Below are positions 1 to 64,000 of a stretch of DNA of 64,000 nucleotides, piece by piece (position 1 is the first letter of the stretch; each line of letters begins with the position of its first letter). Source of the DNA: Bacillota bacterium (lineage in GTDB: Bacteria > Bacillota > Clostridia > Oscillospirales > Acutalibacteraceae); assembly GCA_022706685.1 (NCBI GenBank), contig JAKJCA010000002.1, positions 4,459 to 68,458 of the forward strand. The letters are read 5' to 3'. Both the position numbers and the translations under genes were made by a program. The notes under the pieces were generated by a model. It was not told the DNA's origin. It saw nothing but the letters and a program-made list of their open reading frames with translations, and made no database searches.

Positions 1-147
1 AGCCGCCGCAACGATGGAATCGACGCAATGTGTTTGGGCAAGTCGAAAAATCCGGGCCCACTCGACGGAATGCATGGGTGGTTCGGGCGCGGTTCCCGTT
101 GCGCCGCAATAGGTTAAATAAATTAAATAGGAAAACTCGGCGGTCAT
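1..147 (-). CDS. 5' end of a CDS that runs off the window (MTAEFSYLIYLTYCGATGTAPEPPMHSVEWARIFRLAQTHCVDSIVAAA...). Possibly the uncharacterised nucleotidyltransferase family that accompanies HprK-like kinases in RiPP clusters.
   Basis: Own translation of the minus strand from the ATG at 147-145. It is absent from the ORF track because there is no stop in the window. It is co-directional with, and 99 nt downstream of, the HprK-like gene. The family guess rests only on remembered N-terminal similarity. Confidence 0.3.
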   Translation of the reverse strand, partial: MTAEFSYLIYLTYCGATGTAPEPPMHSVEWARIFRLAQTHCVDSIVAAA

Positions 148-245
148 ATGCGTTTACCTTTGCTGCCGGATGAGGACAATGAATACATTCGCCGGTCAAT
201 GCGATACTATTGAATGCTATTATATCTTAATTCAAAGCCAAAATT

Positions 246-977
246 TTATTCTTGAAAGGCGCGGCTGCCGCCGGCCGACATAGCGGTCCAGGCCGTAATA
301 ACCGCATCCGGGCTGATGTTGCATTCAAGGACATAAGCGGGCACTTCCGCTAAAAAATCCGTCAGAATGCCGGCGCTGATAACGGGTGTTTGGCTGTCGA
401 AGCGCCGTAAAACCTGGCCCCACATTCGTTGAAAAGCCTCTTTTTGAGGAATGCGCCCGATGTGATTGACATCGGCCCTTTCCAGAAAACACAGTCCCCG
501 GACCGGGTGCCTTTCGTTGATGCTGATGTCCGCCTTGCCGCTCCACGGCGTTCCGTAGGCGTAATACCGGCCGTCTGTCTTCCGGATGACCGGTTTGTCG
601 TCGTTGAGGATAAAGCAGTTTTTACCCTGAAAATATTCCACCCAAAGAGAGGCGTGCGTTGATTTTCCCGTGCCGCAATCGGCGGAAAAAAGATAGGCGG
701 AACCGTCGAGCACGACGGCCGAAGCGTGCAAAACAATTGCGTTGCGGCGAACGACTTCAATATTAAAATCCAATCCCGAGTAGCAATATTCTATATCGTC
801 GTCGCTCCAACCGGGATGTTTGATTTTTAAACTGGCGATTCTGCCGCGGGTCACTTCAATCTTGAAATCCGGGCTGCCGTTTTGAACCGCCGTTGCAAGA
901 TAAGGCCGCGCCTGCGACAATATGCGGCCTGAACAGCGAAGGTCGACGGTAAAATCGGCGATAGAATACAGGGGCAT
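246..977 (-). CDS. HPr-kinase-related P-loop protein (ScmC / HprK-related-kinase-like), a putative peptide-tailoring kinase
   Basis: 243-aa ORF with the P-loop SADCGTGKST. Its ATG lies 1 nt after the ABC-exporter stop (TAAcATG), which suggests translational coupling. Size and layout match HprK C-terminal-domain-like proteins found in radical SAM/PqqD cassettes. Confidence 0.65.
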   Translation of the reverse strand: MPLYSIADFTVDLRCSGRILSQARPYLATAVQNGSPDFKIEVTRGRIASLKIKHPGWSDDDIEYCYSGLDFNIEVVRRNAIVLHASAVVLDGSAYLFSADCGTGKSTHASLWVEYFQGKNCFILNDDKPVIRKTDGRYYAYGTPWSGKADISINERHPVRGLCFLERADVNHIGRIPQKEAFQRMWGQVLRRFDSQTPVISAGILTDFLAEVPAYVLECNISPDAVITAWTAMSAGGSRAFQE

Positions 978-978
978 G

Positions 979-2757
979 TTAATCTTCTCCGGGCCGGTTT
1001 TGGGTTTCGGTACAGATTTTCCTTGCCTCGGCCAGGGTCAACGGCCGGATGCTGTGATCCGCAACATGGTAAACCTTGTCGCAGATTTCAAGCACGCCGA
1101 AACGATGCGTGCTGAAAATACAGATTCGGTTGCCTTTGGTATTTTTGACATTCTGCAGGATATTGCGCTCGGTTTCAATGTCGAGCGAACTGGTGGCCTC
1201 GTCGAACAGGATAATCGGCTTCCCGCAAATGATTGCGCGGGCGATTGCGATGCGCTGCGCCTGCCCTTCGGATATGCCGATACCGTTTTCGCCTACATAC
1301 GTGTTGATGCCGTTTTCCATTTCGGCGACAAAGTCGTAAGCGCAGGCTGCTTTCAACGCGTCGACAATTTCGGGGTCGCTTGCATCCGGCTTGACGGTCC
1401 TCAGATTATCGGCTATTGTGCCTGAAAAAACCGTATTGCCCTGGGGAACATAGGCAAACAAAGACCTGGTGTGTTCGCTGACCGGTATTTCCCGGGACCC
1501 GTCCGCTTTTATTCTGACGCAAATCTTTCCTCCGCTTGGCCGGATAAGCCCGAGCAGGGCGCGGAAAATGGTTGTTTTTCCGCTGCCGGAAGACCCGATC
1601 AAAGCCACGGTATCGTTGCGGTCAAAGAGCATATGGACGTTTTCGACGATCGCGTCGCTGTTTTTATACTTCACTTCGACGTTTTCGAACGCAATTTCGG
1701 CGCCGTACCGCAGGCAGTTCTCCGTCGTTTTTCTGCTGCTTTCCACGTCCGGCTGTTCGTCGCGGTTGAGCCTCATCACCTCCATAATCCGGCTCGTCGA
1801 CGTCGACGCCGAAACCAAACCGGGTACGATGCCCGTTATCGACGAAAAAGAAGACCTGAAGATGGAAGACAGCTGTAGAAAAAGCGTCATCGTCCCGAAG
1901 GTGATGCCGCCCGTCCAAAGCCTGTATATGCCCCAGGCGTAGCAAGCGTAATTCGTGAACATGCCCAGAACTCCCATAAAAGCCGAGACGATGAGCGAGA
2001 TTTTATTAAAATCCATATTCACTTTTTCGTATCTTGACTGAACGCGCCGCAGATTATAAACACGGAACGGTTCAATGGCGAACGCTTTTAATATCTGTAT
2101 GTTCTTTAACGATTCGGCATTGAAAGACATCAGTTCGCTGTCGATTTTTTTCGTTTCCATGCTGAAAGCGTGGATTCTTTTCATCATCAGTTTGTAAATG
2201 ATGCCGAGGAACGGCGCCGACAGGAGGGAAAGGAAGGCGAAAGTGGGGTCGTAATACACAATGACCGCGAAAGCGCCGAACATCATGGCCGAACTGAGTA
2301 AAACGGAGTTCAAAGTCGAAACGACAATCCCCGAAACCGTTCTGACATCCGAATGAAGCCTGTTGAGCAGGTCGCCGGTCTGATAAACGGAAATATCTTC
2401 CCAGCGCGTATTCAAAATGGCTTGAAAGGCGTCCGCGATCATGCTGTTGGTGATCCTGATATTCACTCTGAGCGATATGCGGCTTGAAAGCGAATTGATG
2501 GGGATGTTGCAAAGCGACAGCAGGATTGTTGCGGCGAACGCCGTCCGAACGCCGGAAAGATTTTTGCCGACGACCGAATCGATGACGAATTTGAACGCGA
2601 CGCTGCTGACAAGGCTCAAGCCGGTTGCGATCAGGCCGAGCAGCAGGCAGAGAACAATTCTGCCGGAATACCGTTTGGTGTATTGGTAGTTCCACTTGAA
2701 CGTCGCGATGATTTCGCGGAGTATTTGTCTGTTGATGATTTCTTTTTTGTTTTTCAT
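979..2757 (-). CDS. ABC exporter with fused 6-TM permease and ATPase (peptide-export type)
   Basis: Walker A GSSGSGKTT, signature ISEGQAQR, Walker B ILFDEATSSLD and H-loop FSTHR, with an N-terminal multi-TM domain. The ORF track starts at TTG 2823. The ATG at 2757 (MKNKKEIINRQ...) is the more plausible start. Confidence 0.9.
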   Translation of the reverse strand: MKNKKEIINRQILREIIATFKWNYQYTKRYSGRIVLCLLLGLIATGLSLVSSVAFKFVIDSVVGKNLSGVRTAFAATILLSLCNIPINSLSSRISLRVNIRITNSMIADAFQAILNTRWEDISVYQTGDLLNRLHSDVRTVSGIVVSTLNSVLLSSAMMFGAFAVIVYYDPTFAFLSLLSAPFLGIIYKLMMKRIHAFSMETKKIDSELMSFNAESLKNIQILKAFAIEPFRVYNLRRVQSRYEKVNMDFNKISLIVSAFMGVLGMFTNYACYAWGIYRLWTGGITFGTMTLFLQLSSIFRSSFSSITGIVPGLVSASTSTSRIMEVMRLNRDEQPDVESSRKTTENCLRYGAEIAFENVEVKYKNSDAIVENVHMLFDRNDTVALIGSSGSGKTTIFRALLGLIRPSGGKICVRIKADGSREIPVSEHTRSLFAYVPQGNTVFSGTIADNLRTVKPDASDPEIVDALKAACAYDFVAEMENGINTYVGENGIGISEGQAQRIAIARAIICGKPIILFDEATSSLDIETERNILQNVKNTKGNRICIFSTHRFGVLEICDKVYHVADHSIRPLTLAEARKICTETQNRPGED

Positions 2758-2911
2758 ATTCGGCAACGCGTCCTCATCGGATTCTTGCTTGACCCTTCGC
2801 GGACCAAAAACCGGGGGTATCAAAATAACCGGCGATTTTGATACCCCTTTTGGTAAGCGGCAGACAGGATTTATGCTTTTCTGATAATGAAGGAACGGTT
2901 GAAACGGTTGA

Positions 2912-3250
2912 TTACGGCCAACCCGGCGGCGGATACACCGGAGGATCCGGCGGGGTATGACGAGGATTGGAACATAACATCCACCATACGAGAGTGAAGG
3001 CGTCTTCCGGTTTGCTGGGATAAGTCGTGCAAGGGACCTCCGGGTTTGGTGAATTCGCCGGCCTGTCGTTACACCACCCTATACCATGGCAGTCATTGCA
3101 TTTTGCATCATCCAAATCACTGCCTACGCCGGAAATGAGCATCTGGTCGGTTTCATAGGAGATAATCGACGCCCTTGGGGTAACATACGTCTTTTTGATA
3201 CTTACACCTCCCTTCCAAACCATATCCTGTCTGTCAGTGATTCGTTTCAT
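2912..3250 (-). CDS. Candidate RiPP precursor peptide with a Cys/Trp/Pro-rich C-terminal region. The true start is probably ATC 3199 or ATG 3223.
   Basis: A small ORF sits between the second radical SAM gene and the exporter. GGAGG at 3211-3207 is followed by a 7-nt spacer and an in-frame ATC at 3199, giving (M/I)KKTYVTPRASIISYETDQMLISGVG... The core is ...CNDCHGIGWCNDRPANSPNPEVPCTTYPSKPEDAFTLVWWMLCSNPRHTPPDPPVYPPPGWP. No SD precedes the ATGs at 3250 or 3223. Confidence 0.55.
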   Translation of the reverse strand: MKRITDRQDMVWKGGVSIKKTYVTPRASIISYETDQMLISGVGSDLDDAKCNDCHGIGWCNDRPANSPNPEVPCTTYPSKPEDAFTLVWWMLCSNPRHTPPDPPVYPPPGWP

Positions 3251-4310
3251 GCCGGCTGGCTAATTGTCCGTTTTCAAAAGACTCGCGGCGTTCTCTGGCC
3301 TCGGCGCAAAACGACGCGGGTACTTTGCCGTAATCTTGTGTTTCCGCGTACAATTTTCCCAAACAAATGCCGCAGAAAGCTTTGTCGGCGCAGTTTTTGC
3401 ATTCGTTGGGACCTTCGATAACAGTGAGCTGATCGCAAAGGGAATGCCAGGCGTTGATAAAACCGTCCTGGAAGGGCTCGGTGTACGGGACGCTTGCCGT
3501 CGGACAAAGCTGCATGTTTCCGTTCCAGGTGATGCAGTAAGCGGCGTTGACGGAACCGCAGTTTTTGGGGAAAAGAAGAAGGGAATCATTCTTTCCCGGG
3601 GCACTCAGCAGGTTTTGGGGCAGGCTCCCGAAATCGGCGGACATCGCTTTGCCCTCGGATACCGCGCCCCTGACGGGGTTGTTGAGGTGGTACCCGTAAC
3701 GAAATTGCCAATTGTTCTCCCGCGCGATTTTTTCGACAGCGGAGAAGTCTTTCACATTTTCCTTCGTCACGGTCATCTTCAGCTCGATGGGAATGCCGTT
3801 TTCTTTCATCAGCAGTAAGTTTCTTAATACAACGTCAAAACCGTCCCGGACTCCGCAAAGCTTTTGGTACGTTGCGTTTGAAGCGCCGTAAAGCGATACC
3901 GAAACAGAATAAGGCGGATGCCCGGCAAGCCTTTTTACGGCCGCTTCGTCGATGAGATATGCGTTGGAAAGGATGATGGGCACGATGCCGAGGCTGACGG
4001 CCTTTTCATAGATTTCAAAAAAATCGGAACGTAAAAAAACCTCTCCGCCGGTCAGTTGCAGGATTAATGTGCCGGCTTGCGCGGCGCTTTTGATTAGTTC
4101 TATCCATTCGGCGGCCGTCCGTTCCCTGCCGATTTTTTTCATCTGCGCGGGTTCCAGGCGGATATAACACATTTTGCACTTGAAATTGCATCTCGGCGTC
4201 AGCTCCAGAGTGCCGCAAATCGGGATTCGTTTTTCTCTGCAGCGGCCGAACAACGTAAAGAAATATTTTTCAGAAATAGAAATGTTTGTTGGGGAGGAAG
4301 GCCTCTTCAT
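3234..4310 (-). CDS. Radical SAM / SPASM-domain peptide maturase (copy 2)
   Basis: CX3CX2C motif CNFKCKMC within GTLELTPRCNFKCKMCY. C-terminal Cys cluster CKNCADKAFCGIC...FCAEA. The start is set at ATG 4310 (AAGGTG SD, just after the PqqD stop at 4321) rather than the track start at 4400. It is a paralog of the 4648-5709 protein. Confidence 0.9.
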   Translation of the reverse strand: MKRPSSPTNISISEKYFFTLFGRCREKRIPICGTLELTPRCNFKCKMCYIRLEPAQMKKIGRERTAAEWIELIKSAAQAGTLILQLTGGEVFLRSDFFEIYEKAVSLGIVPIILSNAYLIDEAAVKRLAGHPPYSVSVSLYGASNATYQKLCGVRDGFDVVLRNLLLMKENGIPIELKMTVTKENVKDFSAVEKIARENNWQFRYGYHLNNPVRGAVSEGKAMSADFGSLPQNLLSAPGKNDSLLLFPKNCGSVNAAYCITWNGNMQLCPTASVPYTEPFQDGFINAWHSLCDQLTVIEGPNECKNCADKAFCGICLGKLYAETQDYGKVPASFCAEARERRESFENGQLASRHETNH

Positions 4311-4320
4311 GGCGTCACCT

Positions 4321-4587
4321 TTATGGCTCGATGATACCGTTTTCCTGTAAAAATGTGACAAAATCGCGGATGCCCGCCTCGGCTTCCTCTGGGCTGACAT
4401 CGTAAGCTTCCGTCATCTTTTCGACCAGCTGCGAAATTGTCGCGTCCTCCGCCAGACAATCCCAAAGGAACGCGCCGGTTTCGTTTAAATCGATGAGCGC
4501 GTCGAAACTGCTGAGGTTTGCGCCGGTTGGGATGACGACGTAAGTCTCGTCTATTTCCCTTTTAACAAAACCAGGTTTGATTTTCAT
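4321..4587 (-). CDS. PqqD-family peptide chaperone (RiPP recognition element)
   Basis: 88 aa, acidic. The pattern ...VVIPTGANLSSFDALIDLNETGAFLWDCL...ISQLVEKMTEAYDVSPEEAEAGIRDFVTFLQENGII is typical of stand-alone PqqD proteins. A GGAGGGA SD precedes it, and it lies between two radical SAM genes. Confidence 0.8.
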   Translation of the reverse strand: MKIKPGFVKREIDETYVVIPTGANLSSFDALIDLNETGAFLWDCLAEDATISQLVEKMTEAYDVSPEEAEAGIRDFVTFLQENGIIEP

Positions 4588-4647
4588 AAGGCCGTCCCTC
4601 CGGTTGCAATTATTTAATTGATCTGTGTTTATTTTTATTTATTGAAG

Positions 4648-5709
4648 TTAAGAGACATTGCCGGTGGTTTCCAGGGCTTTTTTGCACAGCCTTGCCCGTT
4701 CGCAAAATGCGGGCGAACAAACGCTGCTGCTTCCGGTTTCCGCCATCAGTCTGCCGATGCATACGTTGCAGTACGGCTTCATATCGCAATTCTCGTATTC
4801 GGGCGGGCCTGTGACAGCGTCTAATTTTCGGCACAGTTCTTTCCACGCCGCGTGGAAACCGTCCCGCCAAGGCAAGGTAAAGGGCTCGAACGCCGTTGCG
4901 CAAAGGCTCATTTTCCCATCCCACGTGATAAAGAACGAGGCGTGATAGGCGCCGCAGCGCCGGATGAACGGGCCGGTCGAATAGCGGGCGTGATAATTTT
5001 TATCTAAAAAAACGGGCAGATTGCCCAAGCCGATACCGAGTTCCTTGCCCTCGGAATGCGCGCCCCGGATAGGATTCCTGACGTTATAGTCATAATGGAG
5101 CGTATATCCGTTCCGGTTGGCGATTTCCCGTACGGCGCCGTAATCGGCGATATTCTCCTTTGTCAGCGTCATCTTAAATTCAAGTTTGATTTTTGCTTCT
5201 TTCAGCATGTGGAAATTGCGGATCACGGTGTCAAACCCGTTTTCAATACCGCAAAGCTTCTTATAGGTTTCGTTGGAGGCACCGTACATCGTAAAAGAAA
5301 AAAGATAGGGGGGATATTCGGCAAGGAACCGGATTTTTTCCTCATCCAGCAGGGACGCATTAGAAAGGATGATGGGCAAGCCGCCGTTTTGAACGATAAA
5401 GCGGTAAATATCAAAAAAATCCTGTCTTAAAAGCACCTCTCCGCCAGTCAGTTCAAACAGCAGCGTGCCCTCTTTGACGGCCTGTCCGATGAGGTCCGTC
5501 CATTCCCGCGCGGTTCTCTCGGCGCCGATCGTTTTCATTTGCCTGGGCTGAAGCCGGACATAGCACATTTTGCACCGGAAATTGCATCGCGGCGTCAATT
5601 CCAGCGTGCCGCACAACGGAAGTTGTTTTGCGCGGTATTTGTTGGACAGAAAAAGCAGATATTCTTCCGAAAACAAATCGCCTTTTGAACAAATACCCAT
5701 CATATCCAC
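4648..5709 (-). CDS. Radical SAM / SPASM-domain peptide maturase (copy 1)
   Basis: CNFRCKMC (CX3CX2C) in GTLELTPRCNFRCKMCY. C-terminal Cys cluster ENCDMKPYCNVCIGR...FCERA. The start is ambiguous among GTG 5709, ATG 5703 and ATG 5700. Confidence 0.9.
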   Translation of the reverse strand: MDMMGICSKGDLFSEEYLLFLSNKYRAKQLPLCGTLELTPRCNFRCKMCYVRLQPRQMKTIGAERTAREWTDLIGQAVKEGTLLFELTGGEVLLRQDFFDIYRFIVQNGGLPIILSNASLLDEEKIRFLAEYPPYLFSFTMYGASNETYKKLCGIENGFDTVIRNFHMLKEAKIKLEFKMTLTKENIADYGAVREIANRNGYTLHYDYNVRNPIRGAHSEGKELGIGLGNLPVFLDKNYHARYSTGPFIRRCGAYHASFFITWDGKMSLCATAFEPFTLPWRDGFHAAWKELCRKLDAVTGPPEYENCDMKPYCNVCIGRLMAETGSSSVCSPAFCERARLCKKALETTGNVS

Positions 5710-5736
5710 CCACAGTACTCAGCCGCGGGGCGATGC

Positions 5737-6222
5737 CTATTCGACGGAAAGACCGAACATTTTGACGGCGGCGCTGATGATGAATCTCCGGACCGGAACA
5801 AGGGCCAGCCAAATATGTTCGTAAAATTCCCAGACGATGTTGCCGGGTTGAATGAGTTTTTCGTTTCGTTTGGCCGAAACGACGATTCCTTTGATTTGCT
5901 CCGCTTCAACCGGCCCCTCTTTCACGCTTTGGAAATCGCCGATTAGATAAAATTGGTTCTCTTTTTTATCTTTGCTGTAAATCCTGTGAATCACATACTG
6001 GCCGTTTTTTCGCCGGAAAAGGACGATATCCCCTCTTTTCAGCTTGGATAGATCCGCTTTCCCGATATGGATGGTGTCCCTGCGGTTTCGAAGGAAGGGG
6101 TACATGCTCACCCCGCATGCAAGGACCGAAACGGCGTTGCCGCAGGCGATAATATCCGTTAAAACGCCGATATACTCTTGCGTGTTGCTGATTTTCACAA
6201 GAGGTGTATCCATATTCATCAC
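5737..6222 (-). CDS. S26-family (SipW/ER-type) signal-peptidase-I-like protein, a putative leader peptidase
   Basis: Ser box GVSMYPF, a His box ...YVIHRIY (Ser-His type, as in SipW-like enzymes) and a GDIVLF block, with a hydrophobic C-terminal segment. It is the first gene of the operon. Confidence 0.65.
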   Translation of the reverse strand: MMNMDTPLVKISNTQEYIGVLTDIIACGNAVSVLACGVSMYPFLRNRRDTIHIGKADLSKLKRGDIVLFRRKNGQYVIHRIYSKDKKENQFYLIGDFQSVKEGPVEAEQIKGIVVSAKRNEKLIQPGNIVWEFYEHIWLALVPVRRFIISAAVKMFGLSVE

Positions 6223-6258
6223 CGTCGGCTGAACAAAACAAAAGAAATATTGTGGCTT

Positions 6259-6287
6259 ATATTATCATTTTATTTTAGTATTGTCAA
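6259..6287 (-). promoter_or_regulatory. Sigma-A-type promoter for the RiPP operon
   Basis: On the minus strand: TTGACA (6287-6282), a 17-nt spacer, then TAATAT (6264-6259). It lies in an AT-rich gap about 35 nt upstream of the peptidase start. Confidence 0.5.
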
Positions 6288-6380
6288 TAATAGTTAGTAG
6301 TTATGCTGATTTTTGAAAACAGAACCCCGATAAAATGAATAAATATGCAATCAATTAAACCGATGATCAAATCGAACGGC

Positions 6381-6428
6381 AAAAAACAGCCGTGCAGTCC
6401 GCGGGCGGAAATGCGGATTGCACGGTTG
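6381..6428 (-). terminator. Intrinsic terminator after the URO-D-like gene. A-run/T-run on both sides makes it possibly bidirectional.
   Basis: The 10-bp stem CAGCCGTGCA (6387-6396) / TGCACGGTTG (6419-6428) has one G-U pair. It is followed on the minus strand by TTTTTT (6386-6381). Confidence 0.55.
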
Positions 6429-6444
6429 CGGGCTTTTTTCTCTT

Positions 6445-7548
6445 TCAGCGATGCGCGTACCGCGCCGAATAGTCCAAATACATCTTGATGCCTTCGCCAG
6501 GCACGTTCCAGGGGATATGGTTGCCGATGCACATCATATAGCCGCCGGTCATTTGAGCCGTTTCGACCATGCTCAGCACCATCTTTTTAATGGCCGCGCC
6601 GTCGCAGGAACTCAGGATGCGGTTGTCGCCCTCGCCGGCGAGGAAGCAGTCCTTGTGCTTCGCGGCGATGGCTTTGTAGTCGGTGTAAGGCTCCGAGATG
6701 ATGCCCCTCGCCCCGCAGGCGAAGACGTCGTCGGCGTAAGCGTCCATGCAGCCGTCCGCCATGAAGATGACCTCTTTGCCCGCGCTTTTGACGATGGACC
6801 AGAACTCCTCGTACCGCGGGAAGATATAGCGGTTCATCCATTTCGGCGAACATACGGGCCCGCGCGTGGTGACGATGTCGTCGTGGCAGATGACAAAATT
6901 GACCGGCAGCCGGGCGAACGCGCGGAACACCCGCCGGTTGAGCTCGGCGAACTCGTCCATCACGCGCTGAAAACGCTCGTCGAGGCAGCAGCGCAGGAAC
7001 ATCTCCCAGCCGAAGGTCAGCAGCGGCCACATGAACATGGTGTTGTAAAAACACACGGAAGCGTCGGAACCCTCCGGCGCTTTGTCGGGTGCGCCGGGCG
7101 AGTCGTCGCCGCCGAAAAATTCAAACAGTTTTTCCTCGCTGCTGTAGTCCCAATCGACGACCACGTGCGGCCACTTGACAAAATCGGCGGCGTGCTCGAG
7201 CGGGCTGAAGGCGAACACGTCCTCCTCGGTTTTGAAAAACGCCTCGCCGTGCTCCCAGGTGGCCGTTTCACCGTCTCCCCAGCGGACGGTGTGCTTCGCG
7301 CTGTCCGAACTGTCGCCCCCGGCGCCCAGGCGCGGCCGCGGCCTCGGCTTGTCGGAGTCGGGCACGCCGAGCCCCAGCTGCGGGTAGAGTTCGCGCAGTT
7401 TCAGCCGGCAAAGCCGCGGGTGCTCATAGTAGTCGATGCCGGTCAGCCAGGTTTCGGCGTCCGGGTTCGACCAGTGCTCCCAGTGGGGGATGCGTTTCGG
7501 CCCCAGCCCCATATAGGCCATGTACCTGTCGCTGTACGGCATGGGCAA
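6445..7548 (-). CDS. Uroporphyrinogen-decarboxylase (URO-D)-family protein, function unknown
   Basis: 367-aa ORF with a GGAGGG SD. Overall similarity from memory to URO-D/MtaA-like TIM-barrel proteins. It resembles the second copy at 47501-48550 in its C-terminal half. Confidence 0.55.
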   Translation of the reverse strand: MPMPYSDRYMAYMGLGPKRIPHWEHWSNPDAETWLTGIDYYEHPRLCRLKLRELYPQLGLGVPDSDKPRPRPRLGAGGDSSDSAKHTVRWGDGETATWEHGEAFFKTEEDVFAFSPLEHAADFVKWPHVVVDWDYSSEEKLFEFFGGDDSPGAPDKAPEGSDASVCFYNTMFMWPLLTFGWEMFLRCCLDERFQRVMDEFAELNRRVFRAFARLPVNFVICHDDIVTTRGPVCSPKWMNRYIFPRYEEFWSIVKSAGKEVIFMADGCMDAYADDVFACGARGIISEPYTDYKAIAAKHKDCFLAGEGDNRILSSCDGAAIKKMVLSMVETAQMTGGYMMCIGNHIPWNVPGEGIKMYLDYSARYAHR

Positions 7549-7563
7549 CCCTCCGCCACCGTG

Positions 7564-8091
7564 TCAAAACTTCATATACCAGTAGACCGCTTTTTCTTCC
7601 GCGGCGAGCGGCAGTTTGTCATAATCGATGACGTCCACCGAACCGATGGCCATGCCCTGTTTGGCGTAGAAGCGGCAGGCGGCCAGGTTGTTGTCCTGCG
7701 TTTCGGCCGCCAGCCCGGGGAAACCGGCGCTTTTGGCCCACGCGACGGCCGCTTCGAACAGCGCGCTGCCGACGCCCGAACGCCTCGCCGCTTTCCTGAC
7801 GCAAAAGTCCTCGATGAGGGCATAGCCGTTCCAGTTTTTCGCCAGCACGATCTGCCCTTCGCAACCGTCGCCGCCGATAGAAAAGAATACGGCTTTGTCC
7901 TGCCGGCCGACGTAATCCCCGGCACGGGCAGCGTTGGGCTCGTACGGCTTTTCGCTCGAAAAAGCGAAAAGTTCCTCGGCGCAGGACCAGCAGCCGTTCT
8001 CGTATTTCGGGAGCAGGCGGCCGATGATGTCAATCGGCTCGTTGGCCGTATTGAAATCGGCCATGTTTGATTGTGTCATGCGGACAATCAA
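7564..8091 (-). CDS. GNAT-family N-acetyltransferase
   Basis: Acetyl-CoA motif RKAARRSGVGSALFEAAVAWAK and ...NNLAACRFYAKQGM. The start is uncertain, with alternative Met codons at aa 5 and 10. Confidence 0.8.
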   Translation of the reverse strand: MIVRMTQSNMADFNTANEPIDIIGRLLPKYENGCWSCAEELFAFSSEKPYEPNAARAGDYVGRQDKAVFFSIGGDGCEGQIVLAKNWNGYALIEDFCVRKAARRSGVGSALFEAAVAWAKSAGFPGLAAETQDNNLAACRFYAKQGMAIGSVDVIDYDKLPLAAEEKAVYWYMKF

Positions 8092-8118
8092 TGGATTTCA
8101 CCGCCGGTTCCGCGCCGG

Positions 8119-10284
8119 TCACGCCTGGTCGAGCACACGGAACAATTCCTCGAACGGGATGCCGCTGTCTTTTCCTTTTTCGACGAGGAGTTTGTTGTAA
8201 CGCGCAATCCAGTAGGGCATGATGATGTTGTACGACTCGTGCAGATGACGGCCCATGTGCCCCTGTCTGGCCTGGAAAAAGTTCGCGCCCGTGCTGCCGC
8301 GCTCGTCCATCGCCACGGCGTAGGGTTTTCCGCTGTCCGGATAGAACAGGAACCCCTCGTCCTCAACCGCATCCGGGCGTGTGGCGTTGTCGATAAGGAA
8401 CTCGCGCGAGTTGACGGGGTAGCGGCTGATCTGCCACCGGAGCATATCGAGGCAGGAGCGGCCGAATCCGTCGAACTGCTCCGCTTCGTTATGGATGACC
8501 TGGTAAATCAGCGACCATTCGATATCCCGCGCGTATTTTTCAAGTTCCCACCAGGAATCCGCGCCCTGCCGGTATTTCTCCAGCAGCACCGGGTCGGTTT
8601 CCAACTGCGAGAGGGTGTAGTACGAAACGGCGGCCATGCGCACGTCGGAGTAGTTCATGATCTTGACCACGCGGTTGAAAATTTCTTCCTCGTCGTTCTC
8701 GTCCTCGACGAGGTCCTTCGCGATGATACGGTAGCGTTCGAAATGCTCGCGCAGCAGGTCCGCGTAGCGGTACGGCTCTTCGAGCGCGAGTTTGCGGTAC
8801 TCGCGGTCCCATTCCTCGTCGCCGGTGATGTGGTGGGCGACCTTGTACAGCTGCAGCAGGATGGAAAGGCCCAGCGGCGCGTCCGGGAAGCCGTCGGAGT
8901 ACTCGTTCATGTAGTATTCGCGGTTCATCCTCGCCCAGGAGGTCGGCTGGCCGCCGGCGTCGGTGTGGCAGTAGTTGTTGTCGGTGAAATGCCTCGCGTG
9001 CCGCCGCACGACGGTCTTGATGATGTCCGCCAGTTCGGGGTCTTCCGGCCCGAGGATATCGTAGGCCAGGTGCCAGACCGCGTAATGGCCGACCAGTTCG
9101 TCATTGGAAGTGTCGCATTTATAGATGATGTCGTCGTCGCCCCAGGGTTTGCCGGTTTTTGGGTTCACTTCATCGGTGTACAGTTTTTTCAGCCGCGCGG
9201 GGATTTCCATGGAGCTGTCCACCGTCAGAAGGGGCGGGATGTCGTCCCCCTTGTCGGAGGTGGAAGGGATGCGCACGGACACCAGCTTGCCGTCGGGCGT
9301 GAACTTTTTGCGGAAAAACACGCCGTCGCCGAAGGGGACGGGGTCGTTCTCCGGGTCGTTGACATGGTAGGAGCGGGCGATGTAGCCCTCCACATTGCGG
9401 AAGACGATTTCCGGCATCCCCTGCGTTGCCCAGTCCTCCGGCCGGGCGGGGCCCACCTTGCTGACCACGCAGCCGACCGGTCCGTGGTCGGGCAGGTTGA
9501 TTTTATACTCCCTGCCTTCCAGCAGGAACTCGTCGCTCGCGCGGTTGGTGCCGGGCTTGTTGTAGCGGACGAAAGAAGCCACTTTCCCCTTCCAGCTTGG
9601 GATGCAGGCCAGCAGCAGGACAGCCTCCGTCCAGCGCGTCGCCGTTTCTTTCGCGCGCGCGATTTCTTCTTTCGTCGCCGAGGGGTCGTCCCTGAGCACC
9701 GCGTAGCGGCAGATGTCGCCCATGGCGACCAGCGAGGTCCATAGGCCGTCGTTGTCGGATTCACGGCCGACCCAGCGGCCGTTCTTCTGGTCCCAGCGCG
9801 CGCCGCTGAGCATGCCGCGGCGCTGCACATAGCGCATATCGACTTCCGAAAGGAAAACGGCCTTTTCCTTGGCGGACATCGCTTTCATCGCGATATGCGC
9901 CACGCTCGTCGCGGTCAGCACATACACGCCGCTGCCGCCGTCGCCGTACACCGCGAGCACCTCGTTGTCGAGCATATAGGCCGCCGCCCGGAAACACTGG
10001 ACGCGGTCGAGCGGCTCGGGTTCCTTTTCATTCACGCGCCAAAGCCCCTCGCGGGTGCCCAGCCAAAGGACGCCTTGCCCGTCCTCATACGCGCAGGTAA
10101 TCGTTTCCGGCGCCAGAAAATCCGGCAGGCGCGCGGCCTGGGCGGCGCTGAGCGGTGTTTTGGGCAGATTTTCCAGCCGCCGGACCAAATCCGGGTTGTC
10201 CCCGCGCGGCTGCCGGATGGCCAGGCGCTGCAGCGTCTCCCTGATTTCAAGCGGTTTGCCCTGATAATCCCTTTTCTGAGCCAT
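8119..10284 (-). CDS. Large cytoplasmic protein of unknown function (721 aa)
   Basis: Long ORF with an AAGGAGA SD and protein-like composition. I can assign no motif with confidence. The N-terminal GVLWLGTREGLWRV resembles a beta-propeller repeat. Confidence 0.6.
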   Translation of the reverse strand: MAQKRDYQGKPLEIRETLQRLAIRQPRGDNPDLVRRLENLPKTPLSAAQAARLPDFLAPETITCAYEDGQGVLWLGTREGLWRVNEKEPEPLDRVQCFRAAAYMLDNEVLAVYGDGGSGVYVLTATSVAHIAMKAMSAKEKAVFLSEVDMRYVQRRGMLSGARWDQKNGRWVGRESDNDGLWTSLVAMGDICRYAVLRDDPSATKEEIARAKETATRWTEAVLLLACIPSWKGKVASFVRYNKPGTNRASDEFLLEGREYKINLPDHGPVGCVVSKVGPARPEDWATQGMPEIVFRNVEGYIARSYHVNDPENDPVPFGDGVFFRKKFTPDGKLVSVRIPSTSDKGDDIPPLLTVDSSMEIPARLKKLYTDEVNPKTGKPWGDDDIIYKCDTSNDELVGHYAVWHLAYDILGPEDPELADIIKTVVRRHARHFTDNNYCHTDAGGQPTSWARMNREYYMNEYSDGFPDAPLGLSILLQLYKVAHHITGDEEWDREYRKLALEEPYRYADLLREHFERYRIIAKDLVEDENDEEEIFNRVVKIMNYSDVRMAAVSYYTLSQLETDPVLLEKYRQGADSWWELEKYARDIEWSLIYQVIHNEAEQFDGFGRSCLDMLRWQISRYPVNSREFLIDNATRPDAVEDEGFLFYPDSGKPYAVAMDERGSTGANFFQARQGHMGRHLHESYNIIMPYWIARYNKLLVEKGKDSGIPFEELFRVLDQA

Positions 10285-10376
10285 GGCGGTCTCCTTTTCT
10301 ATTCAGCGTGATTTTTGATTGGCGCGTCGTGTGCCCTCGCCGGGAGCGCGTTTTGCGCGGCCTTAATACGGCGTAT

Positions 10377-11684
10377 TCAGCCGTTGAAATCAAAGGCTCC
10401 CGGCTTATCGAAGGTCAGCGGATAATAAGCGATCACGGTCAAATCCGGCCGGTACAGCGCCGCGTATTCCGCGGCGGAACCCTCGTAATGCCTAAGGTCC
10501 AGAAGGCGGATTTCCGCGTTTGCGGCGAGGGCAAGAAATGGCAGGAACGCCGCGCAATAGGAATCCCCGATGATCAGCAGTTTTTTGTCCTGGGGCGCGT
10601 TCATGTTTTTGATGACCTTCAAACCGTGGTCCTCGCCGAGATAGTACATATAGCAGTTCTTGACGAACAGGTTGCCGTCTTGCAGATATTTCTGGTTGAC
10701 GAGGGTATCCTCAAAGCGGCCCCGTTTCTGGAAACTCGTGCTGCCCGACGTGTAGTAATAATAAAAATCGGTGTTTTCTTTCGGCAGCAGAACTTCGAAA
10801 TCGTCGAGCCCCGCGTAATGTTTGCCGACCCGCTTGCCCTGGCTGCCCAGCCAGGATTTTTGATAGACCGTGCGGGTAAAATTCGCCGGGTCGATGAGCC
10901 CCGCGTCGGCGGAAAACCCGAAATTTTTGTTGAGTTCGCCGCACATCTCCCCGGCGGCCCACAGACCGGTCGAGGGCAGCCAGTGGTGGTCCGTCCGGAA
11001 GAACAGCGCGTGGTAGTCAAGCCGCTGCTCCAGAATACGCTGGCGCAGATCGAAGGTCGCGACGCCCCTGGCCTCCAGCGCGCCGAGCAGGCCGCTGGCT
11101 TTTGCATTGGTATAATCTGCTACGCCCCGGGGCAGCTGCGGATCGAGGCTATTGATTTTAAAAGGCATCTGCACATAAAGCAGCCGCGAGCCCGAAGCGG
11201 CCAGCTGCGAGCCGAACGAGGCGATGGCCGCCGCGCTTGTCTGCGCGAAACCGCCGTCGGGCCGGGGGTCGATGAAGGTCAGGTAACCGTCGTCGAGCTT
11301 GATGACGCTTCTTTCGCCGCTGTTTTTTTCCTCCATAATGCGGTTGCCCATCGCGCGGTTGACCAGCCCGTGCAGGCTGATGAAATCCGTCCGGCGGAAA
11401 AGGTTCTCGTCCAGGCCGTTGAGTTTCTTACAAATGGCAAACGCCGCGGCTTTTGCCTTGGCCGCCGCGCCCGCGTTTGCGCCGGCGGTTTCGGCGTACA
11501 AAGTCAAAGTTTCCTGCCGGTTTACGTACAAACGCGCGCCGGTACCCGCGAGCACGACGAAAAGGAACGCGATGAAAACGACGGAAATGACGGCGTCCCT
11601 GTCGAACTTCAACTTCAAACGAGCACCTCCCGCGGTCGATGGGCCGGCCGGCGGCGCCGGCGCGAAACACCAAAGATTATACAT
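10377..11684 (-). CDS. DHHW-motif protein (AlgX/AlgJ-like SGNH fold, membrane-anchored)
   Basis: FFRTDHHW motif and an N-terminal TM segment (AVISVVFIAFLFVVLAG). The start is set at ATG 11684 (GGGGAGAGG SD) rather than the track start at 11834, which would overlap the divergent GH36 gene. Confidence 0.7.
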   Translation of the reverse strand: MYNLWCFAPAPPAGPSTAGGARLKLKFDRDAVISVVFIAFLFVVLAGTGARLYVNRQETLTLYAETAGANAGAAAKAKAAAFAICKKLNGLDENLFRRTDFISLHGLVNRAMGNRIMEEKNSGERSVIKLDDGYLTFIDPRPDGGFAQTSAAAIASFGSQLAASGSRLLYVQMPFKINSLDPQLPRGVADYTNAKASGLLGALEARGVATFDLRQRILEQRLDYHALFFRTDHHWLPSTGLWAAGEMCGELNKNFGFSADAGLIDPANFTRTVYQKSWLGSQGKRVGKHYAGLDDFEVLLPKENTDFYYYYTSGSTSFQKRGRFEDTLVNQKYLQDGNLFVKNCYMYYLGEDHGLKVIKNMNAPQDKKLLIIGDSYCAAFLPFLALAANAEIRLLDLRHYEGSAAEYAALYRPDLTVIAYYPLTFDKPGAFDFNG

Positions 11685-11818
11685 CAACGCCTCTCCCCAT
11701 TTCAATCGGAAGAAAACACGGGTTTTTCTCCGGAGACCCTTGCATTTTCGCCCCGCCGTATTTATTGTTAATGGAAGGCAAAACACCCGGGCGGCGTTGA
11801 CTGCGGCAAAGAACAACC

Positions 11819-13795
11819 ATGAAAGAAGGCGCATCCATGGAATGGGACGAAAACAGCCTGGCGTTCGGGCTGAGCTTCGATTACGGCGGCGAAAGTTTTC
11901 AAAGCCTGCTGCCCGGCGCGCAAACCGCGCGCGGGGGAACCGGCGGCGAAACGACGGTGGAAATCCGTCTGGGCAACCTGAAATTGACGCGTGTCATCAA
12001 GCGGTACCCCGCCTTCGACGCCGTCGAATGGGTGCACTGGTTTGAAAACACGGGCGAGGAACCGACCGGCGTCATCTCCGCGCTGTTTGACTGCGACGTG
12101 CGCGTCCCGTTTGAAAACGACGAACCGCGCGTGCCCGGTTACCGCGTCAAAGAGACCTCGAGCCGTGTTTACAGCGCCAAAGGATCCGTGCTGGCGCGCG
12201 ACGAGTTTTGCCCGAAAGCCGCTTATCTTGCGCCGGGGCAAACGCTCCGCTATGCCTGCGAGGGCGGCCGTTCCTCCAACGGCACCGCGCCGTTTTTCAA
12301 TGTCTGCCGCGAAAGGAAGGGCATTTATGTTGCTGTCGGCTGGTCGGGCCAGTGGCAGGCGTATTTCACGCGCGGGGACGGCTTCATCGGCATCCGGACG
12401 GGCATCGAAAACACCGGTTTCCGGCTCCTGCCCGGGGAAAAAATCAGGACATCGTCCGTGCTGCTGATGGGGTACGAAGGGGATCAGCCGCAGGGCCGCA
12501 ACCGGTTCCGGCGGCTGGTCAGGGAGCACTTTTCCCTTATCGGCAAACCCGGCAAGCCGGAAAACGGGCCGTTTTGCACGATGGTGTGGGGCGCTTTGCC
12601 CACCGCCGGGGTGATCGAAAGGCTTGAAAAATACAAACAGGAACGTTTCGGTTTCGAATATCTCTGGATGGACGCCGCCTGGTACGGCTCCCCTTCGGGT
12701 TACTGCCCCAGCGAGCACGTCGGCGACTGGGGAACCCAGACGGGCAACTGGGCCGTCAACACCAAAACACATCCCGACGGCTTGCTCGACGTCGCCGCCA
12801 AGGTCAAAGAGAACGGCATGAAGTTCCTGCTGTGGATTGAACCCGAGCGCGTCATCGCGTCCAACCCGACGCCGAGGGAGCACCCCGGCTGGTATTTCAA
12901 ACGCCGCGGCGACGACCGGGAAAACGCCACCTGGCTGCTCAACCTCGGCGACGAGGGGGCGTTCGAGGGGACGGCGGCGATGGTCGAACACTATATCGAA
13001 ACCCTCTCGCTGGGCTGTTACCGGCAGGATTTCAACACCGATCCGCTGCCCTATTGGCTTGACAACGACGAGCCGGAGCGCGCCGGCATCTGTGAGATCA
13101 AACACATCATGGGGCTGTACCGGCTTTGGGACCGTCTGCTTGAAAAATATCCGTCCCTCATCATCGACAACTGCGCCAGCGGCGGCAGACGCATCGACAT
13201 CGAAACGCTGCGCCGCTCGATACCCCTGTGGCGCAGCGACTACCAGTGCACCTGGGATTTCGACCCCGAAACATCCCAGACGCACAACATGGGCTTTTCC
13301 TCCTGGCTGCCGTTTACCGGTACGGGCACGGGCAAACTGTTCGGGGACGACTACCGTTTCCGCAGCAGTTACGCCGCGGCGCTGACGACCTCCTACTGGG
13401 GTTACGAGGGCTGGGAAATCAGCGACGGCCAGCCGCTGGAATGGGTGCGCCGCTCCAACGCGGAATACCTGCGCGCGAGGCCGTATTTTTCACGCGATTT
13501 CTATGCGCTGACCCCTCCGCCGATGGACGACTGTTCCTGGGCCGCCAGCCAGTATCACGACCCGGATAAAAACGCCGGGATCGTGCTGGCGTTCCGCAGG
13601 CCGCTGTGCCCGTGCGATTCGGCGGTTTTACGCCTCGAAGGGCTCGACGGCGCCGCCGCCTACCGTGTCGAAGACGCCGGCAGCGGCGAGGCGTTTGAAA
13701 CGGACGGGGCTTCCCTCGCCGCGGGCCTGCGCGTTTGCCTGCCCTGCCCGCGGTCGTCGAAACTGTATTTCTACTCGAAAATAACGGCGGAATAA
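11819..13795 (+). CDS. GH36-like alpha-galactosidase
   Basis: Blocks YLWMDAAWY and IDNCASGGRRID are typical of GH36. The alternative start ATG 11837 has the better SD (GAAAGAAGG). Confidence 0.75.
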   Translation: MKEGASMEWDENSLAFGLSFDYGGESFQSLLPGAQTARGGTGGETTVEIRLGNLKLTRVIKRYPAFDAVEWVHWFENTGEEPTGVISALFDCDVRVPFENDEPRVPGYRVKETSSRVYSAKGSVLARDEFCPKAAYLAPGQTLRYACEGGRSSNGTAPFFNVCRERKGIYVAVGWSGQWQAYFTRGDGFIGIRTGIENTGFRLLPGEKIRTSSVLLMGYEGDQPQGRNRFRRLVREHFSLIGKPGKPENGPFCTMVWGALPTAGVIERLEKYKQERFGFEYLWMDAAWYGSPSGYCPSEHVGDWGTQTGNWAVNTKTHPDGLLDVAAKVKENGMKFLLWIEPERVIASNPTPREHPGWYFKRRGDDRENATWLLNLGDEGAFEGTAAMVEHYIETLSLGCYRQDFNTDPLPYWLDNDEPERAGICEIKHIMGLYRLWDRLLEKYPSLIIDNCASGGRRIDIETLRRSIPLWRSDYQCTWDFDPETSQTHNMGFSSWLPFTGTGTGKLFGDDYRFRSSYAAALTTSYWGYEGWEISDGQPLEWVRRSNAEYLRARPYFSRDFYALTPPPMDDCSWAASQYHDPDKNAGIVLAFRRPLCPCDSAVLRLEGLDGAAAYRVEDAGSGEAFETDGASLAAGLRVCLPCPRSSKLYFYSKITAE

Positions 13796-13817
13796 TCCGC
13801 CGGTGAAAGGCCGAACC

Positions 13818-14678
13818 ATGCCGTATCTGATGCTTTTGTTTTCCACGGGCCTGATGATTGCCATCTGGCCCGTCAACCGCGCCGTAATGAAAAAAGGCGG
13901 CAGGGCCCCTAACATCGGCCTGGTGATCGGCCTTGCGGGCGCGCTGGCCGCGGCGGCGGCGGCCAAGATGAACGGGGAGACTTTTTTTCATCCCCGGGCG
14001 ATGTTCTACGGGGCGCTGGCCGGCGTGGCGTTTTCGCTGGGCTACTGCATGATTATCTTCCACTGCCTGAAAATCGGTCCTTCCGGCCCGACGGTCATGA
14101 TGAACAACCTGGGGATGGTCGCGCCGGTATTGCTCAATATCCTCTTTTTTCCGGGCGGGGCGAAACCCTCGGCGTTCGCGGGAGCCGGCCTGCTGCTGAG
14201 TCTTGCGGCGCTGATTTTAATGGCGTTCAACAGCGGTGCGGACGGCGGCAAACCCTCGATGAAATGGTTCGGCTGGGTGCTGCTGGGATTCTTTCTCTCC
14301 TGCGTGTCCATGGGGGCGCAGTATCTGGCCGCGAAGTCCGTGCCCAACCTGCCCTACTCCTACGCTTTTTACTGCCAGACGGTGACCTTCCTGATTCTGC
14401 TGGGCGTCTGCGCCGCGCGAAAGAGCGTTCTGCCCACGAAGATTGAGGCGCTCGCCGGCGTTTTCAGCGGCACGGTCGGCGTGCTCAACGCCGGGGTGCT
14501 GTTTTATCTGATTAAAAATATGCCGGGTTATATCGTTTTCCCCGTCGTGATGGTGACGCCGATTGTCGTGATGCTGATTCTGGGCCACGCCGTCTACCGG
14601 GAAAAACTCAACCGTTACGGGGTCTCCGCCTGCGCGGCCGGCCTGCTGGGCATCGTTCTGCTCAACGTCGTCCCCTGA
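13818..14678 (+). CDS. Polytopic membrane protein, DMT/EamA-like permease
   Basis: About 10 predicted hydrophobic helices. ATG 13818 is preceded by GAAAGG. It follows GH36 with an 8-nt gap to the track start. Confidence 0.55.
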   Translation: MPYLMLLFSTGLMIAIWPVNRAVMKKGGRAPNIGLVIGLAGALAAAAAAKMNGETFFHPRAMFYGALAGVAFSLGYCMIIFHCLKIGPSGPTVMMNNLGMVAPVLLNILFFPGGAKPSAFAGAGLLLSLAALILMAFNSGADGGKPSMKWFGWVLLGFFLSCVSMGAQYLAAKSVPNLPYSYAFYCQTVTFLILLGVCAARKSVLPTKIEALAGVFSGTVGVLNAGVLFYLIKNMPGYIVFPVVMVTPIVVMLILGHAVYREKLNRYGVSACAAGLLGIVLLNVVP

Positions 14679-14775
14679 CACGCGCATTTGCAATTCAGCC
14701 CGTTCGTGGTAAGATGGGACTGTAAACGGGCGGCGCCCGGCCGCCCGGCCGACCGGTTGAAAGGAGAAGGCTGTT

Positions 14776-15537
14776 ATGAAAAAGAACAGATTGTTTTCCT
14801 GCGCGGCCTGCCTTGCCGCGATGCTGGTGCTGCTGTCCGGCTGCGGCCCGTTTTCGCTGCTCGCCGGCAGGTTCCGGCGCGGCGGAACCACGACGCCGCC
14901 GACGAGCATCTCTTCCCTGACACAGGAAGAAACCACGGCTGCGCAAACGACTCAACAAACGCAGACAACGGCGCAGGGCACGCAGGCGCCCGCGGTGAAA
15001 GACCTGTACACCCTTGACGACACCAAAGCCCTCGACGCCGATTTCAGCGCGGGATTTCAAGTCAAAATCCCGATGATTGTTTCAGGCAAACCGGGCGCGG
15101 CGGCCGTCAACGCCGAGATGGAGGCCCTCAAGGCGAACATCCTCAGCGAGCGCGCCTCCGCCGGGGACCTTTCCGGTTACGACCGGCTCAACAGGGTATC
15201 GTACGAATATTATGCCGATAAGGGCGTTTTGTTCCTGTCGGTATCCACCCTGACGGCGTATTACCAGAGCGAGGCTGTCGCGGACAACCTTTACTATGCC
15301 TATGATTACGGCGCCGACCGGCGCCTTGCCGATACGGAAGTCGCCGCGCTGTTCGGTTTCGACGAAGCCGGCGTGGTCGCCGCCGTCAACGCGGCGCTGG
15401 CCGCGAGAGGCGCTTCCCCCGTTACGGGATTCGATAAAATCGACCTGTTTGTCAACGGCTCCGGCGTCTTTTGCGCGGATGCCAAAGTCGAGAGCATGCT
15501 GGGGGGAGAATACCCCGAAATCGTCGAACTCCAATAA
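14776..15537 (+). CDS. Lipoprotein of unknown function
   Basis: Signal peptide with lipobox LLSGC (MKKNRLFSCAACLAAMLVLLSGCG), a Thr/Gln-rich linker and a GAAAGGAGAAGG SD. Confidence 0.7.
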   Translation: MKKNRLFSCAACLAAMLVLLSGCGPFSLLAGRFRRGGTTTPPTSISSLTQEETTAAQTTQQTQTTAQGTQAPAVKDLYTLDDTKALDADFSAGFQVKIPMIVSGKPGAAAVNAEMEALKANILSERASAGDLSGYDRLNRVSYEYYADKGVLFLSVSTLTAYYQSEAVADNLYYAYDYGADRRLADTEVAALFGFDEAGVVAAVNAALAARGASPVTGFDKIDLFVNGSGVFCADAKVESMLGGEYPEIVELQ

Positions 15538-15548
15538 GGATCGAGTAT

Positions 15549-15573
15549 AAAAAAACCGCGGTTTCCCGCGGCG
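15549..15573 (-). terminator. Intrinsic terminator at the end of the V-ATPase operon
   Basis: On the minus strand: CCGCGG-GAAA-CCGCGG hairpin followed by TTTTTTT (15555-15549). Confidence 0.6.
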
Positions 15574-15586
15574 GAGGAAAAGGGCC

Positions 15587-16216
15587 TCAGCGCGTTGCGC
15601 CGGGGCCGTTTTCTTTTTTCCATTTAATAACTTTCAGCCGCGAGAACTCCTCGCGGTCCTTCTCCTCAAGGGCGTCGTTGATGCCTTTGATGGTCGAGTG
15701 AAGGTTCGGGATAATCACCTTGTCGAGCGCGTTGGTCCTCTTCTGGGTTTTTTTGATCGCGTCGGCCAGGCGGTAGACGTTGCTTTCCACCTGGGCGAGC
15801 TGCGCCGTCAGGACCTTGACCTCCTCAAACAGCAGGTACGCCTCGTCGAGGGTCGTATTGGTCAGGTCGAGCCCGTAATAGAGCTCCGGCCGCCTTTTTT
15901 CCAGCCGTACGGTCGGCAGTTCGACGCCCATCACGCTGCGGTAGTCGAGCGTCAGGCCCTTTTCGACGGGGATGGTTTTCGCCGGTTCGCCGCAAAAACC
16001 GATGGTCGCGTTCGCCCGTTCCAGCGCCTGGTAAGCCCTGGCGTAGATAAGCGCGATCTCGCGTTGTATGCTTTTCGCCCGGTCGATCAGCGTCATCATT
16101 TCCCGCACGAGAATACTGCGCTTGCGGTCCATCAGGTCATAGCCCAGGCGGGCCAGCCGCAGCGTGCGTTTGGCGTTGAGCAGGTTGTTTTTCGTCGGGA
16201 AAACCCTTTGCGGCAT
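15587..16216 (-). CDS. ntpD: V-type ATP synthase subunit D
   Basis: The N-terminus PTKNNLLNAKRTLRLARLGYDLMDRKRSILVREMM is characteristic of V/A-ATPase D. Operon context agrees. Confidence 0.9.
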   Translation of the reverse strand: MPQRVFPTKNNLLNAKRTLRLARLGYDLMDRKRSILVREMMTLIDRAKSIQREIALIYARAYQALERANATIGFCGEPAKTIPVEKGLTLDYRSVMGVELPTVRLEKRRPELYYGLDLTNTTLDEAYLLFEEVKVLTAQLAQVESNVYRLADAIKKTQKRTNALDKVIIPNLHSTIKGINDALEEKDREEFSRLKVIKWKKENGPGATR

Positions 16217-16227
16217 ACGAGGTCCCT

Positions 16228-17601
16228 TTACCCTTTGCCGGTATAGTGCTCGTCGAGCATCGCGTCGCTGACGCGCTCAAGCATTCTGCACGGCAGGACG
16301 CTCAGCAGCCGCCAGCCGAGGTCGAGCGTTTCGGTGACCGTTCTTCTCTCCTCCGCCCCCTGGTTGATGAACTGCTGCTCGAAGGCCCTGCCGAACTCCA
16401 TGAGCAGTTTGTCGTCGGGCGACAGCTCGTCCTCGCCGATAACCGAGGCGAGGCTGCGCGCCTCGAGCACCCGCGCGTAGCAGGAGAACAGCTGGTTGGC
16501 GACCGCGCTGTGGTCGTCCCTGGTATACCCTTCCCCGACGCCGTCTTTCATCAGCCGCGACAGGGAGGGCAGGATGCTGACCGGCGGATAGACGCCCGTG
16601 GAGTCGAGCGCGCGGTCGAGCACGATCTGCCCTTCGGTGATATAGCCCGTCAGGTCCGCGATCGGGTGGGTGATGTCGTCGTTGGGCATGGTCAGGATCG
16701 GAATCTGCGTGACAGAGCCCTTGCAGCCCTCGATGATGCCTGCCCTTTCGTAGATGGAGGCAAGGTCCGAATACAGATACCCGGGGAAGCCTTTTCTGCC
16801 GGGGATTTCGCCTTTGGAGGAGCTGAACTCCCGCAGCGCTTCGGCATAGGAGGTGATATCCGTCAGGATGACGAGGATATTCATCTGAAGTTCGAACGCG
16901 AGGTATTCCGCGGCGGTCAGCGCGCAGCGCGGCGTGATGATGCGCTCGATGATCGGGTCGTTGGAGAGGTTGAGGAACATCACCACTTTGTTCATGACCC
17001 CCGCCTCCTCAAACGAGCGGCGGAAATAGTCGGCGACGTCGTTTTTGACGCCCATCGCGGCGAACACGATGGCGAAATCCTCGCTTTCCGCGATAGAGGC
17101 CTGGCGGACGATCTGCACGGCCAGTTCGTTGTGCTTCATCCCGGAACCGGAGAAAATCGGCAGTTTCTGGCCGCGGATGAGCGTCGCGAGCCCGTCGATG
17201 GAGGAAATGCCCGTTTCGATGAAATTGCGCGGATAGACGCGCCGCACCGGGTTGATGGCGGAGCCGTTGATGTCCCTGCTGCACGAGGCGGCTGAAAAAC
17301 CCTTGCCGTCTATCGGGCGGCCGAGCCCGTCGAAAACCCTGCCGGTGATATCGGGCGACAGGCAAAGTTCGAGGGGCTTGCCCGTCAGGCGGGTCCGCGT
17401 GTTGACGCCGGAGATGCCCGACGTCCCCTCGAAGACCTGGATGGTGGCCAGTTTGCCGTCGATGCGGATAATGCGGCCGTGCCGGACGCTGCCGTCGTCT
17501 AGGCGGATTTCGACCAGTTCGTCGAAACCGGCGTTTTCCACATTGTCGATCACGACCAGCGAGCCGTTGATTCTTTCAAGGCCGATATATTCAAAAATCA
17601 T
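16228..17601 (-). CDS. ntpB: V-type ATP synthase subunit B
   Basis: 457 aa. Conserved blocks are ...PLELCLSPDITGRVFDGLGRPIDG..., SAINPV and GQKLPIFSGSGMKHNELA. Its start overlaps the stop of subunit A. Confidence 0.95.
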   Translation of the reverse strand: MIFEYIGLERINGSLVVIDNVENAGFDELVEIRLDDGSVRHGRIIRIDGKLATIQVFEGTSGISGVNTRTRLTGKPLELCLSPDITGRVFDGLGRPIDGKGFSAASCSRDINGSAINPVRRVYPRNFIETGISSIDGLATLIRGQKLPIFSGSGMKHNELAVQIVRQASIAESEDFAIVFAAMGVKNDVADYFRRSFEEAGVMNKVVMFLNLSNDPIIERIITPRCALTAAEYLAFELQMNILVILTDITSYAEALREFSSSKGEIPGRKGFPGYLYSDLASIYERAGIIEGCKGSVTQIPILTMPNDDITHPIADLTGYITEGQIVLDRALDSTGVYPPVSILPSLSRLMKDGVGEGYTRDDHSAVANQLFSCYARVLEARSLASVIGEDELSPDDKLLMEFGRAFEQQFINQGAEERRTVTETLDLGWRLLSVLPCRMLERVSDAMLDEHYTGKG

Positions 17602-19376
17602 TTCGGCACCTCACCGGGCGTTTGCGCAAGCGGGCGCAGCGTATTTCTGATTTCCGAAAGGAAGTCGTCAAACATTTCGGGTTTGTCGTTCGGGATTTTC
17701 TGCTTGAGCGACGCCGTCTTGTCGAAAAGCCCCGTCGCGGTGATTTTCGACAGCGGCACCTTGTTCTTAATGAGGTCGGCGCAGGTATCGTAGAGTGTGA
17801 TCATGCAGCGCATCATGCCCAACTGTTTAATAAGTGGAACGGACGTATCCATGGGATTGGTGGCGTCCTGCTGCAGGAAGCCGATGCGGATGACCCGCGC
17901 CGTTTCGATAATCAGCCGCTGTTCGTCGGGCAGCACGTCCGCGCCGATGAGTTTGACGATATCCATCAGTTCCTTCTCGTCGAGAAGGATGGCGTACATG
18001 CGGTTTCGCATGGTTACAAAGTCGGCGCCGACGTTTTCGTCGTACCAGGCGGACAGGTCGGACAGGTACTCGCTGTAGGAGTCGGTCCAGTTGATGGCCG
18101 GAAAATGGCGGGCGTACGCGAGGTTTTTGTCGAGCGCCCAGAAACAGCGGGTGAAACGCTTGGTGTTCTGCGTCACCGGTTCGGAAAAATCCGAGCCCTG
18201 CGGCGACACGGCGCCGATGGCGGTGACGGAGCCCGTTTCGCCGGTCAGCAGCTCGAACAAGCCGGCGCGCTCATAAAACTCCGACAGCCGCGAGGGCAGA
18301 TAGGCCGGGAACCCCTCCTCGGCGGGCATTTCCTCCAAACGGCCCGAGATTTCGCGCAGCGCTTCCGCCCAGCGCGACGTCGAGTCGGCAAAAAGGGCGG
18401 TGTGATAACCCATATCGCGGTAATATTCGGCGATGGTGATGCCCGTGTAGATGGAGGCCTCCCTTGCCGCGACGGGCATATTCGAGGTGTTGGCGATCAG
18501 CACGGTCCGGTTGGTCAGCGGGCTGCCGGTGCGCGGGTCGGTGATTTCCGCGAACTCCCTGAGCGCCTGTGTCATTTCGTTGCCCCGTTCGCCGCAGCCG
18601 ACGTAGATGATGATATCCGCGTCGCACCATTTGGCCAGCTGGTGCTGCGTAACCGTCTTGCCCGTACCGAAACCGCCGGGCACGACCGCCGCCCCGCCTT
18701 TGGCCACGGGGTACAGGGTGTCCACAATCCGCTGGCCGGTAATCAGCGGCCTCGTCAGAGGCAGCCGCCTGTTGACGGGCCTCGCTTTTTTAATCGGCCA
18801 GGTGTGGCAGAGCGTCAGCTCATGCAGGCGGCCGGCGCTGTCTTTCAAAGTCGCGATGGTGTCGTTGACCCTGTATCGGCCGCTTGGCTTGCAGTCGGCC
18901 ACCTCGCCGGCCAGCAACGGGTGCAGCAGGATTTTATGCATGACTACGGGCGTTTCGGGGCAGCGGGCGTAGCAGTCGCCGCCTTTGAGCCGGTCGCCGG
19001 GTTTGACGAGGATTTCCACATCCCACAGCGCGTTTTCGTCGAGCGGGAAGGACTTGATGCCGCGGGTGATGAAATTGCCGGCCTGCTCGGCGACCGCAAG
19101 CAGGGGGTTTTGGATTCCGTCGTAGATGTTTTTCATGATGCCGGGCCCCAGCACGGCGCTCATCGGCCCGCCCGTCGACACGACAGGCTCGCCGGGTTTC
19201 ATGCCGGAGGTATCCTCATACACCTGTATCGTCGCCGAATCCGCGCCGATGCCGATGACCTCGCCCGAGAGCTGCCGGCGGCCGACACGCACGAGTTCAA
19301 GCATTTTCAAATCCGTTTTGCCCCTGACGGTGACGACGGGGCCGTTGATGGAAAAAACAGTGTATTCTGTCGACAA
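17598..19376 (-). CDS. ntpA: V-type ATP synthase catalytic subunit A
   Basis: Walker A PGGFGTGKTV plus the blocks ...ERGNEMT... and ...PAINW... The track ORF (to 19505) runs into subunit E. A plausible start is TTG 19376 or GTG 19385, giving (M)STEYTVFSINGPVVTV. Confidence 0.95.
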   Translation of the reverse strand: MSTEYTVFSINGPVVTVRGKTDLKMLELVRVGRRQLSGEVIGIGADSATIQVYEDTSGMKPGEPVVSTGGPMSAVLGPGIMKNIYDGIQNPLLAVAEQAGNFITRGIKSFPLDENALWDVEILVKPGDRLKGGDCYARCPETPVVMHKILLHPLLAGEVADCKPSGRYRVNDTIATLKDSAGRLHELTLCHTWPIKKARPVNRRLPLTRPLITGQRIVDTLYPVAKGGAAVVPGGFGTGKTVTQHQLAKWCDADIIIYVGCGERGNEMTQALREFAEITDPRTGSPLTNRTVLIANTSNMPVAAREASIYTGITIAEYYRDMGYHTALFADSTSRWAEALREISGRLEEMPAEEGFPAYLPSRLSEFYERAGLFELLTGETGSVTAIGAVSPQGSDFSEPVTQNTKRFTRCFWALDKNLAYARHFPAINWTDSYSEYLSDLSAWYDENVGADFVTMRNRMYAILLDEKELMDIVKLIGADVLPDEQRLIIETARVIRIGFLQQDATNPMDTSVPLIKQLGMMRCMITLYDTCADLIKNKVPLSKITATGLFDKTASLKQKIPNDKPEMFDDFLSEIRNTLRPLAQTPGEVPK

Positions 19377-19402
19377 AAAAATCACCCTGCCTTCAAAGAG
19401 GC

Positions 19403-20005
19403 CTAATTGTATTTGGAAAGGCCGGACATTTCGAAGAATTCCTGCTTGCGGCTTTCGAGCCTCGAGTCGAGCGTGTCGTCGACGCCGACGTTGCTGCCCT
19501 CGCATTCGGCGCGCAGGCCTCCGAGCTGAATGCCCTCGTCCGCCGTCACTTCGCAGGGAACCCCCGCGGCGGCGCGGATGTCGTCGGCAAAACGCAGGTC
19601 GCTTTGCCTCGCCCGGAAGGCAATTCCGCCCCGGCGGTAGTATCCGGCGATTCTTTTCGCGCTTTGGACCAGGAAATCCTTATACGCCGGCGTTTCGGTG
19701 TACGCGGCGATTTGTGAGCGCACCTGTGAAAAAACCGCGGCGGCAATGTCCTCTTTTTTTTGCGCAAGCTGCGCGCTGAGCGTCTCCTCCAGCTGCGCGA
19801 CCTGCCTGGCGGCAAGGACGTGCGCGCGCCGCTCCTCGGCGCGTATCACCGAAAGGCTCAGTTCGCGCGCCTCGTTTTCGGCGTTCGCGCGTTCCCGCGC
19901 CATGGTATCCGCGAGTTCCCGTTCAATCTGGGCGCGGCGGCGCTTGAGGTCTTCGTCGATCGCGGCGAAAAATTGTTCCATTTTAACATCCTGGCTGTCT
20001 GCCAT
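19403..20005 (-). CDS. ntpE: V-type ATP synthase subunit E
   Basis: 200 aa. It has a long charged coiled-coil N-terminus and a globular C-terminus, and sits between F and A. Confidence 0.8.
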   Translation of the reverse strand: MADSQDVKMEQFFAAIDEDLKRRRAQIERELADTMARERANAENEARELSLSVIRAEERRAHVLAARQVAQLEETLSAQLAQKKEDIAAAVFSQVRSQIAAYTETPAYKDFLVQSAKRIAGYYRRGGIAFRARQSDLRFADDIRAAAGVPCEVTADEGIQLGGLRAECEGSNVGVDDTLDSRLESRKQEFFEMSGLSKYN

Positions 20006-20032
20006 TCTTTTCGCCTCCCGCGACTTGGCGTA

Positions 20033-20338
20033 TCAGAGTTTGATGCCGATGGCGGCCTGCACGTACCGCTCGATGGTGTTGACGTCTTTCAGGCCGTGCC
20101 TGTCCGGTACCTCGATAATGATCGGGCGTTTGCAGTCGACCTTATATTTCAGCAGCACGTCCGGGAACAGCTCGCCGAGTTTTTGGGTGACGAGCACGAT
20201 GCCGATATCCGGGTCGGACACGGCGCGGTCCATCGCCGCCGTGAACTCGCCGAGTTCATGGACGACGGTGCCTTCGATGCCCGCAAGGCGAAGCCCCGCC
20301 TGGGTGTCGACGTTGTCGCTGACCAGAAAAAAACGCAC
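20033..20338 (-). CDS. ntpF: V-type ATP synthase subunit F
   Basis: 101 aa, with MRFFLVSDNVDTQAGLRLAGIEG typical of subunit F. Confidence 0.85.
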   Translation of the reverse strand: MRFFLVSDNVDTQAGLRLAGIEGTVVHELGEFTAAMDRAVSDPDIGIVLVTQKLGELFPDVLLKYKVDCKRPIIIEVPDRHGLKDVNTIERYVQAAIGIKL

Positions 20339-20359
20339 GCGAACATTCCTCCGCCGGGT

Positions 20360-20812
20360 TCAGACTTTGTTGAGGATGAGAATGGAAATGACCACGCCGT
20401 ACAGCGCGATGGATTCGCCCAGCGCGACGAAAATCAGCGACTTGCCGAAACTTTTCGGGTCCTCGCTCGACGCCGCGATCGCGGCAGGGGCGCCCGCCGC
20501 GACGGCGATGCCTCCGCCGATACCGGCCAGGCCGGTCACGATGCCGGCAGCCAGAAGGCCGAGTCCTTTGAAACCGGTGGTATCGGCCTGCGTCTGGGCG
20601 GCCGCGGCCGTCGTCGTCTGCGTGGAACCCGCCGCGGCGGCGGTGAACACCAGGCACGAAACCGTAATGGCGATGACGGCGAACACGACCAGCTGCGTTT
20701 TAAAAACCCGGCCGGCCGGTTTGCCGTGCGCCTTTCTCGACAGCGCGTACAGGACCGAACCGAACAAAGCTGCAGGGACAACCAGAACCAACAGAACAGT
20801 CAACCAAAGCAT
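20360..20812 (-). CDS. ntpK: V-type ATP synthase proteolipid subunit K (atypical N-terminal half)
   Basis: The C-terminal hairpin has a Gly-rich helix GLAGIGGGIAVAAGAPAA and the carboxylate helix FVALGESIALYGVV. The start is ATG 20812 with a GGAGG SD. The rest of the 427-aa track ORF is off-frame overlap with subunit I. Confidence 0.85.
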   Translation of the reverse strand: MLWLTVLLVLVVPAALFGSVLYALSRKAHGKPAGRVFKTQLVVFAVIAITVSCLVFTAAAAGSTQTTTAAAAQTQADTTGFKGLGLLAAGIVTGLAGIGGGIAVAAGAPAAIAASSEDPKSFGKSLIFVALGESIALYGVVISILILNKV

Positions 20813-20832
20813 GACAAAAACCTCCGATATGT

Positions 20833-22782
20833 TTACTTGAGTTCCAACTGCTTTTTCGCGCTTTTGAACGAGGGGTTTACCGAGCGGAAGGGCCTGCCCT
20901 CGCCCTCCAGGAAATGGCTGAACATTTCGTAAAACTCGAGCCTGAGCGTTTGAATCCCCGTCAGCAGACCCTCGAGGACGATGACCAGCGCGTTGCCCAA
21001 TATCACGACAACGATATTTCTGCCTTCGTTCGCGAGCGAAAAAACGACCATCATCATGCCCGCGTGCACCAGGACGAAGGCGCCGACCCGCAGAAAGGAG
21101 AGGGTGTTGCTGAAATAGGCCAGTACGTGTTCGAGCATCTCGAAAATGTTCTGCATCACGAACTCGCCGGGGCTCGCCCGCTCGCTTGCCTCGCGGCGGT
21201 CGATTTTGGCGATGAGAAAGTCTTTGAAAAAGATACACAGCCCTCCGGCGGAAAGGCAGGCCAGCGCCGCCGCGGGGGGGATGAGGCTCCGGCCGCTCAT
21301 GAAGGCGTAAACCTCCGATACGCCGGCGAGGTAAAATACAATGCCGGCCAGGCCGTTGTTGCTGAACAAGGCCTCGCCGAACAGTTTTTTCTTCATCGAG
21401 TCGTACACGTGAATCGCCATGGACAGCGTGACGAGCGCGATGCCGATGCAGATGGCGAAGAACAGGATGGCGTTGACCGATTCCATCACCGGCAGGGGTT
21501 TGGAAGCCAGGCCCATCGCGCGGTACACCGGGTCGAGCAAATTCTCGTAGCCGAACACCGAGCCGAAAATAAAACCGAAAAACATCGACGAAGCGCCGCA
21601 CAGGACGAGCACCTTGCCCAGCGCCATTCCCTTGAAGCGCCACATCAGGTAACCCGCCGCCCCGAGCACCAGCCCCTGCCCCAGGTCGCCGAACATCATG
21701 CCGAAAATCACAGTATAAGTCAGCGCGACGAAAGCGGTGATGTCCGCTCCGCCGTAGGAGGGCATGCCGTACATGGTGACAAAAAACTCAAAAGGCCTGA
21801 CGAAAAGGCTGTTGCGTATCTTTACCGGCGTGTCCGCGTTTTTTTTTTCGGACTGGCCGATTTCAACGTTGATATCGTCCAGCCCGGCGAGGTTCGATTT
21901 CAGTTTCCCGATATAGGCGGCGGGCATCCAGCAGACAAAATAGAACTGGTTCCTTTTATACGCGGCAAAGGACCGGATGTTGAACAATTCGTCGAGCTTT
22001 TTGAAGTGCGAATACAGCGCGGTGATTTCGCCGGAGTTTTCCTGCCAGTAACTGCCGATTTCGCCGTCAAGGCGGGCGATCTGCTCTTTGATGATGGCCT
22101 CGTTGTTCTCGAGGTTTTTAATAATCTCGGCAATCGAGCCGGCGCCCCCGGGCAGATGGATTCTTTCAAAATACAGCAGCGAAAAGATGCGGTCGATCTC
22201 CTCCACCTTGCTTTGCGGCGCGAAGTAGGCGCCCCAGTACTCGGTCTGTGTATTCGAACAGGGTACAAAAAACAGATAGGGGTTTTCGTCGTAGGCGAGC
22301 AGTTTGTAGTAACTGTCTTTCGGGAAATGGCCGAAACGGATTTTGATGAATTCGCAGGCGAACAGTTCCCCGAGGTCGACGTCGAGGCTTTCGAAATGGC
22401 TGAACTGCTCGATGCCCTTGTCGCAGGCTTCGAGCTGGTCGGTGAGTTCTTTGCGCTCGGCGTAGATGCGCGCGACTTCCTGTTCGAACGCGCTGACTTT
22501 GCCGGCGTCCGGGGTATTGCTGATTTCCTCAAAAGAGACCGGCTGCGCTTTGAGCGTCACGCCGAGCAGTTTGGCGAGTTCTTCGATTTTCTGAATAACC
22601 GGGGCGAAAGTGTTTTCTTCCCTTAATTCGCTGAACCCCATGGAGCGCGAGAGGTATTCGACGGCGTTCTCCGGCTGGAACTCGCCGCTGTTGTAGCACG
22701 CCTCGATAAAGCGGTCGAGCCGGCTGAGGTTGCCGGCGGCGCGCACGAGGTTCATTTTCACGATAGCCATGGATTTCACCAC
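20833..22782 (-). CDS. ntpI: V-type ATP synthase subunit I (a-subunit)
   Basis: 649 aa, with a soluble N-terminal half and a C-terminal multi-TM half containing the conserved ...LSFLRVGAFVLVHA... Arg helix. Confidence 0.9.
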   Translation of the reverse strand: MVKSMAIVKMNLVRAAGNLSRLDRFIEACYNSGEFQPENAVEYLSRSMGFSELREENTFAPVIQKIEELAKLLGVTLKAQPVSFEEISNTPDAGKVSAFEQEVARIYAERKELTDQLEACDKGIEQFSHFESLDVDLGELFACEFIKIRFGHFPKDSYYKLLAYDENPYLFFVPCSNTQTEYWGAYFAPQSKVEEIDRIFSLLYFERIHLPGGAGSIAEIIKNLENNEAIIKEQIARLDGEIGSYWQENSGEITALYSHFKKLDELFNIRSFAAYKRNQFYFVCWMPAAYIGKLKSNLAGLDDINVEIGQSEKKNADTPVKIRNSLFVRPFEFFVTMYGMPSYGGADITAFVALTYTVIFGMMFGDLGQGLVLGAAGYLMWRFKGMALGKVLVLCGASSMFFGFIFGSVFGYENLLDPVYRAMGLASKPLPVMESVNAILFFAICIGIALVTLSMAIHVYDSMKKKLFGEALFSNNGLAGIVFYLAGVSEVYAFMSGRSLIPPAAALACLSAGGLCIFFKDFLIAKIDRREASERASPGEFVMQNIFEMLEHVLAYFSNTLSFLRVGAFVLVHAGMMMVVFSLANEGRNIVVVILGNALVIVLEGLLTGIQTLRLEFYEMFSHFLEGEGRPFRSVNPSFKSAKKQLELK

Positions 22783-22794
22783 CGGAAAGGAGTG

Positions 22795-23844
22795 TCAGTC
22801 AGCCGCTCCGATGAGCATGGATTGGATTTTTTCGGGATAGAAACCGTAGCGGACGCCTTCGACGATATGGATGATGTTGTTGACCTCGTTGCCGGCCAGG
22901 TAGATGTAGCAGAGCATGACGACGGTCGGGTTGGTGGAATAGGTGATGGTTTTGCGGTGCCATTCATAGAGAATGCGGTCCGCCGTGCCTTCGATATACT
23001 GGGCCGGAAAGCGGCGGAAGCTTTTGCCGTAATACGACTCGCCGAGCCGCCGTAGGAACTCGTCGGGGCCGTCCGAACTCAGCAGAGCGTCCGCCTGCTT
23101 TTCGGTAAAATGGGTCAGCTCCGGGTAATAGAAATTGCGCAGATAACTTTCGCCCGCGCCGAGCATTTTAATCAGCCGGTACGCCGTCACAATAAAACGC
23201 ATGTCCGCCTGCAGCCGCAGCACTTCGAGGATTTCCTCGCGGCCGCCGCCCCTGCTTTCCTGCTCGGCCATCTCCCGCAGCGTGCGGTAAAAAAGCCGGT
23301 ACAGCCGGGCTTCGATATCGAGGTTGCTGCGCGGGTTCGGGAAACCTTCTTCAAACTCGGCGAGCAAATCGTGGTAAACGGTTCCGCGCACGGTATGGAG
23401 CAGTTCGCGGTAGGTGGTCACATAGGCCAGACTCTTGAGGTCGAGTTCGCTGTGCCGGCTGAAAAAACCGTTCATGGTGAAGATGTATTTTTCGCCGCTT
23501 CCCGACGAGAGCAGGCGCACGCAGGCCAGCAGATGCTTGATGTCCGACTGCATGATGAAGTAGCGGTAGAATTTTTTCCCGACGGACATCTCGTAACGGA
23601 TGAGTTTTGCGCTTCTGGTTTCGAGCGAATCTTTCAGCAGGTTTTCAAGCGGGCCGCGGTGCATCGCCGAAGCGGAAATGCCGGTGAAAAAATCCGAATA
23701 GGCGGTGCGGGACTTCAGGTAAGAGGCGATCTCGCCGACATCCCTGCACGCCGTCAAATCGTCGTAGTTGCGCGCGGACAGCCGCTGGCCGAACAGATAT
23801 TTGGATTCGGCAAAAACCGAGTTGGAAGCGAAACCGTTTTTCAT
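22795..23844 (-). CDS. ntpC: V-type ATP synthase subunit C (d-type)
   Basis: 349 aa, helical. Size and position are typical of the subunit between G/H and I. Confidence 0.8.
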   Translation of the reverse strand: MKNGFASNSVFAESKYLFGQRLSARNYDDLTACRDVGEIASYLKSRTAYSDFFTGISASAMHRGPLENLLKDSLETRSAKLIRYEMSVGKKFYRYFIMQSDIKHLLACVRLLSSGSGEKYIFTMNGFFSRHSELDLKSLAYVTTYRELLHTVRGTVYHDLLAEFEEGFPNPRSNLDIEARLYRLFYRTLREMAEQESRGGGREEILEVLRLQADMRFIVTAYRLIKMLGAGESYLRNFYYPELTHFTEKQADALLSSDGPDEFLRRLGESYYGKSFRRFPAQYIEGTADRILYEWHRKTITYSTNPTVVMLCYIYLAGNEVNNIIHIVEGVRYGFYPEKIQSMLIGAAD

Positions 23845-23877
23845 ATCGACCGCCTTGCGTGAACCCCTTCAAAAAGC

Positions 23878-24186
23878 CTATTCGAGCGTCCGGGCAAAAA
23901 TCTCCCTGACCCATCTTTCCCGGTGTTCGGCAAAATCCTTATCGAGGGCCGCTTGCGCTTTGGCGTATTTTTCCTTCAGTTGCGCCGCCTTTTTTTCGGC
24001 GTTCGCGAGGACGGAACGCTTTGTTTCTTCCGCCGTGCGGCGCGCTTCTTCCAGGCGGAGGTCGATGATTTTCTGCCTTTCGGCGCCGATGCTCGCCAGC
24101 GCCGCGCGCTCCGCCTCCAAAGCGTCGTGCGCCTGTTTTCTCGCCGCTTTGTCGACTTCGATGATTTTTAAAAGCGCTTCGTTCAA
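23878..24186 (-). CDS. Small coiled-coil V-ATPase stalk subunit (G/H-like)
   Basis: 102 aa, rich in A/E/K/R. It is the first gene of the operon, with a TTG start behind an AAGGAGAG SD. Confidence 0.55.
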   Translation of the reverse strand: MNEALLKIIEVDKAARKQAHDALEAERAALASIGAERQKIIDLRLEEARRTAEETKRSVLANAEKKAAQLKEKYAKAQAALDKDFAEHRERWVREIFARTLE

Positions 24187-24273
24187 AGTTCTCTCTCCTT
24201 TGCGGTGAAAAAGCGCCTATCTTATGAAACAAGAAGTCATTGTAGCACAACGCAAAGTGAAAGTATGAACAAA

Positions 24274-24771
24274 TTATGAACTTATCTCAATCGCCATCGG
24301 CGTCCGGACGACCCCCTGGGAACCGGCCGCTTTCAGGCTCGGGCCGTAGTAGAGGCCGGGCGCTCTCCCGCCGGGGAAAAGGTCCGCCAGCGGCATCATC
24401 ACAAAGGCCCGCTCGAGCGCGCGCGGATGGGGCAGCGTCAGTTCGAAACTTTCGCTTTTGACGCCTTCGTAAAGGATCAGGTCCAGGTCGAGGATGCGCG
24501 GGCCGTCTTTGAATTTCCTGATTCTTCCGCAGGCGGCCTCGATGCCCAGGCAGACGCCCAGCAGCGCGTAAGGGGACAGCGCCGTCTCCAGCAGCAGCGC
24601 GGCGTTGAGGAAACGCGGCTGGTTGACAATGCCGACCGGTTCCGTTTCATAGACGGCCGAGGCCGCGGTCAGCCGCGTCTGGGGAATCTGTTCCAGCGCC
24701 CGCACGGCCTTGCGGATGTTTTCTTCACGGTTGCCGAGGTTGGTGCCCACGGCGATAACGGCTTTGCTCAT
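24274..24771 (-). CDS. folK: 2-amino-4-hydroxy-6-hydroxymethyldihydropteridine diphosphokinase
   Basis: HPPK blocks AVIAVGTNLG, YETEPVG, PRILDLDLILY and LPHPR. Confidence 0.9.
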   Translation of the reverse strand: MSKAVIAVGTNLGNREENIRKAVRALEQIPQTRLTAASAVYETEPVGIVNQPRFLNAALLLETALSPYALLGVCLGIEAACGRIRKFKDGPRILDLDLILYEGVKSESFELTLPHPRALERAFVMMPLADLFPGGRAPGLYYGPSLKAAGSQGVVRTPMAIEISS

Positions 24772-25142
24772 ACGGGAACGGCCTCTCTCGTTCTTTCGAT
24801 TTCCACCGCGACGAAAGCGAAATCCGCCGCGACGGGCGCGTCGGGTTTTTTCAGCCGCACGAAGACCTTTTCGACGAGGGGGAACTCCGCCAGCAGCGCG
24901 TCCGCCACGCGCTGCGCCGCCCGTTCGAGGAGGTTGTCCGCCTGCAGGGTAAACACCCGCGACGCGGTTTTGATGATGGCGGCGTAACTGACCGTATCGC
25001 CGATGTTGTCGGACCCGCAGGCCTTCTCCAGCGGCAGAGACGCTTCGATGTCGAGCAAAAAATACTGGCCTTCGCGTTTCTCTTCAGGGTTGACCCCGTG
25101 ATACGCGAAAAGTTTCAGTTTGTTGACGATGATCTTGTCCGT
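24768..25142 (-). CDS. folB: Dihydroneopterin aldolase. The conserved N-terminus is encoded without a canonical start codon.
   Basis: The track ORF starts at TTG 25058. The in-frame upstream codons read TDKIIVNKLKLFAYHGVNPEEKREGQYF, which is the conserved first strands of FolB. ACG (25142-25140) sits where ATG is expected, 6 nt after AGGTG and right after the folP TGA. Confidence 0.8.
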   Translation of the reverse strand, partial: TDKIIVNKLKLFAYHGVNPEEKREGQYFLLDIEASLPLEKACGSDNIGDTVSYAAIIKTASRVFTLQADNLLERAAQRVADALLAEFPLVEKVFVRLKKPDAPVAADFAFVAVEIERTREAVPV

Positions 25143-25145
25143 CTT

Positions 25146-25997
25146 TCACACCTGCCTTAGCACGCTGTCCGCGGTTTTCGCCGCCTGCACCGCCTGCGCG
25201 ACGTCATGCACCCGGATGATGTCCGCGCCGCCGGCGATCGCGATGGTATGGGCGGCGATTGTGCCCGCGAGCCGGTTTTCGGGTTTGGCTTCGCCCGAAG
25301 CGGTGCCGATGAGCCTTTTGCGCGACGCGCCGACGAGGATGGCGCAGCCGCCGGTTTTCATTTCGCGCAGGCAGCGGATAAGGCACAGATTATCCGTATA
25401 GCTTTTGCCGAAACCGATGCCCGGGTCAAAACACAGCCGCTGCGGGCCGAGGCCTGCCCGGGCGGCCGCCGCGAGCGCCTTTTCAAAAAACGAACGCACG
25501 GCGGCGACGACCCCGTCGGGAAAGGCCGTGTCCGTTTTGTCCGCCCCGCCGGAATTATGCATGGCCACATACCCGGCCCCCCGTTCGGCGGCCAGCGCCA
25601 GCAGGGCGGGATTCAGCGCGCCGCTGACGCAGTTGATGATGCAGGCGCCGTAATCGAGCGCGAGGCGGGCGGTCTGTTCGTGGACAGTGTCGATCGAAAC
25701 CGGAATATTCAGCCGGCCTTCAATCGCTTTGAATACCGGCAGGAGCCGCGCGTTTTCCTCGGCTGGGTCCAGCGCGAAAGCGCCGGGCCTCGTCGAGCAT
25801 GCGCCGATGTCGATGATATCGGCCCCCTCGGCCTGGATCTCGAACGCGCGCTGCGCGGCGGCTTCGGGGTCCAGATATTTTCCCCCGTCCGAAAAGGAGT
25901 CGGGCGTCACGTTGAGGATGCCCATCACATAGGTTTTTTTGCCCAGCGGCAGCGAAAAGCCGCCCGCCTGAAAAACGTCCGTAAAGGTCACCTCCAA
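25146..25997 (-). CDS. folP: Dihydropteroate synthase
   Basis: Blocks GILNVTPDSFSDGG, DIIDIGACSTRPG, DPGIGFGK and SRK. Confidence 0.95.
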   Translation of the reverse strand: MEVTFTDVFQAGGFSLPLGKKTYVMGILNVTPDSFSDGGKYLDPEAAAQRAFEIQAEGADIIDIGACSTRPGAFALDPAEENARLLPVFKAIEGRLNIPVSIDTVHEQTARLALDYGACIINCVSGALNPALLALAAERGAGYVAMHNSGGADKTDTAFPDGVVAAVRSFFEKALAAAARAGLGPQRLCFDPGIGFGKSYTDNLCLIRCLREMKTGGCAILVGASRKRLIGTASGEAKPENRLAGTIAAHTIAIAGGADIIRVHDVAQAVQAAKTADSVLRQV

Positions 25998-26016
25998 ACA
26001 GCCTGCGTCCGGAACG

Positions 26017-26580
26017 TTACCGCGCCGCTTTCAACAGCGACATAACCTCCGCCCTGGCTTTCGCGTCGCTGCGCATCGAGCCCCTGAGCGCCGAGGTTTC
26101 CGTGACGGCGCCGGCCGCTTTGGCGCCGCGCATGGTCATGCACAGGTGCTCCGCTTCCATGACCACCGCGACGCCGATGGGTTCGAGCTGCTCAAACAGG
26201 AAATCGGCGACCTGGCCGGTCAGCCTTTCCTGCAGCTGGGGCCGCCTGGCAAAGCAGGAGACGACACGCGCCAGTTTGGACAGACCGATAATCCGGCCGT
26301 CGCGCGGGATATAGGCGATATGCGCCTTGCCGGTGAACGGTACGAGGTGGTGTTCGCATATCGAATGAAGAGGAATGTCCCTGACGATGACGAGGTCCTC
26401 GGTATGGTCCTCGATGAAGGTTTTGACATAGTCCTTCGGATCCTCGTCGATGCCCGAAAAGATTTCCTCATACATATCGGCCACCCTCTGCGGCGTTTCC
26501 CGCAGCCCTTCGCGGTCCGGGTCCTCCCCGATGGCGGCCAGGATGTCGCGCACGGCGGCCTGAATTTTTTTCGTGTCCAT
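26017..26580 (-). CDS. folE: GTP cyclohydrolase I
   Basis: Blocks [12 protein letters not shown] and [10 protein letters not shown]. The start is ATG 26580 ([10 protein letters not shown]). The longer 432-aa track ORF is an off-frame extension over the neighbouring gene. Confidence 0.95.
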
Positions 26581-26614
26581 GCTGTGTCCCCTTATCTTGC
26601 TGTGATGCGGGCCT

Positions 26615-27778
26615 TCACCCGACTTTGAAAATAATTTCGATGATATTGAATTCCGGGTTTTCGATATAGGACACCGAAGCGGTGTTGATATCCTTCTTCG
26701 TCTGCTGGTCGGCCTGTTCGAGAATGTCGTAGATGCCGCCCTTTTCAAAAAGCCGGATGAGCGTGTCCGCGTAGAGGTCGCGGCCGGTGAACTTGATTTC
26801 CGCCCGCGTTTTGCCCGCGCCGGCCTCCCCGGCGATCGCGCGGGCGGTGCGCTGCTTTTCCTTGTCCCCGAAACGGTCGAACAGCAGGCCGGAGCGGACG
26901 AAGTAATTCTCCGCCGTCGCCGTGCATTTGTTGGCCGAGGAAAAATCCTTATGGGTGATGCCGATTTCCTCGTCGGTGAGGTTGAAATAGGTTCTGCGCG
27001 GTTCGTTGACGCCTTTTTCGTTGACGGGGTCGTTCCACGTCGCGTCAAGGTTGTACCAGTCGCCGCCGATGCGGATAACGTTCCACATGTGGCTTTGATA
27101 GGTTTCGGAGTTTGATTTGGACATGCCGGCGATGACATAGCAGTCGATGCCGGCTTTGTCCGCCAGGAGTTTAACGGCTTTCGCGTAACCCTCGCAGGTC
27201 GCCTTGCCGTCGATAAGCGAACCGTAAACCGTGTTTTCGATTTCGTCGCCGCTGCCGCTGTAAGAGCACTTTTCCACGACGGCGTCGTTGATGGCCAGCT
27301 CCGCCGTGAAGTCATCCGCGCCTTTCGGGATGCCCCGGATGATTTTGTCCGCGGCCGCCTCCACCTTGGCTTTCATCTCGGCGTACTGCGCGGCGTCGAG
27401 CAGAAAATCCGGGACGAAATAGCTTTTCAGCCCCTTGACGGTGATCGAACAGCTCCTGCCCAGGAAAAACAGCTGCGGGTTGTCGTAAAGGACGGCCTCA
27501 AAAACCGTGTTAAGTTCGTTTTGGCTCAGGTAAGGGACTTCGATGCTCTCGGCCATGCTTTCCGCGTTTTCGAGGATGTTGTTATAGGCCTGCTTCCCTT
27601 TGTTGTCGAGCTGCGAAAAATAATATTTGAAAGGACTCCCCGTTTTGGATTCGGCGACCGGCGTGTTGTCCCAGTCCCCCGAACCTCTCAGCAGCGAGGC
27701 AAGGTCAAAACCGCCGCAGGCGGCCAACCCGGCCGTCAGCGCGGCGCACAGCAGCAAGGCGAGCAGTTTTTTTGCCAT
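26615..27778 (-). CDS. Transglutaminase-like cysteine-protease-fold lipoprotein
   Basis: Lipobox LAACGG. Cys-His-Asp core blocks are [19 protein letters not shown] and YNLDATW. The start is ATG 27778 behind GGGGGAGG. Confidence 0.8.
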
Positions 27779-27792
27779 AAGCCTCCCCCTTT

Positions 27793-28671
27793 TCATGGTT
27801 TCAGCTCGGCGGCGGACCGCACGGCCTTCACGCGGATGTCCGCCCCTCTGGAAACAATATAATCCGAACAGTTTTTGAAATCAACTATCGAGATGTCCGA
27901 TTCCATGTTGTTGATGGCCGAGGTGAAGCGCTCGAGCGCGTCTCCCTTCGCCGCTTTGGGCAGAAAACTGCCGATCATGGCGGTGATTAAGTCTCCGGCG
28001 GTGTTCGCGCCTTCCGCGCCCCCGAGGGCGCAGTATTTGAAATATTTCAGCAGCGTGTCGCCTTTAAGTACGGTTTCGCCCGGGGAGAGCACCAGCAAAA
28101 AGTCCTCGCTTTTGTAGTGCAGCGCTTCTTTAACCGTGATTTTCAGCCCGCCGAAACTGTTGACGATGGTTCTGAAACCGGCGCCCGTCGACCCGGCGTA
28201 GCGGTCGAAGCGGAGGCCCAGCGCCTTTTCGGCGGCAAGGGCCAGCGAGCGGCTGCCGCCCCGCGCGAAATGCGCCGCGTAACTTTCTTTTCTGCCCTCC
28301 GAAACGACGGCGGCGGACGGGTCGAGCGCGAGTACCGTCACGCTGCCGTCGTCCGCGTCCGCGTGCGCCGCCGCGGCGAATACCAGGCGTTCGCCCGCGG
28401 GTTCGTAGCAATACAGCAGAATATCCGCGCTGCCGCTGAGTTTGACGGGTTCGGCGGAGGTTTCCATCGTGGAAGGGGCGGTGCTTTCGCGCTGTTCGAA
28501 CAGGCGGAAAAAACCGGATTTGCCGCCGAGAGTCACCGCGACGGAAAGCGTGGCGACGGCCGCGAAAGCGGCGGCAAAAACGAGCAGCAGCTTTCTTGTC
28601 CGGCTCTTTTGTTCGCTCCGGCTGGTCTTGAACCGGAGCCTTCCGGATTTACGCACGGCTTTCGCCTCCAT
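27793..28671 (-). CDS. Membrane-anchored LytR-CpsA-Psr (LCP)-like protein
   Basis: N-terminal TM segment. The segment GGSRSLALAAEKALGLRFDRYAGSTGAGFRTIVNSFGGLKITV resembles the LCP core. The assignment is from memory only. Confidence 0.45.
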   Translation of the reverse strand: MEAKAVRKSGRLRFKTSRSEQKSRTRKLLLVFAAAFAAVATLSVAVTLGGKSGFFRLFEQRESTAPSTMETSAEPVKLSGSADILLYCYEPAGERLVFAAAAHADADDGSVTVLALDPSAAVVSEGRKESYAAHFARGGSRSLALAAEKALGLRFDRYAGSTGAGFRTIVNSFGGLKITVKEALHYKSEDFLLVLSPGETVLKGDTLLKYFKYCALGGAEGANTAGDLITAMIGSFLPKAAKGDALERFTSAINNMESDISIVDFKNCSDYIVSRGADIRVKAVRSAAELKP

Positions 28672-30535
28672 CCTGCCTGTCGAGTTCGATGATCATGGCG
28701 CTGTACGGTCCGCAAAAAACCCTGCCGTTTTCGACGCTGCCCCCGCCCGCCATGAGGACGTTGCACCCGCCGCACTCCGGCAGGCCGAAAGCGCGAACGC
28801 TGTCCGAGCAGTTGGCGGCGACGAGCAGTTTCTGCCGCGGGCACGCCCGCGTAAAGGCGCCGAAATCTCCGTCGGCAAACACGGGCTCAAAATCTCCGTC
28901 GGCAAACGCGGGGCTGTTGACGCGGATGCTGCCCAGCAGCCTGTAATGCTCCAGCAGGCCCTCGTCCTCCGCGCCCCAGGGGTAACAACGGCGGTTGTAC
29001 GGGTCGTGCCCTCCCTCGAGCCCCGCCTCGTCGCCGTAATAAACGCAGGGCACGCCCGGCAGCGAATATTGCAGCGTCGACGCCAGCCGCATCAGTTTCA
29101 GCCCCCGTTCGCGCTGCGCCGCGGTCAGCGTCCCCTTTTCCCTGAAACGCGCGCCGGGCGGCCCGGGATCGCCCGCGGCCAGGCGGGTCAGCGCGCGCAC
29201 CGTGTCGTGCGTGCCGATATGGTTCATCAGCGTGTCGACGCATTCGGCCGGATAGGTTTCGATAATATCCTGTATTGCGTTGAAAAACGCCTGCGCCCCC
29301 GAACCGGCGATAAAGGCGAAAACGGCGTTGCAGAAAGGATAGTTCATCACCGAATCCAGCTGGCCTCCCAGCAGGTACCGGCGCGTTTTCCCGTAACTCG
29401 TTTTGTTCGACGCGTTTTCCCAGACTTCGCCGAGAATCAGGGCATCCGGGTCCGTGCTCTTGACGGCGCGGCGGAAGCCGTCGAGGAAGGCGTCGGGCAG
29501 TTCGTCCGCCACGTCGAGGCGCCAGCCGCGCGCCCCCCTGCGCAGCCACGAGGCCGCAATCCCTTCGGGCGCGTTGACAAACCGCATGAACGAGGGGCTT
29601 TCCTCGTTGATTTCGGGTAAGATGTCGACGTTCCACCAGCATTTGTAGCGGTCGGGCCAATGCTCGAAGCGATACCATTCGTAATACGGCGAGCTTTGCG
29701 ACTGGCAGGCCCCTAAGCCAGGGTAACGGCCGTATTTGTTAAAATAGACGCTGTCGTCGCCCGTATGGCTGAACACGCCGTCGAGGATGACGGCCATCCC
29801 CCGTTTCGCCGCCTCGGCGCACAATCTTTCGAAATCCGCCGTATCGCCCAGCAGCGGGTCGATTTTTTCATAGTCGGCGGTGTCGTAGCGATGGGGGGAA
29901 TGCGCCTCGAACACCGGGTTGAGGTAGATGCAGCCGACGCCGAGTTCCTCCAGGCGGCCGAGATGCGCTATGATGCCGTCGAAATTGCCCCCGAAATAGT
30001 CTGACCGGCTGACCCGCCCCTTTTCATCGGGGTCCCAGAGCGGTTCCCCGCCCCAGTCGCCGCGCACCGTCCGGCCGTCCGGTACCTCCGCGGGATCTTT
30101 CCCGCGCGCAAAACGGTCGGGGAATATCTGGTACATGATCGAGCCTTTCAGCCAGTCCGGCGTGCGGAAATCCGCCCGGCAGACAGTCAGCTGCCACTCG
30201 CCGCCTTCCCCGGAGAGCATCCCGAGCCCCGCATCGCTCTGCGTGACCCGGCCGTTTCCGGAAGCCGCCGTATAAGCGAAACTGTAATAATACAGCCCTT
30301 CCGTCCCGGGCGTATAGGCGGCGCGCCACCACTCCTCGCCGCCGCCCTGCATGGCTTCCCAGCTCAAGGGCAGGTTTTCGGCGAAACCGTCCGGGCCGCG
30401 GACGGCCAGCGTGACGCCGGTGACGCCCATGCTGCGGGGGAAAATGAGCCGGAACAGCGTCGCGCTGCCTGCGCGCGCCGCGCCGACGGGCGATTTATGG
30501 TACGGCTTTCTGGAGTTGAAGGGTATATATTGCAT
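28649..30535 (-). CDS. GH13 alpha-amylase-family enzyme (neopullulanase/cyclomaltodextrinase-like, cytoplasmic)
   Basis: GH13 regions: IYLNPVFEAHSPHRYD, GWRLDVADE, ILGEVWE and NHIGTHD. Confidence 0.9.
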   Translation of the reverse strand: MQYIPFNSRKPYHKSPVGAARAGSATLFRLIFPRSMGVTGVTLAVRGPDGFAENLPLSWEAMQGGGEEWWRAAYTPGTEGLYYYSFAYTAASGNGRVTQSDAGLGMLSGEGGEWQLTVCRADFRTPDWLKGSIMYQIFPDRFARGKDPAEVPDGRTVRGDWGGEPLWDPDEKGRVSRSDYFGGNFDGIIAHLGRLEELGVGCIYLNPVFEAHSPHRYDTADYEKIDPLLGDTADFERLCAEAAKRGMAVILDGVFSHTGDDSVYFNKYGRYPGLGACQSQSSPYYEWYRFEHWPDRYKCWWNVDILPEINEESPSFMRFVNAPEGIAASWLRRGARGWRLDVADELPDAFLDGFRRAVKSTDPDALILGEVWENASNKTSYGKTRRYLLGGQLDSVMNYPFCNAVFAFIAGSGAQAFFNAIQDIIETYPAECVDTLMNHIGTHDTVRALTRLAAGDPGPPGARFREKGTLTAAQRERGLKLMRLASTLQYSLPGVPCVYYGDEAGLEGGHDPYNRRCYPWGAEDEGLLEHYRLLGSIRVNSPAFADGDFEPVFADGDFGAFTRACPRQKLLVAANCSDSVRAFGLPECGGCNVLMAGGGSVENGRVFCGPYSAMIIELDRQDGGESRA

Positions 30536-30550
30536 GCGTTTCTCCGGTGC

Positions 30551-30775
30551 TTAACCCGCCGGAGCGGAAGAAATGTTCAGCAGCACGTCGGTCAGGATAA
30601 AACCGATCAGGAACAGCAGAATAATGCCGGCGATAAAAAGCAGCAGCCGGACGGTTTTCCGCCGGCGGACGATGTCGGCGTAACTCGGGCGGTGAAAACC
30701 GAGGCTGTCGGGATAAACCCGCGAAAAATCGGTCACGGCGTCGGGGTCCGTATCCCGTTTAATCTTCCTTTTCAT
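30551..30775 (-). CDS. Small single-pass membrane protein (74 aa)
   Basis: One hydrophobic helix (LLLFIAGIILLFLIGFILTDVLL). It lies 24 nt downstream of the RnfA-like gene on the same strand. Confidence 0.45.
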   Translation of the reverse strand: MKRKIKRDTDPDAVTDFSRVYPDSLGFHRPSYADIVRRRKTVRLLLFIAGIILLFLIGFILTDVLLNISSAPAG

Positions 30776-30799
30776 CTTCGTGTCACCCGCCTTTCACGG

Positions 30800-31393
30800 T
30801 CAGGAGAAAAACCGGCCGCCGGAAAAACCGCTGAGCGCCAGCGCGAGCAGCGCCACATAGACGAACATTACCGGCGTGCCGCGGAAGGCGCGCGGTACAT
30901 GCTTGTTTTTTGCGAGTGTTTTCAGCCCGGCGTTGATGAGCGCGACCGCGAGGATGAAAGCCAGCCCGGAGCCCAGGCCCGTGCCGACGCTGTCTGCGAG
31001 GCTGCCCGCCGCGCCGCGGTTCATCAGCGGCAGGGCGAGAACAAGGGAGTTGAGCGCGGCGATGCCCGCCGTCGTCAGGAAACGGCGCGACGCTTTCAGC
31101 CCGAAGCGCAGCGCGCAGGCCGTCAGCAGGTAAACCGCCGTGAGCACCCCCGTAAACACCGCGGTATGCGCGGCCCAGCCCAGGGCGCCGACGGCCGGGA
31201 TATCGTCGAGCAAACGGCAGGCGGCCGAGGTTAAAATCGAGAAATAAGAGATAAAACCCGCAAACAAAATCAGCCGCCGCGGCGTCAGCGCGGTCCGTAT
31301 CGCTTCGGTGGACCCGAACCCGCCGCTGAACAGCAGGTTTTGGATGAATACCGCGTACACGGCGGCGCTCAGCAGGTCAAAAAACCAGCTCAC
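30800..31393 (-). CDS. RnfA/NqrE-family membrane protein (divergent)
   Basis: The C-terminal block VPRAFRGTPVMFVYVALLALALSGFSG matches the RnfA-type ending. It has 6 hydrophobic helices. Its GTG start overlaps the TGA of the upstream gene (GTGA). Confidence 0.75.
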   Translation of the reverse strand: MSWFFDLLSAAVYAVFIQNLLFSGGFGSTEAIRTALTPRRLILFAGFISYFSILTSAACRLLDDIPAVGALGWAAHTAVFTGVLTAVYLLTACALRFGLKASRRFLTTAGIAALNSLVLALPLMNRGAAGSLADSVGTGLGSGLAFILAVALINAGLKTLAKNKHVPRAFRGTPVMFVYVALLALALSGFSGGRFFS

Positions 31394-32463
31394 GGGGTTT
31401 CACCCCCTTCGCCGGGTTCTGGAGCGGCGTCCGTTGCTTCCCGGCCGGCATGTTCCGGAGCGGCGGCAGAACCGTCCGCATCGCTTTCCTCGGATAGGGC
31501 GGCGTTGTCTGTTTCGGCGGCCGGCAGCGCGGCGGTTTCCGTTTCGTCCCCGCCGGGAGGTTCCCAGGCTTTGACCTTGAAACCCCGGCCGCTGCCGCCG
31601 GGTCCGTCCGGGCATTCCGGCGGTTCGTCGGGCGCGGCGGCTTCCTGTTCCGGCTCCCCGTAACCGCCGGGTTCGCCTTCCGGCAATTCTTCCCGGGCGG
31701 GAGCCGGCTCCGCGGCCGTTTCGGGGACCGCTTCCGGCGGCGCTTCGGGTTCGGCCGTGGGTAAGGGGGGCTGAACCGGTGCAGGCGGCGGGATGACGGG
31801 CTCGGCCGCCGCGGAAAGGTCGAACGTGATGTCTTTCAGCGCGCCGCGCAGGACGAAGTGCCGCGCAACTGTTCCGCGGTGCAGCGCCGCGAGAAAACCG
31901 AGGGCCAGAAAGCCGCCGAACGGCAGCAGGAGGCCGGGCGCGAAATAAACGGAGGTCACCGTACGGCCCCAAAGGGTTCCGCTGCCCGCCAGTTCGCGGA
32001 CGAACGCCACCGCGATGACGACGGCGGAGTAGCCCGTGCTTTCGGCGGCGGCGACGTAAAAGGACCTTTTCAGCGGGCAGCTGACAAACGTTTTTTCGCT
32101 GCGTACGGAAATCAGCGAACTGACGGCCAGCAGCGCCAGATAAATCCCGACCTGGGAAAGCAGCGATTCCGCGCGGGTTTCAAGGATATAGCCGGCAGGG
32201 CAGACCGCCGCCAGGGCGACGAGCACATAAGCGGGCATTCTCAGCCAGCGCGGGAGCCTTTTGAGCAGAAAATGCGCGGCGAGCAGGTTGAGCATCATCC
32301 CCGCCGTGAGGGCGGCCGAGAGCACGAGCCCAGCCTTCAGCGAAACGGCGCCGCCCGCAATCGGGCAAAGGCCCAGCGCCTGGACCAGCACCGGGTTTTG
32401 CAGAAAGGCGCGGTTGAGCATGACGGCGGAGAAACGCTCTGCGGCCTTGTTGTCAGACGGCAT
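31390..32463 (-). CDS. RnfE/NqrD-family membrane protein with a C-terminal extension of about 140 aa rich in Pro, Glu and Ala
   Basis: FLQNPVLVQALGLCPIAGG and ELAGSGTLWG match RnfE blocks. The start is ATG 32463. The tail from about aa 215 is low-complexity (EPVIPPPAPVQPPLPTAEPEAPPEAVPETAAEP...). Confidence 0.75.
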   Translation of the reverse strand: MPSDNKAAERFSAVMLNRAFLQNPVLVQALGLCPIAGGAVSLKAGLVLSAALTAGMMLNLLAAHFLLKRLPRWLRMPAYVLVALAAVCPAGYILETRAESLLSQVGIYLALLAVSSLISVRSEKTFVSCPLKRSFYVAAAESTGYSAVVIAVAFVRELAGSGTLWGRTVTSVYFAPGLLLPFGGFLALGFLAALHRGTVARHFVLRGALKDITFDLSAAAEPVIPPPAPVQPPLPTAEPEAPPEAVPETAAEPAPAREELPEGEPGGYGEPEQEAAAPDEPPECPDGPGGSGRGFKVKAWEPPGGDETETAALPAAETDNAALSEESDADGSAAAPEHAGREATDAAPEPGEGGETP

Positions 32464-33430
32464 GGCCGGCGCCTCCCTTCCTGATGCCTTTCCCCGCCAA
32501 ACCGGCGAACCGGCCGCGCAGGCCGAAGCGGCCCGCGATGTCCGGCAGGGGGAACGCCGAAAAAGCGTTGGCAATGAGCACGGCGAAAAAGACGCCCTCC
32601 TCCGCGGCGCCGAAACGCCTGAGCAGCATGCAGACGACGCCCGCGAAAATACCGTAAACGAAACCCGACGCGCGCCCCGAAGGGGCCGAAGCCGGGTCGG
32701 GCAGCAGAAAGACGGCCGCAAAGACCATCGCGCCGGAACTCAGTTCCATCGCGACCGAAGTCAGGCGCCCCGCATACACCCGCGGGAAAAGCGCCGCCAT
32801 GGCCGCGCAGGCCGCCAGAAAACCGAGCGGCGCCCAGAGCGCCTTGCGCCGCCGGATAAGGAAGTAGGCCGAACATGCCAGCAGCACGGCGATGCAGCCC
32901 GTGCCCATCGGGCCGGGGTAATTGCCCAGCACCAGGTCAAAAAAATTAAGGGGATTGAGCCGGATGGAACTCTTGACCTGCAGCATCGCGGCGACGCTGA
33001 CGCCGCCGTAGGAAAAGACCTTTTGCGGCCAGCTGACGCACAAAAAAGCCAAACCCGCCGCGGCGGGGACAAACGGGGCGTGCATGGCGCCGCCGAACGG
33101 CAGTTTGGCGGCGCAAACCGCGAAAACCGAGCCCGCGGCGGCAAGCAGAGGCGAGGCGCCGGCCGGCAGCATCAGGGCGATCGCGGCGCCGGTAAACACG
33201 GCGCTCAGGTCGCGCACCGTCGTCTGCCCTCCTTTAAGCAGCAGGGCCCCGAGCGCTTCGCAGGCGACCGCCGACGCGACGGCCACGGCGATCAAAACGG
33301 CCGCCTCGATACGGTACAGCGCGACCGCCATAAAAACCGGCCCCGACAGCATAATCAGGCCGTCGGTATAATAGCGCCGCGCCGCGGCGGCGTCGGGCGC
33401 CAAAGCTGCTTTTTTTTCAGGCTCGGGCAT
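32453..33430 (-). CDS. RnfD/NqrB-family membrane protein (divergent)
   Basis: RDLSAVFTGAAIALMLPAGASP...AAKLPFGG and GPMGTGCIAVLLACSAYFLIRR match RnfD blocks. The start is ATG 33430, 5 nt after GGAGG. Confidence 0.75.
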   Translation of the reverse strand: MPEPEKKAALAPDAAAARRYYTDGLIMLSGPVFMAVALYRIEAAVLIAVAVASAVACEALGALLLKGGQTTVRDLSAVFTGAAIALMLPAGASPLLAAAGSVFAVCAAKLPFGGAMHAPFVPAAAGLAFLCVSWPQKVFSYGGVSVAAMLQVKSSIRLNPLNFFDLVLGNYPGPMGTGCIAVLLACSAYFLIRRRKALWAPLGFLAACAAMAALFPRVYAGRLTSVAMELSSGAMVFAAVFLLPDPASAPSGRASGFVYGIFAGVVCMLLRRFGAAEEGVFFAVLIANAFSAFPLPDIAGRFGLRGRFAGLAGKGIRKGGAGHAV

Positions 33431-34121
33431 GTCCGCCTCCGGCATCGGCGATGGCGCCGAGATATTTTTCCTGCGCGGCCGCGCGCAGCCGCGCGATGGT
33501 GCCTGCCGGGTCCGCCGAACGGAACACAGCGCTGCCGGCGACGATGACGTTCGCCCCGGCGGCCGCGACGGTCCCAACGTTTTGCGCGTTGATGCCGCCG
33601 TCGGCCTCAATGTCCGTATCGAGGCCCCTTGTGAGGCATTCCCGGCGTATGGTTTTGATTTTCTCCAGGGTATAATCGAGCATCTGCTGGCCGCCGAAAC
33701 CCGGTTCGACAGTCATCACCAGCACCATGCCGACTTTGTCGAGATAAGGAAAAACCGCTTCGGCCGGCGTCGCCGGCTTGATGCATACCGAGGGCACGCA
33801 GCCGCAGCGCCCGATGAGCGCGATGGTTTCATCCGCCGGCGAGGAGGCCTCCAGGTTGAACGTGATGATATCGGCGCCCGCCAGGGCGAAATCCTCGATG
33901 AAATCCAGCGGCCGGCTGATCATCAGATGGGTGTCGAAACCGGCCTGCGTATAACCCCGCAGGCTCCTGACGACGTCCGCCCCGAACGTGATGTTCGGCA
34001 CGAAGTGCCCGTCCATCACGTCGAGGTGAATCAGGTCGCTGCCCCAGCGGTCGAGGTTTGCGACTTCTTCGCCCATCCGTGAAAAATCCCCCGCAAGCAG
34101 GGACGGCGCGATTTTGATCAT
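33417..34121 (-). CDS. rpe: Ribulose-phosphate 3-epimerase
   Basis: Blocks IAPSLLAGDF, HLDVMDGHFVPN, MTVEPGFGGQ and DGGIN. Confidence 0.95.
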   Translation of the reverse strand: MIKIAPSLLAGDFSRMGEEVANLDRWGSDLIHLDVMDGHFVPNITFGADVVRSLRGYTQAGFDTHLMISRPLDFIEDFALAGADIITFNLEASSPADETIALIGRCGCVPSVCIKPATPAEAVFPYLDKVGMVLVMTVEPGFGGQQMLDYTLEKIKTIRRECLTRGLDTDIEADGGINAQNVGTVAAAGANVIVAGSAVFRSADPAGTIARLRAAAQEKYLGAIADAGGGHARA

Positions 34122-34152
34122 GGGAGCGGCCTCCGAACCGTGCGGCCGTATA

Positions 34153-35394
34153 TCAATAGCCGCCGAGATATTCCTCCTGGGCTTTTGTCAGGGTGTCGAT
34201 GCTGCGGCCCCAGAAACCGAGTTTCATGCGCGCAACGCGCTCGTCTATTTCCGCCGGCACGTTGAGCAGGCGGCCGCCTTTCAGCGTCCCCGCGTTCGCG
34301 GCGAGGTAGCGGGCGCTGAGCGCCTGGATGGCGAAGCTCATATCCATGATTTCGGCGGGGTGGCCGTCGCCGGCGCAGATGTTGACCAGCCGGCCCTGCG
34401 CGATCACGAAGATTTTCCGCCCGTTTTCAAGCGTGTAACCCGCGATGTTCGGCTTGTCGGCCGTCTTTTCGCGGCAGATTTTTTCCAGCGCGGCGACGTC
34501 GACCTCGACGTCGAAATGGCCGGCGTTGCAGAGGATGGCCCCGTCTTTCAGCAGGGGGAAATGCCTTTCGCTTATGACGTCCCGGCAGCCGGTCGCCGTG
34601 ATGAAAAGGTCGCCTTTTTGCGCCGCGTCGTCCATGGTCATGACCTCGAAACCGTCCATGACTGCCTCGACGGCTTTGACGGCGTCGATTTCCGTAATGA
34701 CCACGCGAGCGCCGAGCCCTTTGGCGCGCAGGGCGATGCCTTTTCCGCACCAGCCGTAACCGGCGACGACGACCGTCTTGCCCGCGACGATGAGGTTGGT
34801 CGTGCGGTTGATGCCGTCCCAGACCGACTGGCCGGTGCCGTAGCGGTTGTCGAACAGGTACTTGCAGCGCGCGTCGTTGACGGCGATCATCGGGAACTTC
34901 AGTTCCCCTGCCTTCTCCATCGCTTTCAGGCGCATGATGCCCGTCGTCGTCTCCTCGCAGCCGCCCGAAACGCCGGGCAGCAGGGAGGCGTATTTGCCGT
35001 GGATCAGGTTCACCAGGTCGCCGCCGTCGTCGATGATGATGTTCGGCCCGGGCGCGATGACCCTTTCGAGCTGCTGTTCGTAAACGCCCTGCGGGGGGTC
35101 GTGGACGGCGAAGACGTTGAGTCCCCGCGCGGCCAGGGCCGCCGCGACGTCGTCCTGGGTCGAAAGGGGATTGCTGCCCGTGATATACATTTCGGCCCCG
35201 CCCGCGGTGAGCACCTCGCAAAGGTAGGCGGTTTTCGCCTCCAGATGCACCGAAAGCGCAATTTTCAGGCCCGCAAACGGCTTTTCGGCCGTAAACTCCC
35301 GCTCCAGGGCGCCGAGCAGCGGCATGTTGCGCCGGACCCAGTCGATCTTTTTTCTGCCGTCCGGGGCGAGGGTGATATCTTTGATTTCGTTCAT
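34153..35394 (-). CDS. ahcY: Adenosylhomocysteinase
   Basis: 413 aa with blocks HLEAKTA, GPNIIIDDGGD, EETTTG, NDARCKYLFDNRYGTGQS and the NAD fold VVVAGYGWCGKG. Confidence 0.95.
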   Translation of the reverse strand: MNEIKDITLAPDGRKKIDWVRRNMPLLGALEREFTAEKPFAGLKIALSVHLEAKTAYLCEVLTAGGAEMYITGSNPLSTQDDVAAALAARGLNVFAVHDPPQGVYEQQLERVIAPGPNIIIDDGGDLVNLIHGKYASLLPGVSGGCEETTTGIMRLKAMEKAGELKFPMIAVNDARCKYLFDNRYGTGQSVWDGINRTTNLIVAGKTVVVAGYGWCGKGIALRAKGLGARVVITEIDAVKAVEAVMDGFEVMTMDDAAQKGDLFITATGCRDVISERHFPLLKDGAILCNAGHFDVEVDVAALEKICREKTADKPNIAGYTLENGRKIFVIAQGRLVNICAGDGHPAEIMDMSFAIQALSARYLAANAGTLKGGRLLNVPAEIDERVARMKLGFWGRSIDTLTKAQEEYLGGY

Positions 35395-35451
35395 AACCGG
35401 CCACCTTTTGCTTAAGGGCAGTCCCGGCGCTTTGCGCCCGTATGCCCGTAA

Positions 35452-35480
35452 AATATACCATATCGGCCTGCCGATTACAA
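35452..35480 (-). promoter_or_regulatory. Sigma-A-type promoter upstream of ahcY
   Basis: On the minus strand: TTGTAA (35480-35475), a 17-nt spacer, then TATATT (35457-35452) preceded by TGg (extended -10). Confidence 0.45.
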
Positions 35481-35588
35481 GGAAGCGGCCGCCCTCCGGC
35501 GGCGTGTGAAACCGCGGTGCTGACCGGCCGCGGTTGTATAAACAGAACCTTTGATATAGAATAATAAAACATTCCCAAGGAGGTTTTC

Positions 35589-38000
35589 ATGGATTATTCG
35601 CTCTCAAAACAACAGCTGTGCGACAAACAGAAGGCCGCCCTTTCCCACTACTTCGGCGTCACGCCGGAGGAGGCGGACTACGAGCAGCATTACAAAGCGC
35701 TTGCCACCGTCATGCGCGATATGCTCCGGCAGGGCTATAAGGAATCCGTTGCGGCGCAGAACAAGGCGCCCGGCACCAAGCGGATTTATTACCTGTGCAT
35801 GGAGTTTTTAACCGGCAAATCGCTCAGGAACAACCTGTTCAACCTCGGCCTGACGGACGCCGCGCAGGCGATGCTCGCCGATTTCGGCGTCAAAATCGAA
35901 AAACTGTACGACTGCGAACCCGACGCCGGCCTGGGCAACGGCGGCCTCGGCCGCCTTGCGGCGTGTTACCTCGACGCGCTCGCCTCCTCCGGCAGCGCCG
36001 CCACGGGTTACTGCATTTTGTACGAATACGGCATTTTCAGGCAGAAGCTCGTCGACGGCTGGCAGACGGAGCTGCCGGACTTCTGGCTGCCCGGCGGCGA
36101 GGTCTGGCTGGTTCCCCGCCACGAAAAAGAGGTCGAGGTGCGCTTTGAAGGCACCGTTTCCGACATCTGGTACGACAACGCCCACTCGGTCGAGCACAAA
36201 GGTTACAAATCCGTCACCGCGGTGCCCTACGACCTGTATATTTCCGGTTACGGCGGCAAGGGCGTCGCCGCGCTCCGGCTCTGGTCGGCGCAGGCGTCCG
36301 AAATCGACATGGAACGCTTCAACCGCGGCGATTATGTCGGCGCGATGGAGCAGGATGCCATGGCGGAGGTCATCAGCAAGGTCCTCTATCCCGCCGACAA
36401 CCACCCCGAGGGCAAAAGCCTGCGGCTGCGCCAGCAGTATTTCCTTGTTTCCGCCTCCATGCAGGATATCATCCACCGCCACCTGCGCGATAACGGTTCG
36501 CTCGACGGCCTGTCCGGCAGCATTGCGATTCAGCTCAACGACACGCACCCCGCCGTCGCCATTCCGGAGTTCATCCGCATCCTGCTCGACGAGTGCGGCT
36601 ATACGTGGGAGGATGCCGAACGCCTGGCGCGCGGAATATTTTCCTACACCAACCACACCGTCATGAGCGAGGCGCTCGAGAACTGGAGCGAGGAACTCGT
36701 CAAGCGCCTGCTGCCGCGTATCCACATGATTATCAGGGAGCTGGACAACCGCTTCAGGAAAAGCGTTTGGGACGCCACGCACGACGCCGAAAAAGTCGAA
36801 CGCATGGCCATCGTTTCCGGCGGAGCGGTGCGCATGGCCAACCTCTGCGTCGCGGTCTGCGGCAGCGTCAACGGCGTCTCGCAGCTGCACACCGATATTC
36901 TCAAAAACAGCGTTTTTGCCGATTTCTACGCGCTGACCCCCGATAAGTTCAAAAACGTGACCAACGGCATCGCGCACCGCCGCTGGCTGTGCCAGGCCAA
37001 TCCGGACCTGGCCGGTATGCTGACGGACCTCATCGGCGGCGGTTTCGCGCGCGATGCGGCCGAACTGTCAAAACTCGCCGCCTATGCCGACGACAAGGCG
37101 GTGCTCGAACGCCTGCTTGAAATCAAGGCCGCCAACAAACGCCGCCTCGCCGACGAAATCGAACGCGACTACCGTATCGAAGTGGACCCGACGTCCGTTT
37201 TCGACGTCCAGGCGAAGCGCCTGCACGAATACAAGCGCCAGCACCTCAACGCGCTCAACATTCTCGGCCGCTACCTCGACATCAAGGACAACCCGGGCAA
37301 GGCGGTCGTGCCCCACACCTATCTTTTCGCGGCGAAAGCCGCGCCCGGCTACTTCACCGCCAAAAAAATCATCAGTTTCATCTGCGCTGTCGCGGACCTC
37401 GTCAACGGTGACCCGGACACGAAGGGCAAACTGCGCGTCGTGTTTCTGGAAAACTACAACGTCTCCATGGCCGAACGGCTTATGCCCGCGGCCGATATCA
37501 GCGAGCAGATTTCCCTCGCCGGCACCGAGGCGAGCGGCACCGGCAACATGAAACTGATGCTCAACGGCGCGGTGACCCTCGGCACCCTTGACGGCGCCAA
37601 CATCGAAATCCTCGAGGCCGTCGGCCAAGATAACATCTTCATCTTCGGCCTGACGGCGAAAGAGGCGCGCGCTTTGTGCAGCCGGGGTTACGAACCGATG
37701 AACTACTACAAAAACAACGCTTCGCTGCGCCGCGTCATCGACTTCGTCAACCAGGGCGTCGCCGGCAAGCCCTTCTCCGAAATCAGCGGCACCATCGTCC
37801 ACCACGACCCGTACATGGTGCTCGCCGATTATGAGGAATACTGCCGGACCAACGCCGAAGCCGCGGCGGCTTACGCGGACCGGATGAAGTTCGCGCGCAT
37901 GTCGCTGATGAACATCGCCGCCGCCGGCCGCTTCTCCGCCGACCGCGCCGTAGCCGAATACGCCCGCGACATCTGGCATGCGGGCGGCGCGCGGCAATAA
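35589..38000 (+). CDS. glgP: Glycogen/maltodextrin phosphorylase
   Basis: 803 aa. PLP-lysine block EASGTGNMKLMLNGA, GLGNGGLGRLAAC and an AAGGAGG SD. Confidence 0.95.
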   Translation: MDYSLSKQQLCDKQKAALSHYFGVTPEEADYEQHYKALATVMRDMLRQGYKESVAAQNKAPGTKRIYYLCMEFLTGKSLRNNLFNLGLTDAAQAMLADFGVKIEKLYDCEPDAGLGNGGLGRLAACYLDALASSGSAATGYCILYEYGIFRQKLVDGWQTELPDFWLPGGEVWLVPRHEKEVEVRFEGTVSDIWYDNAHSVEHKGYKSVTAVPYDLYISGYGGKGVAALRLWSAQASEIDMERFNRGDYVGAMEQDAMAEVISKVLYPADNHPEGKSLRLRQQYFLVSASMQDIIHRHLRDNGSLDGLSGSIAIQLNDTHPAVAIPEFIRILLDECGYTWEDAERLARGIFSYTNHTVMSEALENWSEELVKRLLPRIHMIIRELDNRFRKSVWDATHDAEKVERMAIVSGGAVRMANLCVAVCGSVNGVSQLHTDILKNSVFADFYALTPDKFKNVTNGIAHRRWLCQANPDLAGMLTDLIGGGFARDAAELSKLAAYADDKAVLERLLEIKAANKRRLADEIERDYRIEVDPTSVFDVQAKRLHEYKRQHLNALNILGRYLDIKDNPGKAVVPHTYLFAAKAAPGYFTAKKIISFICAVADLVNGDPDTKGKLRVVFLENYNVSMAERLMPAADISEQISLAGTEASGTGNMKLMLNGAVTLGTLDGANIEILEAVGQDNIFIFGLTAKEARALCSRGYEPMNYYKNNASLRRVIDFVNQGVAGKPFSEISGTIVHHDPYMVLADYEEYCRTNAEAAAAYADRMKFARMSLMNIAAAGRFSADRAVAEYARDIWHAGGARQ

Positions 38001-38060
38001 AGAACCGGGCGCAGCGCTGCGCCTTGCAAAACCCGCTTTCAGAACCGCCGGAGGAACGCC

Positions 38061-39413
38061 GTGGGCCTGAAAAAAAACGACCTCATCGAGTTGGAGATTA
38101 CTGCTTGCGCCATGGACGGCAGCGGCATCGGCCGGCACGAAGGCCTGGCCGTGTTTGTGCCGGGCGCCGCGGCGGGCGACACCGTCTCCGCGCATGTCCT
38201 CAGCGTCAAAAGCAACCGCGCCTACGCGAAAATCGACAAAATTTTAACGCCCTCGCCCGACAGAATCGAAGCGGACTGCCCGGTGTACGCCCGCTGCGGC
38301 GGCTGCGCCTTCCGGCATATCCGCTATGAGGCGGAACTCGCCGTCAAGCGCGACCATATCCGGCAGGCGTTCAAACGAATCGGCAAAATCGACGTCGAGC
38401 CCGAACCGGTCGACTCCCCTTCCGGCCCGGACCGTTACCGCAACAAGGCCATGTACGCGCTGCGGCAGGAAGCGGGAGCCCTGAAAATCGGCTTTTACGC
38501 CCCCCGCAGCCACCGGGTGGCCGACTGCCGGGACTGCCTGCTGCAGCCCGCGGATTTCAAAGCCATTCTCGACGTTTTCGCCGGCTGGATGGCCGCGAAC
38601 GCCGTTACGGTCTATGACGAGGCGACGCGCGGGGGGCTGATGCGCGGCATTTTCATCCGCCGCGCGCAGGCGACCGGCGAGACGATGGCCTGCGCCGTCG
38701 TCAACGGCAAAGGCATCCCGCATGCCGACCGGCTGATTGCCGCGCTGCTTGACGCGGCGCCCGGTGTCGCGAGCGTCGCGGTGAACCTCAACACCCGCGA
38801 CACCAACGTCGTGCTCGGCGAAAAAACCGTTATCCTTTACGGCAAACCGGCGATTACCGACGAACTGTGCGGGTTGAAATTTGTCATTTCGCCCGCCTCG
38901 TTCTATCAGGTCAACCACGCGGGGGCAAGCCGCCTCATCGAGAGGGCGAGGGAATACGCCGGCCTCAGCGGCGCCGAAACGGTGCTCGACCTCTACTGCG
39001 GCGCCGGCGCCATCGGCCTGGCCATGGCGGCCTCGGCAAAAGAGGTCATCGGGGTCGAAACCGTCGCCGCGGCCGTGCGCGACGCGCGCGAAAACGCCGC
39101 GCTCAACGGCATCGCCAACGCCCGCTTCCTGTGCGCGGACGCGGCCGAAGCGGCCGCCCGGCTCAAAAGCGAGGGCGTCTCGCCGGATGTGATCATCCTC
39201 GACCCGCCGCGCAAAGGCTGCGAGCCGGCTGTGCTGCAAACGGCGGCCGACATGAGCCCCGAACGCATCGTCTACGTCTCCTGCGACCCCGCCACACTCG
39301 CGCGCGACTGCGCTGTTTTAGACGCTTACGGCTACCGGGTGCAAAAGGTCTCGCCGGTGGATATGTTTCCGAGGACGGGGCATGTAGAATCCGTCGCTCT
39401 TTTGGAGCGATGA
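38061..39413 (+). CDS. rlmD: 23S rRNA (uracil-C5)-methyltransferase, RlmD/RumA family (TRAM, 4Fe-4S and SAM methyltransferase domains)
   Basis: TRAM-like N-terminus, Cys cluster CPVYARCGGCAFRH, SAM motif LDLYCGAGAIG, DPPRKG and catalytic YVSCDP. GTG start behind GGAGGA. Confidence 0.9.
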   Translation: MGLKKNDLIELEITACAMDGSGIGRHEGLAVFVPGAAAGDTVSAHVLSVKSNRAYAKIDKILTPSPDRIEADCPVYARCGGCAFRHIRYEAELAVKRDHIRQAFKRIGKIDVEPEPVDSPSGPDRYRNKAMYALRQEAGALKIGFYAPRSHRVADCRDCLLQPADFKAILDVFAGWMAANAVTVYDEATRGGLMRGIFIRRAQATGETMACAVVNGKGIPHADRLIAALLDAAPGVASVAVNLNTRDTNVVLGEKTVILYGKPAITDELCGLKFVISPASFYQVNHAGASRLIERAREYAGLSGAETVLDLYCGAGAIGLAMAASAKEVIGVETVAAAVRDARENAALNGIANARFLCADAAEAAARLKSEGVSPDVIILDPPRKGCEPAVLQTAADMSPERIVYVSCDPATLARDCAVLDAYGYRVQKVSPVDMFPRTGHVESVALLER

Positions 39414-39420
39414 TTCTACA

Positions 39421-39531
39421 ATGAATTGCGCCTGTCGGCACATGATTTGCTGATGGCATGAATGGACCTTCGGTCATGATTTGCCCTGCGAGGCATGAAA
39501 GCGATTCAATTCATGGAGCGCAGTGAGAAAT
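39421..39531. repeat. Three degenerate tandem units of about 37 bp
   Basis: The units start at 39421, 39458 and 39495. Each begins ATGAA and carries a CATG(A/G) core about 20 nt in. Examples are ATGAATTGCGCCTGTCGGCACATGATTTGC and ATGAATGGACCTTCGGTCATGATTTGCC. Confidence 0.5.
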
Positions 39532-39552
39532 CATGGCGAAGTCAAATAATGA
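39519..39552. repeat. Left copy of a direct repeat of about 30 bp that flanks the four-helix-bundle gene
   Basis: cgcagTgagaaatcatggcgaagtCaaat... here versus cgcagCgagaaatcatggcgaagtTaaat... at 39994-40027. They share an identical 18-mer, GAGAAATCATGGCGAAGT. Confidence 0.7.
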
Positions 39553-39588
39553 CGCACAGCGTCAAATCATTAATGAAGGAAAACGAAA

Positions 39589-39969
39589 ATGAAAGATAAT
39601 CAACTCGTAACCCTGTCAAAGTCATTTGCGGTAGATATTATTAAGCTTTGCGACTGCATCAAAGCCCGTGAAAAAAGCAACGCTGTTATCAGTCAACTGC
39701 TGCGCAGCGGTACAAGCATCGGAGCAAACATTCACGAGGCAAACTACGCTGCAAGCCGGGCAGACTTTATAAATAAGTTGCAGATTGCACTCAAGGAGTG
39801 CTATGAGTCAGATTATTGGCTTGATATTTTTAAGGAATCCGGAATTATTGCGGACGATGAATACAGCAGAATGTTTTCACAGTGCAGTAAACTGCGAAAG
39901 CTGCTCATCGCCTCGATTACAACCGCAAAGACAAACGCACCAGGCGGGAACAACGGCGCAACGGTATAA
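39589..39969 (+). CDS. Four-helix-bundle protein (23S rRNA-intervening-sequence / Avd-like family)
   Basis: 126 aa. The blocks QLLRSGTSIGANIHEANYAASRADFINKLQIALKECYESDYWL are diagnostic of this family. Confidence 0.85.
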   Translation: MKDNQLVTLSKSFAVDIIKLCDCIKAREKSNAVISQLLRSGTSIGANIHEANYAASRADFINKLQIALKECYESDYWLDIFKESGIIADDEYSRMFSQCSKLRKLLIASITTAKTNAPGGNNGATV

Positions 39970-39993
39970 ACGGGAAAAAATCTTCAGGCATAT

Positions 39994-40027
39994 CGCAGCG
40001 AGAAATCATGGCGAAGTTAAATGATAC
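39994..40027. repeat. Right copy of the direct repeat that flanks the four-helix-bundle gene
   Basis: See the left copy. The two copies are 475 bp apart. Confidence 0.7.
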
Positions 40028-40298
40028 TGAACAAATGTCTTTGCAACATCCATTATATCGGAGTCCCGGTGACTCGCCCATTCTTTCCTTCCCTTGGGCA
40101 AAATTGCGAACTTTATTGTACTCTATCGCCGCAAGGTGCGGTTCAATAGGGAAACTTACTGAACCATACCTCAAACCGATACAGAAGAGCAAGAGAGGCG
40201 TTATACCGCAAAGGATAGCGCCTCTCTCCTTTAAATCGCCCATAGTGTTTTCCTGGGACGGTCTTATTATTAAGATATTTACGCCTAATTTTTTGTAT

Positions 40299-40490
40299 TT
40301 ACTTGATGCTTAGGTCAGAAAGCAAGATAAGGTAGTTGAGGCCATAACCTTGAGCGGCCAGCTCTTTAGATTTCGCTGCTTCCGTAATTGATTTGGCAAT
40401 GAAAATGGCTATTATACTGTCGCCAGAGGCAAGGCAATCTTCGGAAAACAGTTCAAAGTCCTTGTTCCTGGTTGTTGAATTCGAAATCAA
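40299..40490 (-). CDS. Doubtful small ORF (63 aa) downstream of dam
   Basis: TTG start, no clear SD and no recognisable motif. A 9-bp hairpin (40191-40228) lies downstream. It may be a gene fragment. Confidence 0.2.
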   Translation of the reverse strand: MISNSTTRNKDFELFSEDCLASGDSIIAIFIAKSITEAAKSKELAAQGYGLNYLILLSDLSIK

Positions 40491-40539
40491 TTTCTACAAC
40501 GTCACCGATAATTGCTACAAGCGCAACAGTATCTTCTCG

Positions 40540-41379
40540 CTACCAAACAAATAAACCTTCGGGTATGTTCGTAATAACAATTTCTTTTCCCCTAACACTG
40601 CCGCCTACGTCATGTTGAATGCTGTACTCTGTCATATGGTACTGTTTATAGATATCTCGAATCAAGTCGCAATCATCGTATGTAACAATCCATCGGGTTT
40701 CACCTAAATGTTCGGCTATAATTCTTGCAAGGCTTTTATGGTCTTCTTCCTTAAAGTAATTGGCATACAGTTTCTTTCCTTTCTTAACATACGGCGGGTC
40801 TATGTTAAAAAAGGATGTGCAAATCATGTCCTGCAAGTGAACGGTGATAAGCTCACTTGCGTCGCAGTTGTATAGTTCGATTCGGTCTTTAAGCAGAGCA
40901 ATCCGTTCGATTTTCTTAACTATCTCACTCTTATTGAAGCGACAATCAATCTTATACGCACCGTCTTGAGATAGTCCACCTATGGGTCCGCCCATGATAA
41001 CGCCGGAAAAGTTCACGCGGTTCAGAAAAAGCGTTGCAAAACCGTCGCTCAACTCATCGGCAGAGCAATCCTTATAAACTGCTTTCTGCTTTTCCCGCTC
41101 TTCAAAAGTTATAGGGGTATCCGTAATCCTTTTAAGCAGGGCTTCTGTGCGATGAAAGACAGAATGCCAAAAGTTGTAAATGTGCGAGTCAAAATCGTTA
41201 AGAACAGCCGACTGTATGATATCGTCACACAGCAAACCAATACCAATACCGAATCCTCCCGCAAAAGGCTCTACATAGGTTCTATCGCCCAGTGCATTGG
41301 CTTCAATAAGTTTTTTTACCTTGTCATAGATTTTTGATTTGCCGCCCGGATAGCGAAGCGGCGAAAGTGACTTAGCCAT
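40540..41379 (-). CDS. dam: Dam-family DNA N6-adenine methyltransferase
   Basis: N-terminal LRYPGGKSK, SAM motif EPFAGGFGIG and catalytic NIDPPY. Its SD (GAGAGG) lies inside the last codons of the upstream helicase-like gene, which indicates co-transcription. Confidence 0.9.
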   Translation of the reverse strand: MAKSLSPLRYPGGKSKIYDKVKKLIEANALGDRTYVEPFAGGFGIGIGLLCDDIIQSAVLNDFDSHIYNFWHSVFHRTEALLKRITDTPITFEEREKQKAVYKDCSADELSDGFATLFLNRVNFSGVIMGGPIGGLSQDGAYKIDCRFNKSEIVKKIERIALLKDRIELYNCDASELITVHLQDMICTSFFNIDPPYVKKGKKLYANYFKEEDHKSLARIIAEHLGETRWIVTYDDCDLIRDIYKQYHMTEYSIQHDVGGSVRGKEIVITNIPEGLFVW

Positions 41380-41382
41380 TTT

Positions 41383-43896
41383 CTACCTCTCGCTTATTAA
41401 GTTTCTGTATGTCATAAAGGCGTTGGGCAGCCAATCTGATAAATCATAAGGACTCAGGAACATCCTCGTGCTTGTGTTTTCAGGTTTCTTCAGAAGAGCA
41501 GGAACAACCTCGAAAGTAATAGGAGGATTAGGTTGAGGTGTATCCTTATCATCTGATATAAGTTTTCTCAACGGAACAAGCAATGTTTTCTGCTCACTGA
41601 CATTATATTCGGCAGGCAGCTGGCCCAATTCAGCATAGTTGAGCAGCTGCAGACCTAAATGTCTGTCGAACAGTTGGTGGTTCCTCTGATTCCAGTAATT
41701 GTCCAGACAGTTTTTGCAGGAACGTGAGCATTCACACTCTGAAAGAATCTTCCTTGCCCTATCAAGCACTTTGTCAAGAATTGAGCCAATCAGGGAGGAA
41801 TAGCCCGCGCCGCTGGTAAGATTGTCGTAAAAGAACATTTCGATATGTGAGTTCCCGTCGCTCTTGATTCTTGGACGCCATCCCCCATTGATTTCACTGT
41901 AGTCAATGTCAAGAACGAGCGAAACAGCCTTTTTTAGTGCTTCGTGCAAGGTCGTTACAGCCGCCCGAAGTATGCATTTCTCTTCCGCATTACTGTTACC
42001 CACAAGTCTCATAGAATCATAAGATATATCCAGCATAAACATATCCGTCAAGAATTCATATCCCAGAAAGATATTGGTAGCTACAGTACCATCATGACGG
42101 CACAAAGGGTGGTTATCATGGTATGGTTGCGAGAAAGAAAATATCCCGTTAGGATTTGCATCTGCGACCTCTGCACCACCGCACTTTTTGCAGACGTTAA
42201 AGCCGTTTTTGCTTTTTCCCATATTAACAGTCAATACTTTTCTGTCAGGAAGATTTGCAAAACGGATATTGCTCCTTACGTAATTATTCATCCTTGTGTC
42301 TTCTGGCACATAGGAATAATATGGAGCCTCCGCATAAGTATATTGTTCATCCTCGTCTTCGAATTTTACTTCATCACCTCTGACAGGAGAAAATCCCCAA
42401 GGACGTAGCATCTTATTCTGAACGATGGCTGCCCTGCAATACGGACAAACCATGCCAGGTGAATCCTCTTGCTTCAAGCCAAACCAGTTGCAATCGGAAC
42501 AGATGTAGATATCTTTATAATAGTCATTGTTCTTGAAATAGAACTCAGCTTGGTTCGTTTCAAAACCCCTCGGTCGAGGATTGGCATAAATGCCGCCGCT
42601 CTGAAATATTTTTTTATCTATCGTAACAAAGCGACCGGGTGCGTATTCACTAAGAGCAACTGCAATATCTCGCTCTGGCGCATATTGAATATCCCGAGGA
42701 GCGTTCTTACCACGTTCAGATTCTTTCTCAACAAAAAACCGTACAACATTTTTGGGGAACGAGTATGAGGGAATAAAGCCTTCGCGGTAGAAGACATCAA
42801 ACGCCAGCGTTTCTTTGTCGTTGTTAATATACTCGTCACGCTTGCCTTCAGCTAAGACATTCTTGCTGATTTCGCAGAATTGCCTGATTGTCTCATCTAT
42901 TGGTAAATCCATAGCTTTCGCAAACGCTATGAAATTCTCGCCGTATTGTTCGCAGAATGTTATTATACCTATGTCAACAATGCCGTCGAATTGGGTTTTC
43001 ATATCGGGAGTGGACATAAATCCATTCAAAGCCAGCATATTAAAATGTCGTTGCTTGATTTTGGGATTGTCGCGATCTATCCACGGCTTACGTGGTGAGC
43101 CTGAAATCATCTCGTCAGGATGCAAGAAGTAATGACTGTCGTGCGTTCCACCGGAAGCGTAAGTTACGATTGTGGATATGCCCGTATTTTTACGTCCGGC
43201 ACGTCCCGCACGCTGCTGGTAGTTTTCTCTCATAGGCGGTATGTTGCGAAGTCCGACAGCAGTCAATGACCCGATATCAATACCAACTTCCATAGTAGTC
43301 GTGCAACTCAATACATCAATGGAGTCCTCTCCGTTTTCACCTGCGTTGATGTCTTGGAAACGCATCTCATACTTTTCTGTGCGGCTCCAAGTATCGCTTC
43401 GGATTTCTTTATGGGACAGTTGCGCTGTGTGCTCTTCGGTATCAATTGTGTGAATGGTCTCGATTTTGTTTAAGGCGTTCAGAATCGGTATCCGCCAAAA
43501 ATCAAAACGTGACAAATCGGATTCGCCAATAGGTACTAAATCCGTTGAATCAAAGCAAGCACCACAATAAGCCCCAATTTTGAACGGAGATAGTTTCCCG
43601 CATTTTACACAGCGATACCAAATGAAGTCTTTACCTGCAAACTCAATCTTTACTGCAGCTAACTTAATATAGTAGCGATTGTTTGCTGAGGAAGCGAAAA
43701 ACAAGTCCCGCACTTTATTTACGATTTTTATTGTCGTTTGATTATCGAGGTTCAGCAGTTCTTGGATTCGCTGAACAAGCCCTTTGTCTAATTCAGTTGA
43801 AAATTCAAAGCCCAAACCAAATATCTGATTTTTGCTCCTGCCGGGTAAACCTTTTCTGACATCATCTTGAATTGTTTCTCCAAGAGCAGCACTAAG
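41383..43896 (-). pseudogene. 5'-truncated SF2 helicase C-terminal domain plus Zn-ribbons and a DUF1998/MrfA-type C-terminal Cys module
   Basis: Helicase motif [12 protein letters not shown] and motif [11 protein letters not shown] are present. No Walker A or DExH domain is present. CxxC pairs are CVKCG...CGAC and CSDC...CPYC, and the C-terminal cluster is [10 protein letters not shown]. There is no in-frame ATG, GTG or TTG with an SD near the composition junction. The 982-aa track ORF continues into unrelated GC-rich sequence. Confidence 0.65.
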
Positions 43897-44163
43897 GTCA
43901 AGGGATTGATTTTGCTCGGGGCGTATCTCTATGGCGATTACCCGGCCGAAAAAACATTGACCGTCTACGGCACATTCAACACAAGCGTGGCCGGGAAAAT
44001 CGACTATACGGAGAATATCGTCGTTATCGAAGGCGGAAACCACGCCCAGTTCGGCAATTACGGCAAACAGAAAGGCGACCCTGACGCCACCATATCCGCC
44101 GCGGAGCAACAAAACATAACCGTGGCGGCAATCAAGGACTTCCTGGCTGAAATCAACGTTTGA
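43897..44163 (+). pseudogene. C-terminal fragment of an alpha/beta-hydrolase gene
   Basis: [16 protein letters not shown]...LTVYGTF...[29 protein letters not shown]...IKDFL matches only the C-terminal third of a common alpha/beta-hydrolase family. The upstream part is replaced by the AT-rich island. Confidence 0.55.
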
Positions 44164-44278
44164 ATATGGCCGGCAGCGCCTTGCTCCGTGAAAGGCGCTT
44201 AAATGAACACACCGACAAGGCGCCGGCATAAACGAAAAGGATTGGCATACGATTATTGCGGTGCGGGGAGGAAAGCCG

Positions 44279-45697
44279 ATGAACACAGGCAATTTTATCG
44301 CGCGGCTGCTATGCATGGCTGTGCTGTTCATACGGCTGCTGACGGGAGGAGCTGATTATCTGAAACTGGTGAACGAATACCCGCTCGGATGTTACAGGCC
44401 GGCGCCGGCATGCTACAGGGTCCGTTTGGATAACAGCATCCCCTTGAGTTCTCTTGACGACCGTTTGCTCGACAACAGAGACCGCGGCTTCCGGACGGAA
44501 GTCTATCTCACCCTCGGCAGCGGCAAGGGTTACCCGGCTTCCGGCTCGACGGCTTATGACACTTTGCGCGGGCAAGTCGGGCTTTATGGGGAAGACAGGT
44601 TCAGGGTCATACAAACTTATATTTATCTCATTGAATACGTGGACAGGCCTTTGGATGCGCTTGCCTTTTCGCAGCTGACGGATTATCTGGCGTATATCGA
44701 TTCCCTGGGTTATCAGTGCCTGCTGCGTTTTGCCTACGAATATGACGCTTCTGCCGGTATCGGACCTGCGACGGATAGGATTGTCGCGCATGCGGCGCAG
44801 TTAAAGGGCTGGTTCACTCAGAACCTCGCGCTGGTCAACCGCGTGGTTTTTGCCGTACAGCTGGGGATGATCGGTTTGTGGGGCGAGGGGCATACCTCCG
44901 TTTATCCCCATGACGCCGGTATCGTGACGGCCGCGGTGGCGGATATGGTGCCCGAAAATATTTACCTCATGTGCCGCCATCCGCGGCTGCTGCCCGATAT
45001 CGGCACGCCTTATTACGGCAGATACGGGCTGCATGACGATTTCTTGGTTGGGATCAGCCATCCCTGGGGCATGCTGGATTTTGATCATCCGCAATACAAA
45101 CGCATGCTCAACCGCTGCAATTATTTTATCAACGACGGCGAAATGCCGTGGGGCTCGGACAATACGGTTGAGGCGATAGACCCCGTTTTATTTCTGCGCC
45201 AGTGCGTGGGTTACAGCCTGACCACCCTGTCGATTACCCATAACTATAAAGAAAACGCGGGTGCCAACCACGAACTCAATCAATACAAGTCCGTCAAATT
45301 GTCAAAAAGCCTGCTGCTCAGGGAAAAGTTCCCGTTCAATCCCCGGTTTTTGGACGAAAACGGCGAGATTTCGGTCTTCACCTATCTGCAGTACCATTTG
45401 GGTTATCTCCTGTGCGCGTCGAATATGAAGTACAAAAACGGCAAACTGGAGTTTATGCTTACGAACTTCGGCATGGCGGCGCCGTTTGAATATGAACTCG
45501 TCGTCTACGGGGACGGCACGCCCTATCCGACGGCGTTTGATCCCCTTGACCTGATCAAGTTCTCGCAGCAGAAATACTGCGTCGCCATCGGCGAACACCG
45601 CCGCGTCGGCATCGCCCTGGTGCACAGGCGCAGCGGGCAAACCATCAAACTGGCCAACGATATTCCGTACGAAAACGGAATCAACTGGATTGTTTGA
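44279..45697 (+). CDS. Secreted or membrane-anchored protein, DUF4874/DUF4832-like (glycoside-hydrolase-like TIM barrel?)
   Basis: ATG 44279, 7 nt after GGAGG. Hydrophobic N-terminus. The blocks [12 protein letters not shown] and [10 protein letters not shown] suggest this family from memory. The functional call is weak. Confidence 0.55.
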
Positions 45698-45808
45698 CGG
45701 GCGGCGCAAAACCTTTCTGCCTGCAATAAAACGAAACGGGAAGCGGGCTGCCGCCGTCGGCGGGATAGACAGCACGAACACATTTAGCCATGAAAGGACA
45801 ATCGGTTT

Positions 45809-47461
45809 ATGAAAAAAAGGAACGGTATGTGCCCGTTTTGCTATGCCAAATCTTTGGCGGAGGCAAAAAAGGCGAAGAACGGCAATGTGCCGGTTTTATA
45901 CAATACGCAGCCCTACGGCAACGACATGGCGAAGACGCCCCCGATGGGCTGGAGTTCCTGGAACACCTTTCAGGAGAAAATCAACCAGGACGTCGTCGAG
46001 CAAACCGCCGTCGAGATGAAACGCCTCGGCCTGGTCGACGCCGGCTATGTGTACCTCAATATCGACGACTGCTGGGAGGCCAAAGAGCGCAACCTCAAAG
46101 GCGAGCTGGAGGCGGACTACGCCGCTTTTCCCCTCGGGATGGCGCGCCTGGCGGAGAAAGTCAACGAACAGGGGATGAAACTGGGCATCTACTCCTCCAA
46201 CGGCCTGCTGACCTGCCAGGATTTTCCGGCCTCGCTGGGCTTTGAATACCGGGACGCTTATACCTTCGCCCGGTGGGGCGTCGAATACTGGAAGCTGGAC
46301 TTCTGCCATCACGTCGACTATACGCAGTACGCCCCCCTCGTGGCGGGCATCGCCGTTTCCGAACCCGGCAAGGCGCCCGAAAAAATCATCGGCTGCAAAG
46401 AGGGCGTTTGCAGTGGCTATGCCCGCGTTTTCCGTTCCGGTTTCCGCTTCAAACGCAGCCGGCACGACAACCAGACCCTGCCCTTCCACGCCAGCGGCCT
46501 CGACGGCGGCAAGGGCGCGATTACGTTCACCGTCCATGCCGAAAAAGACGGGGATTATGTTTTAACCGTCTACACGCACGAACGGTATTCCTATGAGAAA
46601 TTCCTGGGGATTCTGGTCAATAACGAAACGCTGCTGACGGTAAAAATCCCGCCCGATATCCGCTGGAACGAATACGCGACGCAAAAAATCGTGCGGCTCC
46701 GGCAGGGCGCCAACACCCTGAAATTATTCAACCCCATCCTCAACCCCGCCACGAGCGATATGCTCCAGTACCAATACGCCGGCTGCTGCATCAAACAGGC
46801 CACCGCCGATTACGCCCGCGACAGCGGCGGAGAAGAGAAGAAAATCGTGTTCTCCCTGTGCGAATGGGGCGCGGGCAAACCGTATCTGTGGGGCGCGAGC
46901 GCGGGCAACCTTTGGAGGACCACCGGCGATATCGAGGCGACATGGAAATCCATCATGGAGATTTACGAACAAAATGTCGTCCTTTACGAATATGCCGGCC
47001 CCGGCGGCTTCAACGACCCCGACATGCTGGAGGTCGGCAACGGCGAGCTGACCTGCGACGAAAACACCGCCCACTTCGCGCTGTGGTGCATGATGGCGGC
47101 GCCCCTGATTCTCGGCAACGACATCCGGGTTATGCCCCCGGAGGTGCTGGAGATCGTCACCAACCCGCGGCTGATCGCCATCGACCAGGATACCCTCGGC
47201 AAACAGGCGAAACGCATCGTCAAGGGCGATACGGATGTCCTCGTCAAGCCCCTTTCCGGCGGTACGGCGCTCTGCGTGCTCAACAAAAAAGACAGCCGGT
47301 CGGCATACAGCGTCGACGAGAACTTATTGTTCCGTGATAAATATATCCATTACAAACCCGGAGAAAAGGCGCTCGACGCGTTAACCGGGAGCTGGATAGA
47401 CAAAAAAACGGCGCTTTCCGGCGATTTGGCGCCGCACAGCGTGAAGGTTTTCATTCTGTGA
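45809..47461 (+). CDS. GH27 alpha-galactosidase with an inserted domain of about 150 aa
   Basis: Blocks PPMGWSSWNTF, YVYLNIDDCW, YWKLDFC and CEWG...DMLEVGN. A beta-rich insertion lies between the nucleophile and acid/base regions. Confidence 0.85.
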   Translation: MKKRNGMCPFCYAKSLAEAKKAKNGNVPVLYNTQPYGNDMAKTPPMGWSSWNTFQEKINQDVVEQTAVEMKRLGLVDAGYVYLNIDDCWEAKERNLKGELEADYAAFPLGMARLAEKVNEQGMKLGIYSSNGLLTCQDFPASLGFEYRDAYTFARWGVEYWKLDFCHHVDYTQYAPLVAGIAVSEPGKAPEKIIGCKEGVCSGYARVFRSGFRFKRSRHDNQTLPFHASGLDGGKGAITFTVHAEKDGDYVLTVYTHERYSYEKFLGILVNNETLLTVKIPPDIRWNEYATQKIVRLRQGANTLKLFNPILNPATSDMLQYQYAGCCIKQATADYARDSGGEEKKIVFSLCEWGAGKPYLWGASAGNLWRTTGDIEATWKSIMEIYEQNVVLYEYAGPGGFNDPDMLEVGNGELTCDENTAHFALWCMMAAPLILGNDIRVMPPEVLEIVTNPRLIAIDQDTLGKQAKRIVKGDTDVLVKPLSGGTALCVLNKKDSRSAYSVDENLLFRDKYIHYKPGEKALDALTGSWIDKKTALSGDLAPHSVKVFIL

Positions 47462-47500
47462 AGCGGCGCAAGACCGGGAGAAAGGCGGTTTGACGAAACC

Positions 47501-48550
47501 ATGACCCACAGGGAGAACTACCTGCGCACGGTTCAATTCCGGCACCCGGAATGGATTCAAATCGATATCTGCATCAACGAAGCGATGTGGAACTATTACG
47601 GCAGGGAACTGGAAACCGTGCTGCTGCGGCACCCCGCGGTTTTTCCGGACTATAAGAAGAGGAGCGGCCTGGACAATCTGCCGAAGTTCGACCTGGACCG
47701 CCTCAATACCGAAAGGGTCGTGGACCGATGGGGCTGCACCTGGGTTTTCCCGATCCCGGGTATGGACGGCGCCGTTGTCGGCCATCCGCTCGAGGATCTG
47801 GACGACCTGGCCGCCTTTGTACCGCCGGAACCGGACATACCCGTCTGGACCGCCGAACAATACGAGGCGGAAAGAAAACGGGTCCAAGCGCAGAAAAAGA
47901 GAGGCCGCTTGGTCACGGCGGGCACGGAACACGGTTTCCTCTTCCTGCGCCACACCTACCTGCGCGGTTTTGAAAACGCCATGCTGGACTACGCCCTCGA
48001 CGAACCGCGGCTGGCTGACATTTACCGGATGATCCTCGATTATTGGATGCCGTTTGTGCGGCACCATGTCAAAAGGGGCGTCGACGTTATGGCCTTCGCG
48101 GAGGATTTGGGCACCCAGGAAGCGACCATCGTCAGCCCGGAGGATTTCCGCCGGTGGATCAAGCCGGCCTACGCGGAGCTCATGAAACCCTGCAAAGACA
48201 ACGGCGTGCTGGTGTACCTGCACAGCGACGGAAAGACGCTGGATATTCTGGAGGACCAGATAGAGGCCGGCGTCGACATCGTCAACCCGCAGGATTTGTG
48301 CAACGGCATTGACAATATCAAAAGGCGGATCAAAGGCAAAGCCTGTATTCATCTGGATATCGACCGGCAGTTTGTCGTCCCGAAAGGGTCCCCGCGCGAT
48401 GTGGACGACCTCATCAAAGAAGAAATCATGGAACTCGGTTCGCCCGAAGGCGGGCTGATGATGGTCGCGGGCATTTACCCGCCGACCCCTTTGGAAAATC
48501 TGGACGCCCTGTGTACGGCGGCGGAAAAATACAGGGAGTATTGGCGCTGA
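47501..48550 (+). CDS. Uroporphyrinogen-decarboxylase (URO-D)-family protein, function unknown
   Basis: 349 aa. The URO-D-like C-terminal half reads DVMAFAEDLGTQ..., YLHSDGK..., GVDIVNPQD. Confidence 0.65.
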   Translation: MTHRENYLRTVQFRHPEWIQIDICINEAMWNYYGRELETVLLRHPAVFPDYKKRSGLDNLPKFDLDRLNTERVVDRWGCTWVFPIPGMDGAVVGHPLEDLDDLAAFVPPEPDIPVWTAEQYEAERKRVQAQKKRGRLVTAGTEHGFLFLRHTYLRGFENAMLDYALDEPRLADIYRMILDYWMPFVRHHVKRGVDVMAFAEDLGTQEATIVSPEDFRRWIKPAYAELMKPCKDNGVLVYLHSDGKTLDILEDQIEAGVDIVNPQDLCNGIDNIKRRIKGKACIHLDIDRQFVVPKGSPRDVDDLIKEEIMELGSPEGGLMMVAGIYPPTPLENLDALCTAAEKYREYWR

Positions 48551-48763
48551 GACGGGTTCGAAAAAATGCGGGGAGAAACGGCACAGCCATCGCTCCGGCG
48601 CTCTCCGGCCCGCTTCCTGCCGCGCCGCGGAATACCGGAGATTTTTTCAGCCGTTTAACGTCGTATCAACCGTATTATGATATAATCTTGTTCGGTGTTC
48701 GTTTGCCTGCCTTTTCATGGGTTTCGAATCATACCGCTTCTTCGAACAAGGGGATGGATGCAT

Positions 48764-50518
48764 ATGGATCTGTTCGGTGTCTTCCAACTTATAGGCGGCC
48801 TGACGCTGTTTCTTTTCGGCATGAGCCTCATGGGAACGGGGCTTGAAAAAAGCGCCGGGTACAAACTCAAAGGCTTTCTGGAACACCTGACCACAAAAAA
48901 GCTCAATGGCTTCCTGATGGGCTTGGCTGTCACCGCCGTCATACAAAGCTCTTCGGCGACGACGGTCATGGTCGTCGGCTTCGTCAATTCGGGCATTATG
49001 ACGCTCAAACAGGCCATCCACGTCATCATGGGCGCCAACGTCGGCACGACCGTCACCGCTTGGATTCTGAGTTTGACCGGCATCAACAGCACCAATACCT
49101 TCGTGCGGCTGCTGAAACCGTCATCCTTTACACCCATCCTTGCCCTCATCGGCATTATTTACTATCTTTTTATCAAAAATAAAAGGAAAAAGGACATCGG
49201 CCTGATTCTGCTCGGTTTCGCCACACTCATCCAGGGGATGGAAATAATGTCGGCGGCGGTCAAGCCCCTCGGCGAACTGGACAGCTTCCGCAACATCCTG
49301 CTGATATTTTCCAATCCTTTGCTCGGGCTGCTGCTGGGGGCCGTTGTCACGGGCATTATTCAAAGTTCCTCCGCCTCCGTGGGCATTCTGCAGGCCTTGT
49401 CGGCCACCGGGCAGGTCACGATGGGGACCGCCATACCGATTATCATGGGACAGAATATCGGCACCTGCGTCACGGCGCTGCTTTCGTCAATCGGCACCAA
49501 CAAAAACGCCCGCCGTTCAGCCCTCGTGCATCTGTACTTCAATGTTGCCGGCTCCGCGGTGTTCCTGACGCTTTTTTCCATCGCGAAATATTTGTTTGAT
49601 TTGTCTTTTCTCGACCGGGCGGCAAATCCTGTTCTGATCGCAGTCGCGCACTCGGTGTTCAACATCCTGTGTACGGCGATGCTGCTGCCTTTGAGCGGTA
49701 CGCTCGAAAAAATCGCCTACAAGACGATACCGGAGCAAAACAAGCAGGACAGCGTATCGCTGCTCGACCCGCGTTTGTTTTCAACGCCGTCCATTGCCAT
49801 CAGCCGCTCAAGAACCATCGCGCAGGAAATGGCCGAGACCTGCGTCAACGCCATCCGCGATGCGTTCGCCCTCATCGGCCGTTATGATGAAAAAGGGGTG
49901 CAGAAGGTCGAACTCGCGGAGCAGAAGACGGACTCGTACGAGGACTCTCTGGGGACTTACCTGGTTAAGCTTTCCGGCTACAGCCTCTCGGACGAGGACG
50001 CTGCCGAATGCGCAAAGCTGCTCTTCCTCATCGGCGAGTTTGAGCGCGTCGCCGATTACGCCATGGACGTCGCGGAATCCGCGCAGGAAATGAACGATAA
50101 AAAAATGCAGTTTTCTCAGGCGGCGACCCATGAACTGAATGTGATGACGGCCGCCGTTGCGGAATCCGTCGAAATGGCGGTCACCGCTTTCCGCAACAGC
50201 GATATTCTGCTGGCCTCGCGGGTGGATCCCCTCGAGGAAGTGATTGACGATATGAAAAGCAGCGTCAAAAAGCAGCATATCGCCAGGATGCAGCGCGGCG
50301 ACTGCACCATCGAGCAGGGCTTTGTTTTTTCCGACCTGATTACGGTGCTGGAACGCATTTCAGACCACAGTTCGAGCATCGCCCAATGCGTCATCGAAAT
50401 GTCCCACCATACGCTGAACATCCACGACCACCTCTATCAGGTCAAACACGAATCGAACAACGAGTTTATGGACGTTTACAGGGATTTTGCCAAAAAATAT
50501 GCCGTGCAAAACGAGTAA
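48764..50518 (+). CDS. Na+/phosphate cotransporter family protein with C-terminal PhoU-like repeats
   Basis: GGLTLFLFGMSLMGTGLEK and IQSSSATTVMVVGFV, repeated as IQSSSASVGILQAL. The C-terminus is helical and PhoU-like. The start is ATG 48764, 9 nt after AAGGGGA. Confidence 0.9.
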   Translation: MDLFGVFQLIGGLTLFLFGMSLMGTGLEKSAGYKLKGFLEHLTTKKLNGFLMGLAVTAVIQSSSATTVMVVGFVNSGIMTLKQAIHVIMGANVGTTVTAWILSLTGINSTNTFVRLLKPSSFTPILALIGIIYYLFIKNKRKKDIGLILLGFATLIQGMEIMSAAVKPLGELDSFRNILLIFSNPLLGLLLGAVVTGIIQSSSASVGILQALSATGQVTMGTAIPIIMGQNIGTCVTALLSSIGTNKNARRSALVHLYFNVAGSAVFLTLFSIAKYLFDLSFLDRAANPVLIAVAHSVFNILCTAMLLPLSGTLEKIAYKTIPEQNKQDSVSLLDPRLFSTPSIAISRSRTIAQEMAETCVNAIRDAFALIGRYDEKGVQKVELAEQKTDSYEDSLGTYLVKLSGYSLSDEDAAECAKLLFLIGEFERVADYAMDVAESAQEMNDKKMQFSQAATHELNVMTAAVAESVEMAVTAFRNSDILLASRVDPLEEVIDDMKSSVKKQHIARMQRGDCTIEQGFVFSDLITVLERISDHSSSIAQCVIEMSHHTLNIHDHLYQVKHESNNEFMDVYRDFAKKYAVQNE

Positions 50519-50721
50519 TCGTCCGCCTTGCCCCGACGGCTTTTCCGCTTTTGTATAAGTATTTGACCTTCCGGTCTGCCAAACGGCCGCCGTTTCCGCT
50601 TGACGCCGCAACGGGGCGGACGAGGGCGGCTTCCTCCCGCCGCGCATCTTTACCGGCGGGGCATCAAGCCGGTACCGGCAGTCCGCCGAACGCCATTTTA
50701 TCAGAAAACGGTGAGTGAACC

Positions 50722-51792
50722 ATGAACAGGCAGGACCGGTTCAAAGGCTGCCTATTCGGCGGAGCCCTCGGCGACGCCCTGGGCTATGCCGTCGAGTTTA
50801 TGCGTCTGCCGCAAATCAAAAGCGTGTTCGGACCGGGCGGAATCACCGGGCCCGTTATCGACAAAGCCTCGAATAAGGCGCTCATTTCGGACGATACGCA
50901 AATGGCCTTATTTACGGCGGACGGCCTGCTTTGGGCGGCAGTCGGCCAAGACGGCGGCGAAGTCCGTTTTGCCGCGGACGGGGTATATCCGTCGTATTTG
51001 CGGTGGTACTACACGCAGAGCGGAAATATCAAAGACAGGCGACTGCTGGAGAAACAGCCGCATGAAAAGAAGAACGCGGTGTTTCCGGCCGGCAGAAGCA
51101 TCATGGAATACAGAGAGCTATTTGAATCCAGGGCCCCCGGCAACACCTGCCTTGCGTCCCTGCGCAGCGGAAAAATGGGAACGATGGAATACCCCGTCAA
51201 CTCCAGCAAAGGCTGCGGCGGCGTGATGCGGGCCGCGCCCGCAGGCCTGCTGTTTCATCGGGACCCGGCCGCCGCGTTCAGGGTCGGAGCCGAAACGGCG
51301 GCGGTCACCCACGGCCATCCCTCGGGATATCTGCCGGCCGGCGTCCTCGCGGCCGTCGTCGCGGAACTTGTCAACGGCAAAACCGTCCACGAAAGCGCGC
51401 AGGCCGCCATGCGCATTCTGGAAACCTACGCCTCGCATGAGGAGACGCTGTCGGCCTTGAGGCGGGCGGTTGAACTCGCTCGGGGCGGCGCAGCCCCGCA
51501 AGACGCCGTTCGGGAACTCGGCGAGGGCTGGGTCGGGGAAGAGGCGCTGGCCGTCGCGCTGTACTGCGCGTTAAAAGAGGCCGACGTGAAACAGGCCTTT
51601 ATCGCCGCCGTGAACCACGACGGGGACAGCGATTCCACCGGGGCCGTCTGCGGCAATATCCTCGGCGCCGCTTACGGGTTCGGCGCCCTGCCGGAAGACT
51701 GGGCGGCAAACATCGAACTGTATGAGCTGTTAGCGGATATCAGCGGCAGACTGTTCGCCCTGGCTCAATACCGCGGCAATAAAAGTATTTGA
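50722..51792 (+). CDS. ADP-ribosylglycohydrolase-family protein
   Basis: GCLFGGALGDALGYAVEF at the N-terminus and ...NHDGDSDSTGAVCGNILGA near the C-terminus. These are the metal-binding blocks of the family. Confidence 0.85.
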   Translation: MNRQDRFKGCLFGGALGDALGYAVEFMRLPQIKSVFGPGGITGPVIDKASNKALISDDTQMALFTADGLLWAAVGQDGGEVRFAADGVYPSYLRWYYTQSGNIKDRRLLEKQPHEKKNAVFPAGRSIMEYRELFESRAPGNTCLASLRSGKMGTMEYPVNSSKGCGGVMRAAPAGLLFHRDPAAAFRVGAETAAVTHGHPSGYLPAGVLAAVVAELVNGKTVHESAQAAMRILETYASHEETLSALRRAVELARGGAAPQDAVRELGEGWVGEEALAVALYCALKEADVKQAFIAAVNHDGDSDSTGAVCGNILGAAYGFGALPEDWAANIELYELLADISGRLFALAQYRGNKSI

Positions 51793-51818
51793 CTTGGCGG
51801 AAACGGAGGAGGATATGG

Positions 51819-52373
51819 ATGGTGTTCGAAACGCTGCGTTTGATTCTGCGCCCGTGGCAGGCGTCCGACGCGCGAGACCTTTATACCTTCGCGAGCGATC
51901 CGCGCGTCGGCCCGGCTGCCGGATGGCCTGCCCATACGAGCGTGGAGCATTCCCTTGAAGTAATCGAAAGCGTTCTGTCCAAGCCGGAGACATACGCGGT
52001 CCTGCTGAAAAGCGAAGGCCGCGCCGTCGGCAGCGTCGGCCTGATGGCCGGCGGGGCAAGCCATATCGGTCTGCCGGACGACGAGGCGGAGGTCGGCTAC
52101 TGGATCGGCGTTCCCTTTTGGGGCCGCGGGCTGATCCCCGAAGCCGTCGATGAAATCATCCGCTACGGCTTTGAAGAACTGGGCCTGAAAAAAATATGGT
52201 GCGGCTTTTTCGAGGGCAATGACCGGTCCCGGCGCGTGCAGGAGAAGTGCGGCTTCGCCTACCACCATACCAACGAAAATATCCCCTGGCCGCTGATGAA
52301 CGACATCCGTACCGAGCATGTCTCCTGCCTGACAAGGGAAGCATGGATTTACCGCGCGGCAAGATACCGATAA
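51819..52373 (+). CDS. GNAT-family N-acetyltransferase (RimJ/RimL-like)
   Basis: ETLRLILRPW start and the block GYWIGVPFWGRGLIPEA. ATG 51819 lies 6 nt after GGAGGAGG. Confidence 0.85.
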   Translation: MVFETLRLILRPWQASDARDLYTFASDPRVGPAAGWPAHTSVEHSLEVIESVLSKPETYAVLLKSEGRAVGSVGLMAGGASHIGLPDDEAEVGYWIGVPFWGRGLIPEAVDEIIRYGFEELGLKKIWCGFFEGNDRSRRVQEKCGFAYHHTNENIPWPLMNDIRTEHVSCLTREAWIYRAARYR

Positions 52374-52399
52374 AGGCGGCGGCCGCGGCTTTGCCATTA

Positions 52400-52443
52400 A
52401 AAAGCGTGAAAAAGGAGCCGGGGCAAACACAAACCCCGGCTCC
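52400..52443 (-). terminator. Intrinsic terminator after the amt-PII gene
   Basis: A 10-bp stem, GGAGCCGGGG (52414-52423) / CCCCGGCTCC (52434-52443), is followed on the minus strand by TTTTTCACGCTTTTT. Confidence 0.6.
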
Positions 52444-52468
52444 CTGCATCCCCGTTTTCCGCTGCGGC

Positions 52469-54238
52469 TTACTCGACGTCCTGCAGGGCGTCGTAACCCT
52501 CCTCGCCGGTGCGTACCTTGATGACGTTTTCGACGTCGTAAACAAAGATTTTTCCATCGCCGATGTTGCCGGTATAGAGCACCTTTTTGGCTGTTTCGAT
52601 GACAGTCCGGACCGGCACCTTGCTGACGACGATTTCCACCTTGATTTTCGGCAGGAGGTCCGTTTCGAACTCAACGCCGCGGTAGTATTCCCTCTTGCCG
52701 CCCTGGAGGCCGTAACCGAGCACGTTGGTCACCGTCATGCCGGTAATGCCGATTTTATCCATGGCCGTTTTCAGCGACTCAAACTTGTTTTGCTTGGTGA
52801 TGATTTCGACCTTCGTAAACTTCACGCCCGATTTCGGGACATTTTCACTGGCCACGACTTTGACGGGCACGGCCTCTTCAATCGGAACGATATCGGGAAC
52901 GGGTGCCCCTGTTTCGGCGAAGTGCGCTTTATCCTCGGGGCTGACATAATCAACGGTCAAAAAGTCGGGATAGCCCTGGTTGCCATGTTCGCCGATATCC
53001 AGGCCCTCGATCTCTTCCTCCGCGGTCACGCGCAGGCCGAGGGTCTTTTTAATCGCGAACCAGATCAGCAGGGTGGAAGGCACCACAAACGCGCCGACGC
53101 TGAGAACACCGAGCGCCTGGCTCCCCAAAAGCTTGAAGCCGCCGCCGTAAAACAAACCGTTGGCCGACTGAATACCGCCGACGCCGTCCTGCGCGAACAG
53201 GCCGACCGACAGCGTGCCGAGCACACCGTGCACCAGGTGAACGGATAACGCGCCGACCGGGTCGTCGAGTTTCCTGCGGTCAAAGAACATAACGGCCAGC
53301 ACGACGAGGGCGCCGGACACCGCGCCGATAATCAAGGAACTGGTTACGCTCACGTAGGCGCAGGCCGGGGTAATCGCGACCAGGCCTGCCAGCAGGCCGT
53401 TGATGGACATCCCCAGGTCCGGCTTGCCGATGACGAGCCAGGCGGTCGCCGTCGCCGTCAGCACGGCGATGATGCCTGCCGTGTTGGTGGTCATCAGAAT
53501 ATGCGATATGGCGCCCGGGTCCGCGGCCATGGTGGAGCCGGGGTTGAAACCGAACCAGCCGAGCCACAAAACGAACGCGCCGATGGTGGCGAGACTCATG
53601 TTATGCCCGGGGATGGCGTGAATCTTGCCGTCTTTGGTATATTTGCCGATTCTGGGTCCGAGGACGATGACGCCGGTCAGCGCCGCCCAGCCGCCGACGG
53701 AGTGAACGACCGTTCCGCCCGCGAAGTCCAGAAAGCCCCGCTGCGCGAGAAAGCCGCCTCCCCAGATCCAATGGCCGACGAGAGGATAGATTAACATCGT
53801 CAGGCAGACGGAAAAGACGATAAACGATATGTATTTAATCCGCTCCGCCACCGCGCCCGATACGATCGTGGCGGCGGTGCCGCAAAATACCAGCTGGAAA
53901 AAGAATTTCGCCCAAAAAGGCACGCCCGCCCAGGAAATCGCCGAATAAACGCCCCGGTACGCCTCGCCCGTCGCGGGGGAGTTGTCCGCTCCGCCGGCCA
54001 TGAACAGCCCCTGCAAACCCATAAACCCGTTGCCGTCGCCGAACATCAGGCCCCAGCCGAGCACCAGAAAACCGAGCGACGATACGGCGAAAACAATGAA
54101 GTTTTTGGAAAGAATGTTCACGGCGTTCTTCTGGCGGGCCAGCCCCGTTTCCAGCGACGCAAAACCGAGGTTCATAAAGAACACCAGCATTGCCGCCAAC
54201 AGCACCCATACGGTGTCAAGGATGACTTTCGTGTCCAT
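52469..54238 (-). CDS. amt: Ammonium transporter (Amt) fused to a C-terminal P-II (GlnK/GlnB-like) domain
   Basis: Amt blocks are LDFAGGTVVHSVGG and ALSVHLVHGVLG. After a linker comes a complete P-II domain (KVEIITKQNKFESLKTAMDKIGITGMTVTNVLGYGLQGG...GDGKIFVYDVE). Confidence 0.9.
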   Translation of the reverse strand: MDTKVILDTVWVLLAAMLVFFMNLGFASLETGLARQKNAVNILSKNFIVFAVSSLGFLVLGWGLMFGDGNGFMGLQGLFMAGGADNSPATGEAYRGVYSAISWAGVPFWAKFFFQLVFCGTAATIVSGAVAERIKYISFIVFSVCLTMLIYPLVGHWIWGGGFLAQRGFLDFAGGTVVHSVGGWAALTGVIVLGPRIGKYTKDGKIHAIPGHNMSLATIGAFVLWLGWFGFNPGSTMAADPGAISHILMTTNTAGIIAVLTATATAWLVIGKPDLGMSINGLLAGLVAITPACAYVSVTSSLIIGAVSGALVVLAVMFFDRRKLDDPVGALSVHLVHGVLGTLSVGLFAQDGVGGIQSANGLFYGGGFKLLGSQALGVLSVGAFVVPSTLLIWFAIKKTLGLRVTAEEEIEGLDIGEHGNQGYPDFLTVDYVSPEDKAHFAETGAPVPDIVPIEEAVPVKVVASENVPKSGVKFTKVEIITKQNKFESLKTAMDKIGITGMTVTNVLGYGLQGGKREYYRGVEFETDLLPKIKVEIVVSKVPVRTVIETAKKVLYTGNIGDGKIFVYDVENVIKVRTGEEGYDALQDVE

Positions 54239-54264
54239 CGTATTTCCTCCTTGTTTTGATTTTC

Positions 54265-54303
54265 TATATCAAAACGGGGCCAAAGCCGAAAAGCTTTGAC
54301 CCC
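54265..54303 (-). terminator. Leader (attenuator-type) intrinsic terminator between the amt promoter and the RBS
   Basis: The minus-strand RNA reads GGGGUCAAAGC-UUUUCG-GCUUUGGCCCC followed by GUUUUGAU. It ends about 10 nt before the AAGGAGG SD. Confidence 0.55.
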
Positions 54304-54490
54304 GTTGTCATCCGCCTGCAAATAATGAATCGCCTGTTCAACTTGGACAGGAAACGGTATGAAATGTCTTCGGGCCGCCGGGCGCGAACGGAACTGTCTG
54401 CCGCGGCCGCGCGGGTTTGCCGTTGAAAAGCCCGCCTGCAAATGAAAACGGGCCGCGGGATTGCCCCGCGGCGCCGTTGCCGATAGAGGA

Positions 54491-54519
54491 ATTATACAAG
54501 CAGGCCGGCGTTTTGTCAA
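54491..54519 (-). promoter_or_regulatory. Consensus sigma-A promoter of the amt-PII gene
   Basis: On the minus strand: TTGACA (54519-54514), a 17-nt spacer, then TATAAT (54496-54491). It leaves a leader of about 250 nt. Confidence 0.6.
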
Positions 54520-54854
54520 TAGACGGCGGCAAGTGAAATCAATTTCTGCATAACCTTCAAAAATGTGAGAAATATGCCAATTATTACTTGCCATATTGCA
54601 CAAATATGCAGGCGTGGTTCATCCCGACGTCATTTCCTTTGCGATACCCGTTTTATTCCGGCTGCCCGGCGCCGGAACGCGTCATCGAGGCGGGATCGGC
54701 CGGAGCGCCGGTACCGGGGACTTAGCCGCGCGCGAGGCGGTATAAAGCCATGGAAAGAACCTCTTTTCCGGCTTTTTCCTTGCATTTTTCGCCCCCGGGC
54801 CGGATAATAGAACCATTGTTCCGTCCTCTCAATCCAAACAAGGGAGCGTATCCG

Positions 54855-55682
54855 ATGATTGAAATCCTGAAAGTCATTTTTCTCGGCATTGTCGAAGGCG
54901 TGACCGAGTGGCTGCCCGTCAGCAGCACGGGCCACATGCTGCTGGTCGACCAGTTCCTGAAATGGGACGCCGGCGAAGCGTTCAAAGAGATGTTTTTTTA
55001 TGTCATCCAGCTCGGCGCCATTCTTGCCGTCGTCGTGCTGTTCTGGAAAAAGATGCTCCCCTTCCAGTTGCGGGATAAAACCAAGCCGGCGCTGAAAAAA
55101 GACGTTGTCTCTCTCTGGCTGAAAGTGGCGGTCGCCTGTATTCCCGGCGCGGTAGCTGCCGTGCTCTTCGACGGCTTTGTCGAGAAATACCTCCACACGC
55201 CCGCGGTTATTGCGGCGGCGCTGATCGTTTACGGCGCCGCTTTTATCGTCATTGAATACTGGAATAAAAAGCGCGCGCCGAAGGCAGAGAGCCTGGCTGA
55301 TATTACCTTCCGGATCGCCCTGTTCATCGGGCTGTTTCAAATGCTCTCCATCATTCCGGGTACTTCCCGCTCGGGCGCGACCATTGTCGGCGCCCTGCTC
55401 GTCGGCGTGTCGCGCGTTGCGGCGGCGGAGTTCACTTTTTTCATGGCCGTGCCGGTGATGTTCGGCATGAGCGTTTTGAAAATCATCCGTTTCGGCTTCT
55501 CTTTCAGCAGCCGGGAACTGCTTGTGCTGGCCGTGGGGATGGCCGCCGCTTTCGCGGTCTCCTTGCTGGTCATCCGCTTCTTAATGAGTTTTATCAAAAA
55601 GCATGATTTCAAAGTGTTCGGCTGGTACCGCATCGCGCTGGGCGCGGCGGTACTGATCTATTTCGCGGTCAAGGGGTTTTAA
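54855..55682 (+). CDS. uppP: Undecaprenyl-diphosphate phosphatase
   Basis: GIVEGVTEWLPVSSTGH and PGTSRSGATI blocks. ATG 54855 lies 8 nt after AAGGGAG. Confidence 0.95.
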   Translation: MIEILKVIFLGIVEGVTEWLPVSSTGHMLLVDQFLKWDAGEAFKEMFFYVIQLGAILAVVVLFWKKMLPFQLRDKTKPALKKDVVSLWLKVAVACIPGAVAAVLFDGFVEKYLHTPAVIAAALIVYGAAFIVIEYWNKKRAPKAESLADITFRIALFIGLFQMLSIIPGTSRSGATIVGALLVGVSRVAAAEFTFFMAVPVMFGMSVLKIIRFGFSFSSRELLVLAVGMAAAFAVSLLVIRFLMSFIKKHDFKVFGWYRIALGAAVLIYFAVKGF

Positions 55683-55749
55683 GCCCTCAAGCAAGAGGGT
55701 GAAAGCACATCAGGGGCGTTAAACCGCCCCCGGGGAGTTGGTCCGGCTT

Positions 55750-56520
55750 ATGGATTACACCGACCTCAACGCGCAAACCGTCGACCGCTGGGTTGAAAAC
55801 GGCTGGGAATGGGGCGTGCCCGTCACCCACGAGCAATACCTCGCCGCGCGCGGGGGTGAATGGTCTATGCTGTTGACGCCCCTCAAACCGGTCCCGAAAG
55901 CGTGGTATCCGGACCTCAAGGGGAAAAAGGTGCTCGGTCTCGCCGCAGGCGGCGCGCAGCAGATGCCGGTTTTCGCCGCTTTGGGCGCCGAATGCACGGT
56001 ACTCGATTACTCCAAAAAACAAATCGAGAGCGAACGCGCGGTCGCGCAGCGGGAGGGCTACAAAATCATCGCGGTGCGCGCCGATATGACCCGCCCCCTC
56101 CCCTTCGGCGACGCTTCGTTCGACCTGATTTTCCATCCTGTCTCCAACTGCTATATCAGGGATGTCCTGCCGGTCTGGCGCGAATGTTATCGCGTCCTCA
56201 AGGCGGGCGGGCTGCTCATGGCAGGGCTTGACAACGGGCTCAATTTCCTGTTTGACGAGGATGAGTCGCTGATTGTCCACCGTCTGCCCTTCGACCCGCT
56301 TTCCGACGAAAGCCAGCGCGAGGCACTGGAAAAAGGCGACTGCGGCATCCAGTTTTCCCACGGTATCGAGGAACAGATCGGCGGCCAGCTCAAGGCGGGT
56401 TTCCGCCTGCTGGACCTGTATGAAGACACCAACGCTTCCGGCTTTCTGCGCGAACACGGCGTTCCGGCTTTCTGGGCCACGCTGGCCGAAAAACCGCGGC
56501 GCGTACGACAGCGCCCGTGA
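55750..56520 (+). CDS. Class I SAM-dependent methyltransferase
   Basis: Motif I KVLGLAAGGAQQ and the acidic loop TVLDYS. ATG 55750 is preferred over the track TTG at 55738. Confidence 0.8.
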   Translation: MDYTDLNAQTVDRWVENGWEWGVPVTHEQYLAARGGEWSMLLTPLKPVPKAWYPDLKGKKVLGLAAGGAQQMPVFAALGAECTVLDYSKKQIESERAVAQREGYKIIAVRADMTRPLPFGDASFDLIFHPVSNCYIRDVLPVWRECYRVLKAGGLLMAGLDNGLNFLFDEDESLIVHRLPFDPLSDESQREALEKGDCGIQFSHGIEEQIGGQLKAGFRLLDLYEDTNASGFLREHGVPAFWATLAEKPRRVRQRP

Positions 56521-56590
56521 CTGAACATGGCCGGTACCAACCGGATGTGAACCCGAAACCGGCAGAATCCGCCCGGAAAAGAAATGATGC

Positions 56591-56620
56591 TTGACAAATA
56601 AATTGATAGATAATTATTAT
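56591..56620 (+). promoter_or_regulatory. Putative sigma-A promoter of the two-component operon
   Basis: TTGACA (56591-56596), an 18-nt spacer, then TATTAT (56615-56620). Confidence 0.4.
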
Positions 56621-56667
56621 TAAAAATATGCAAACGGCTGTCACGATGACCCCTTGAGGTAACGCCT

Positions 56668-58374
56668 TTGACGCTGACATTAAAAATCAATCTGATTATT
56701 TATGCGTCGTTGCTGATACTTTGCGTCGTAACGGCCACGGTTATCTATATCCGCGCGAAAAAGACCCCGGAGTTTTACAGCCTGACGGCGTTCTACCTCT
56801 GCCTGATGTTTTGGACAGCTCTTTACATGAACGAACTCATGTCGACGAGCGAGGCGCGCATGTACTTCAACGTCCGGCTGACGCTGATACCGACGATGTT
56901 CGTCGGGGCGCTGTTCCTGATTTTTGCCCTGTATTATGCCGGTAAAATTACCCTGACCAACAGAACCAAAATCATTCTGCTGATTTTGCTGCCCGAATTG
57001 CTGTGCGTCTGGCCGTTGTTTACCCAAAGGTATTTCCACTTGGTTCTGGTGTCGAAAGTGTTCGGCGGTTATCATGATGTCTGGGGACCCCTGATGATTG
57101 TCAGCGAAGTGTTTACCTTCCTCTACATCATCGCCGCTGTTGTCCTAATCGGCAAAAAACTGCGCAGCAGAGGTAAAAAATATGTCTGGCTGCTGGCTTT
57201 CGCCGTCTCCATCCCTCTCGTGCTGCAAGTGCTGCAGGTGCTGGTCAAACCCCTCACGGAGCTCGGCGTCTACCTGACACTGCCGGGTTTTGCGTTTTTC
57301 TGCGTGCTGATAACGGTCTATGTGCTGAAATACCGCCTGATAGAAGTCGTACCGGCGGCTTCGCACAAACTGTTTTCCATGATCAATAAAGCCGTGTTTA
57401 TCCTCGACGCCGGCGGCGAGGTCATCGAATCCAACGAGGCCGCCGCGCTGTATTTTCAAAATATGATTGAAATCAAGCCGTATATGGATTTCGAAAAAGT
57501 GTTCGACGCGCTGGTGCCTTACTGCGATGACAAAAATAAGCTCGAGCAGATGAAAAGCCGGGCGGCCGCCGGCGAAACAGGCGCTTATGAGGGCATGCTG
57601 GTCCTGCAGGCGACAGCCACGGGCAACAGGCAATATGCGGTCGATATCTCGCCGATTTTTTCCGGCAGCGGCAAACTGCTCGGCAAACTGGTCGTCTTCA
57701 ACGATATGACCGAGTTCACCATGCGGACCCTGGCCGGCGAGCGCAGCCGTGTTTCGGACGACCTGCATGACAGCCTGGGCAACAGCATCAACGTCATCAG
57801 TTCCAACCTCGAATATGTGCTCAATAACTTCGCCGATACGCCGGAGGTCAGGGAATGCCTGCAAATTTCTTACGACAGGGCAATCGGTGCCTTCGTGCAG
57901 CTGCGCAGAATCGTCGACGAACTTACGCCCGTCGATATCGAGCAAAGGGGCCTGCTTTGGGCGCTGGACACCCTGTTTTACAAACTGCGCGTCAAAGGCC
58001 TGAACATCGATTTTTCCCATAACATCGGCGACGACAGCCGCATCAGCAAAAGCAAACTGGCCAAAACGGTCTATCGCATCTGCCAGGAAGCCATCAATAA
58101 TGCCGTCGTGCACGGCAGGGCGAAGAACATCGCCGTCACCCTTCATGAGGGCGACGGCTCGTTAAAAGTGTTTATTTCCGACGACGGTGTCGGCTGCGAA
58201 CATATCACGCCCAGCAACGGGCTCAACGCCATGAGGAACAGGGTAGAATCTCTCGGCGGCAAACTGAGCCTCGGCTCGCCCGACGGCGGCGGTTTCAACA
58301 TCAAAGCGACGTTTCCGTTTGATATCGCGGCCGGAGAAACGCCGGCCGAACCGGGTGAAGGGAGAACGCCATGA
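56668..58374 (+). CDS. Membrane sensor histidine kinase (HisKA_3 / NarX-type)
   Basis: About 6 N-terminal TM helices, H-box SDDLHDSLGN, N-box QEAINNAVVHG and G-boxes SDDGVG / GLNAMRNRVESLGG. TTG start 6 nt after GAGGT. Confidence 0.85.
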   Translation: MTLTLKINLIIYASLLILCVVTATVIYIRAKKTPEFYSLTAFYLCLMFWTALYMNELMSTSEARMYFNVRLTLIPTMFVGALFLIFALYYAGKITLTNRTKIILLILLPELLCVWPLFTQRYFHLVLVSKVFGGYHDVWGPLMIVSEVFTFLYIIAAVVLIGKKLRSRGKKYVWLLAFAVSIPLVLQVLQVLVKPLTELGVYLTLPGFAFFCVLITVYVLKYRLIEVVPAASHKLFSMINKAVFILDAGGEVIESNEAAALYFQNMIEIKPYMDFEKVFDALVPYCDDKNKLEQMKSRAAAGETGAYEGMLVLQATATGNRQYAVDISPIFSGSGKLLGKLVVFNDMTEFTMRTLAGERSRVSDDLHDSLGNSINVISSNLEYVLNNFADTPEVRECLQISYDRAIGAFVQLRRIVDELTPVDIEQRGLLWALDTLFYKLRVKGLNIDFSHNIGDDSRISKSKLAKTVYRICQEAINNAVVHGRAKNIAVTLHEGDGSLKVFISDDGVGCEHITPSNGLNAMRNRVESLGGKLSLGSPDGGGFNIKATFPFDIAAGETPAEPGEGRTP

Positions 58375-59009
58375 TCAACGTTATTATCGTCGACGACGAC
58401 ATCGAGTCGGCAAGGGCGCTTCGCAGAGTCATCGACGGCAGAGAAGGCATCGTCGTCACCGACCTGTTCTACAGCGCCTTGGAGGCGGTCGGGCATTGCC
58501 TTGCCCAAAAGCCCGACCTCGTTATTCTGGACATCAATATGCCCGAAATGGACGGCCTCGAGGCGTGCAGGCGCATCAAATTCATCGACCCGGCCATCAA
58601 AGTGCTCATGCTGACGTTTTATCAGATCAAGGAAAACGAGATCGAAGCCGTCAAATGCGACTGCGACGGCTATCTGTATAAAGGCCATACCGGCGAGGAA
58701 ATGACCGGCATCATCAAAAGCACCATGATGGGTTTTTCCACCTTCGACCACGGCGTCAAGGATACCATCCACAGCCGCTTGACGGCGGACGCCGAAATCC
58801 GGGTGGCGCCGGCCGATATCGAAAAACTGACGGACAAGCAGAAAGAGATCATCCGCATGCTCACCGCGGGGAAAAAGGACAGCGAAATCGCCCGGGACCT
58901 CTTTATGAGCGAAGGATACCTGCGCAACCAGCTGATGGCTATCCGCACCATGCTGGGCCTGCGCACCAGCAAGGAACTGGCGGTCTGGGGCGCCAGAGCG
59001 GGGCTGTAA
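58371..59009 (+). CDS. LuxR/NarL-family response regulator
   Basis: Receiver blocks are IIVDDD and DLVILDINMPEMDG. The C-terminal HTH is LTDKQKEIIRMLTAGKKDSEIARDLFMSEGYLRNQL. It overlaps the kinase stop by 4 nt. Confidence 0.9.
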   Translation: MINVIIVDDDIESARALRRVIDGREGIVVTDLFYSALEAVGHCLAQKPDLVILDINMPEMDGLEACRRIKFIDPAIKVLMLTFYQIKENEIEAVKCDCDGYLYKGHTGEEMTGIIKSTMMGFSTFDHGVKDTIHSRLTADAEIRVAPADIEKLTDKQKEIIRMLTAGKKDSEIARDLFMSEGYLRNQLMAIRTMLGLRTSKELAVWGARAGL

Positions 59010-59035
59010 GCGGCCAGAGGGCAAAATCATAAAAA

Positions 59036-59066
59036 AGCGGGCGCAAACAGGCCGCCCGCTTTTGAT
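59036..59066 (+). terminator. Intrinsic terminator after the response-regulator gene
   Basis: AGCGGGCG (59036-59043) pairs with CGCCCGCT (59053-59060) and is followed by TTTGATTTG. Confidence 0.65.
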
Positions 59067-59173
59067 TTGTGTATAATGATGGCGGATACCATCGGCATGG
59101 CGGCCTTGAACGGCCCCGGAAGCGCAAGCGCTTCGCGTTATAAATTTTATTAAAATGATCGGCGGTGCATATA

Positions 59174-60757
59174 ATGAAAAAAATCGGCAACCTCCCCCGG
59201 GCCATCGAGCACGCCCGCCTGCTGCGGGAGAAATACCTGGCCGACGACACCCGGCCCGGCTGGCATTTCGCCGTGCCCGGAGATTACGGCCTGCCGGGCG
59301 ACCCGAACGGCGCGTTTTTCGCCGACGGCCGCTACCATCTGATGTATCTGTACGATTGCCGCTCGGATTCCTTCCGCTGGGGCCATATTTCGAGCGCGGA
59401 CCTGCTTCACTGGCGCGCCCACCCCGACGCTGTCGTGCCCGACCGCCTGGACGGCGGCATCTTCAGCGGGGGCGCTTTTGTCGACGGCGACGGCGTGTGC
59501 TACCTCTCCTACTGGGGCCTGCCCGTCCCGGGCGGCGGCCATGGCGGCATCCGTCTGATTCGCAGCTGCGACCGCCGTTACGACCGTTGGGAAAAATTCG
59601 GCGATTACGCGCTGGCCTGCACCGAACCTGGTATTCTCTGCCTGGACGGCGGCGGCCGGCGGCGGTGGCTCGGCTGCGCGGACCCGAGCAACATCTGGCG
59701 TAAAGGCGGCTTTTACTATATGCAGACGGGGAACCTTTGCGTGCTGACCAAATTCAGGCGCGACGGCCTTCACGACTACGGCGCGCAAGCGCCGGCCCGG
59801 GATGCGGACCCCGACATAAGCGGAGACTGGGTGGACCTTTTCCGCAGCAGCGACCTGAAACAATGGGAATATCTGCACCGTTTCTACCAAAGGGACGCGT
59901 CCGGCGTCTGGACGGGCGCCGACGAGGACGCCATGTGCCCGAGTTTTCTGCCGCTGCCCAAAAGCCCCGCCGGCGGCGAGGCCAGCGGCCGCTACCTCCA
60001 GCTTTTCATTTCGCACAACAGGGGCTGCCAGTATTATATCGGCTCTTACGATACGGACAAGGACCTGTTTCTCCCCCTTCGGCACGGCAGGATGACCTGG
60101 ACGGACAACACTTTTTTCGCGCCCGAAGCGCTCGTCGACGGCGCCGGGCGGCAGATTATGTGGAGCTGGCTGCTCGATAATCCCTCCGACGAAAAACAGC
60201 GCGGCTGGTCGGGCGTTTACGGCCTGCCGCGTTCGCTCTGGCTGCGTGAGGACGGGTCGCTCGGCATCGCGCCGGCGGAGGAAATTAAAAACCTGCGCTG
60301 CCGGCGGGAGGACTTTCTCGCCGCGGTGCCTGCCGACGGCCGCGCTGCGCTCGACTGCGCCAACGGCGTTTCCTGCGAAATCATTCTGCGCGCCGACGTG
60401 ACCGGCGGGGCGCAGGCCGGCTTATATGTCCGGGCCGCGCCGGATTTTTCGGAATACACCAAAATCTGGTACGACGCGGCGAACGCCCGGCTTGTGTTCG
60501 ACGCCGCGAAAAGCGGCCGGCTCGGCAGGCCCGTTACGGAAACCGCGCCGCTCGAGCTGGCGCCCGGCGAGCGGCTCGAACTCGATGTGTTTATCGACAA
60601 CTCCGTCGTGGAAGTCTTCGCCAACGGCCGCCAGGCGATCACCCGGCGCGTCTATCCCGAAGGGGCGGAAAGCACCGGCGTCCATGTGTTCACCGCGGGC
60701 TGCCCGCGCGTCGAAGAACTGGCCGTCTATGAGATGGCGCCTGCGAATTTTTACTGA
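59174..60757 (+). CDS. GH32-like (beta-fructofuranosidase-fold) glycoside hydrolase
   Basis: The N-terminal block WHFAVPGDYGLPGDPNGAFFADGRYHLMYLY resembles the GH32 NDPNG region. There is a C-terminal beta-sandwich. The catalytic-motif assignment is tentative. Confidence 0.65.
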   Translation: MKKIGNLPRAIEHARLLREKYLADDTRPGWHFAVPGDYGLPGDPNGAFFADGRYHLMYLYDCRSDSFRWGHISSADLLHWRAHPDAVVPDRLDGGIFSGGAFVDGDGVCYLSYWGLPVPGGGHGGIRLIRSCDRRYDRWEKFGDYALACTEPGILCLDGGGRRRWLGCADPSNIWRKGGFYYMQTGNLCVLTKFRRDGLHDYGAQAPARDADPDISGDWVDLFRSSDLKQWEYLHRFYQRDASGVWTGADEDAMCPSFLPLPKSPAGGEASGRYLQLFISHNRGCQYYIGSYDTDKDLFLPLRHGRMTWTDNTFFAPEALVDGAGRQIMWSWLLDNPSDEKQRGWSGVYGLPRSLWLREDGSLGIAPAEEIKNLRCRREDFLAAVPADGRAALDCANGVSCEIILRADVTGGAQAGLYVRAAPDFSEYTKIWYDAANARLVFDAAKSGRLGRPVTETAPLELAPGERLELDVFIDNSVVEVFANGRQAITRRVYPEGAESTGVHVFTAGCPRVEELAVYEMAPANFY

Positions 60758-60801
60758 GACGCCGCGGCATCAGCCGCCGATAACGAAAGGGGCACACCGC
60801 T

Positions 60802-62421
60802 ATGGCCGAGAGCGTCAGACTGAGCGATTTCAAAGGCGAAAACGATACCGAAATGTTCACCGCGGCCATGGCCTTCCTGCGCCGAAACCCCGGGAGCACG
60901 CTCCATGTCGGCTCGGGCGTCTATACGCTGACGAGCGAACTTGCCCGGCAGACGCAGGCTTTTGTAATGCGCGGTGTGTTCGGCGAAAATCCGGAACCCG
61001 TCATGTTCAGCCCCTCGTTCGAGTACACCCGCGGGATTTCCTTCGAAGGGCAGCGGGGCAGCACCGTCCTCGCCTGCGGCGCCACACTCCTTGTCGACGG
61101 GTTTATGGAGCCCGTTTCGCTGAAAAACTGCGCGGATATCACCATCAAAGGCCTGACGATCGACCACCTGCGCAAGCCGTTCAGCATGGGCACGGTCGCC
61201 GAAGTAATACCCGCGGCGGGGACCGCCGGCCGCGTCGCCGTGGATTTTTCGGAGGAATACCCCCTTGATGAAAAAATGCCCTGCGTGCGCACCTGCTTTT
61301 ACAGCGGCGAAACCAACCGTTTCAACCTCGCGGCCGGTATCGTCGAGCGGAAAATCAGCGGCCGGCGCATGACGCTCGAATGCTCCGACATCCGCGGCAT
61401 CGCGCCCGGCTGTGAGTTTTATGTCTGCCATACCTACCACTCCAGGCCGGCGATTCTTATCGAAAACGCGCGCAATACCGTCCTCGAGGATGTCACGGTT
61501 CACAGCCAGCCCGGGATGGGCGTCGTCGGCCACCGCAGCGAAAATATATTTCTTAAGGGCTTTCGCGTCATACCGGGGCCGGGCGTCCATTTTTCAACCA
61601 ACACGGACGCGACCCATTTTACCTCCTGCAAGGGCACCCTGCGCTTCGAGGGATGCACCTTCGAGGGGCACGGGGACGACGCGGCCAACGTCCACACCTA
61701 CTATCACAGCATCGCGAAAAAAATGTCGGGCAGCCGCTGCCTGCTCACGCTGGAATCCCCCACGGGAACCCATTCGCAGACGCCCGACTACCCGGACCCG
61801 GGCGACACGCTCGAGCTGACTGTCGCCGACTCCCTGACAACAGAGAGGACCTACACCGTGCTCTCCTGTATTCCGAACCCGGATGATTTTACCTCGGTGG
61901 TGGAACTCGACGGCGAACTGCCCGACAACTTCGACGATTATTTTCTGGCCGATGTCACGCGCCTGCCGCGGCTGGAGTTCGTCCGCTGCTTTGTCAAGAA
62001 CCACTTCGCCAGAAGCGTGCTTGTTAAAACCAGAAGCGTGCTCATCGAGGGTTGCACCTTTATGGACGCCGACCTCTGCGCCGTCGAGGTCGCGGCGGAA
62101 GCCTGGTGGAAAGAGGGCGTCTGCTCGGCGGACGTCGTCATCCGCGGCAACCGCATCATTTATACCGGCGCCAAAAAGAACAACGGCATCCGCGGCTGCT
62201 CCGGCATCGCCGTCCTGGTGGATGCCAACCTGCCCGAAGGCACCCCCCATAAAAACATCCTCATCGAGAATAATATCATCGACTGCCCATCCTCCCAGCA
62301 CGGCATCTATATTGCCAACGCCGAGAACGTTACCGTGCGCGGCAACAGCATCCGCTGCGCGGGCGGGGAAATCGCCGTTGTCGACTGCCGCGATGTTGTG
62401 ATATCCGAAACAAGGACCTGA
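60802..62421 (+). CDS. Right-handed parallel beta-helix repeat protein (pectate-lyase fold)
   Basis: Repeated N-x-x-[IV]-x-[GN] turns, for example VVIRGNRIIYTG, ILIENNIIDC and VTVRGNSIRC. GAAAGGGG SD. Confidence 0.7.
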   Translation: MAESVRLSDFKGENDTEMFTAAMAFLRRNPGSTLHVGSGVYTLTSELARQTQAFVMRGVFGENPEPVMFSPSFEYTRGISFEGQRGSTVLACGATLLVDGFMEPVSLKNCADITIKGLTIDHLRKPFSMGTVAEVIPAAGTAGRVAVDFSEEYPLDEKMPCVRTCFYSGETNRFNLAAGIVERKISGRRMTLECSDIRGIAPGCEFYVCHTYHSRPAILIENARNTVLEDVTVHSQPGMGVVGHRSENIFLKGFRVIPGPGVHFSTNTDATHFTSCKGTLRFEGCTFEGHGDDAANVHTYYHSIAKKMSGSRCLLTLESPTGTHSQTPDYPDPGDTLELTVADSLTTERTYTVLSCIPNPDDFTSVVELDGELPDNFDDYFLADVTRLPRLEFVRCFVKNHFARSVLVKTRSVLIEGCTFMDADLCAVEVAAEAWWKEGVCSADVVIRGNRIIYTGAKKNNGIRGCSGIAVLVDANLPEGTPHKNILIENNIIDCPSSQHGIYIANAENVTVRGNSIRCAGGEIAVVDCRDVVISETRT

Positions 62422-62484
62422 GACAACGCGCCGCCGTCCTTCCGCGCGCGGTTCAAACGGCAAAGCGGAGAAACAGCAAAGAAG

Positions 62485-63168
62485 GTGAAAACAATCGCCG
62501 CATCGTCCGAAACCTTCGTTTACCCCGCCGTCCTGTTCGACCTCGACGGCACCCTTCTCGACACGCTCGGAGACCTCGCCGCGGCGGTCAACCATGTCTT
62601 GGCGCTTCACGGCTATCCGCCGGTGACTCGGGACGACACGCGGCGTTTTGTCGGCAGCGGCGTCGCCCGCCTGATGGAACGCGCCCTGCCGGGAGGGAAC
62701 GCTAACCCGCATTACGGCCGGTGCCTCGAGGAGTTCCGGCGGTACTATTCGCTGCACATGGACGTTCTGACAAAACCCTATCCGGGTATTGCGGACTTGC
62801 TCGGGCGGCTCAAGAATGCCGGGGTAAAAACGGCCGTCGTCTCCAACAAATACGACGCTGCCGTCAAGATGCTGGCGGAAAAATATTTCGGCACGCTTGT
62901 CGGCGCGGCGGTCGGCGAGGCGGATGAATTACCCCGCAAACCGGCGCCCGATATGGTCTTTTGCGCCCTTGAGCGGCTCGGAGCGGATAAACAGTCCGCC
63001 GTTCTGGTCGGCGATTCGGATATCGATATTCTCACGGCCGCAAACGCCGGCATCGCCTGCGTTGCCGTTACCTGGGGCTTCCGTGATAAACAGGACCTTA
63101 TCCGCGCAGGCGCGCAGGTCTTCGCCGACAGCCCTTCGGAACTGCTGGGAATACTGACGGCAAAATGA
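62485..63168 (+). CDS. HAD-superfamily phosphatase (phosphoglycolate-phosphatase-like)
   Basis: Motif I LFDLDGTLLDT, motif II VVSNK and motif III/IV K...VGDSDIDI. Confidence 0.85.
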   Translation: MKTIAASSETFVYPAVLFDLDGTLLDTLGDLAAAVNHVLALHGYPPVTRDDTRRFVGSGVARLMERALPGGNANPHYGRCLEEFRRYYSLHMDVLTKPYPGIADLLGRLKNAGVKTAVVSNKYDAAVKMLAEKYFGTLVGAAVGEADELPRKPAPDMVFCALERLGADKQSAVLVGDSDIDILTAANAGIACVAVTWGFRDKQDLIRAGAQVFADSPSELLGILTAK

Positions 63169-63306
63169 ATAAAACCGCATCAAAAACCTGTAATAATGAA
63201 TATATCAGCAAAATTATTCATTATTTAAGAATTTTTGACGTATAAAATGAATACGCGGGCGGCCCCTTCCCTGCGGGTCTGCCTGTTGCGAAAGGAGATA
63301 ACGGGC

Positions 63307-64000
63307 ATGGCGGCCAAAGAACAAAATACGGGTGTTCCGCTTGCGCTGACGCGGCTGTCCGCTTCCTCGTGGTTTTCCGTCGGCACGGGGGAACTCGTGG
63401 TCCACTTCGACCCAGGTTATATCGGCGCCGACCCGGTCCGGGGCGTGCCGGAGGCGGAGTTTGAGAAAAAGGCCGACCTCGTATGTATCTCGCATTTTCA
63501 TTCGGACCATCTCCGGCCGGAGGCGCTGCGCCGGATTATGAAAAATGAGACGCTGGTGGTTTCGCCGCCGGGGTTTGACAATCCGTACGGTCTGAGCCAT
63601 ACCGCGCTGCGGCCCGGCGGCTTTTTGGAACACCGGGGCGTGGCGGTCAAAGCCGTGTACGCCTGCAATACGCCGCAAGGGCATTCGACGGTGAAACTGC
63701 ACCGAAGGGGCGAAAACAACGGTTACCTCCTGCTGGCCGGCGGCCGGCGCGTTTATTTTGCCGGCGATACCGATTGCATCCCCGATATGGCCGGTTTGGG
63801 AGGGGTCGACATCGCCCTGCTGCCCATCGGCGGCACCTACGTCATGGACGCCGGCGAGGCCGCCGAGGCGGTTTCGCTCATACGGCCTCAAATCGTTGTC
63901 CCGATGCACCAGTCGTCAGCGGATATGGAAGGCTTCAAACGGGCCGTCGAGGCAAGTTCGCCCGCCCGGGTCATGGTGCTTCAAGTCGGGGAAAAGGTCG
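63307..64000 (+). CDS. MBL-fold metal-dependent hydrolase, 3' end outside the window
   Basis: Own translation: MAAKEQNTGVPLALTRL...DLVCISHFHSDHL (HxHxDH motif)...YFAGDTD...LLPIGGTYVMD. AAAGGAGA SD. It is missing from the ORF track because there is no stop in the window. The track's antisense ORF at 63214-63909 is a shadow. Confidence 0.75.
   Translation, partial: MAAKEQNTGVPLALTRLSASSWFSVGTGELVVHFDPGYIGADPVRGVPEAEFEKKADLVCISHFHSDHLRPEALRRIMKNETLVVSPPGFDNPYGLSHTALRPGGFLEHRGVAVKAVYACNTPQGHSTVKLHRRGENNGYLLLAGGRRVYFAGDTDCIPDMAGLGGVDIALLPIGGTYVMDAGEAAEAVSLIRPQIVVPMHQSSADMEGFKRAVEASSPARVMVLQVGEKV

Follow-up and report, generated by a model that had tools for sequence, protein, structure and literature searches.

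The question raised by this locus is what is encoded by an 8.2-kb insert of low-GC DNA, set into a high-GC Clostridia-type genome and reaching into the left end of our window (the whole 64,000-nucleotide stretch that was analysed). As set out below, we consider that it is probably an intact, independently transcribed RiPP operon.

A foreign block with its own transcription signals

GC content is ~50% across the 8.2-kb operon block and ~61% in the surrounding DNA; by position it runs at 0.47-0.54 over 1-6500 and at 0.58-0.64 to the right, the lower-GC block ending near 6400. The difference from the right flank noted in a first-pass annotation is therefore real: the block is compositionally foreign, and the operon was horizontally acquired. 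Each element of the RiPP-type gene set named in that annotation was likewise recovered in its place and order, with all operon genes on the minus strand. The features, in their order along that strand, are as follows.

6387..6428, no single strand: hairpin with T-runs on both strands (17-bp stem, 10 GC pairs; next on the minus strand comes TTTTTT)
6259..6287, minus strand: sigma-70-type promoter, TTGACA-17-TAATAT plus TG extension (10/12 matches)
5737..6222, minus strand: S26/SipW-type Ser-His peptidase, the putative leader peptidase (44.1 bits with NCBIfam sigpep_I_arch, below the 51.85 cut-off)
4648..5709, minus strand: radical SAM maturase 1, rSAM-1 (Pfam Radical_SAM, 67 bits; start at 5700 according to gene callers)
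4321..4587, minus strand: free-standing PqqD (RRE), a chaperone for leader binding (60.9 bits with Pfam PqqD; cut-off 23.4)
3234..4310, minus strand: radical SAM/SPASM maturase 2, rSAM-2 (complete 7-Cys auxiliary-cluster motif; profile and fold comparison)
2912..3223, minus strand: small ORF, the putative precursor peptide (open from 3250)
2805..2847, minus strand: hairpin, 13-bp perfect stem followed by CGGTTTTTGG, between precursor and exporter
979..2766, minus strand: ABC exporter, permease fused to ATPase (Pfam ABC_membrane and ABC_tran only; start at 2757 or 2766)
246..977, minus strand: HprK/P-fold P-loop kinase, Pfam PF27840 ScmC (short subgroup, ~235 aa)
1..147, minus strand: PF14907 nucleotidyltransferase (NTase), first 49 codons, from ATG at 147 and off the left edge (NTP_transf_5, 122.5 bits)

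The upstream hairpin is the end of the neighbouring URO-D gene and insulates the operon. The promoter, found at 6287-6259 as previously described, ranks first among 10 promoter-like sites in 1-7000, and its surroundings are kept in a divergent strain (104/108 nt identical over 6223-6330). The internal hairpin lies in a 121-nt region that folds at -30.8 kcal/mol (z = -2.98), is conserved between strains (155/157 nt) and is probably an attenuator that separates precursor from exporter. Taken together, terminator, promoter and attenuator hairpin support a single independent transcription unit.

Two details of the earlier description need correction. Gaps between genes are not confined to 0-88 nt: the precursor stop lies ~145-154 nt from the actual ABC start, position 2823 being merely the start of an open frame, and ScmC and NTase are 98 nt apart. 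The eight-gene set was also taken to end in a partial NTase; its start lies at 147, but the operon continues beyond base 1, where identical contigs supply a complete 422-aa NTase and, inside the same low-GC block, a 195-aa zinc-ribbon/TM membrane protein.

The radical SAM enzymes

The two radical SAM proteins share 50% identity, in keeping with the paralogy first proposed, and are in-paralogs, which is unusual within the cassette family. Their ‘SPASM’ label holds in part. The Pfam SPASM model matches neither protein, and rSAM-1 is one Cys short, with Tyr in place of the first Cys of the CX2CX5CX2C motif (alignments reveal two additional C-terminal Cys); SPASM character is instead supported by the 7-Cys motif and by the predicted fold, the AF2 model of rSAM-2 (pLDDT 87) having SkfB, SuiB and PqqE as its top Foldseek neighbours. 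Sequence profiles and modelled fold alike support a closest relationship to RiPP maturases rather than to sulfatase or heme enzymes.

The small ORF as candidate precursor

Its position after rSAM-2 (as in related loci), its leader motif and the signs of purifying selection suggest that the small ORF is the precursor. A leader, (MVWKGGVS)IKKTYVTPRASIISYETDQMLISG, is followed by a ~70-aa core that counts 15 Pro, 5 Cys and 5 Trp among its residues and ends in PPPGWP. Between this locus and a 97.0%-identical strain, the 103 codons have changed twice, both times synonymously, where ~3 nonsynonymous changes would be expected, and the ORF is the least diverged element of the operon (0.65% versus 1.4-4.9% for the enzymes).

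The ORF is nonetheless atypical, and several of its properties weigh against our main reading. ATC stands at 3196-3194, 7 nt after GGGAGG, where relatives carry ATG; an alternative ATG in the same frame, 27 nt upstream and just 10 nt past the rSAM-2 stop, would make translational coupling possible. The codon-usage score is 0.02 per codon (0.37-0.59 for the enzymes), gene callers left the ORF uncalled on 9/9 examined contigs carrying the operon, and no relative of the core was found among 1.84 billion representative proteins. The C-terminal residue is Pro, not the Ser that lasso kinases require. Also on this side of the balance are the missing Pfam SPASM match, the Cys that rSAM-1 lacks and the substitution ratio of the kinase, given below. 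The leader fits the family leader HMM over KKTYVTP only.

Accessory proteins

Over 45 family members, the S26 peptidase keeps GxSMxP in 44 and both HR and GD in 45/45. Among NCBIfam models, PqqD is best matched by that of the lasso PqqD chaperone, at 39.4 bits, short of its cut-off of 80. The exporter is devoid of a C39 peptidase domain, its NCBIfam alignments starting past the peptidase region of bacteriocin exporters.

The kinase model (pLDDT 90.4) matches HprK/P structures 1KKL and 1JB1 in Foldseek at ~1e-5, and the invariant motif LHASAV...GTGKSTH...NDDKP is also intact in the window copy. With one lasso-cluster kinase it has in common an LHxSAV...GxGKST...DD block (40% identity over 53 aa), and in the two-strain comparison its nonsynonymous:synonymous ratio, 16:14, is the highest in the operon. 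The NTase is homologous to the lasso-cluster NTase, and a DxD pair, E..H, two His and one Asp are invariant in 34/34 family members. The kinase target may not be the C-terminus, since ~40% of family peptides have no terminal Ser and yet retain the kinase.

A family of related cassettes

At least 556 related loci occur in species-representative genomes, mostly Clostridia. The gene set does travel together: over 84 loci examined, rSAM genes were counted in 84, ScmC in 76, PqqD in 72, an ABC exporter in 58, an S26 peptidase in 42 and an NTase in 34; in 63, a small ORF with a leader lies close to the cassette. Peptidase and exporter, at 42/84 and 58/84, are thus typical of the family, not additions special to this locus as had been supposed. 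Family precursors, which adjoin rSAM or ScmC genes, have in common a paeninodin-like MKKxYxxP leader, which weakly matches lasso PadeA and cyano leader models over positions 1-15, and 45/78 (58%) end in Ser, against 8% Ser overall.

Comparison with known systems

The first-pass annotation had no mention of lasso peptides, yet leader, PqqD, kinase, NTase and ABC exporter make up a paeninodin/pseudomycoidin-type set (PadeA-K-C-B1-B2-D; psmCAKB1B2ND). The likeness extends to the MKKxYxxP-type leader (a weak HMM match), the stand-alone PqqD/B1-type RRE, the HprK-fold kinase with its conserved block, the PF14907 NTase and the C-terminal Ser of most family peptides. In contrast, the present cassette is without the Asn-synthase-like cyclase and the B2 transglutaminase-type protease, whose places are filled by rSAM/SPASM enzymes and the S26 Ser-His peptidase; its kinase belongs to Pfam ScmC rather than Hpr_kinase_C, and the window peptide lacks a terminal Ser. 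The function of the lasso kinase/NTase pair has been published (PMC6993621, PMC8498205).

Sactipeptide and ranthipeptide clusters (SkfB/SKF, AlbA/subtilosin, StsB, PapB, RumMc/ruminococcin C) likewise use an rSAM with C-terminal auxiliary-cluster Cys on a Cys-containing leader peptide, and SkfB is the nearest solved structure to the present rSAMs by sequence and fold. Scores with the corresponding NCBIfam models are, however, low (SkfB 36-69 against 300, StsB 49-74 against 625 and, for rSAM-1 only, AlbA 44 against 850 and PapB 31.5 against 340), the RRE here is a protein of its own instead of an N-terminal domain, there are a kinase and an NTase as well, and the leader differs. SuiB (streptide) and PqqE (PQQ) are the second and third structural neighbours; PqqE also works with a stand-alone PqqD, and the Trp-rich core would permit C-C cross-links, but identity in structural alignments is 16-18% and the locus has no KxxxW-type or PqqA-type precursor.

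Discussion

Synthesising these observations, we infer the chemistry of the operon as follows. The small ORF downstream of rSAM-2 would supply the precursor, on the grounds of position, leader motif and purifying selection, with the precursor-exporter hairpin probably yielding surplus precursor transcript. In the manner of RRE proteins, stand-alone PqqD would bind the KKxYxxP leader, and the paralogous rSAM/SPASM pair would cross-link the core, rich in Cys, Trp and Pro. The most probable links are thioethers formed from Cys, with C-C links to Trp also possible: SkfB (thioether) is the closest relative of solved structure, followed by SuiB and PqqE (C-C). By analogy with PadeK/PsmK and PsmN, kinase and NTase may put phosphate, then sugar or nucleotide, on a hydroxyl, a decoration that fits the 58% of family peptides ending in Ser and is uncertain for the Pro-terminated window peptide. 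The S26/SipW-type Ser-His peptidase would cut off the leader close to a junction of small residues, ...LISG|V, and the ABC exporter, lacking a C39 domain, would secrete the product.

Might the operon belong instead to one of the TIGRFAM-defined cassettes, SynChlorMet (SCM; ScmC/D/E/F), HPr-rel-A or GeoRSP, to which kinship had originally been proposed? The parts list is identical (two rSAM/SPASM paralogs, PqqD-like, HprK-like), the kinase is covered by PF27840 ‘ScmC’, and ScmC, ScmD, ScmE and ScmF are among the weak NCBIfam matches, but every score is far under its curated cut-off (ScmC 27.7 against 125, ScmE 51-70 against 400, ScmF 45-54 against 400, ScmD 28 against 100; HprK_rel_A 19.9 against 200, PqqD_rel_X 18.1 against 35, GeoRSP_rSAM 31-51 against 400). 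Equivalog scores are 4- to 10-fold too low, as for a typical family member, so that kinship is only remote. The lineages also differ, ours being mostly Clostridia and Coriobacteriia, and the present cassette has a precursor family of its own, S26 peptidase, ABC exporter and PF14907 NTase, none of which is known to enter the SCM definition; we regard membership as very unlikely. It is harder still to credit that the rSAMs act in maturing cofactors or proteins (like the heme enzymes AhbC/AhbD/NirJ, or anaerobic sulfatase maturase) in a non-RiPP operon. The highest nominal NCBIfam matches are indeed AhbC, AhbD and NirJ (63-79 bits), but these fall far under cut-offs of 500-650 and are confined to the N-terminal rSAM core, StsB, PqqE, ScmE and SkfB scoring almost equally and SkfB aligning almost full length. 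In the PDB profile search anSME (3.7e-8) came behind SkfB (3.6e-30) and PqqE (7.6e-16), the check on non-RiPP maturases thereby favouring the original assignment; close synteny with PqqD, leader-bearing peptide, peptidase and exporter holds over 84 loci, and no heme- or sulfatase-substrate genes lie nearby.

That the operon in our window is silent or has been partly inactivated, having lost the precursor ATG and C-terminal Ser, with a kinase/NTase arm left substrate-less and little or no product, strikes us as improbable. The ATC at the same Shine-Dalgarno spacing as the relatives' ATG, the terminal Pro where 58% of relatives have Ser, the low precursor coding score and a kinase substitution pattern that is the most relaxed in the operon would all fit; against this, the precursor is the most conserved element, the upstream ATG allows coupling, invariant kinase motifs are unchanged, none of the eight enzyme frames is interrupted, many independent metagenomes carry the same or nearly the same sequence, and a related peptide (L016) also lacks the terminal Ser. 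Unlikely, too, is that the family product is not a bacteriocin but a phospho-glycosylated peptide serving envelope polysaccharide machinery as signal, primer or anchor. One or two Wzz/BY-kinase-like genes adjoin the cassette co-directionally in 30/84 loci (median gap 8.5 nt), capsule/EPS genes lie within 10 kb in 48/84 (as a raw count), rSAM-less versions adjoin SLH and other large surface proteins, and the NTase homologue PsmN attaches hexoses to phosphate (PMC6993621). The window copy, however, has no Wzz/BY-kinase or capsule/EPS neighbours within 64 kb, and secreted antimicrobial peptides just as typically have this kind of exporter, leader peptidase and leader design, sactipeptide clusters with an ABC transporter alongside a leader peptidase of the signal-peptidase type having been described (PMC6760926).

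Returning to the RiPP operon, the searchable literature holds no observed product and no characterised member of its family. The window version is unusual in its in-paralog rSAMs, orphan Pro-terminated core and ATC instead of ATG. Viewed evolutionarily, the cassette resembles a paeninodin-type lasso module, with rSAMs and S26 peptidase substituting for lasso cyclase and B2 protease; the operon belongs to a large, uncharacterised family in which rSAM cross-linking enzymes are combined with the leader, chaperone, kinase, NTase and exporter set of phosphorylated lasso peptides.

Architecture and transcription of the operon

The eight reading frames described by the first-pass annotation are all present at the left end of the window, in the order given there from peptidase to nucleotidyltransferase (NTase).

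Reading frames of the operon (window coordinates)
5737-6222, minus strand: S26-like peptidase
4648-5709, minus strand: first radical SAM maturase (rSAM-1)
4321-4587, minus strand: PqqD
3234-4310, minus strand: second radical SAM maturase (rSAM-2)
2912-3223, frame open from 3250, minus strand: small ORF
979-2757/2766, minus strand: ABC exporter
246-977, minus strand: HprK-like protein (ScmC)
ATG at 147, running off the left edge of the window, minus strand: NTase N-terminus

Only 49 codons of the NTase frame fall within the window (MTAEFSYLIYLTYCGATGTAPEPPMHSVEWARIFRLAQTHCVDSIVAAA). The proposed promoter, TTGACA-17-TAATAT, is the best-scoring promoter-like site in 1-7000 (at 6287-6259), and just upstream of it a 17-bp hairpin with T-runs on both strands (6387-6428) terminates the preceding URO-D gene; with a promoter of its own and this upstream hairpin, the operon is therefore a separate transcription unit. 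The genes further upstream on the same strand (6445-10284), which encode the URO-D-like protein, a GNAT acetyltransferase and a 721-amino acid protein without a Pfam match, as well as an ALGX-domain protein further on, are high-GC host DNA and lie outside the cassette.

The intergenic distances reported earlier are approximately right, but the 88 nt given for the gap before the exporter becomes ~145-154 nt when counted from the precursor stop to the true ABC start; the distance from ScmC to the NTase is 98 nt. The precursor-ABC gap carries a perfect 13-bp hairpin followed by CGGTTTTTGG (2847-2805), with a fold energy for the surrounding 121 nt of -30.8 kcal/mol (z = -2.98), and probably acts by attenuation. 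An Rfam search of 1-7000 returned no regulatory RNA.

The radical SAM enzymes

Both maturases match the Pfam Radical_SAM model (67 bits for rSAM-1, 78 bits for rSAM-2), and in an alignment of 22 family enzymes the CX3CX2C motif (C41, C45, C48) is invariant. The SPASM seven-cysteine signature, CX9-15GX4C ... CX2CX5CX3C ... C, denotes two auxiliary clusters; the 22 family enzymes carry a seven-cysteine C-terminal motif of their own (C251-x12-G-x4-C269; C304x2C307x5C313x2C316; C335). All seven cysteines are present in rSAM-2, with CX2C where the SPASM signature has CX3C, and the Pfam SPASM model matches neither enzyme. In rSAM-1 (window ~4770-4790) the C304 position, the first cysteine of CX2CX5CX2C and at least 90% conserved in the family, is occupied by tyrosine, and two additional cysteines lie near the C-terminus; its auxiliary cluster may be altered, or have open coordination.

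The first-pass annotation had taken both enzymes to be RiPP maturases, as opposed to non-RiPP maturases, and SkfB does indeed top both the profile and the fold rankings. A profile search of the PDB placed SkfB (3.6e-30) ahead of PqqE (7.6e-16), SuiB (6.9e-10) and anSME (3.7e-8); Foldseek, run with the AF2 model of rSAM-2 (pLDDT 87.2), returned SkfB (5.9e-14), SuiB (~1e-13) and PqqE (3e-12), followed by BlsE, MoaA and anSME, with the predicted fold aligning over its full length with SuiB and anSME. Scores on the NCBIfam models of characterised maturases are far below cut-off: 36-69 against 300 for SkfB and 49-74 against 625 for StsB, and, listed for rSAM-1 only, 44 against 850 for AlbA and 31.5 against 340 for PapB.

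The two enzymes are each other's best match (50.8% identity) and are at most 44% identical to those of any other locus; the duplication is therefore lineage-specific, and the operon has a single precursor for the pair.

PqqD, kinase, NTase, peptidase and exporter

PqqD scores 60.9 bits on the Pfam model (cut-off 23.4) and qualifies as an RRE. For the kinase (ScmC, Pfam PF27840), single-sequence and profile searches of the PDB gave nothing meaningful, HprK/P included; its AF2 model (pLDDT 90.4) is matched by Foldseek to HprK/P structures 1KKL and 1JB1 (7.6e-6 to 1.4e-5) and then to PEP carboxykinase, and 22 relatives all keep the block LHASAV...CGTGKSTH...NDDKP...GTPWSGK unchanged. We conclude that the protein is predicted to adopt the HprK/P catalytic-domain fold, with its P-loop and acidic metal-binding pair. 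Compared with the corresponding gene of a 97.0%-identical strain (246-977 against L097 10001-10732), it has 14 synonymous and 16 nonsynonymous differences, the highest nonsynonymous-to-synonymous ratio in the operon (rough dN/dS ~0.36; the ABC and rSAM genes lie at 0.12-0.23), with no change at any invariant motif position.

The complete NTase, read from the near-identical contig L001, scores 122.5 bits on Pfam NTP_transf_5 (PF14907; gathering score 31.2) and has no PDB relative by sequence; its D120-x-D122 motif is invariant in 34/34 proteins. S26 signal peptidases of the SipW/archaeal type have their catalytic serine in GxSMxP and a histidine where others have lysine. In the peptidase, S38 of GxSMxP is kept in 44 of 45 family members, and H78-R79 and G94-D95 in all 45; the protein reaches 44.1 bits on sigpep_I_arch (archaeal/SipW-type; cut-off 51.85) and has no Pfam match. 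Pfam finds no C39 domain in the ABC protein.

The precursor peptide

The small ORF, which gene callers had missed, directly follows rSAM-2, and the KKTYVTP leader that it encodes is common to precursors in 63 of the 84 related loci. Aligned with its relatives, the peptide reads (MVWKGGVS)IKKTYVTPRASIISYETDQMLISG; the closest leader is that of a Papillibacter MAG, MKKYSAPRAEFIEMSSMELIASG, with C following. The family leader HMM matches the window peptide over KKTYVTP only, and the rest of the leader is seen by direct comparison with the peptide of the related locus L016. The core of ~70 amino acids contains five cysteines, five tryptophans and fifteen prolines and ends in PPPGWP. A search of 1.84 billion representative proteins gave no relative for it; the sole match, a 3471-amino acid repeat protein (P0241), was taken as chance because eleven weak matches, each of 24.6 bits, add up to its score.

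The start of the peptide is unusual, with GGGAGG-7 nt-ATC in the window where the Papillibacter MAG has GGAGG-8 nt-ATG; this ATC (3194-3196) sits exactly at the position of the precursor ATG in relatives and is kept in the 97%-identical strain. An in-frame ATG is found 27 nt upstream of the ATC, 10 nt after the rSAM-2 stop. The ATG at 3250 is an unlikely start: it overlaps rSAM-2, is without a Shine-Dalgarno sequence, and the lone strain difference there is synonymous for rSAM-2 and nonsynonymous in the 3250 frame.

Codon usage of the small ORF scores 0.02 per codon, against -0.28 and -0.25 for the other two frames and 0.37-0.59 for the enzymes. Comparison with the related strain (L097 and L099; 195 differences in 6700 nt of operon) points the other way: the 309-nt ORF has only two changes, both synonymous, against 2-16 nonsynonymous changes in each of the enzymes, so that no other part of the operon is under tighter constraint than the peptide. 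By its sequence the small ORF has the make-up of a precursor, a leader and core beside the modifying enzymes, and it is under purifying selection.

A conserved cassette family outside the named systems

The first-pass annotation had likened the operon to the SynChlorMet, HPr-rel-A and GeoRSP cassettes, a likeness that NCBIfam and Pfam scans at NCBIfam trusted cut-offs do not bear out. Scores against SynChlorMet models are 27.7 (cut-off 125) for ScmC, 28 (100) for ScmD, 51-70 (400) for ScmE and 45-54 (400) for ScmF; HPr-rel-A models give 19.9 (200) for HprK_rel_A and 18.1 (35) for PqqD_rel_X, and the GeoRSP rSAM/SPASM model gives 31-51 (400). As the suggested models miss their cut-offs by about 4- to 10-fold, we place the operon outside those cassettes. 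For the two rSAMs, PqqD and the kinase alike, every NCBIfam equivalog scores well short of its cut-off, and no curated model covers the family's rSAM, PqqD or precursor.

rSAM-2 has more than 1,300 relatives, nearly all unnamed, and a scan of one genome per species recovered at least 556 loci, mainly in Oscillospiraceae, Lachnospiraceae, Acutalibacteraceae, Peptococcaceae and relatives, Atopobiaceae, Coriobacteriaceae (Collinsella) and a few Verrucomicrobiota MAGs. Components were counted in 84 loci with HMMs built from the cassette proteins.

Cassette components in 84 loci
rSAM: 84/84
ScmC-type kinase: 76/84
PqqD: 72/84
ABC exporter: 58/84
S26 peptidase: 42/84
PF14907 NTase: 34/84

By these counts the gene set moves as a unit; the peptidase and exporter, thought earlier to be additions peculiar to this version, are ordinary members of the family. 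Small ORFs beside the rSAM or kinase gene have the leader MKKxYxxPxhxhhxhxxxExhA(S/G/C) in common, and the cores behind it are highly diverse. One or more cysteines lie after position 25 in 70 of 78 family peptides, and 45 of 78 end in serine, a residue that makes up 8% overall.

Versions without an rSAM gene also exist, with short acidic peptides behind the same KKxYxxPE leader, and it is the short ScmC subgroup (~235 amino acids) of these to which the window kinase is closest.

Modules without rSAM (PqqD and ScmC, with or without S26, ABC and NTase)
L092, 7342-9705
L093 (Pelotomaculum schinkii), 7794-13424
L094, 6379-9316

In the Pelotomaculum locus an SLH surface protein just upstream of ScmC (7995-9065) ends in ...NLDGGEIIDY, and the adjoining 31-amino acid leader peptide (7794-7889) ends in ...SGGEIIDG; the two C-termini look related.

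Relationship to lasso peptide systems

To judge by its sequences, the cassette family is a radical SAM RiPP family with lasso-type tailoring. Its leaders match the NCBIfam paeninodin-family and cyanobacterial lasso precursor models weakly but specifically, at positions 1-15 only; the best NCBIfam match of the window PqqD is the lasso PqqD chaperone; and the window kinase is 40% identical over the catalytic block to the Hpr_kinase_C protein encoded in a true lasso cluster, in Phosphitispora fastidiosa (L011), which adjoins an rSAM cassette and whose NTase is homologous to that of the operon. With these lasso-like leaders, PqqD, kinase and NTase, the family therefore resembles the lasso module of leader, RRE, kinase, NTase and exporter. 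Absent from the operon and from L001, but both present in the L011 lasso cluster, are the lasso cyclase (Asn-synthase-like) and the B2 transglutaminase-like protease; the rSAM enzymes and S26 peptidase look like they stand in their place.

Three peptide systems are neighbours at L011 3709-15546 in Phosphitispora, and likewise at L032 and L030. Next to the lasso cluster, which has an HprK kinase and a PF14907 NTase, stand an rSAM/PqqD/ScmC/S26/ABC cassette and a second PqqD/ScmC/S26 module that has small peptides of its own.

In lasso systems an HPr-kinase homologue phosphorylates the C-terminal serine of the precursor, with little other specificity, and PsmN, a PF14907-type enzyme, then extends the phosphate by one or two hexoses (PMC8498205, PMC6993621). 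A substrate ending in serine is a requirement of the lasso-type kinase (PMC8498205); such a PadeK/PsmK-like C-terminus is found in the 45 serine-ending family peptides but not in the window peptide (...PPPGWP).

The low-GC block and its surroundings

The lower GC content noted previously for the operon stands, at 0.47-0.54 against 0.58-0.64 to the right. The kinase-coding sequence is exactly identical on the 23 contigs read, among them MWBU01000020.1 (GCA_002069695.1, a 'Firmicutes bacterium ADurb...' MAG), which is 100% identical to window 1-6400; on those contigs the operon goes on past the window edge with the complete 422-amino acid NTase and then a 195-amino acid protein. The latter (L001 12122-12709) combines a zinc ribbon at its N-terminus with a single transmembrane segment, closes the low-GC block, and is without counterpart in the 83 other loci; a role in immunity or regulation is possible.

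The block itself (L001 4550-12750, ~8.2 kb) has sharp edges, and no tRNA, flanking direct repeats or integrase was found within ±10 kb of the operon; a plasmid search for the kinase gave three distant matches only (28-30% identity). Acquisition by horizontal transfer, as suggested earlier, is plausible. Beyond the left edge of the window, some 5 kb from where the block ends, lies another region of deviating composition (GC 0.34-0.36; L001 17800-19600), with two genes on the minus strand that encode 481 and 115 amino acids and lack a Pfam match.

Between the window and the near-identical contigs L001, L003 and L005, 16 of the 18-19 differences fall within 100 nt of rSAM-2 (4029-4128, codons 61-94), in a form that is not rSAM-1-like; this stretch appears to be a patch acquired by recombination with a more distant allele.

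Linkage to capsule genes

Unexpectedly, the family shows physical linkage to genes for capsule. In 30 of 84 loci the cassette has one or two co-directional Wzz/BY-kinase-like genes (~500 amino acids) as direct neighbours, at a median gap of 8.5 nt, and in 48 of 84 there are capsule/EPS genes no more than 10 kb away; the window has no such neighbours of either kind within its 64 kb. The Wzz/BY-kinase genes lie upstream of the cassette in L026 (4850-7926), L028, L034, L039, L058 and L069, and likewise in L055, L017, L023, L045, L048 and L066; they lie inside it in L009 (10449-11944) and L040 (11133-14081).

A model for the pathway

The analysis establishes the gene content with its conserved synteny, the catalytic motifs, the family of leaders, selection acting on the peptide and the transcription signals, and gives the rSAM and kinase folds as predicted structures. 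The pathway itself is a proposal. We suggest that PqqD guides cross-linking of the core by the rSAM enzymes, that phosphorylation and then glycosyl or nucleotidyl transfer would take place, that the S26 enzyme would cut the leader at a small-residue junction, and that the ABC protein would export the product. The cross-links are most likely thioethers, given SkfB as nearest neighbour and the cysteine content of the peptides; C-C links to tryptophan are also possible, and we keep them in view because of the neighbours SuiB and PqqE. For the window locus the kinase step is the weakest, since the peptide ends in proline; the kinase also has the most relaxed pattern of substitutions, with its invariant motifs intact.

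We also put forward a wider reading, one that we regard as unlikely to hold in all its parts: that this is a new RiPP class, joining lasso-type recognition and tailoring to rSAM cross-linking, whose cross-linked product carries a phosphodiester-linked sugar or nucleotide and works with the Wzz/BY-kinase capsule machinery, not as a conventional bacteriocin. The recombined module would then consist of the YxxP leader, PqqD, the HprK-fold kinase and the PF14907 transferase, and the copy in the window would be an extreme form, with a pair of rSAMs, a 70-amino acid core rich in proline, tryptophan and cysteine, and a kinase target other than the C-terminus. Literature searches on SynChlorMet, on ScmC/PF27840/PF14907 and on HPr kinase with radical SAM returned nothing on the family (ScmC being an acronym with many unrelated uses), nor did those on ranthipeptides with kinases and on phosphorylated rSAM RiPPs.

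To our knowledge, peptide phosphorylation and glycosylation of this type are known only from a few lasso peptides, and the biochemistry of HprK-fold kinases and PF14907 transferases is barely known; the ~80 precursors, most ending in serine, offer a testable substrate set for both enzymes, and the window's own operon is part of a compact and apparently complete 8.2-kb unit fit for heterologous expression. The frequent placement of cassettes in one operon with capsule chain-length and tyrosine-kinase genes raises a question of its own. If our inference is true, several hundred species of Clostridia and Coriobacteriia, mostly from gut, rumen and digester, would share an unstudied peptide pathway, one that unites radical-SAM macrocyclisation with phosphorylation/glycosylation, chemistries so far studied apart.

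Follow-up and report, generated by a model that had tools for sequence, protein, structure and literature searches.

A candidate LppA-like precursor gene with a probable near-cognate start codon in a putative RiPP operon that combines LPP-type machinery with two radical SAM/SPASM enzymes

The window, by which we mean the whole analyzed stretch of 64,000 nucleotides, contains a small open reading frame (ORF) at 2912..3250 on the minus strand that adjoins radical SAM (rSAM)/SPASM genes and has its strong Shine-Dalgarno (SD) sequence in front of an ATC codon. This raises the question whether the ORF encodes a RiPP precursor and where its translation begins. Counted from ATG 3250 in the ORF listing, it comprises 112 aa, with a second in-frame ATG at 3223. 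By direct reading, the minus strand around its start is ...GGAAGGGAGGTGTAAGTATCAAAAAGACGTATGTTACCCCA..., and translation from ATC 3199 gives IKKTYVTPRASIISYETDQMLISGVGSDLDDAKCNDCHGIGWCNDRPANSPNPEVPCTTYPSKPEDAFTLVWWMLCSNPRHTPPDPPVYPPPGWP. The elements highlighted in the preliminary description, namely the ORF, GGAGG at 3211-3207, and a gap of 7 nt to an in-frame ATC at 3199, are all present in the sequence, with the spacer TGTAAGT at 3206-3200 and the ATC at 3199-3197. The 5 Cys, the WW pair, and the Pro-rich tail of the predicted core are found as stated there as well, with CHG to be added to the 4 Cys contexts given (CND, CHG, CND, CTT, and CSN in total). We consider it likely, with a probability of roughly 0.8, that the ORF is the functional, LppA-like precursor of a RiPP operon, acquired horizontally, in which the machinery for linear polyphosphorylated peptides (LPPs) is combined with two paralogous rSAM/SPASM enzymes.

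The first line of evidence comes from related precursors. YxxP is the recognition motif of lasso-peptide RREs (PMC12710340) as well as a motif of LPP precursor leaders (PMC13381572), and within the cluster the small ORF 2912..3199 (-) is the sole ORF of the YxxP type. Related cassettes, with rSAM proteins of 28-45% identity, contain 38 small ORFs in which an SD is followed after 4-9 nt by ATG and [KR]xY[VI]xP, a count obtained from a small-ORF scan of these cassettes without start-codon requirement. The architecture PqqD-rSAM-ScmC-(S26)-ABC is common to the 16 full-length related loci that carry these ORFs, and in L001 and L050, a leader-type small ORF directly follows the rSAM gene, as in the window; in L001, a similar hairpin follows the precursor gene. 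The earlier proposal of a RiPP precursor candidate that adjoins rSAM/SPASM genes and carries a leader at its N-terminus is thus matched by the same layout in related cassettes, and the possibility raised with it, that homologous clusters contain no conserved small ORF, turned out the opposite way with the 38 leader-type ORFs. Furthermore, a leader HMM from which the window sequence had been left out placed the small ORF first among 1470 six-frame segments, with a marginal E of 0.047; beyond position 10, the window leader diverges from the LPP and clostridial consensus alike.

The family also bears on the start codon. The SD before ATC 3199 pairs with the 16S 3' tail at -19.8 kcal/mol, which is the minimum over all 22-nt windows of the 6.5-kb cluster (background mean -3.6, sd 2.8), and is no chance match. 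ATC 3199 occupies the position at which 38/38 related leader-type small ORFs have ATG, located 4-9 nt after GAGGT with the same SD-start spacing as in the window. Judged from these relatives, none of which uses a non-ATG start, codon 3199, pointed out previously as a possible site of initiation, is the canonical start position of the family. The independently assembled contigs L043 and L052 also have ATC, as do L053-L056, which represent a sister lineage, and the codon is therefore no artifact of sequencing; two lineages 3% apart are fixed for it, and the SD is unchanged in the sister lineage. On this sequence evidence, translation of the precursor most likely begins at the near-cognate ATC 3199.

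ATC/AUC is a very weak initiator in the bacteria tested, and this general knowledge favors the strongest alternative, in which gene and function are the same, but translation starts at the upstream ATG 3223 or 3250 and the strong SD is an inherited relic within the coding sequence. ATG 3223 would then be used by re-initiation 11 nt past the rSAM-2 stop, and 12 or 21 residues would precede the Tyr of the leader motif. Both ATGs are in frame and kept in the sister lineage, and the characterized LppA leader of 27 residues (PMC13381572), with approximately 11 before Tyr when counted from the published motif, suggests that an N-terminal extension should be tolerated. However, for ATG 3223, which has zero spacing, SD pairing amounts to only -6.4 kcal/mol, and for ATG 3250 to -3.2 kcal/mol, as compared to the value given above, at ideal spacing, for ATC 3199, and 38/38 relatives begin 2-4 residues ahead of Tyr/Trp. 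Moreover, the sole substitution that separates the two lineages in 3200..3250 leaves the rSAM-2 protein unchanged but replaces Ile with Thr in the frame of the extension, and GC3 of the extension is 0.44 versus 0.58-0.66 in cluster genes. We regard an upstream start as rather unlikely, though it is the alternative that deserves most attention; the leader stays whole whichever of the three starts is used.

Table 1. Features of the cluster in the window, with the observation on which each assignment is based.
Feature	Position	Strand	Basis or remark
Promoter-like TTGACA-17-TAATAT with TG extension	6259..6287	-	Consensus match only; ~40 nt upstream of peptidase gene
SpI-like (archaeal-type signal peptidase I/SipW-like) putative leader peptidase, 160 aa	5737..6219	-	TIGR02228 E 1.9e-11
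rSAM/SPASM-1, 350 aa	4648..5700	-	Paralogue of rSAM-2
Discrete PqqD-type RRE, 88 aa	4321..4587	-	PF05402 E 1.5e-16
rSAM/SPASM-2, 358 aa from ATG 4310	3234..4310	-	PF04055; CxxxCxxC and all seven conserved SPASM cysteines
In-frame upstream extension with alternative ATGs 3250 and 3223	3200..3250	-	Overlaps last 17 nt of rSAM-2
Extended SD GAAGGGAGGTGT, core GGAGG 3211-3207	3204..3215	-	7 nt upstream of ATC 3199
Probable precursor peptide gene, LppA-like	2912..3199	-	95 codons from ATC 3199 plus stop 2914-2912
YVTP, putative YxxP RRE-recognition motif of leader	3176..3187	-	Motif role from PMC13381572 and PMC12710340
Y-E-T-D-Q-M, candidate leader/core junction	3140..3157	-	LPP cleavage data and 16-residue leader module of relatives
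13-bp G+C-ended hairpin followed by CGGTTTTTGG, between precursor and exporter gene	2814..2847	-	Scan and fold
MsbA-like ABC exporter, 592 aa from ATG 2757	979..2757	-	TIGR02204 MsbA_rel E 7.6e-76; PF00664 and PF00005
ScmC-family P-loop protein, 243 aa, putative HprK-like peptide kinase	246..977	-	ScmC 1.6e-6; PF27840
5' end of PF14907 NTP-transferase gene, LppN-like	1..147	-	Runs off window

The cluster encodes, in this order, an SpI-like peptidase, rSAM/SPASM-1, a PqqD RRE, rSAM/SPASM-2, the precursor, the hairpin, an MsbA-like exporter, a ScmC/HprK-like P-loop protein, and an NTP-transferase (Table 1). The peptidase scores 44.1 bits with TIGR02228, just under the cut-off of 51.85, and gives a SipW match of 0.007, and the Ser of GxSMxPF, the His of YxxHR, and the Asp of GDxQ are kept in 10/10 aligned sequences. 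The two rSAM proteins are 50% identical without gaps over 336 aa. In rSAM-1, the CxxC element of SPASM begins with Tyr instead of Cys, and the rSAM Fe-S cysteines are intact in the window cluster. For rSAM-2, every curated equivalog is far below its cut-off, and the closest solved structure is that of the sactisynthase SkfB (E 7.6e-17). The best curated match of the PqqD RRE is the lasso PqqD chaperone (lasso_PqqD_Bac, 5e-10, below cut-off), with ScmD at 1.8e-6. The hairpin, a probable attenuating terminator, has a fold z-score of only -2.2 for its 136-nt context, and its stem is unchanged in the sister lineage. The exporter gene is also called in L043, a contig 99.7% identical to the window, in which a 422-aa NTP-transferase gene starts at the equivalent of window position 147; an NTP_transf_5 gene follows ScmC in L043 and L053-L057. 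In the ScmC-like protein, the G-K-S-T P-loop is invariant, while its matches to HprK-related kinase A (3.3e-4) and ScmC are both below cut-off. Searching PDB sequences with a ScmC-homologue profile yielded non-significant P-loop matches only and did not recover HPr kinase, and a single-sequence AlphaFold model was discarded (pLDDT 32). The kinase assignment of this protein is weak.

The presence of the SpI-like peptidase, the ScmC/HprK-like protein, the NTP-transferase, and the exporter ties the cluster to LPP and SynChlorMet-type systems. LPPs of Bacilli were defined in 2026 with lppA-K-B-S-D-N of Paenibacillus alginolyticus (Popov et al., Nat Commun 2026, PMC13381572); their core set consists of SpI, RRE, HprK-like kinase, NTP-transferase, and MsbA-like pump, and their 1-3 precursors of 35-200 aa combine a conserved YxxP...FET leader with variable C-termini (PMC13381572). 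The window resembles them in its accessory set (SpI-like peptidase, discrete PqqD RRE, HprK/ScmC-like P-loop protein, PF14907 NTP-transferase, and MsbA-like exporter), in which the peptidase, the presumed counterpart of LppS (WP_029196374.1), was matched by profile and motifs. Further points of resemblance are small precursors whose C-termini are hypervariable behind a YxxP leader, an I-x-[F/Y]-E-T element ahead of the presumed cleavage site, and relatives located in capsule or glycosyltransferase neighborhoods. Without its rSAM genes, the window cluster would, by sequence comparison, be the core gene set of LPPs. In contrast, its operon embeds two rSAM/SPASM genes, which are mentioned neither in PMC13381572 nor in its supplements; both are intact, and the gene content thereby departs from the LPP definition (linear product, Ser polyphosphorylation as the main modification, no enzyme for cross-linking). 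Furthermore, Cys, Trp, and Pro abound in the window core, 4 residues instead of approximately 11 precede the Tyr of the leader, and the host, an uncultured high-GC member of the Bacillota, does not belong to the Bacilli.

The leader/core junction differs as well. LPP leaders follow the consensus YxxPxVLxHQxIxFETxxS and are cleaved at FET|xxS (PMC13381572). In the window, I-S-Y-E-T fits I-x-F-E-T but lies 3 residues nearer to YxxP, and position +3 is then Met; a gapless register places Ser at +3, in this alternative only, and leaves FET unmatched. Cleavage is therefore predicted, by analogy, either after T (YET|DQM, like IxFET| in LPPs) or after M (DQM|LIS, in the gapless register).

SynChlorMet cassettes (TIGR04248-TIGR04251) share with the window a ScmC-family P-loop protein, a PqqD-like protein, and two rSAM/SPASM enzymes; four window proteins match the four models, and Pfam ScmC (PF27840) matches the window P-loop protein. 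However, the ScmC, ScmD, ScmE, and ScmF scores of 27.7, 28.0, 69.5, and 53.6 bits compare to cut-offs of 125, 100, 400, and 400, and the window adds the SpI-like peptidase, the exporter, and the NTP-transferase. By comparison with these NCBIfam models, the window proteins appear to share the SynChlorMet architecture without being equivalogs. Our literature search found no characterization of the SynChlorMet cassette, which is bioinformatically defined, and nothing relevant on RiPPs with SipW and rSAM. Paeninodin-type lasso clusters resemble the window in a YxxP leader that in the window would likewise be read by a discrete PqqD RRE, the lasso chaperone being the best curated match of the window RRE, and in an HprK-like kinase, putative in the window, and a PF14907 NTP-transferase as tailoring enzymes. 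In domain searches, however, the ORFs of the window cluster include neither a lasso cyclase (Asn-synthetase-like C) nor a B2 transglutaminase-type cysteine peptidase, and the leader peptidase is instead a serine SpI-like enzyme.

An alternative classification is that of a ranthipeptide or sactipeptide proper, in which the rSAM enzymes would define the class as maturases of a precursor with a ranthipeptide-type leader, and the remaining genes would be incidental. Like the systems of SkfB, AlbA, CteB, and PapB, the window combines SPASM-domain rSAM enzymes with a Cys-containing core; this core is Cys-rich, with Cys adjoining Asn-Asp, the closest solved enzyme SkfB forms thioethers, one pipeline named rSAM-2 'AlbA', and two enzymes of the SPASM type are present, two-enzyme systems being mentioned for thuricin CD and ruminococcin C. 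However, the window rSAMs belong to no curated maturase family and are devoid of a fused N-terminal RRE, with the RRE being a separate PqqD protein. No curated maturase model comes near its cut-off: the sactisynthase models StsB, SkfB, and AlbA score 74.3 versus 625, 69.3 versus 300, and 44.4 versus 850 bits, and PapB (NF047865) reaches 31.5 bits with rSAM-1, for a cut-off of 340, and does not appear in the best 25 matches listed for rSAM-2. In addition, no precursor family matches, and the accessory enzymes differ, with peptidase, ScmC, NTP-transferase, and ABC genes co-occurring with this rSAM clade across many loci. The ranthipeptide-type leader suggested in the preliminary description does not agree with the YxxP documented for lasso RREs and LPP precursors (PMC12710340, PMC13381572), with the lasso chaperone as best curated match of the PqqD protein, or with the PapB score, and sactipeptide RREs read a different motif, HIxxI (PMC12710340). 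Assignment to these classes is improbable.

A decaying gene, in which an ancestral ATG mutated to ATC and silenced the precursor while the cluster was on its way out, is slightly less probable still. In its favor, among 39 family members, only the window departs from ATG at the start position, the cluster forms a low-GC island, and in L044-L046, rSAM-2 is truncated and the genes for precursor, exporter, ScmC, and NTP-transferase are absent; since these strains lost the precursor half of the cluster, the system is dispensable. The alternative flank of L044 is not present in the window. ATC, however, predates the split of the two lineages, with pS of 0.05-0.18 in neighboring genes, and the comparison to the sister lineage at 3% divergence nevertheless revealed no indel, stop, or non-synonymous change in the small ORF (pN 0, pS 0.032). 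The 2 substitutions found are synonymous and located at third codon positions, whereas 15-23 would be expected if the ORF were neutral (P<=3.7e-5), and therefore the ORF is under purifying selection and not a pseudogene. SD and hairpin are intact in the sister lineage, and the other cluster genes have pN/pS values of 0.07-0.30. Divergence is also low in the adjacent spacer and ABC gene (1.3-1.5%), and a regional effect or recent recombination could explain part of the conservation of the small ORF. Separately, gene conversion from rSAM-1 was considered for a 100-bp mismatch patch in rSAM-2 and found no support.

Searches with the peptide itself agree with the earlier statement that the core lies outside known precursor families. 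Neither NCBIfam nor Pfam matched it at E<=1, word-index and exhaustive phmmer searches of protein sets of 5.8 billion and 1.84 billion sequences yielded no homologue, and a metagenome scan returned an identical copy only. The sole phmmer match, a repetitive protein of 3471 aa, was dismissed as low-complexity similarity via the Pro-rich stretch, and weak tblastn matches in related loci (residues 48-86) lie inside other rSAM genes and are spurious. Because the core is without homologue, conservation of its residues can be checked in one sister lineage only. Although no gene caller annotated the ORF in the contigs examined, exact look-up showing that it was never called as a gene, and no protein homologue exists in the sets searched, a chance ORF or a conserved non-coding element such as an RNA is very improbable, given that leader motif, SD geometry, position, and following hairpin repeat the architecture of the family, both substitutions are synonymous at third codon positions, the annotated frame has the best codon score among six frames, and no Rfam family matches window positions 1-8000 (E<=0.1).

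For the LppA-like precursor as the preferred reading, the following pathway can be proposed. Transcription of the operon would start from the promoter-like site 6287-6259, and the hairpin behind the precursor gene would let fewer transcripts extend to the genes for exporter, kinase, and NTP-transferase. Translation of the precursor would use the strongest ribosome-binding site of the cluster and begin most likely at ATC 3199, with ATG 3223 or 3250 as alternatives. By homology to the Paenibacillus LPP system, the discrete PqqD RRE may bind YVTP and hand the peptide to the modifying enzymes, the ScmC/HprK-like protein may phosphorylate a Ser near the leader/core junction, and the SpI-like peptidase, together with the RRE, may cut off the leader near YET/DQM. 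The rSAM/SPASM pair would cross-link the Trp-rich core with its 5 Cys; judging from the enzyme class alone, thioethers are plausible and would be the likeliest chemistry, and the non-alpha links from Cys to Asp/Asn put forward in the preliminary description may be among them. The MsbA-like pump would export the product. A more far-reaching version, which we put forward tentatively and with the odds against it, describes an AUC-initiated precursor of an undescribed RiPP class, in which a lasso/LPP-type leader recruits rSAM cross-linkers, LPP kinase, and SpI peptidase via one discrete RRE, the product is cross-linked, phosphorylated, and exported, and the conserved near-cognate start behind a strong SD acts as a selected dosage device.

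The cassette, most likely a modified-peptide cluster not described before, adds SPASM-type radical SAM enzymes to LPP machinery and is apparently common in Clostridia and relatives, with 949 homologues of rSAM-2 (E<=1e-40) and 316 ScmC homologues, all of them unnamed. Up to three precursor classes occur per cassette, none of them represented by a Pfam or NCBIfam model, and so they escape both gene callers and RiPP mining. An ATC long kept at the canonical start of a gene that purifying selection maintains would provide a rare natural setting in which to examine near-cognate initiation in Bacillota, and the cassette offers a tractable way into new cross-link chemistry and into how one RRE serves several enzyme types.

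We consider the small ORF to be the precursor peptide gene, real and functional, of a radical SAM-augmented cassette of the LPP/SynChlorMet type, with a probability of about 0.8. Counted from ATG 3250, it is a 112-codon ORF on the minus strand (3250-2912), in which ATG 3223 is also in frame. As the preliminary description had pointed out, a GGAGG (3211-3207) precedes an in-frame ATC (3199-3197, minus strand) by 7 nt (TGTAAGT), and translation from this ATC (IKKTYVTPRASIISYETDQMLISGVGSDLDDAKCNDCHGIGWCNDRPANSPNPEVPCTTYPSKPEDAFTLVWWMLCSNPRHTPPDPPVYPPPGWP) does contain the five Cys, the WW pair, and the Pro-rich tail described there. The SD ahead of ATC 3199 is exceptional: it pairs with the 16S 3' tail at -19.8 kcal/mol, a lower energy than anywhere else in the 6.5-kb cluster, in comparison to -5 to -11 for the other cluster genes, -6.4 for ATG 3223 (spacing zero), and -3.2 for ATG 3250.

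The small ORF is absent from the gene callers' annotations of the contigs examined. Its peptide matched no Pfam or NCBIfam family, a word search of 5.8-billion proteins returned no homologue, and a metagenome scan returned an identical copy only, which agrees with the earlier statement that it belongs to no known precursor family. The sole match of an exhaustive HMMER search against 1.84 billion representatives was of low complexity and was rejected as a homologue. The core is species-specific. The architecture is shared: a genome scan with rSAM-2 detected full-length relatives of 28-45% identity at 16 loci, which have PqqD, rSAM, ScmC, and ABC genes in common and mostly encode an S26 peptidase as well. 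Together with further contexts reached via protein matches, these contain 38 small ORFs of the same build (GGAGG or GAGGT SD, 4-9 nt, ATG, [KR]-x-Y/W-[VI]-x-P), with a leader module of approximately 16 residues and a variable core, usually with Cys; a conserved small ORF is therefore not missing from homologous clusters, a case that the preliminary description had raised. At 2 of the compared loci (L001 and L050), the leader-type ORF lies directly 3' of the rSAM gene, like in the window, and that of L001 contains a CND and is followed by a hairpin. A leader HMM built from the relatives only ranked the window ORF at the top of 1470 six-frame segments (E 0.047), aligning MKkYvKPelevvs with KKTYVTPRASIIS, and no other YxxP-type small ORF was found within the window cluster.

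In a scan that imposed no start codon requirement, all relatives' ORFs (38/38) had ATG at the position of the window's ATC. Codon 3199 is the start indicated by both this family geometry and the SD energy, and a conserved ATC occupies this canonical start site. Since AUC initiates translation poorly in those systems for which measurements exist, we favor, at roughly even odds, low-level initiation at ATC 3199, which would be lifted by the very strong SD. A start at ATG 3223 or 3250, although less likely, would do no more than extend the leader, to a length similar to that of the 27-residue LppA leader (PMC13381572), and the leader module would be intact in the peptide from any of the three starts. 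The lone substitution that separates the 3250-3200 extension from the sister lineage is silent in rSAM-2 and causes Ile>Thr in the extension frame, which argues weakly for a noncoding extension.

Three independent assemblies from the window's lineage contain the ATC. The sister lineage (L053-L057) was reached via a ScmC search; with 97.0% identity across the cluster, it retains the ATC, the SD, both upstream ATGs, and the hairpin without change. Between ATC and stop (288 nt), the lineages differ by only 2 substitutions (CCA>CCC and TTG>TTA), neither of which alters the peptide in the annotated frame (Nei-Gojobori pS 0.032, pN 0; six neighboring genes, pS 0.048-0.176, pN 0.005-0.028). Neutral evolution at the pooled synonymous rate would lead us to expect 22.8 substitutions (P 3.5e-8), and at the lowest local rate 15.1 (P 3.7e-5), so that the small ORF has been constrained since before the lineages split. 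Yet the neighboring spacer and the exporter gene have diverged rather little as well, so that a regional effect or recent recombination may lie behind part of the low divergence. Constraint on the small ORF, in turn, implies that it is translated and argues against a dead gene.

From approximately 6290 to 1, all genes are encoded on the minus strand as a single unit (table). The region matched no Rfam family. The GC content of approximately 0.50 in the cluster (1-6400), in comparison to approximately 0.61 in the flank (7000-20000), suggests a horizontally acquired island.

Features of the cluster around the small ORF (window positions)
Feature	Position	Strand	Remark
Hairpin and T-run	about 6428-6387		after preceding gene
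Promoter-like TTGACA-17-TAATAT	6287-6259	-	
SpI-like (archaeal-type signal peptidase I) gene	6219-5737	-	
rSAM/SPASM-1	5700-4648	-	
Discrete PqqD RRE	4587-4321	-	
rSAM/SPASM-2	4310-3234	-	small ORF next
13-bp hairpin and T-run	2847-2814	-	between small ORF and exporter gene
MsbA-like ABC exporter	2757-979	-	
ScmC-family P-loop protein	977-246	-	
PF14907 NTP-transferase gene	5' end only in window, rest beyond edge	-	complete in 99.7%-identical contig L043

The two rSAM/SPASM enzymes are paralogues with gapless 50% identity, and both contain CxxxCxxC. While rSAM-2 has 7/7 conserved SPASM cysteines, residue 302 of rSAM-1 (4648-5700) is a Tyr in place of the first Cys of the SPASM CxxC, which is kept in rSAM-2 and 7/7 relatives compared; this suggests that auxiliary-cluster ligation differs between them. 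The closest solved structure is the sactisynthase SkfB, and no curated rSAM equivalog model came near its cut-off. Between the window and L043, 16/18 mismatches over 6.5 kb crowd into a 100-bp patch inside rSAM-2 (4029-4128; KSAAQ in the window, TCAVQ in L043), which looks like a short recombination tract and does not resemble the corresponding part of the paralogous rSAM-1. In 3 further contigs (L044, L045, and L046), homology stops within the rSAM-2 3' end, just past CGIC (equivalent to window ~3363), rSAM-2 continues into unrelated sequence, and MFS/MatE genes come next; since these strains lack the genes for the precursor, exporter, ScmC, and NTP-transferase, the cluster is broken in part of the population. 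Furthermore, L050/L051 encode, inside a capsule-type locus and near a related cassette (a few kb away), an 805-aa protein (209-2626, minus strand) with glycosyltransferase domains fused to a radical SAM/SPASM domain.

The window cluster carries the gene set of the linear polyphosphorylated peptides (LPP) defined by Popov et al. (Nat Commun 2026, PMC13381572), i.e., SpI-like peptidase LppS, RRE LppB, HprK-like kinase LppK, NTP-transferase LppN, and MsbA-like pump LppD (with the ScmC-family protein as the putative counterpart of LppK), but with two rSAM/SPASM genes inserted. Neither radical SAM, SPASM, nor Clostridia are mentioned in that paper or its supplements, and our literature search found no other paper on this combination. 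LPP clusters encode 1-3 precursors of 35-200 aa with the leader YxxPxVLxHQxIxFETxxS and variable C-termini; LppS, aided by LppB, cuts after T-1 of FET, and LppK polyphosphorylates Ser+3 (PMC13381572). The window leader's I-S-Y-E-T resembles the LPP I-x-F-E-T but lies 3 residues nearer to YxxP; a gapless register would place the candidate leader/core junction at DQM|LIS and Ser at +3. The four-part core is also that of SynChlorMet (ScmC/D/E/F), although all four NCBIfam models match the window proteins far below cut-off. A ranthipeptide-type leader, as initially proposed, is not borne out: YxxP is a documented lasso-peptide RRE motif, while sactipeptide RREs recognize another one (PMC12710340), so that the leader is of the lasso/LPP-like type.

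The PqqD protein would bind YVTP and pass the peptide to both rSAM/SPASM enzymes, which, judging from enzyme class, SkfB similarity, and the near-universal Cys in relatives' cores, would cross-link the Cys-rich core. By analogy to LppK and LppS, the ScmC/HprK-like protein is a putative kinase of the peptide and the SpI-like peptidase, whose catalytic motifs are intact, may take off the leader, before the ABC pump would export the product. A profile of ScmC homologues matched only P-loop proteins in the PDB, none of them significantly. The ratio of precursor to enzymes is probably controlled by the hairpin behind the small ORF, as is common in RiPP operons.

Clostridial cassettes (L003-L014) hold three distinct precursor classes (e.g., L006 7434-7583, 9230-9376, and 9418-9549), none covered by curated models. 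Class A, encoded upstream of PqqD, is rich in Gly/His/Pro in its middle and in Trp at its end (FWFLCNW, FFPW), often without any Cys; classes B and C are encoded downstream of rSAM and contain Cys in pairs. In its Trp-rich end (LVWWMLCSN...GWP), the window peptide resembles class A. Elsewhere in the window, a GNAT acetyltransferase (7564-8091, minus strand) matches streptothricin acetyltransferase Sat4 over its full length (E 3.8e-40), with 138 bits at a cut-off of 380, and is a relative of this resistance enzyme rather than an equivalog. Four very long ORFs in the high-GC part (6418-8070, 8071-9744, and 10308-11771, plus strand; 11768-13285, minus strand) are antisense to genes with family matches or called by gene predictors and are most likely composition artefacts.

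For RiPP discovery, the rSAM-augmented LPP/SynChlorMet-type cassette is of relevance as a widespread but unnamed one, and the conserved ATC at its canonical start site offers a natural setting that is useful for studying near-cognate initiation.
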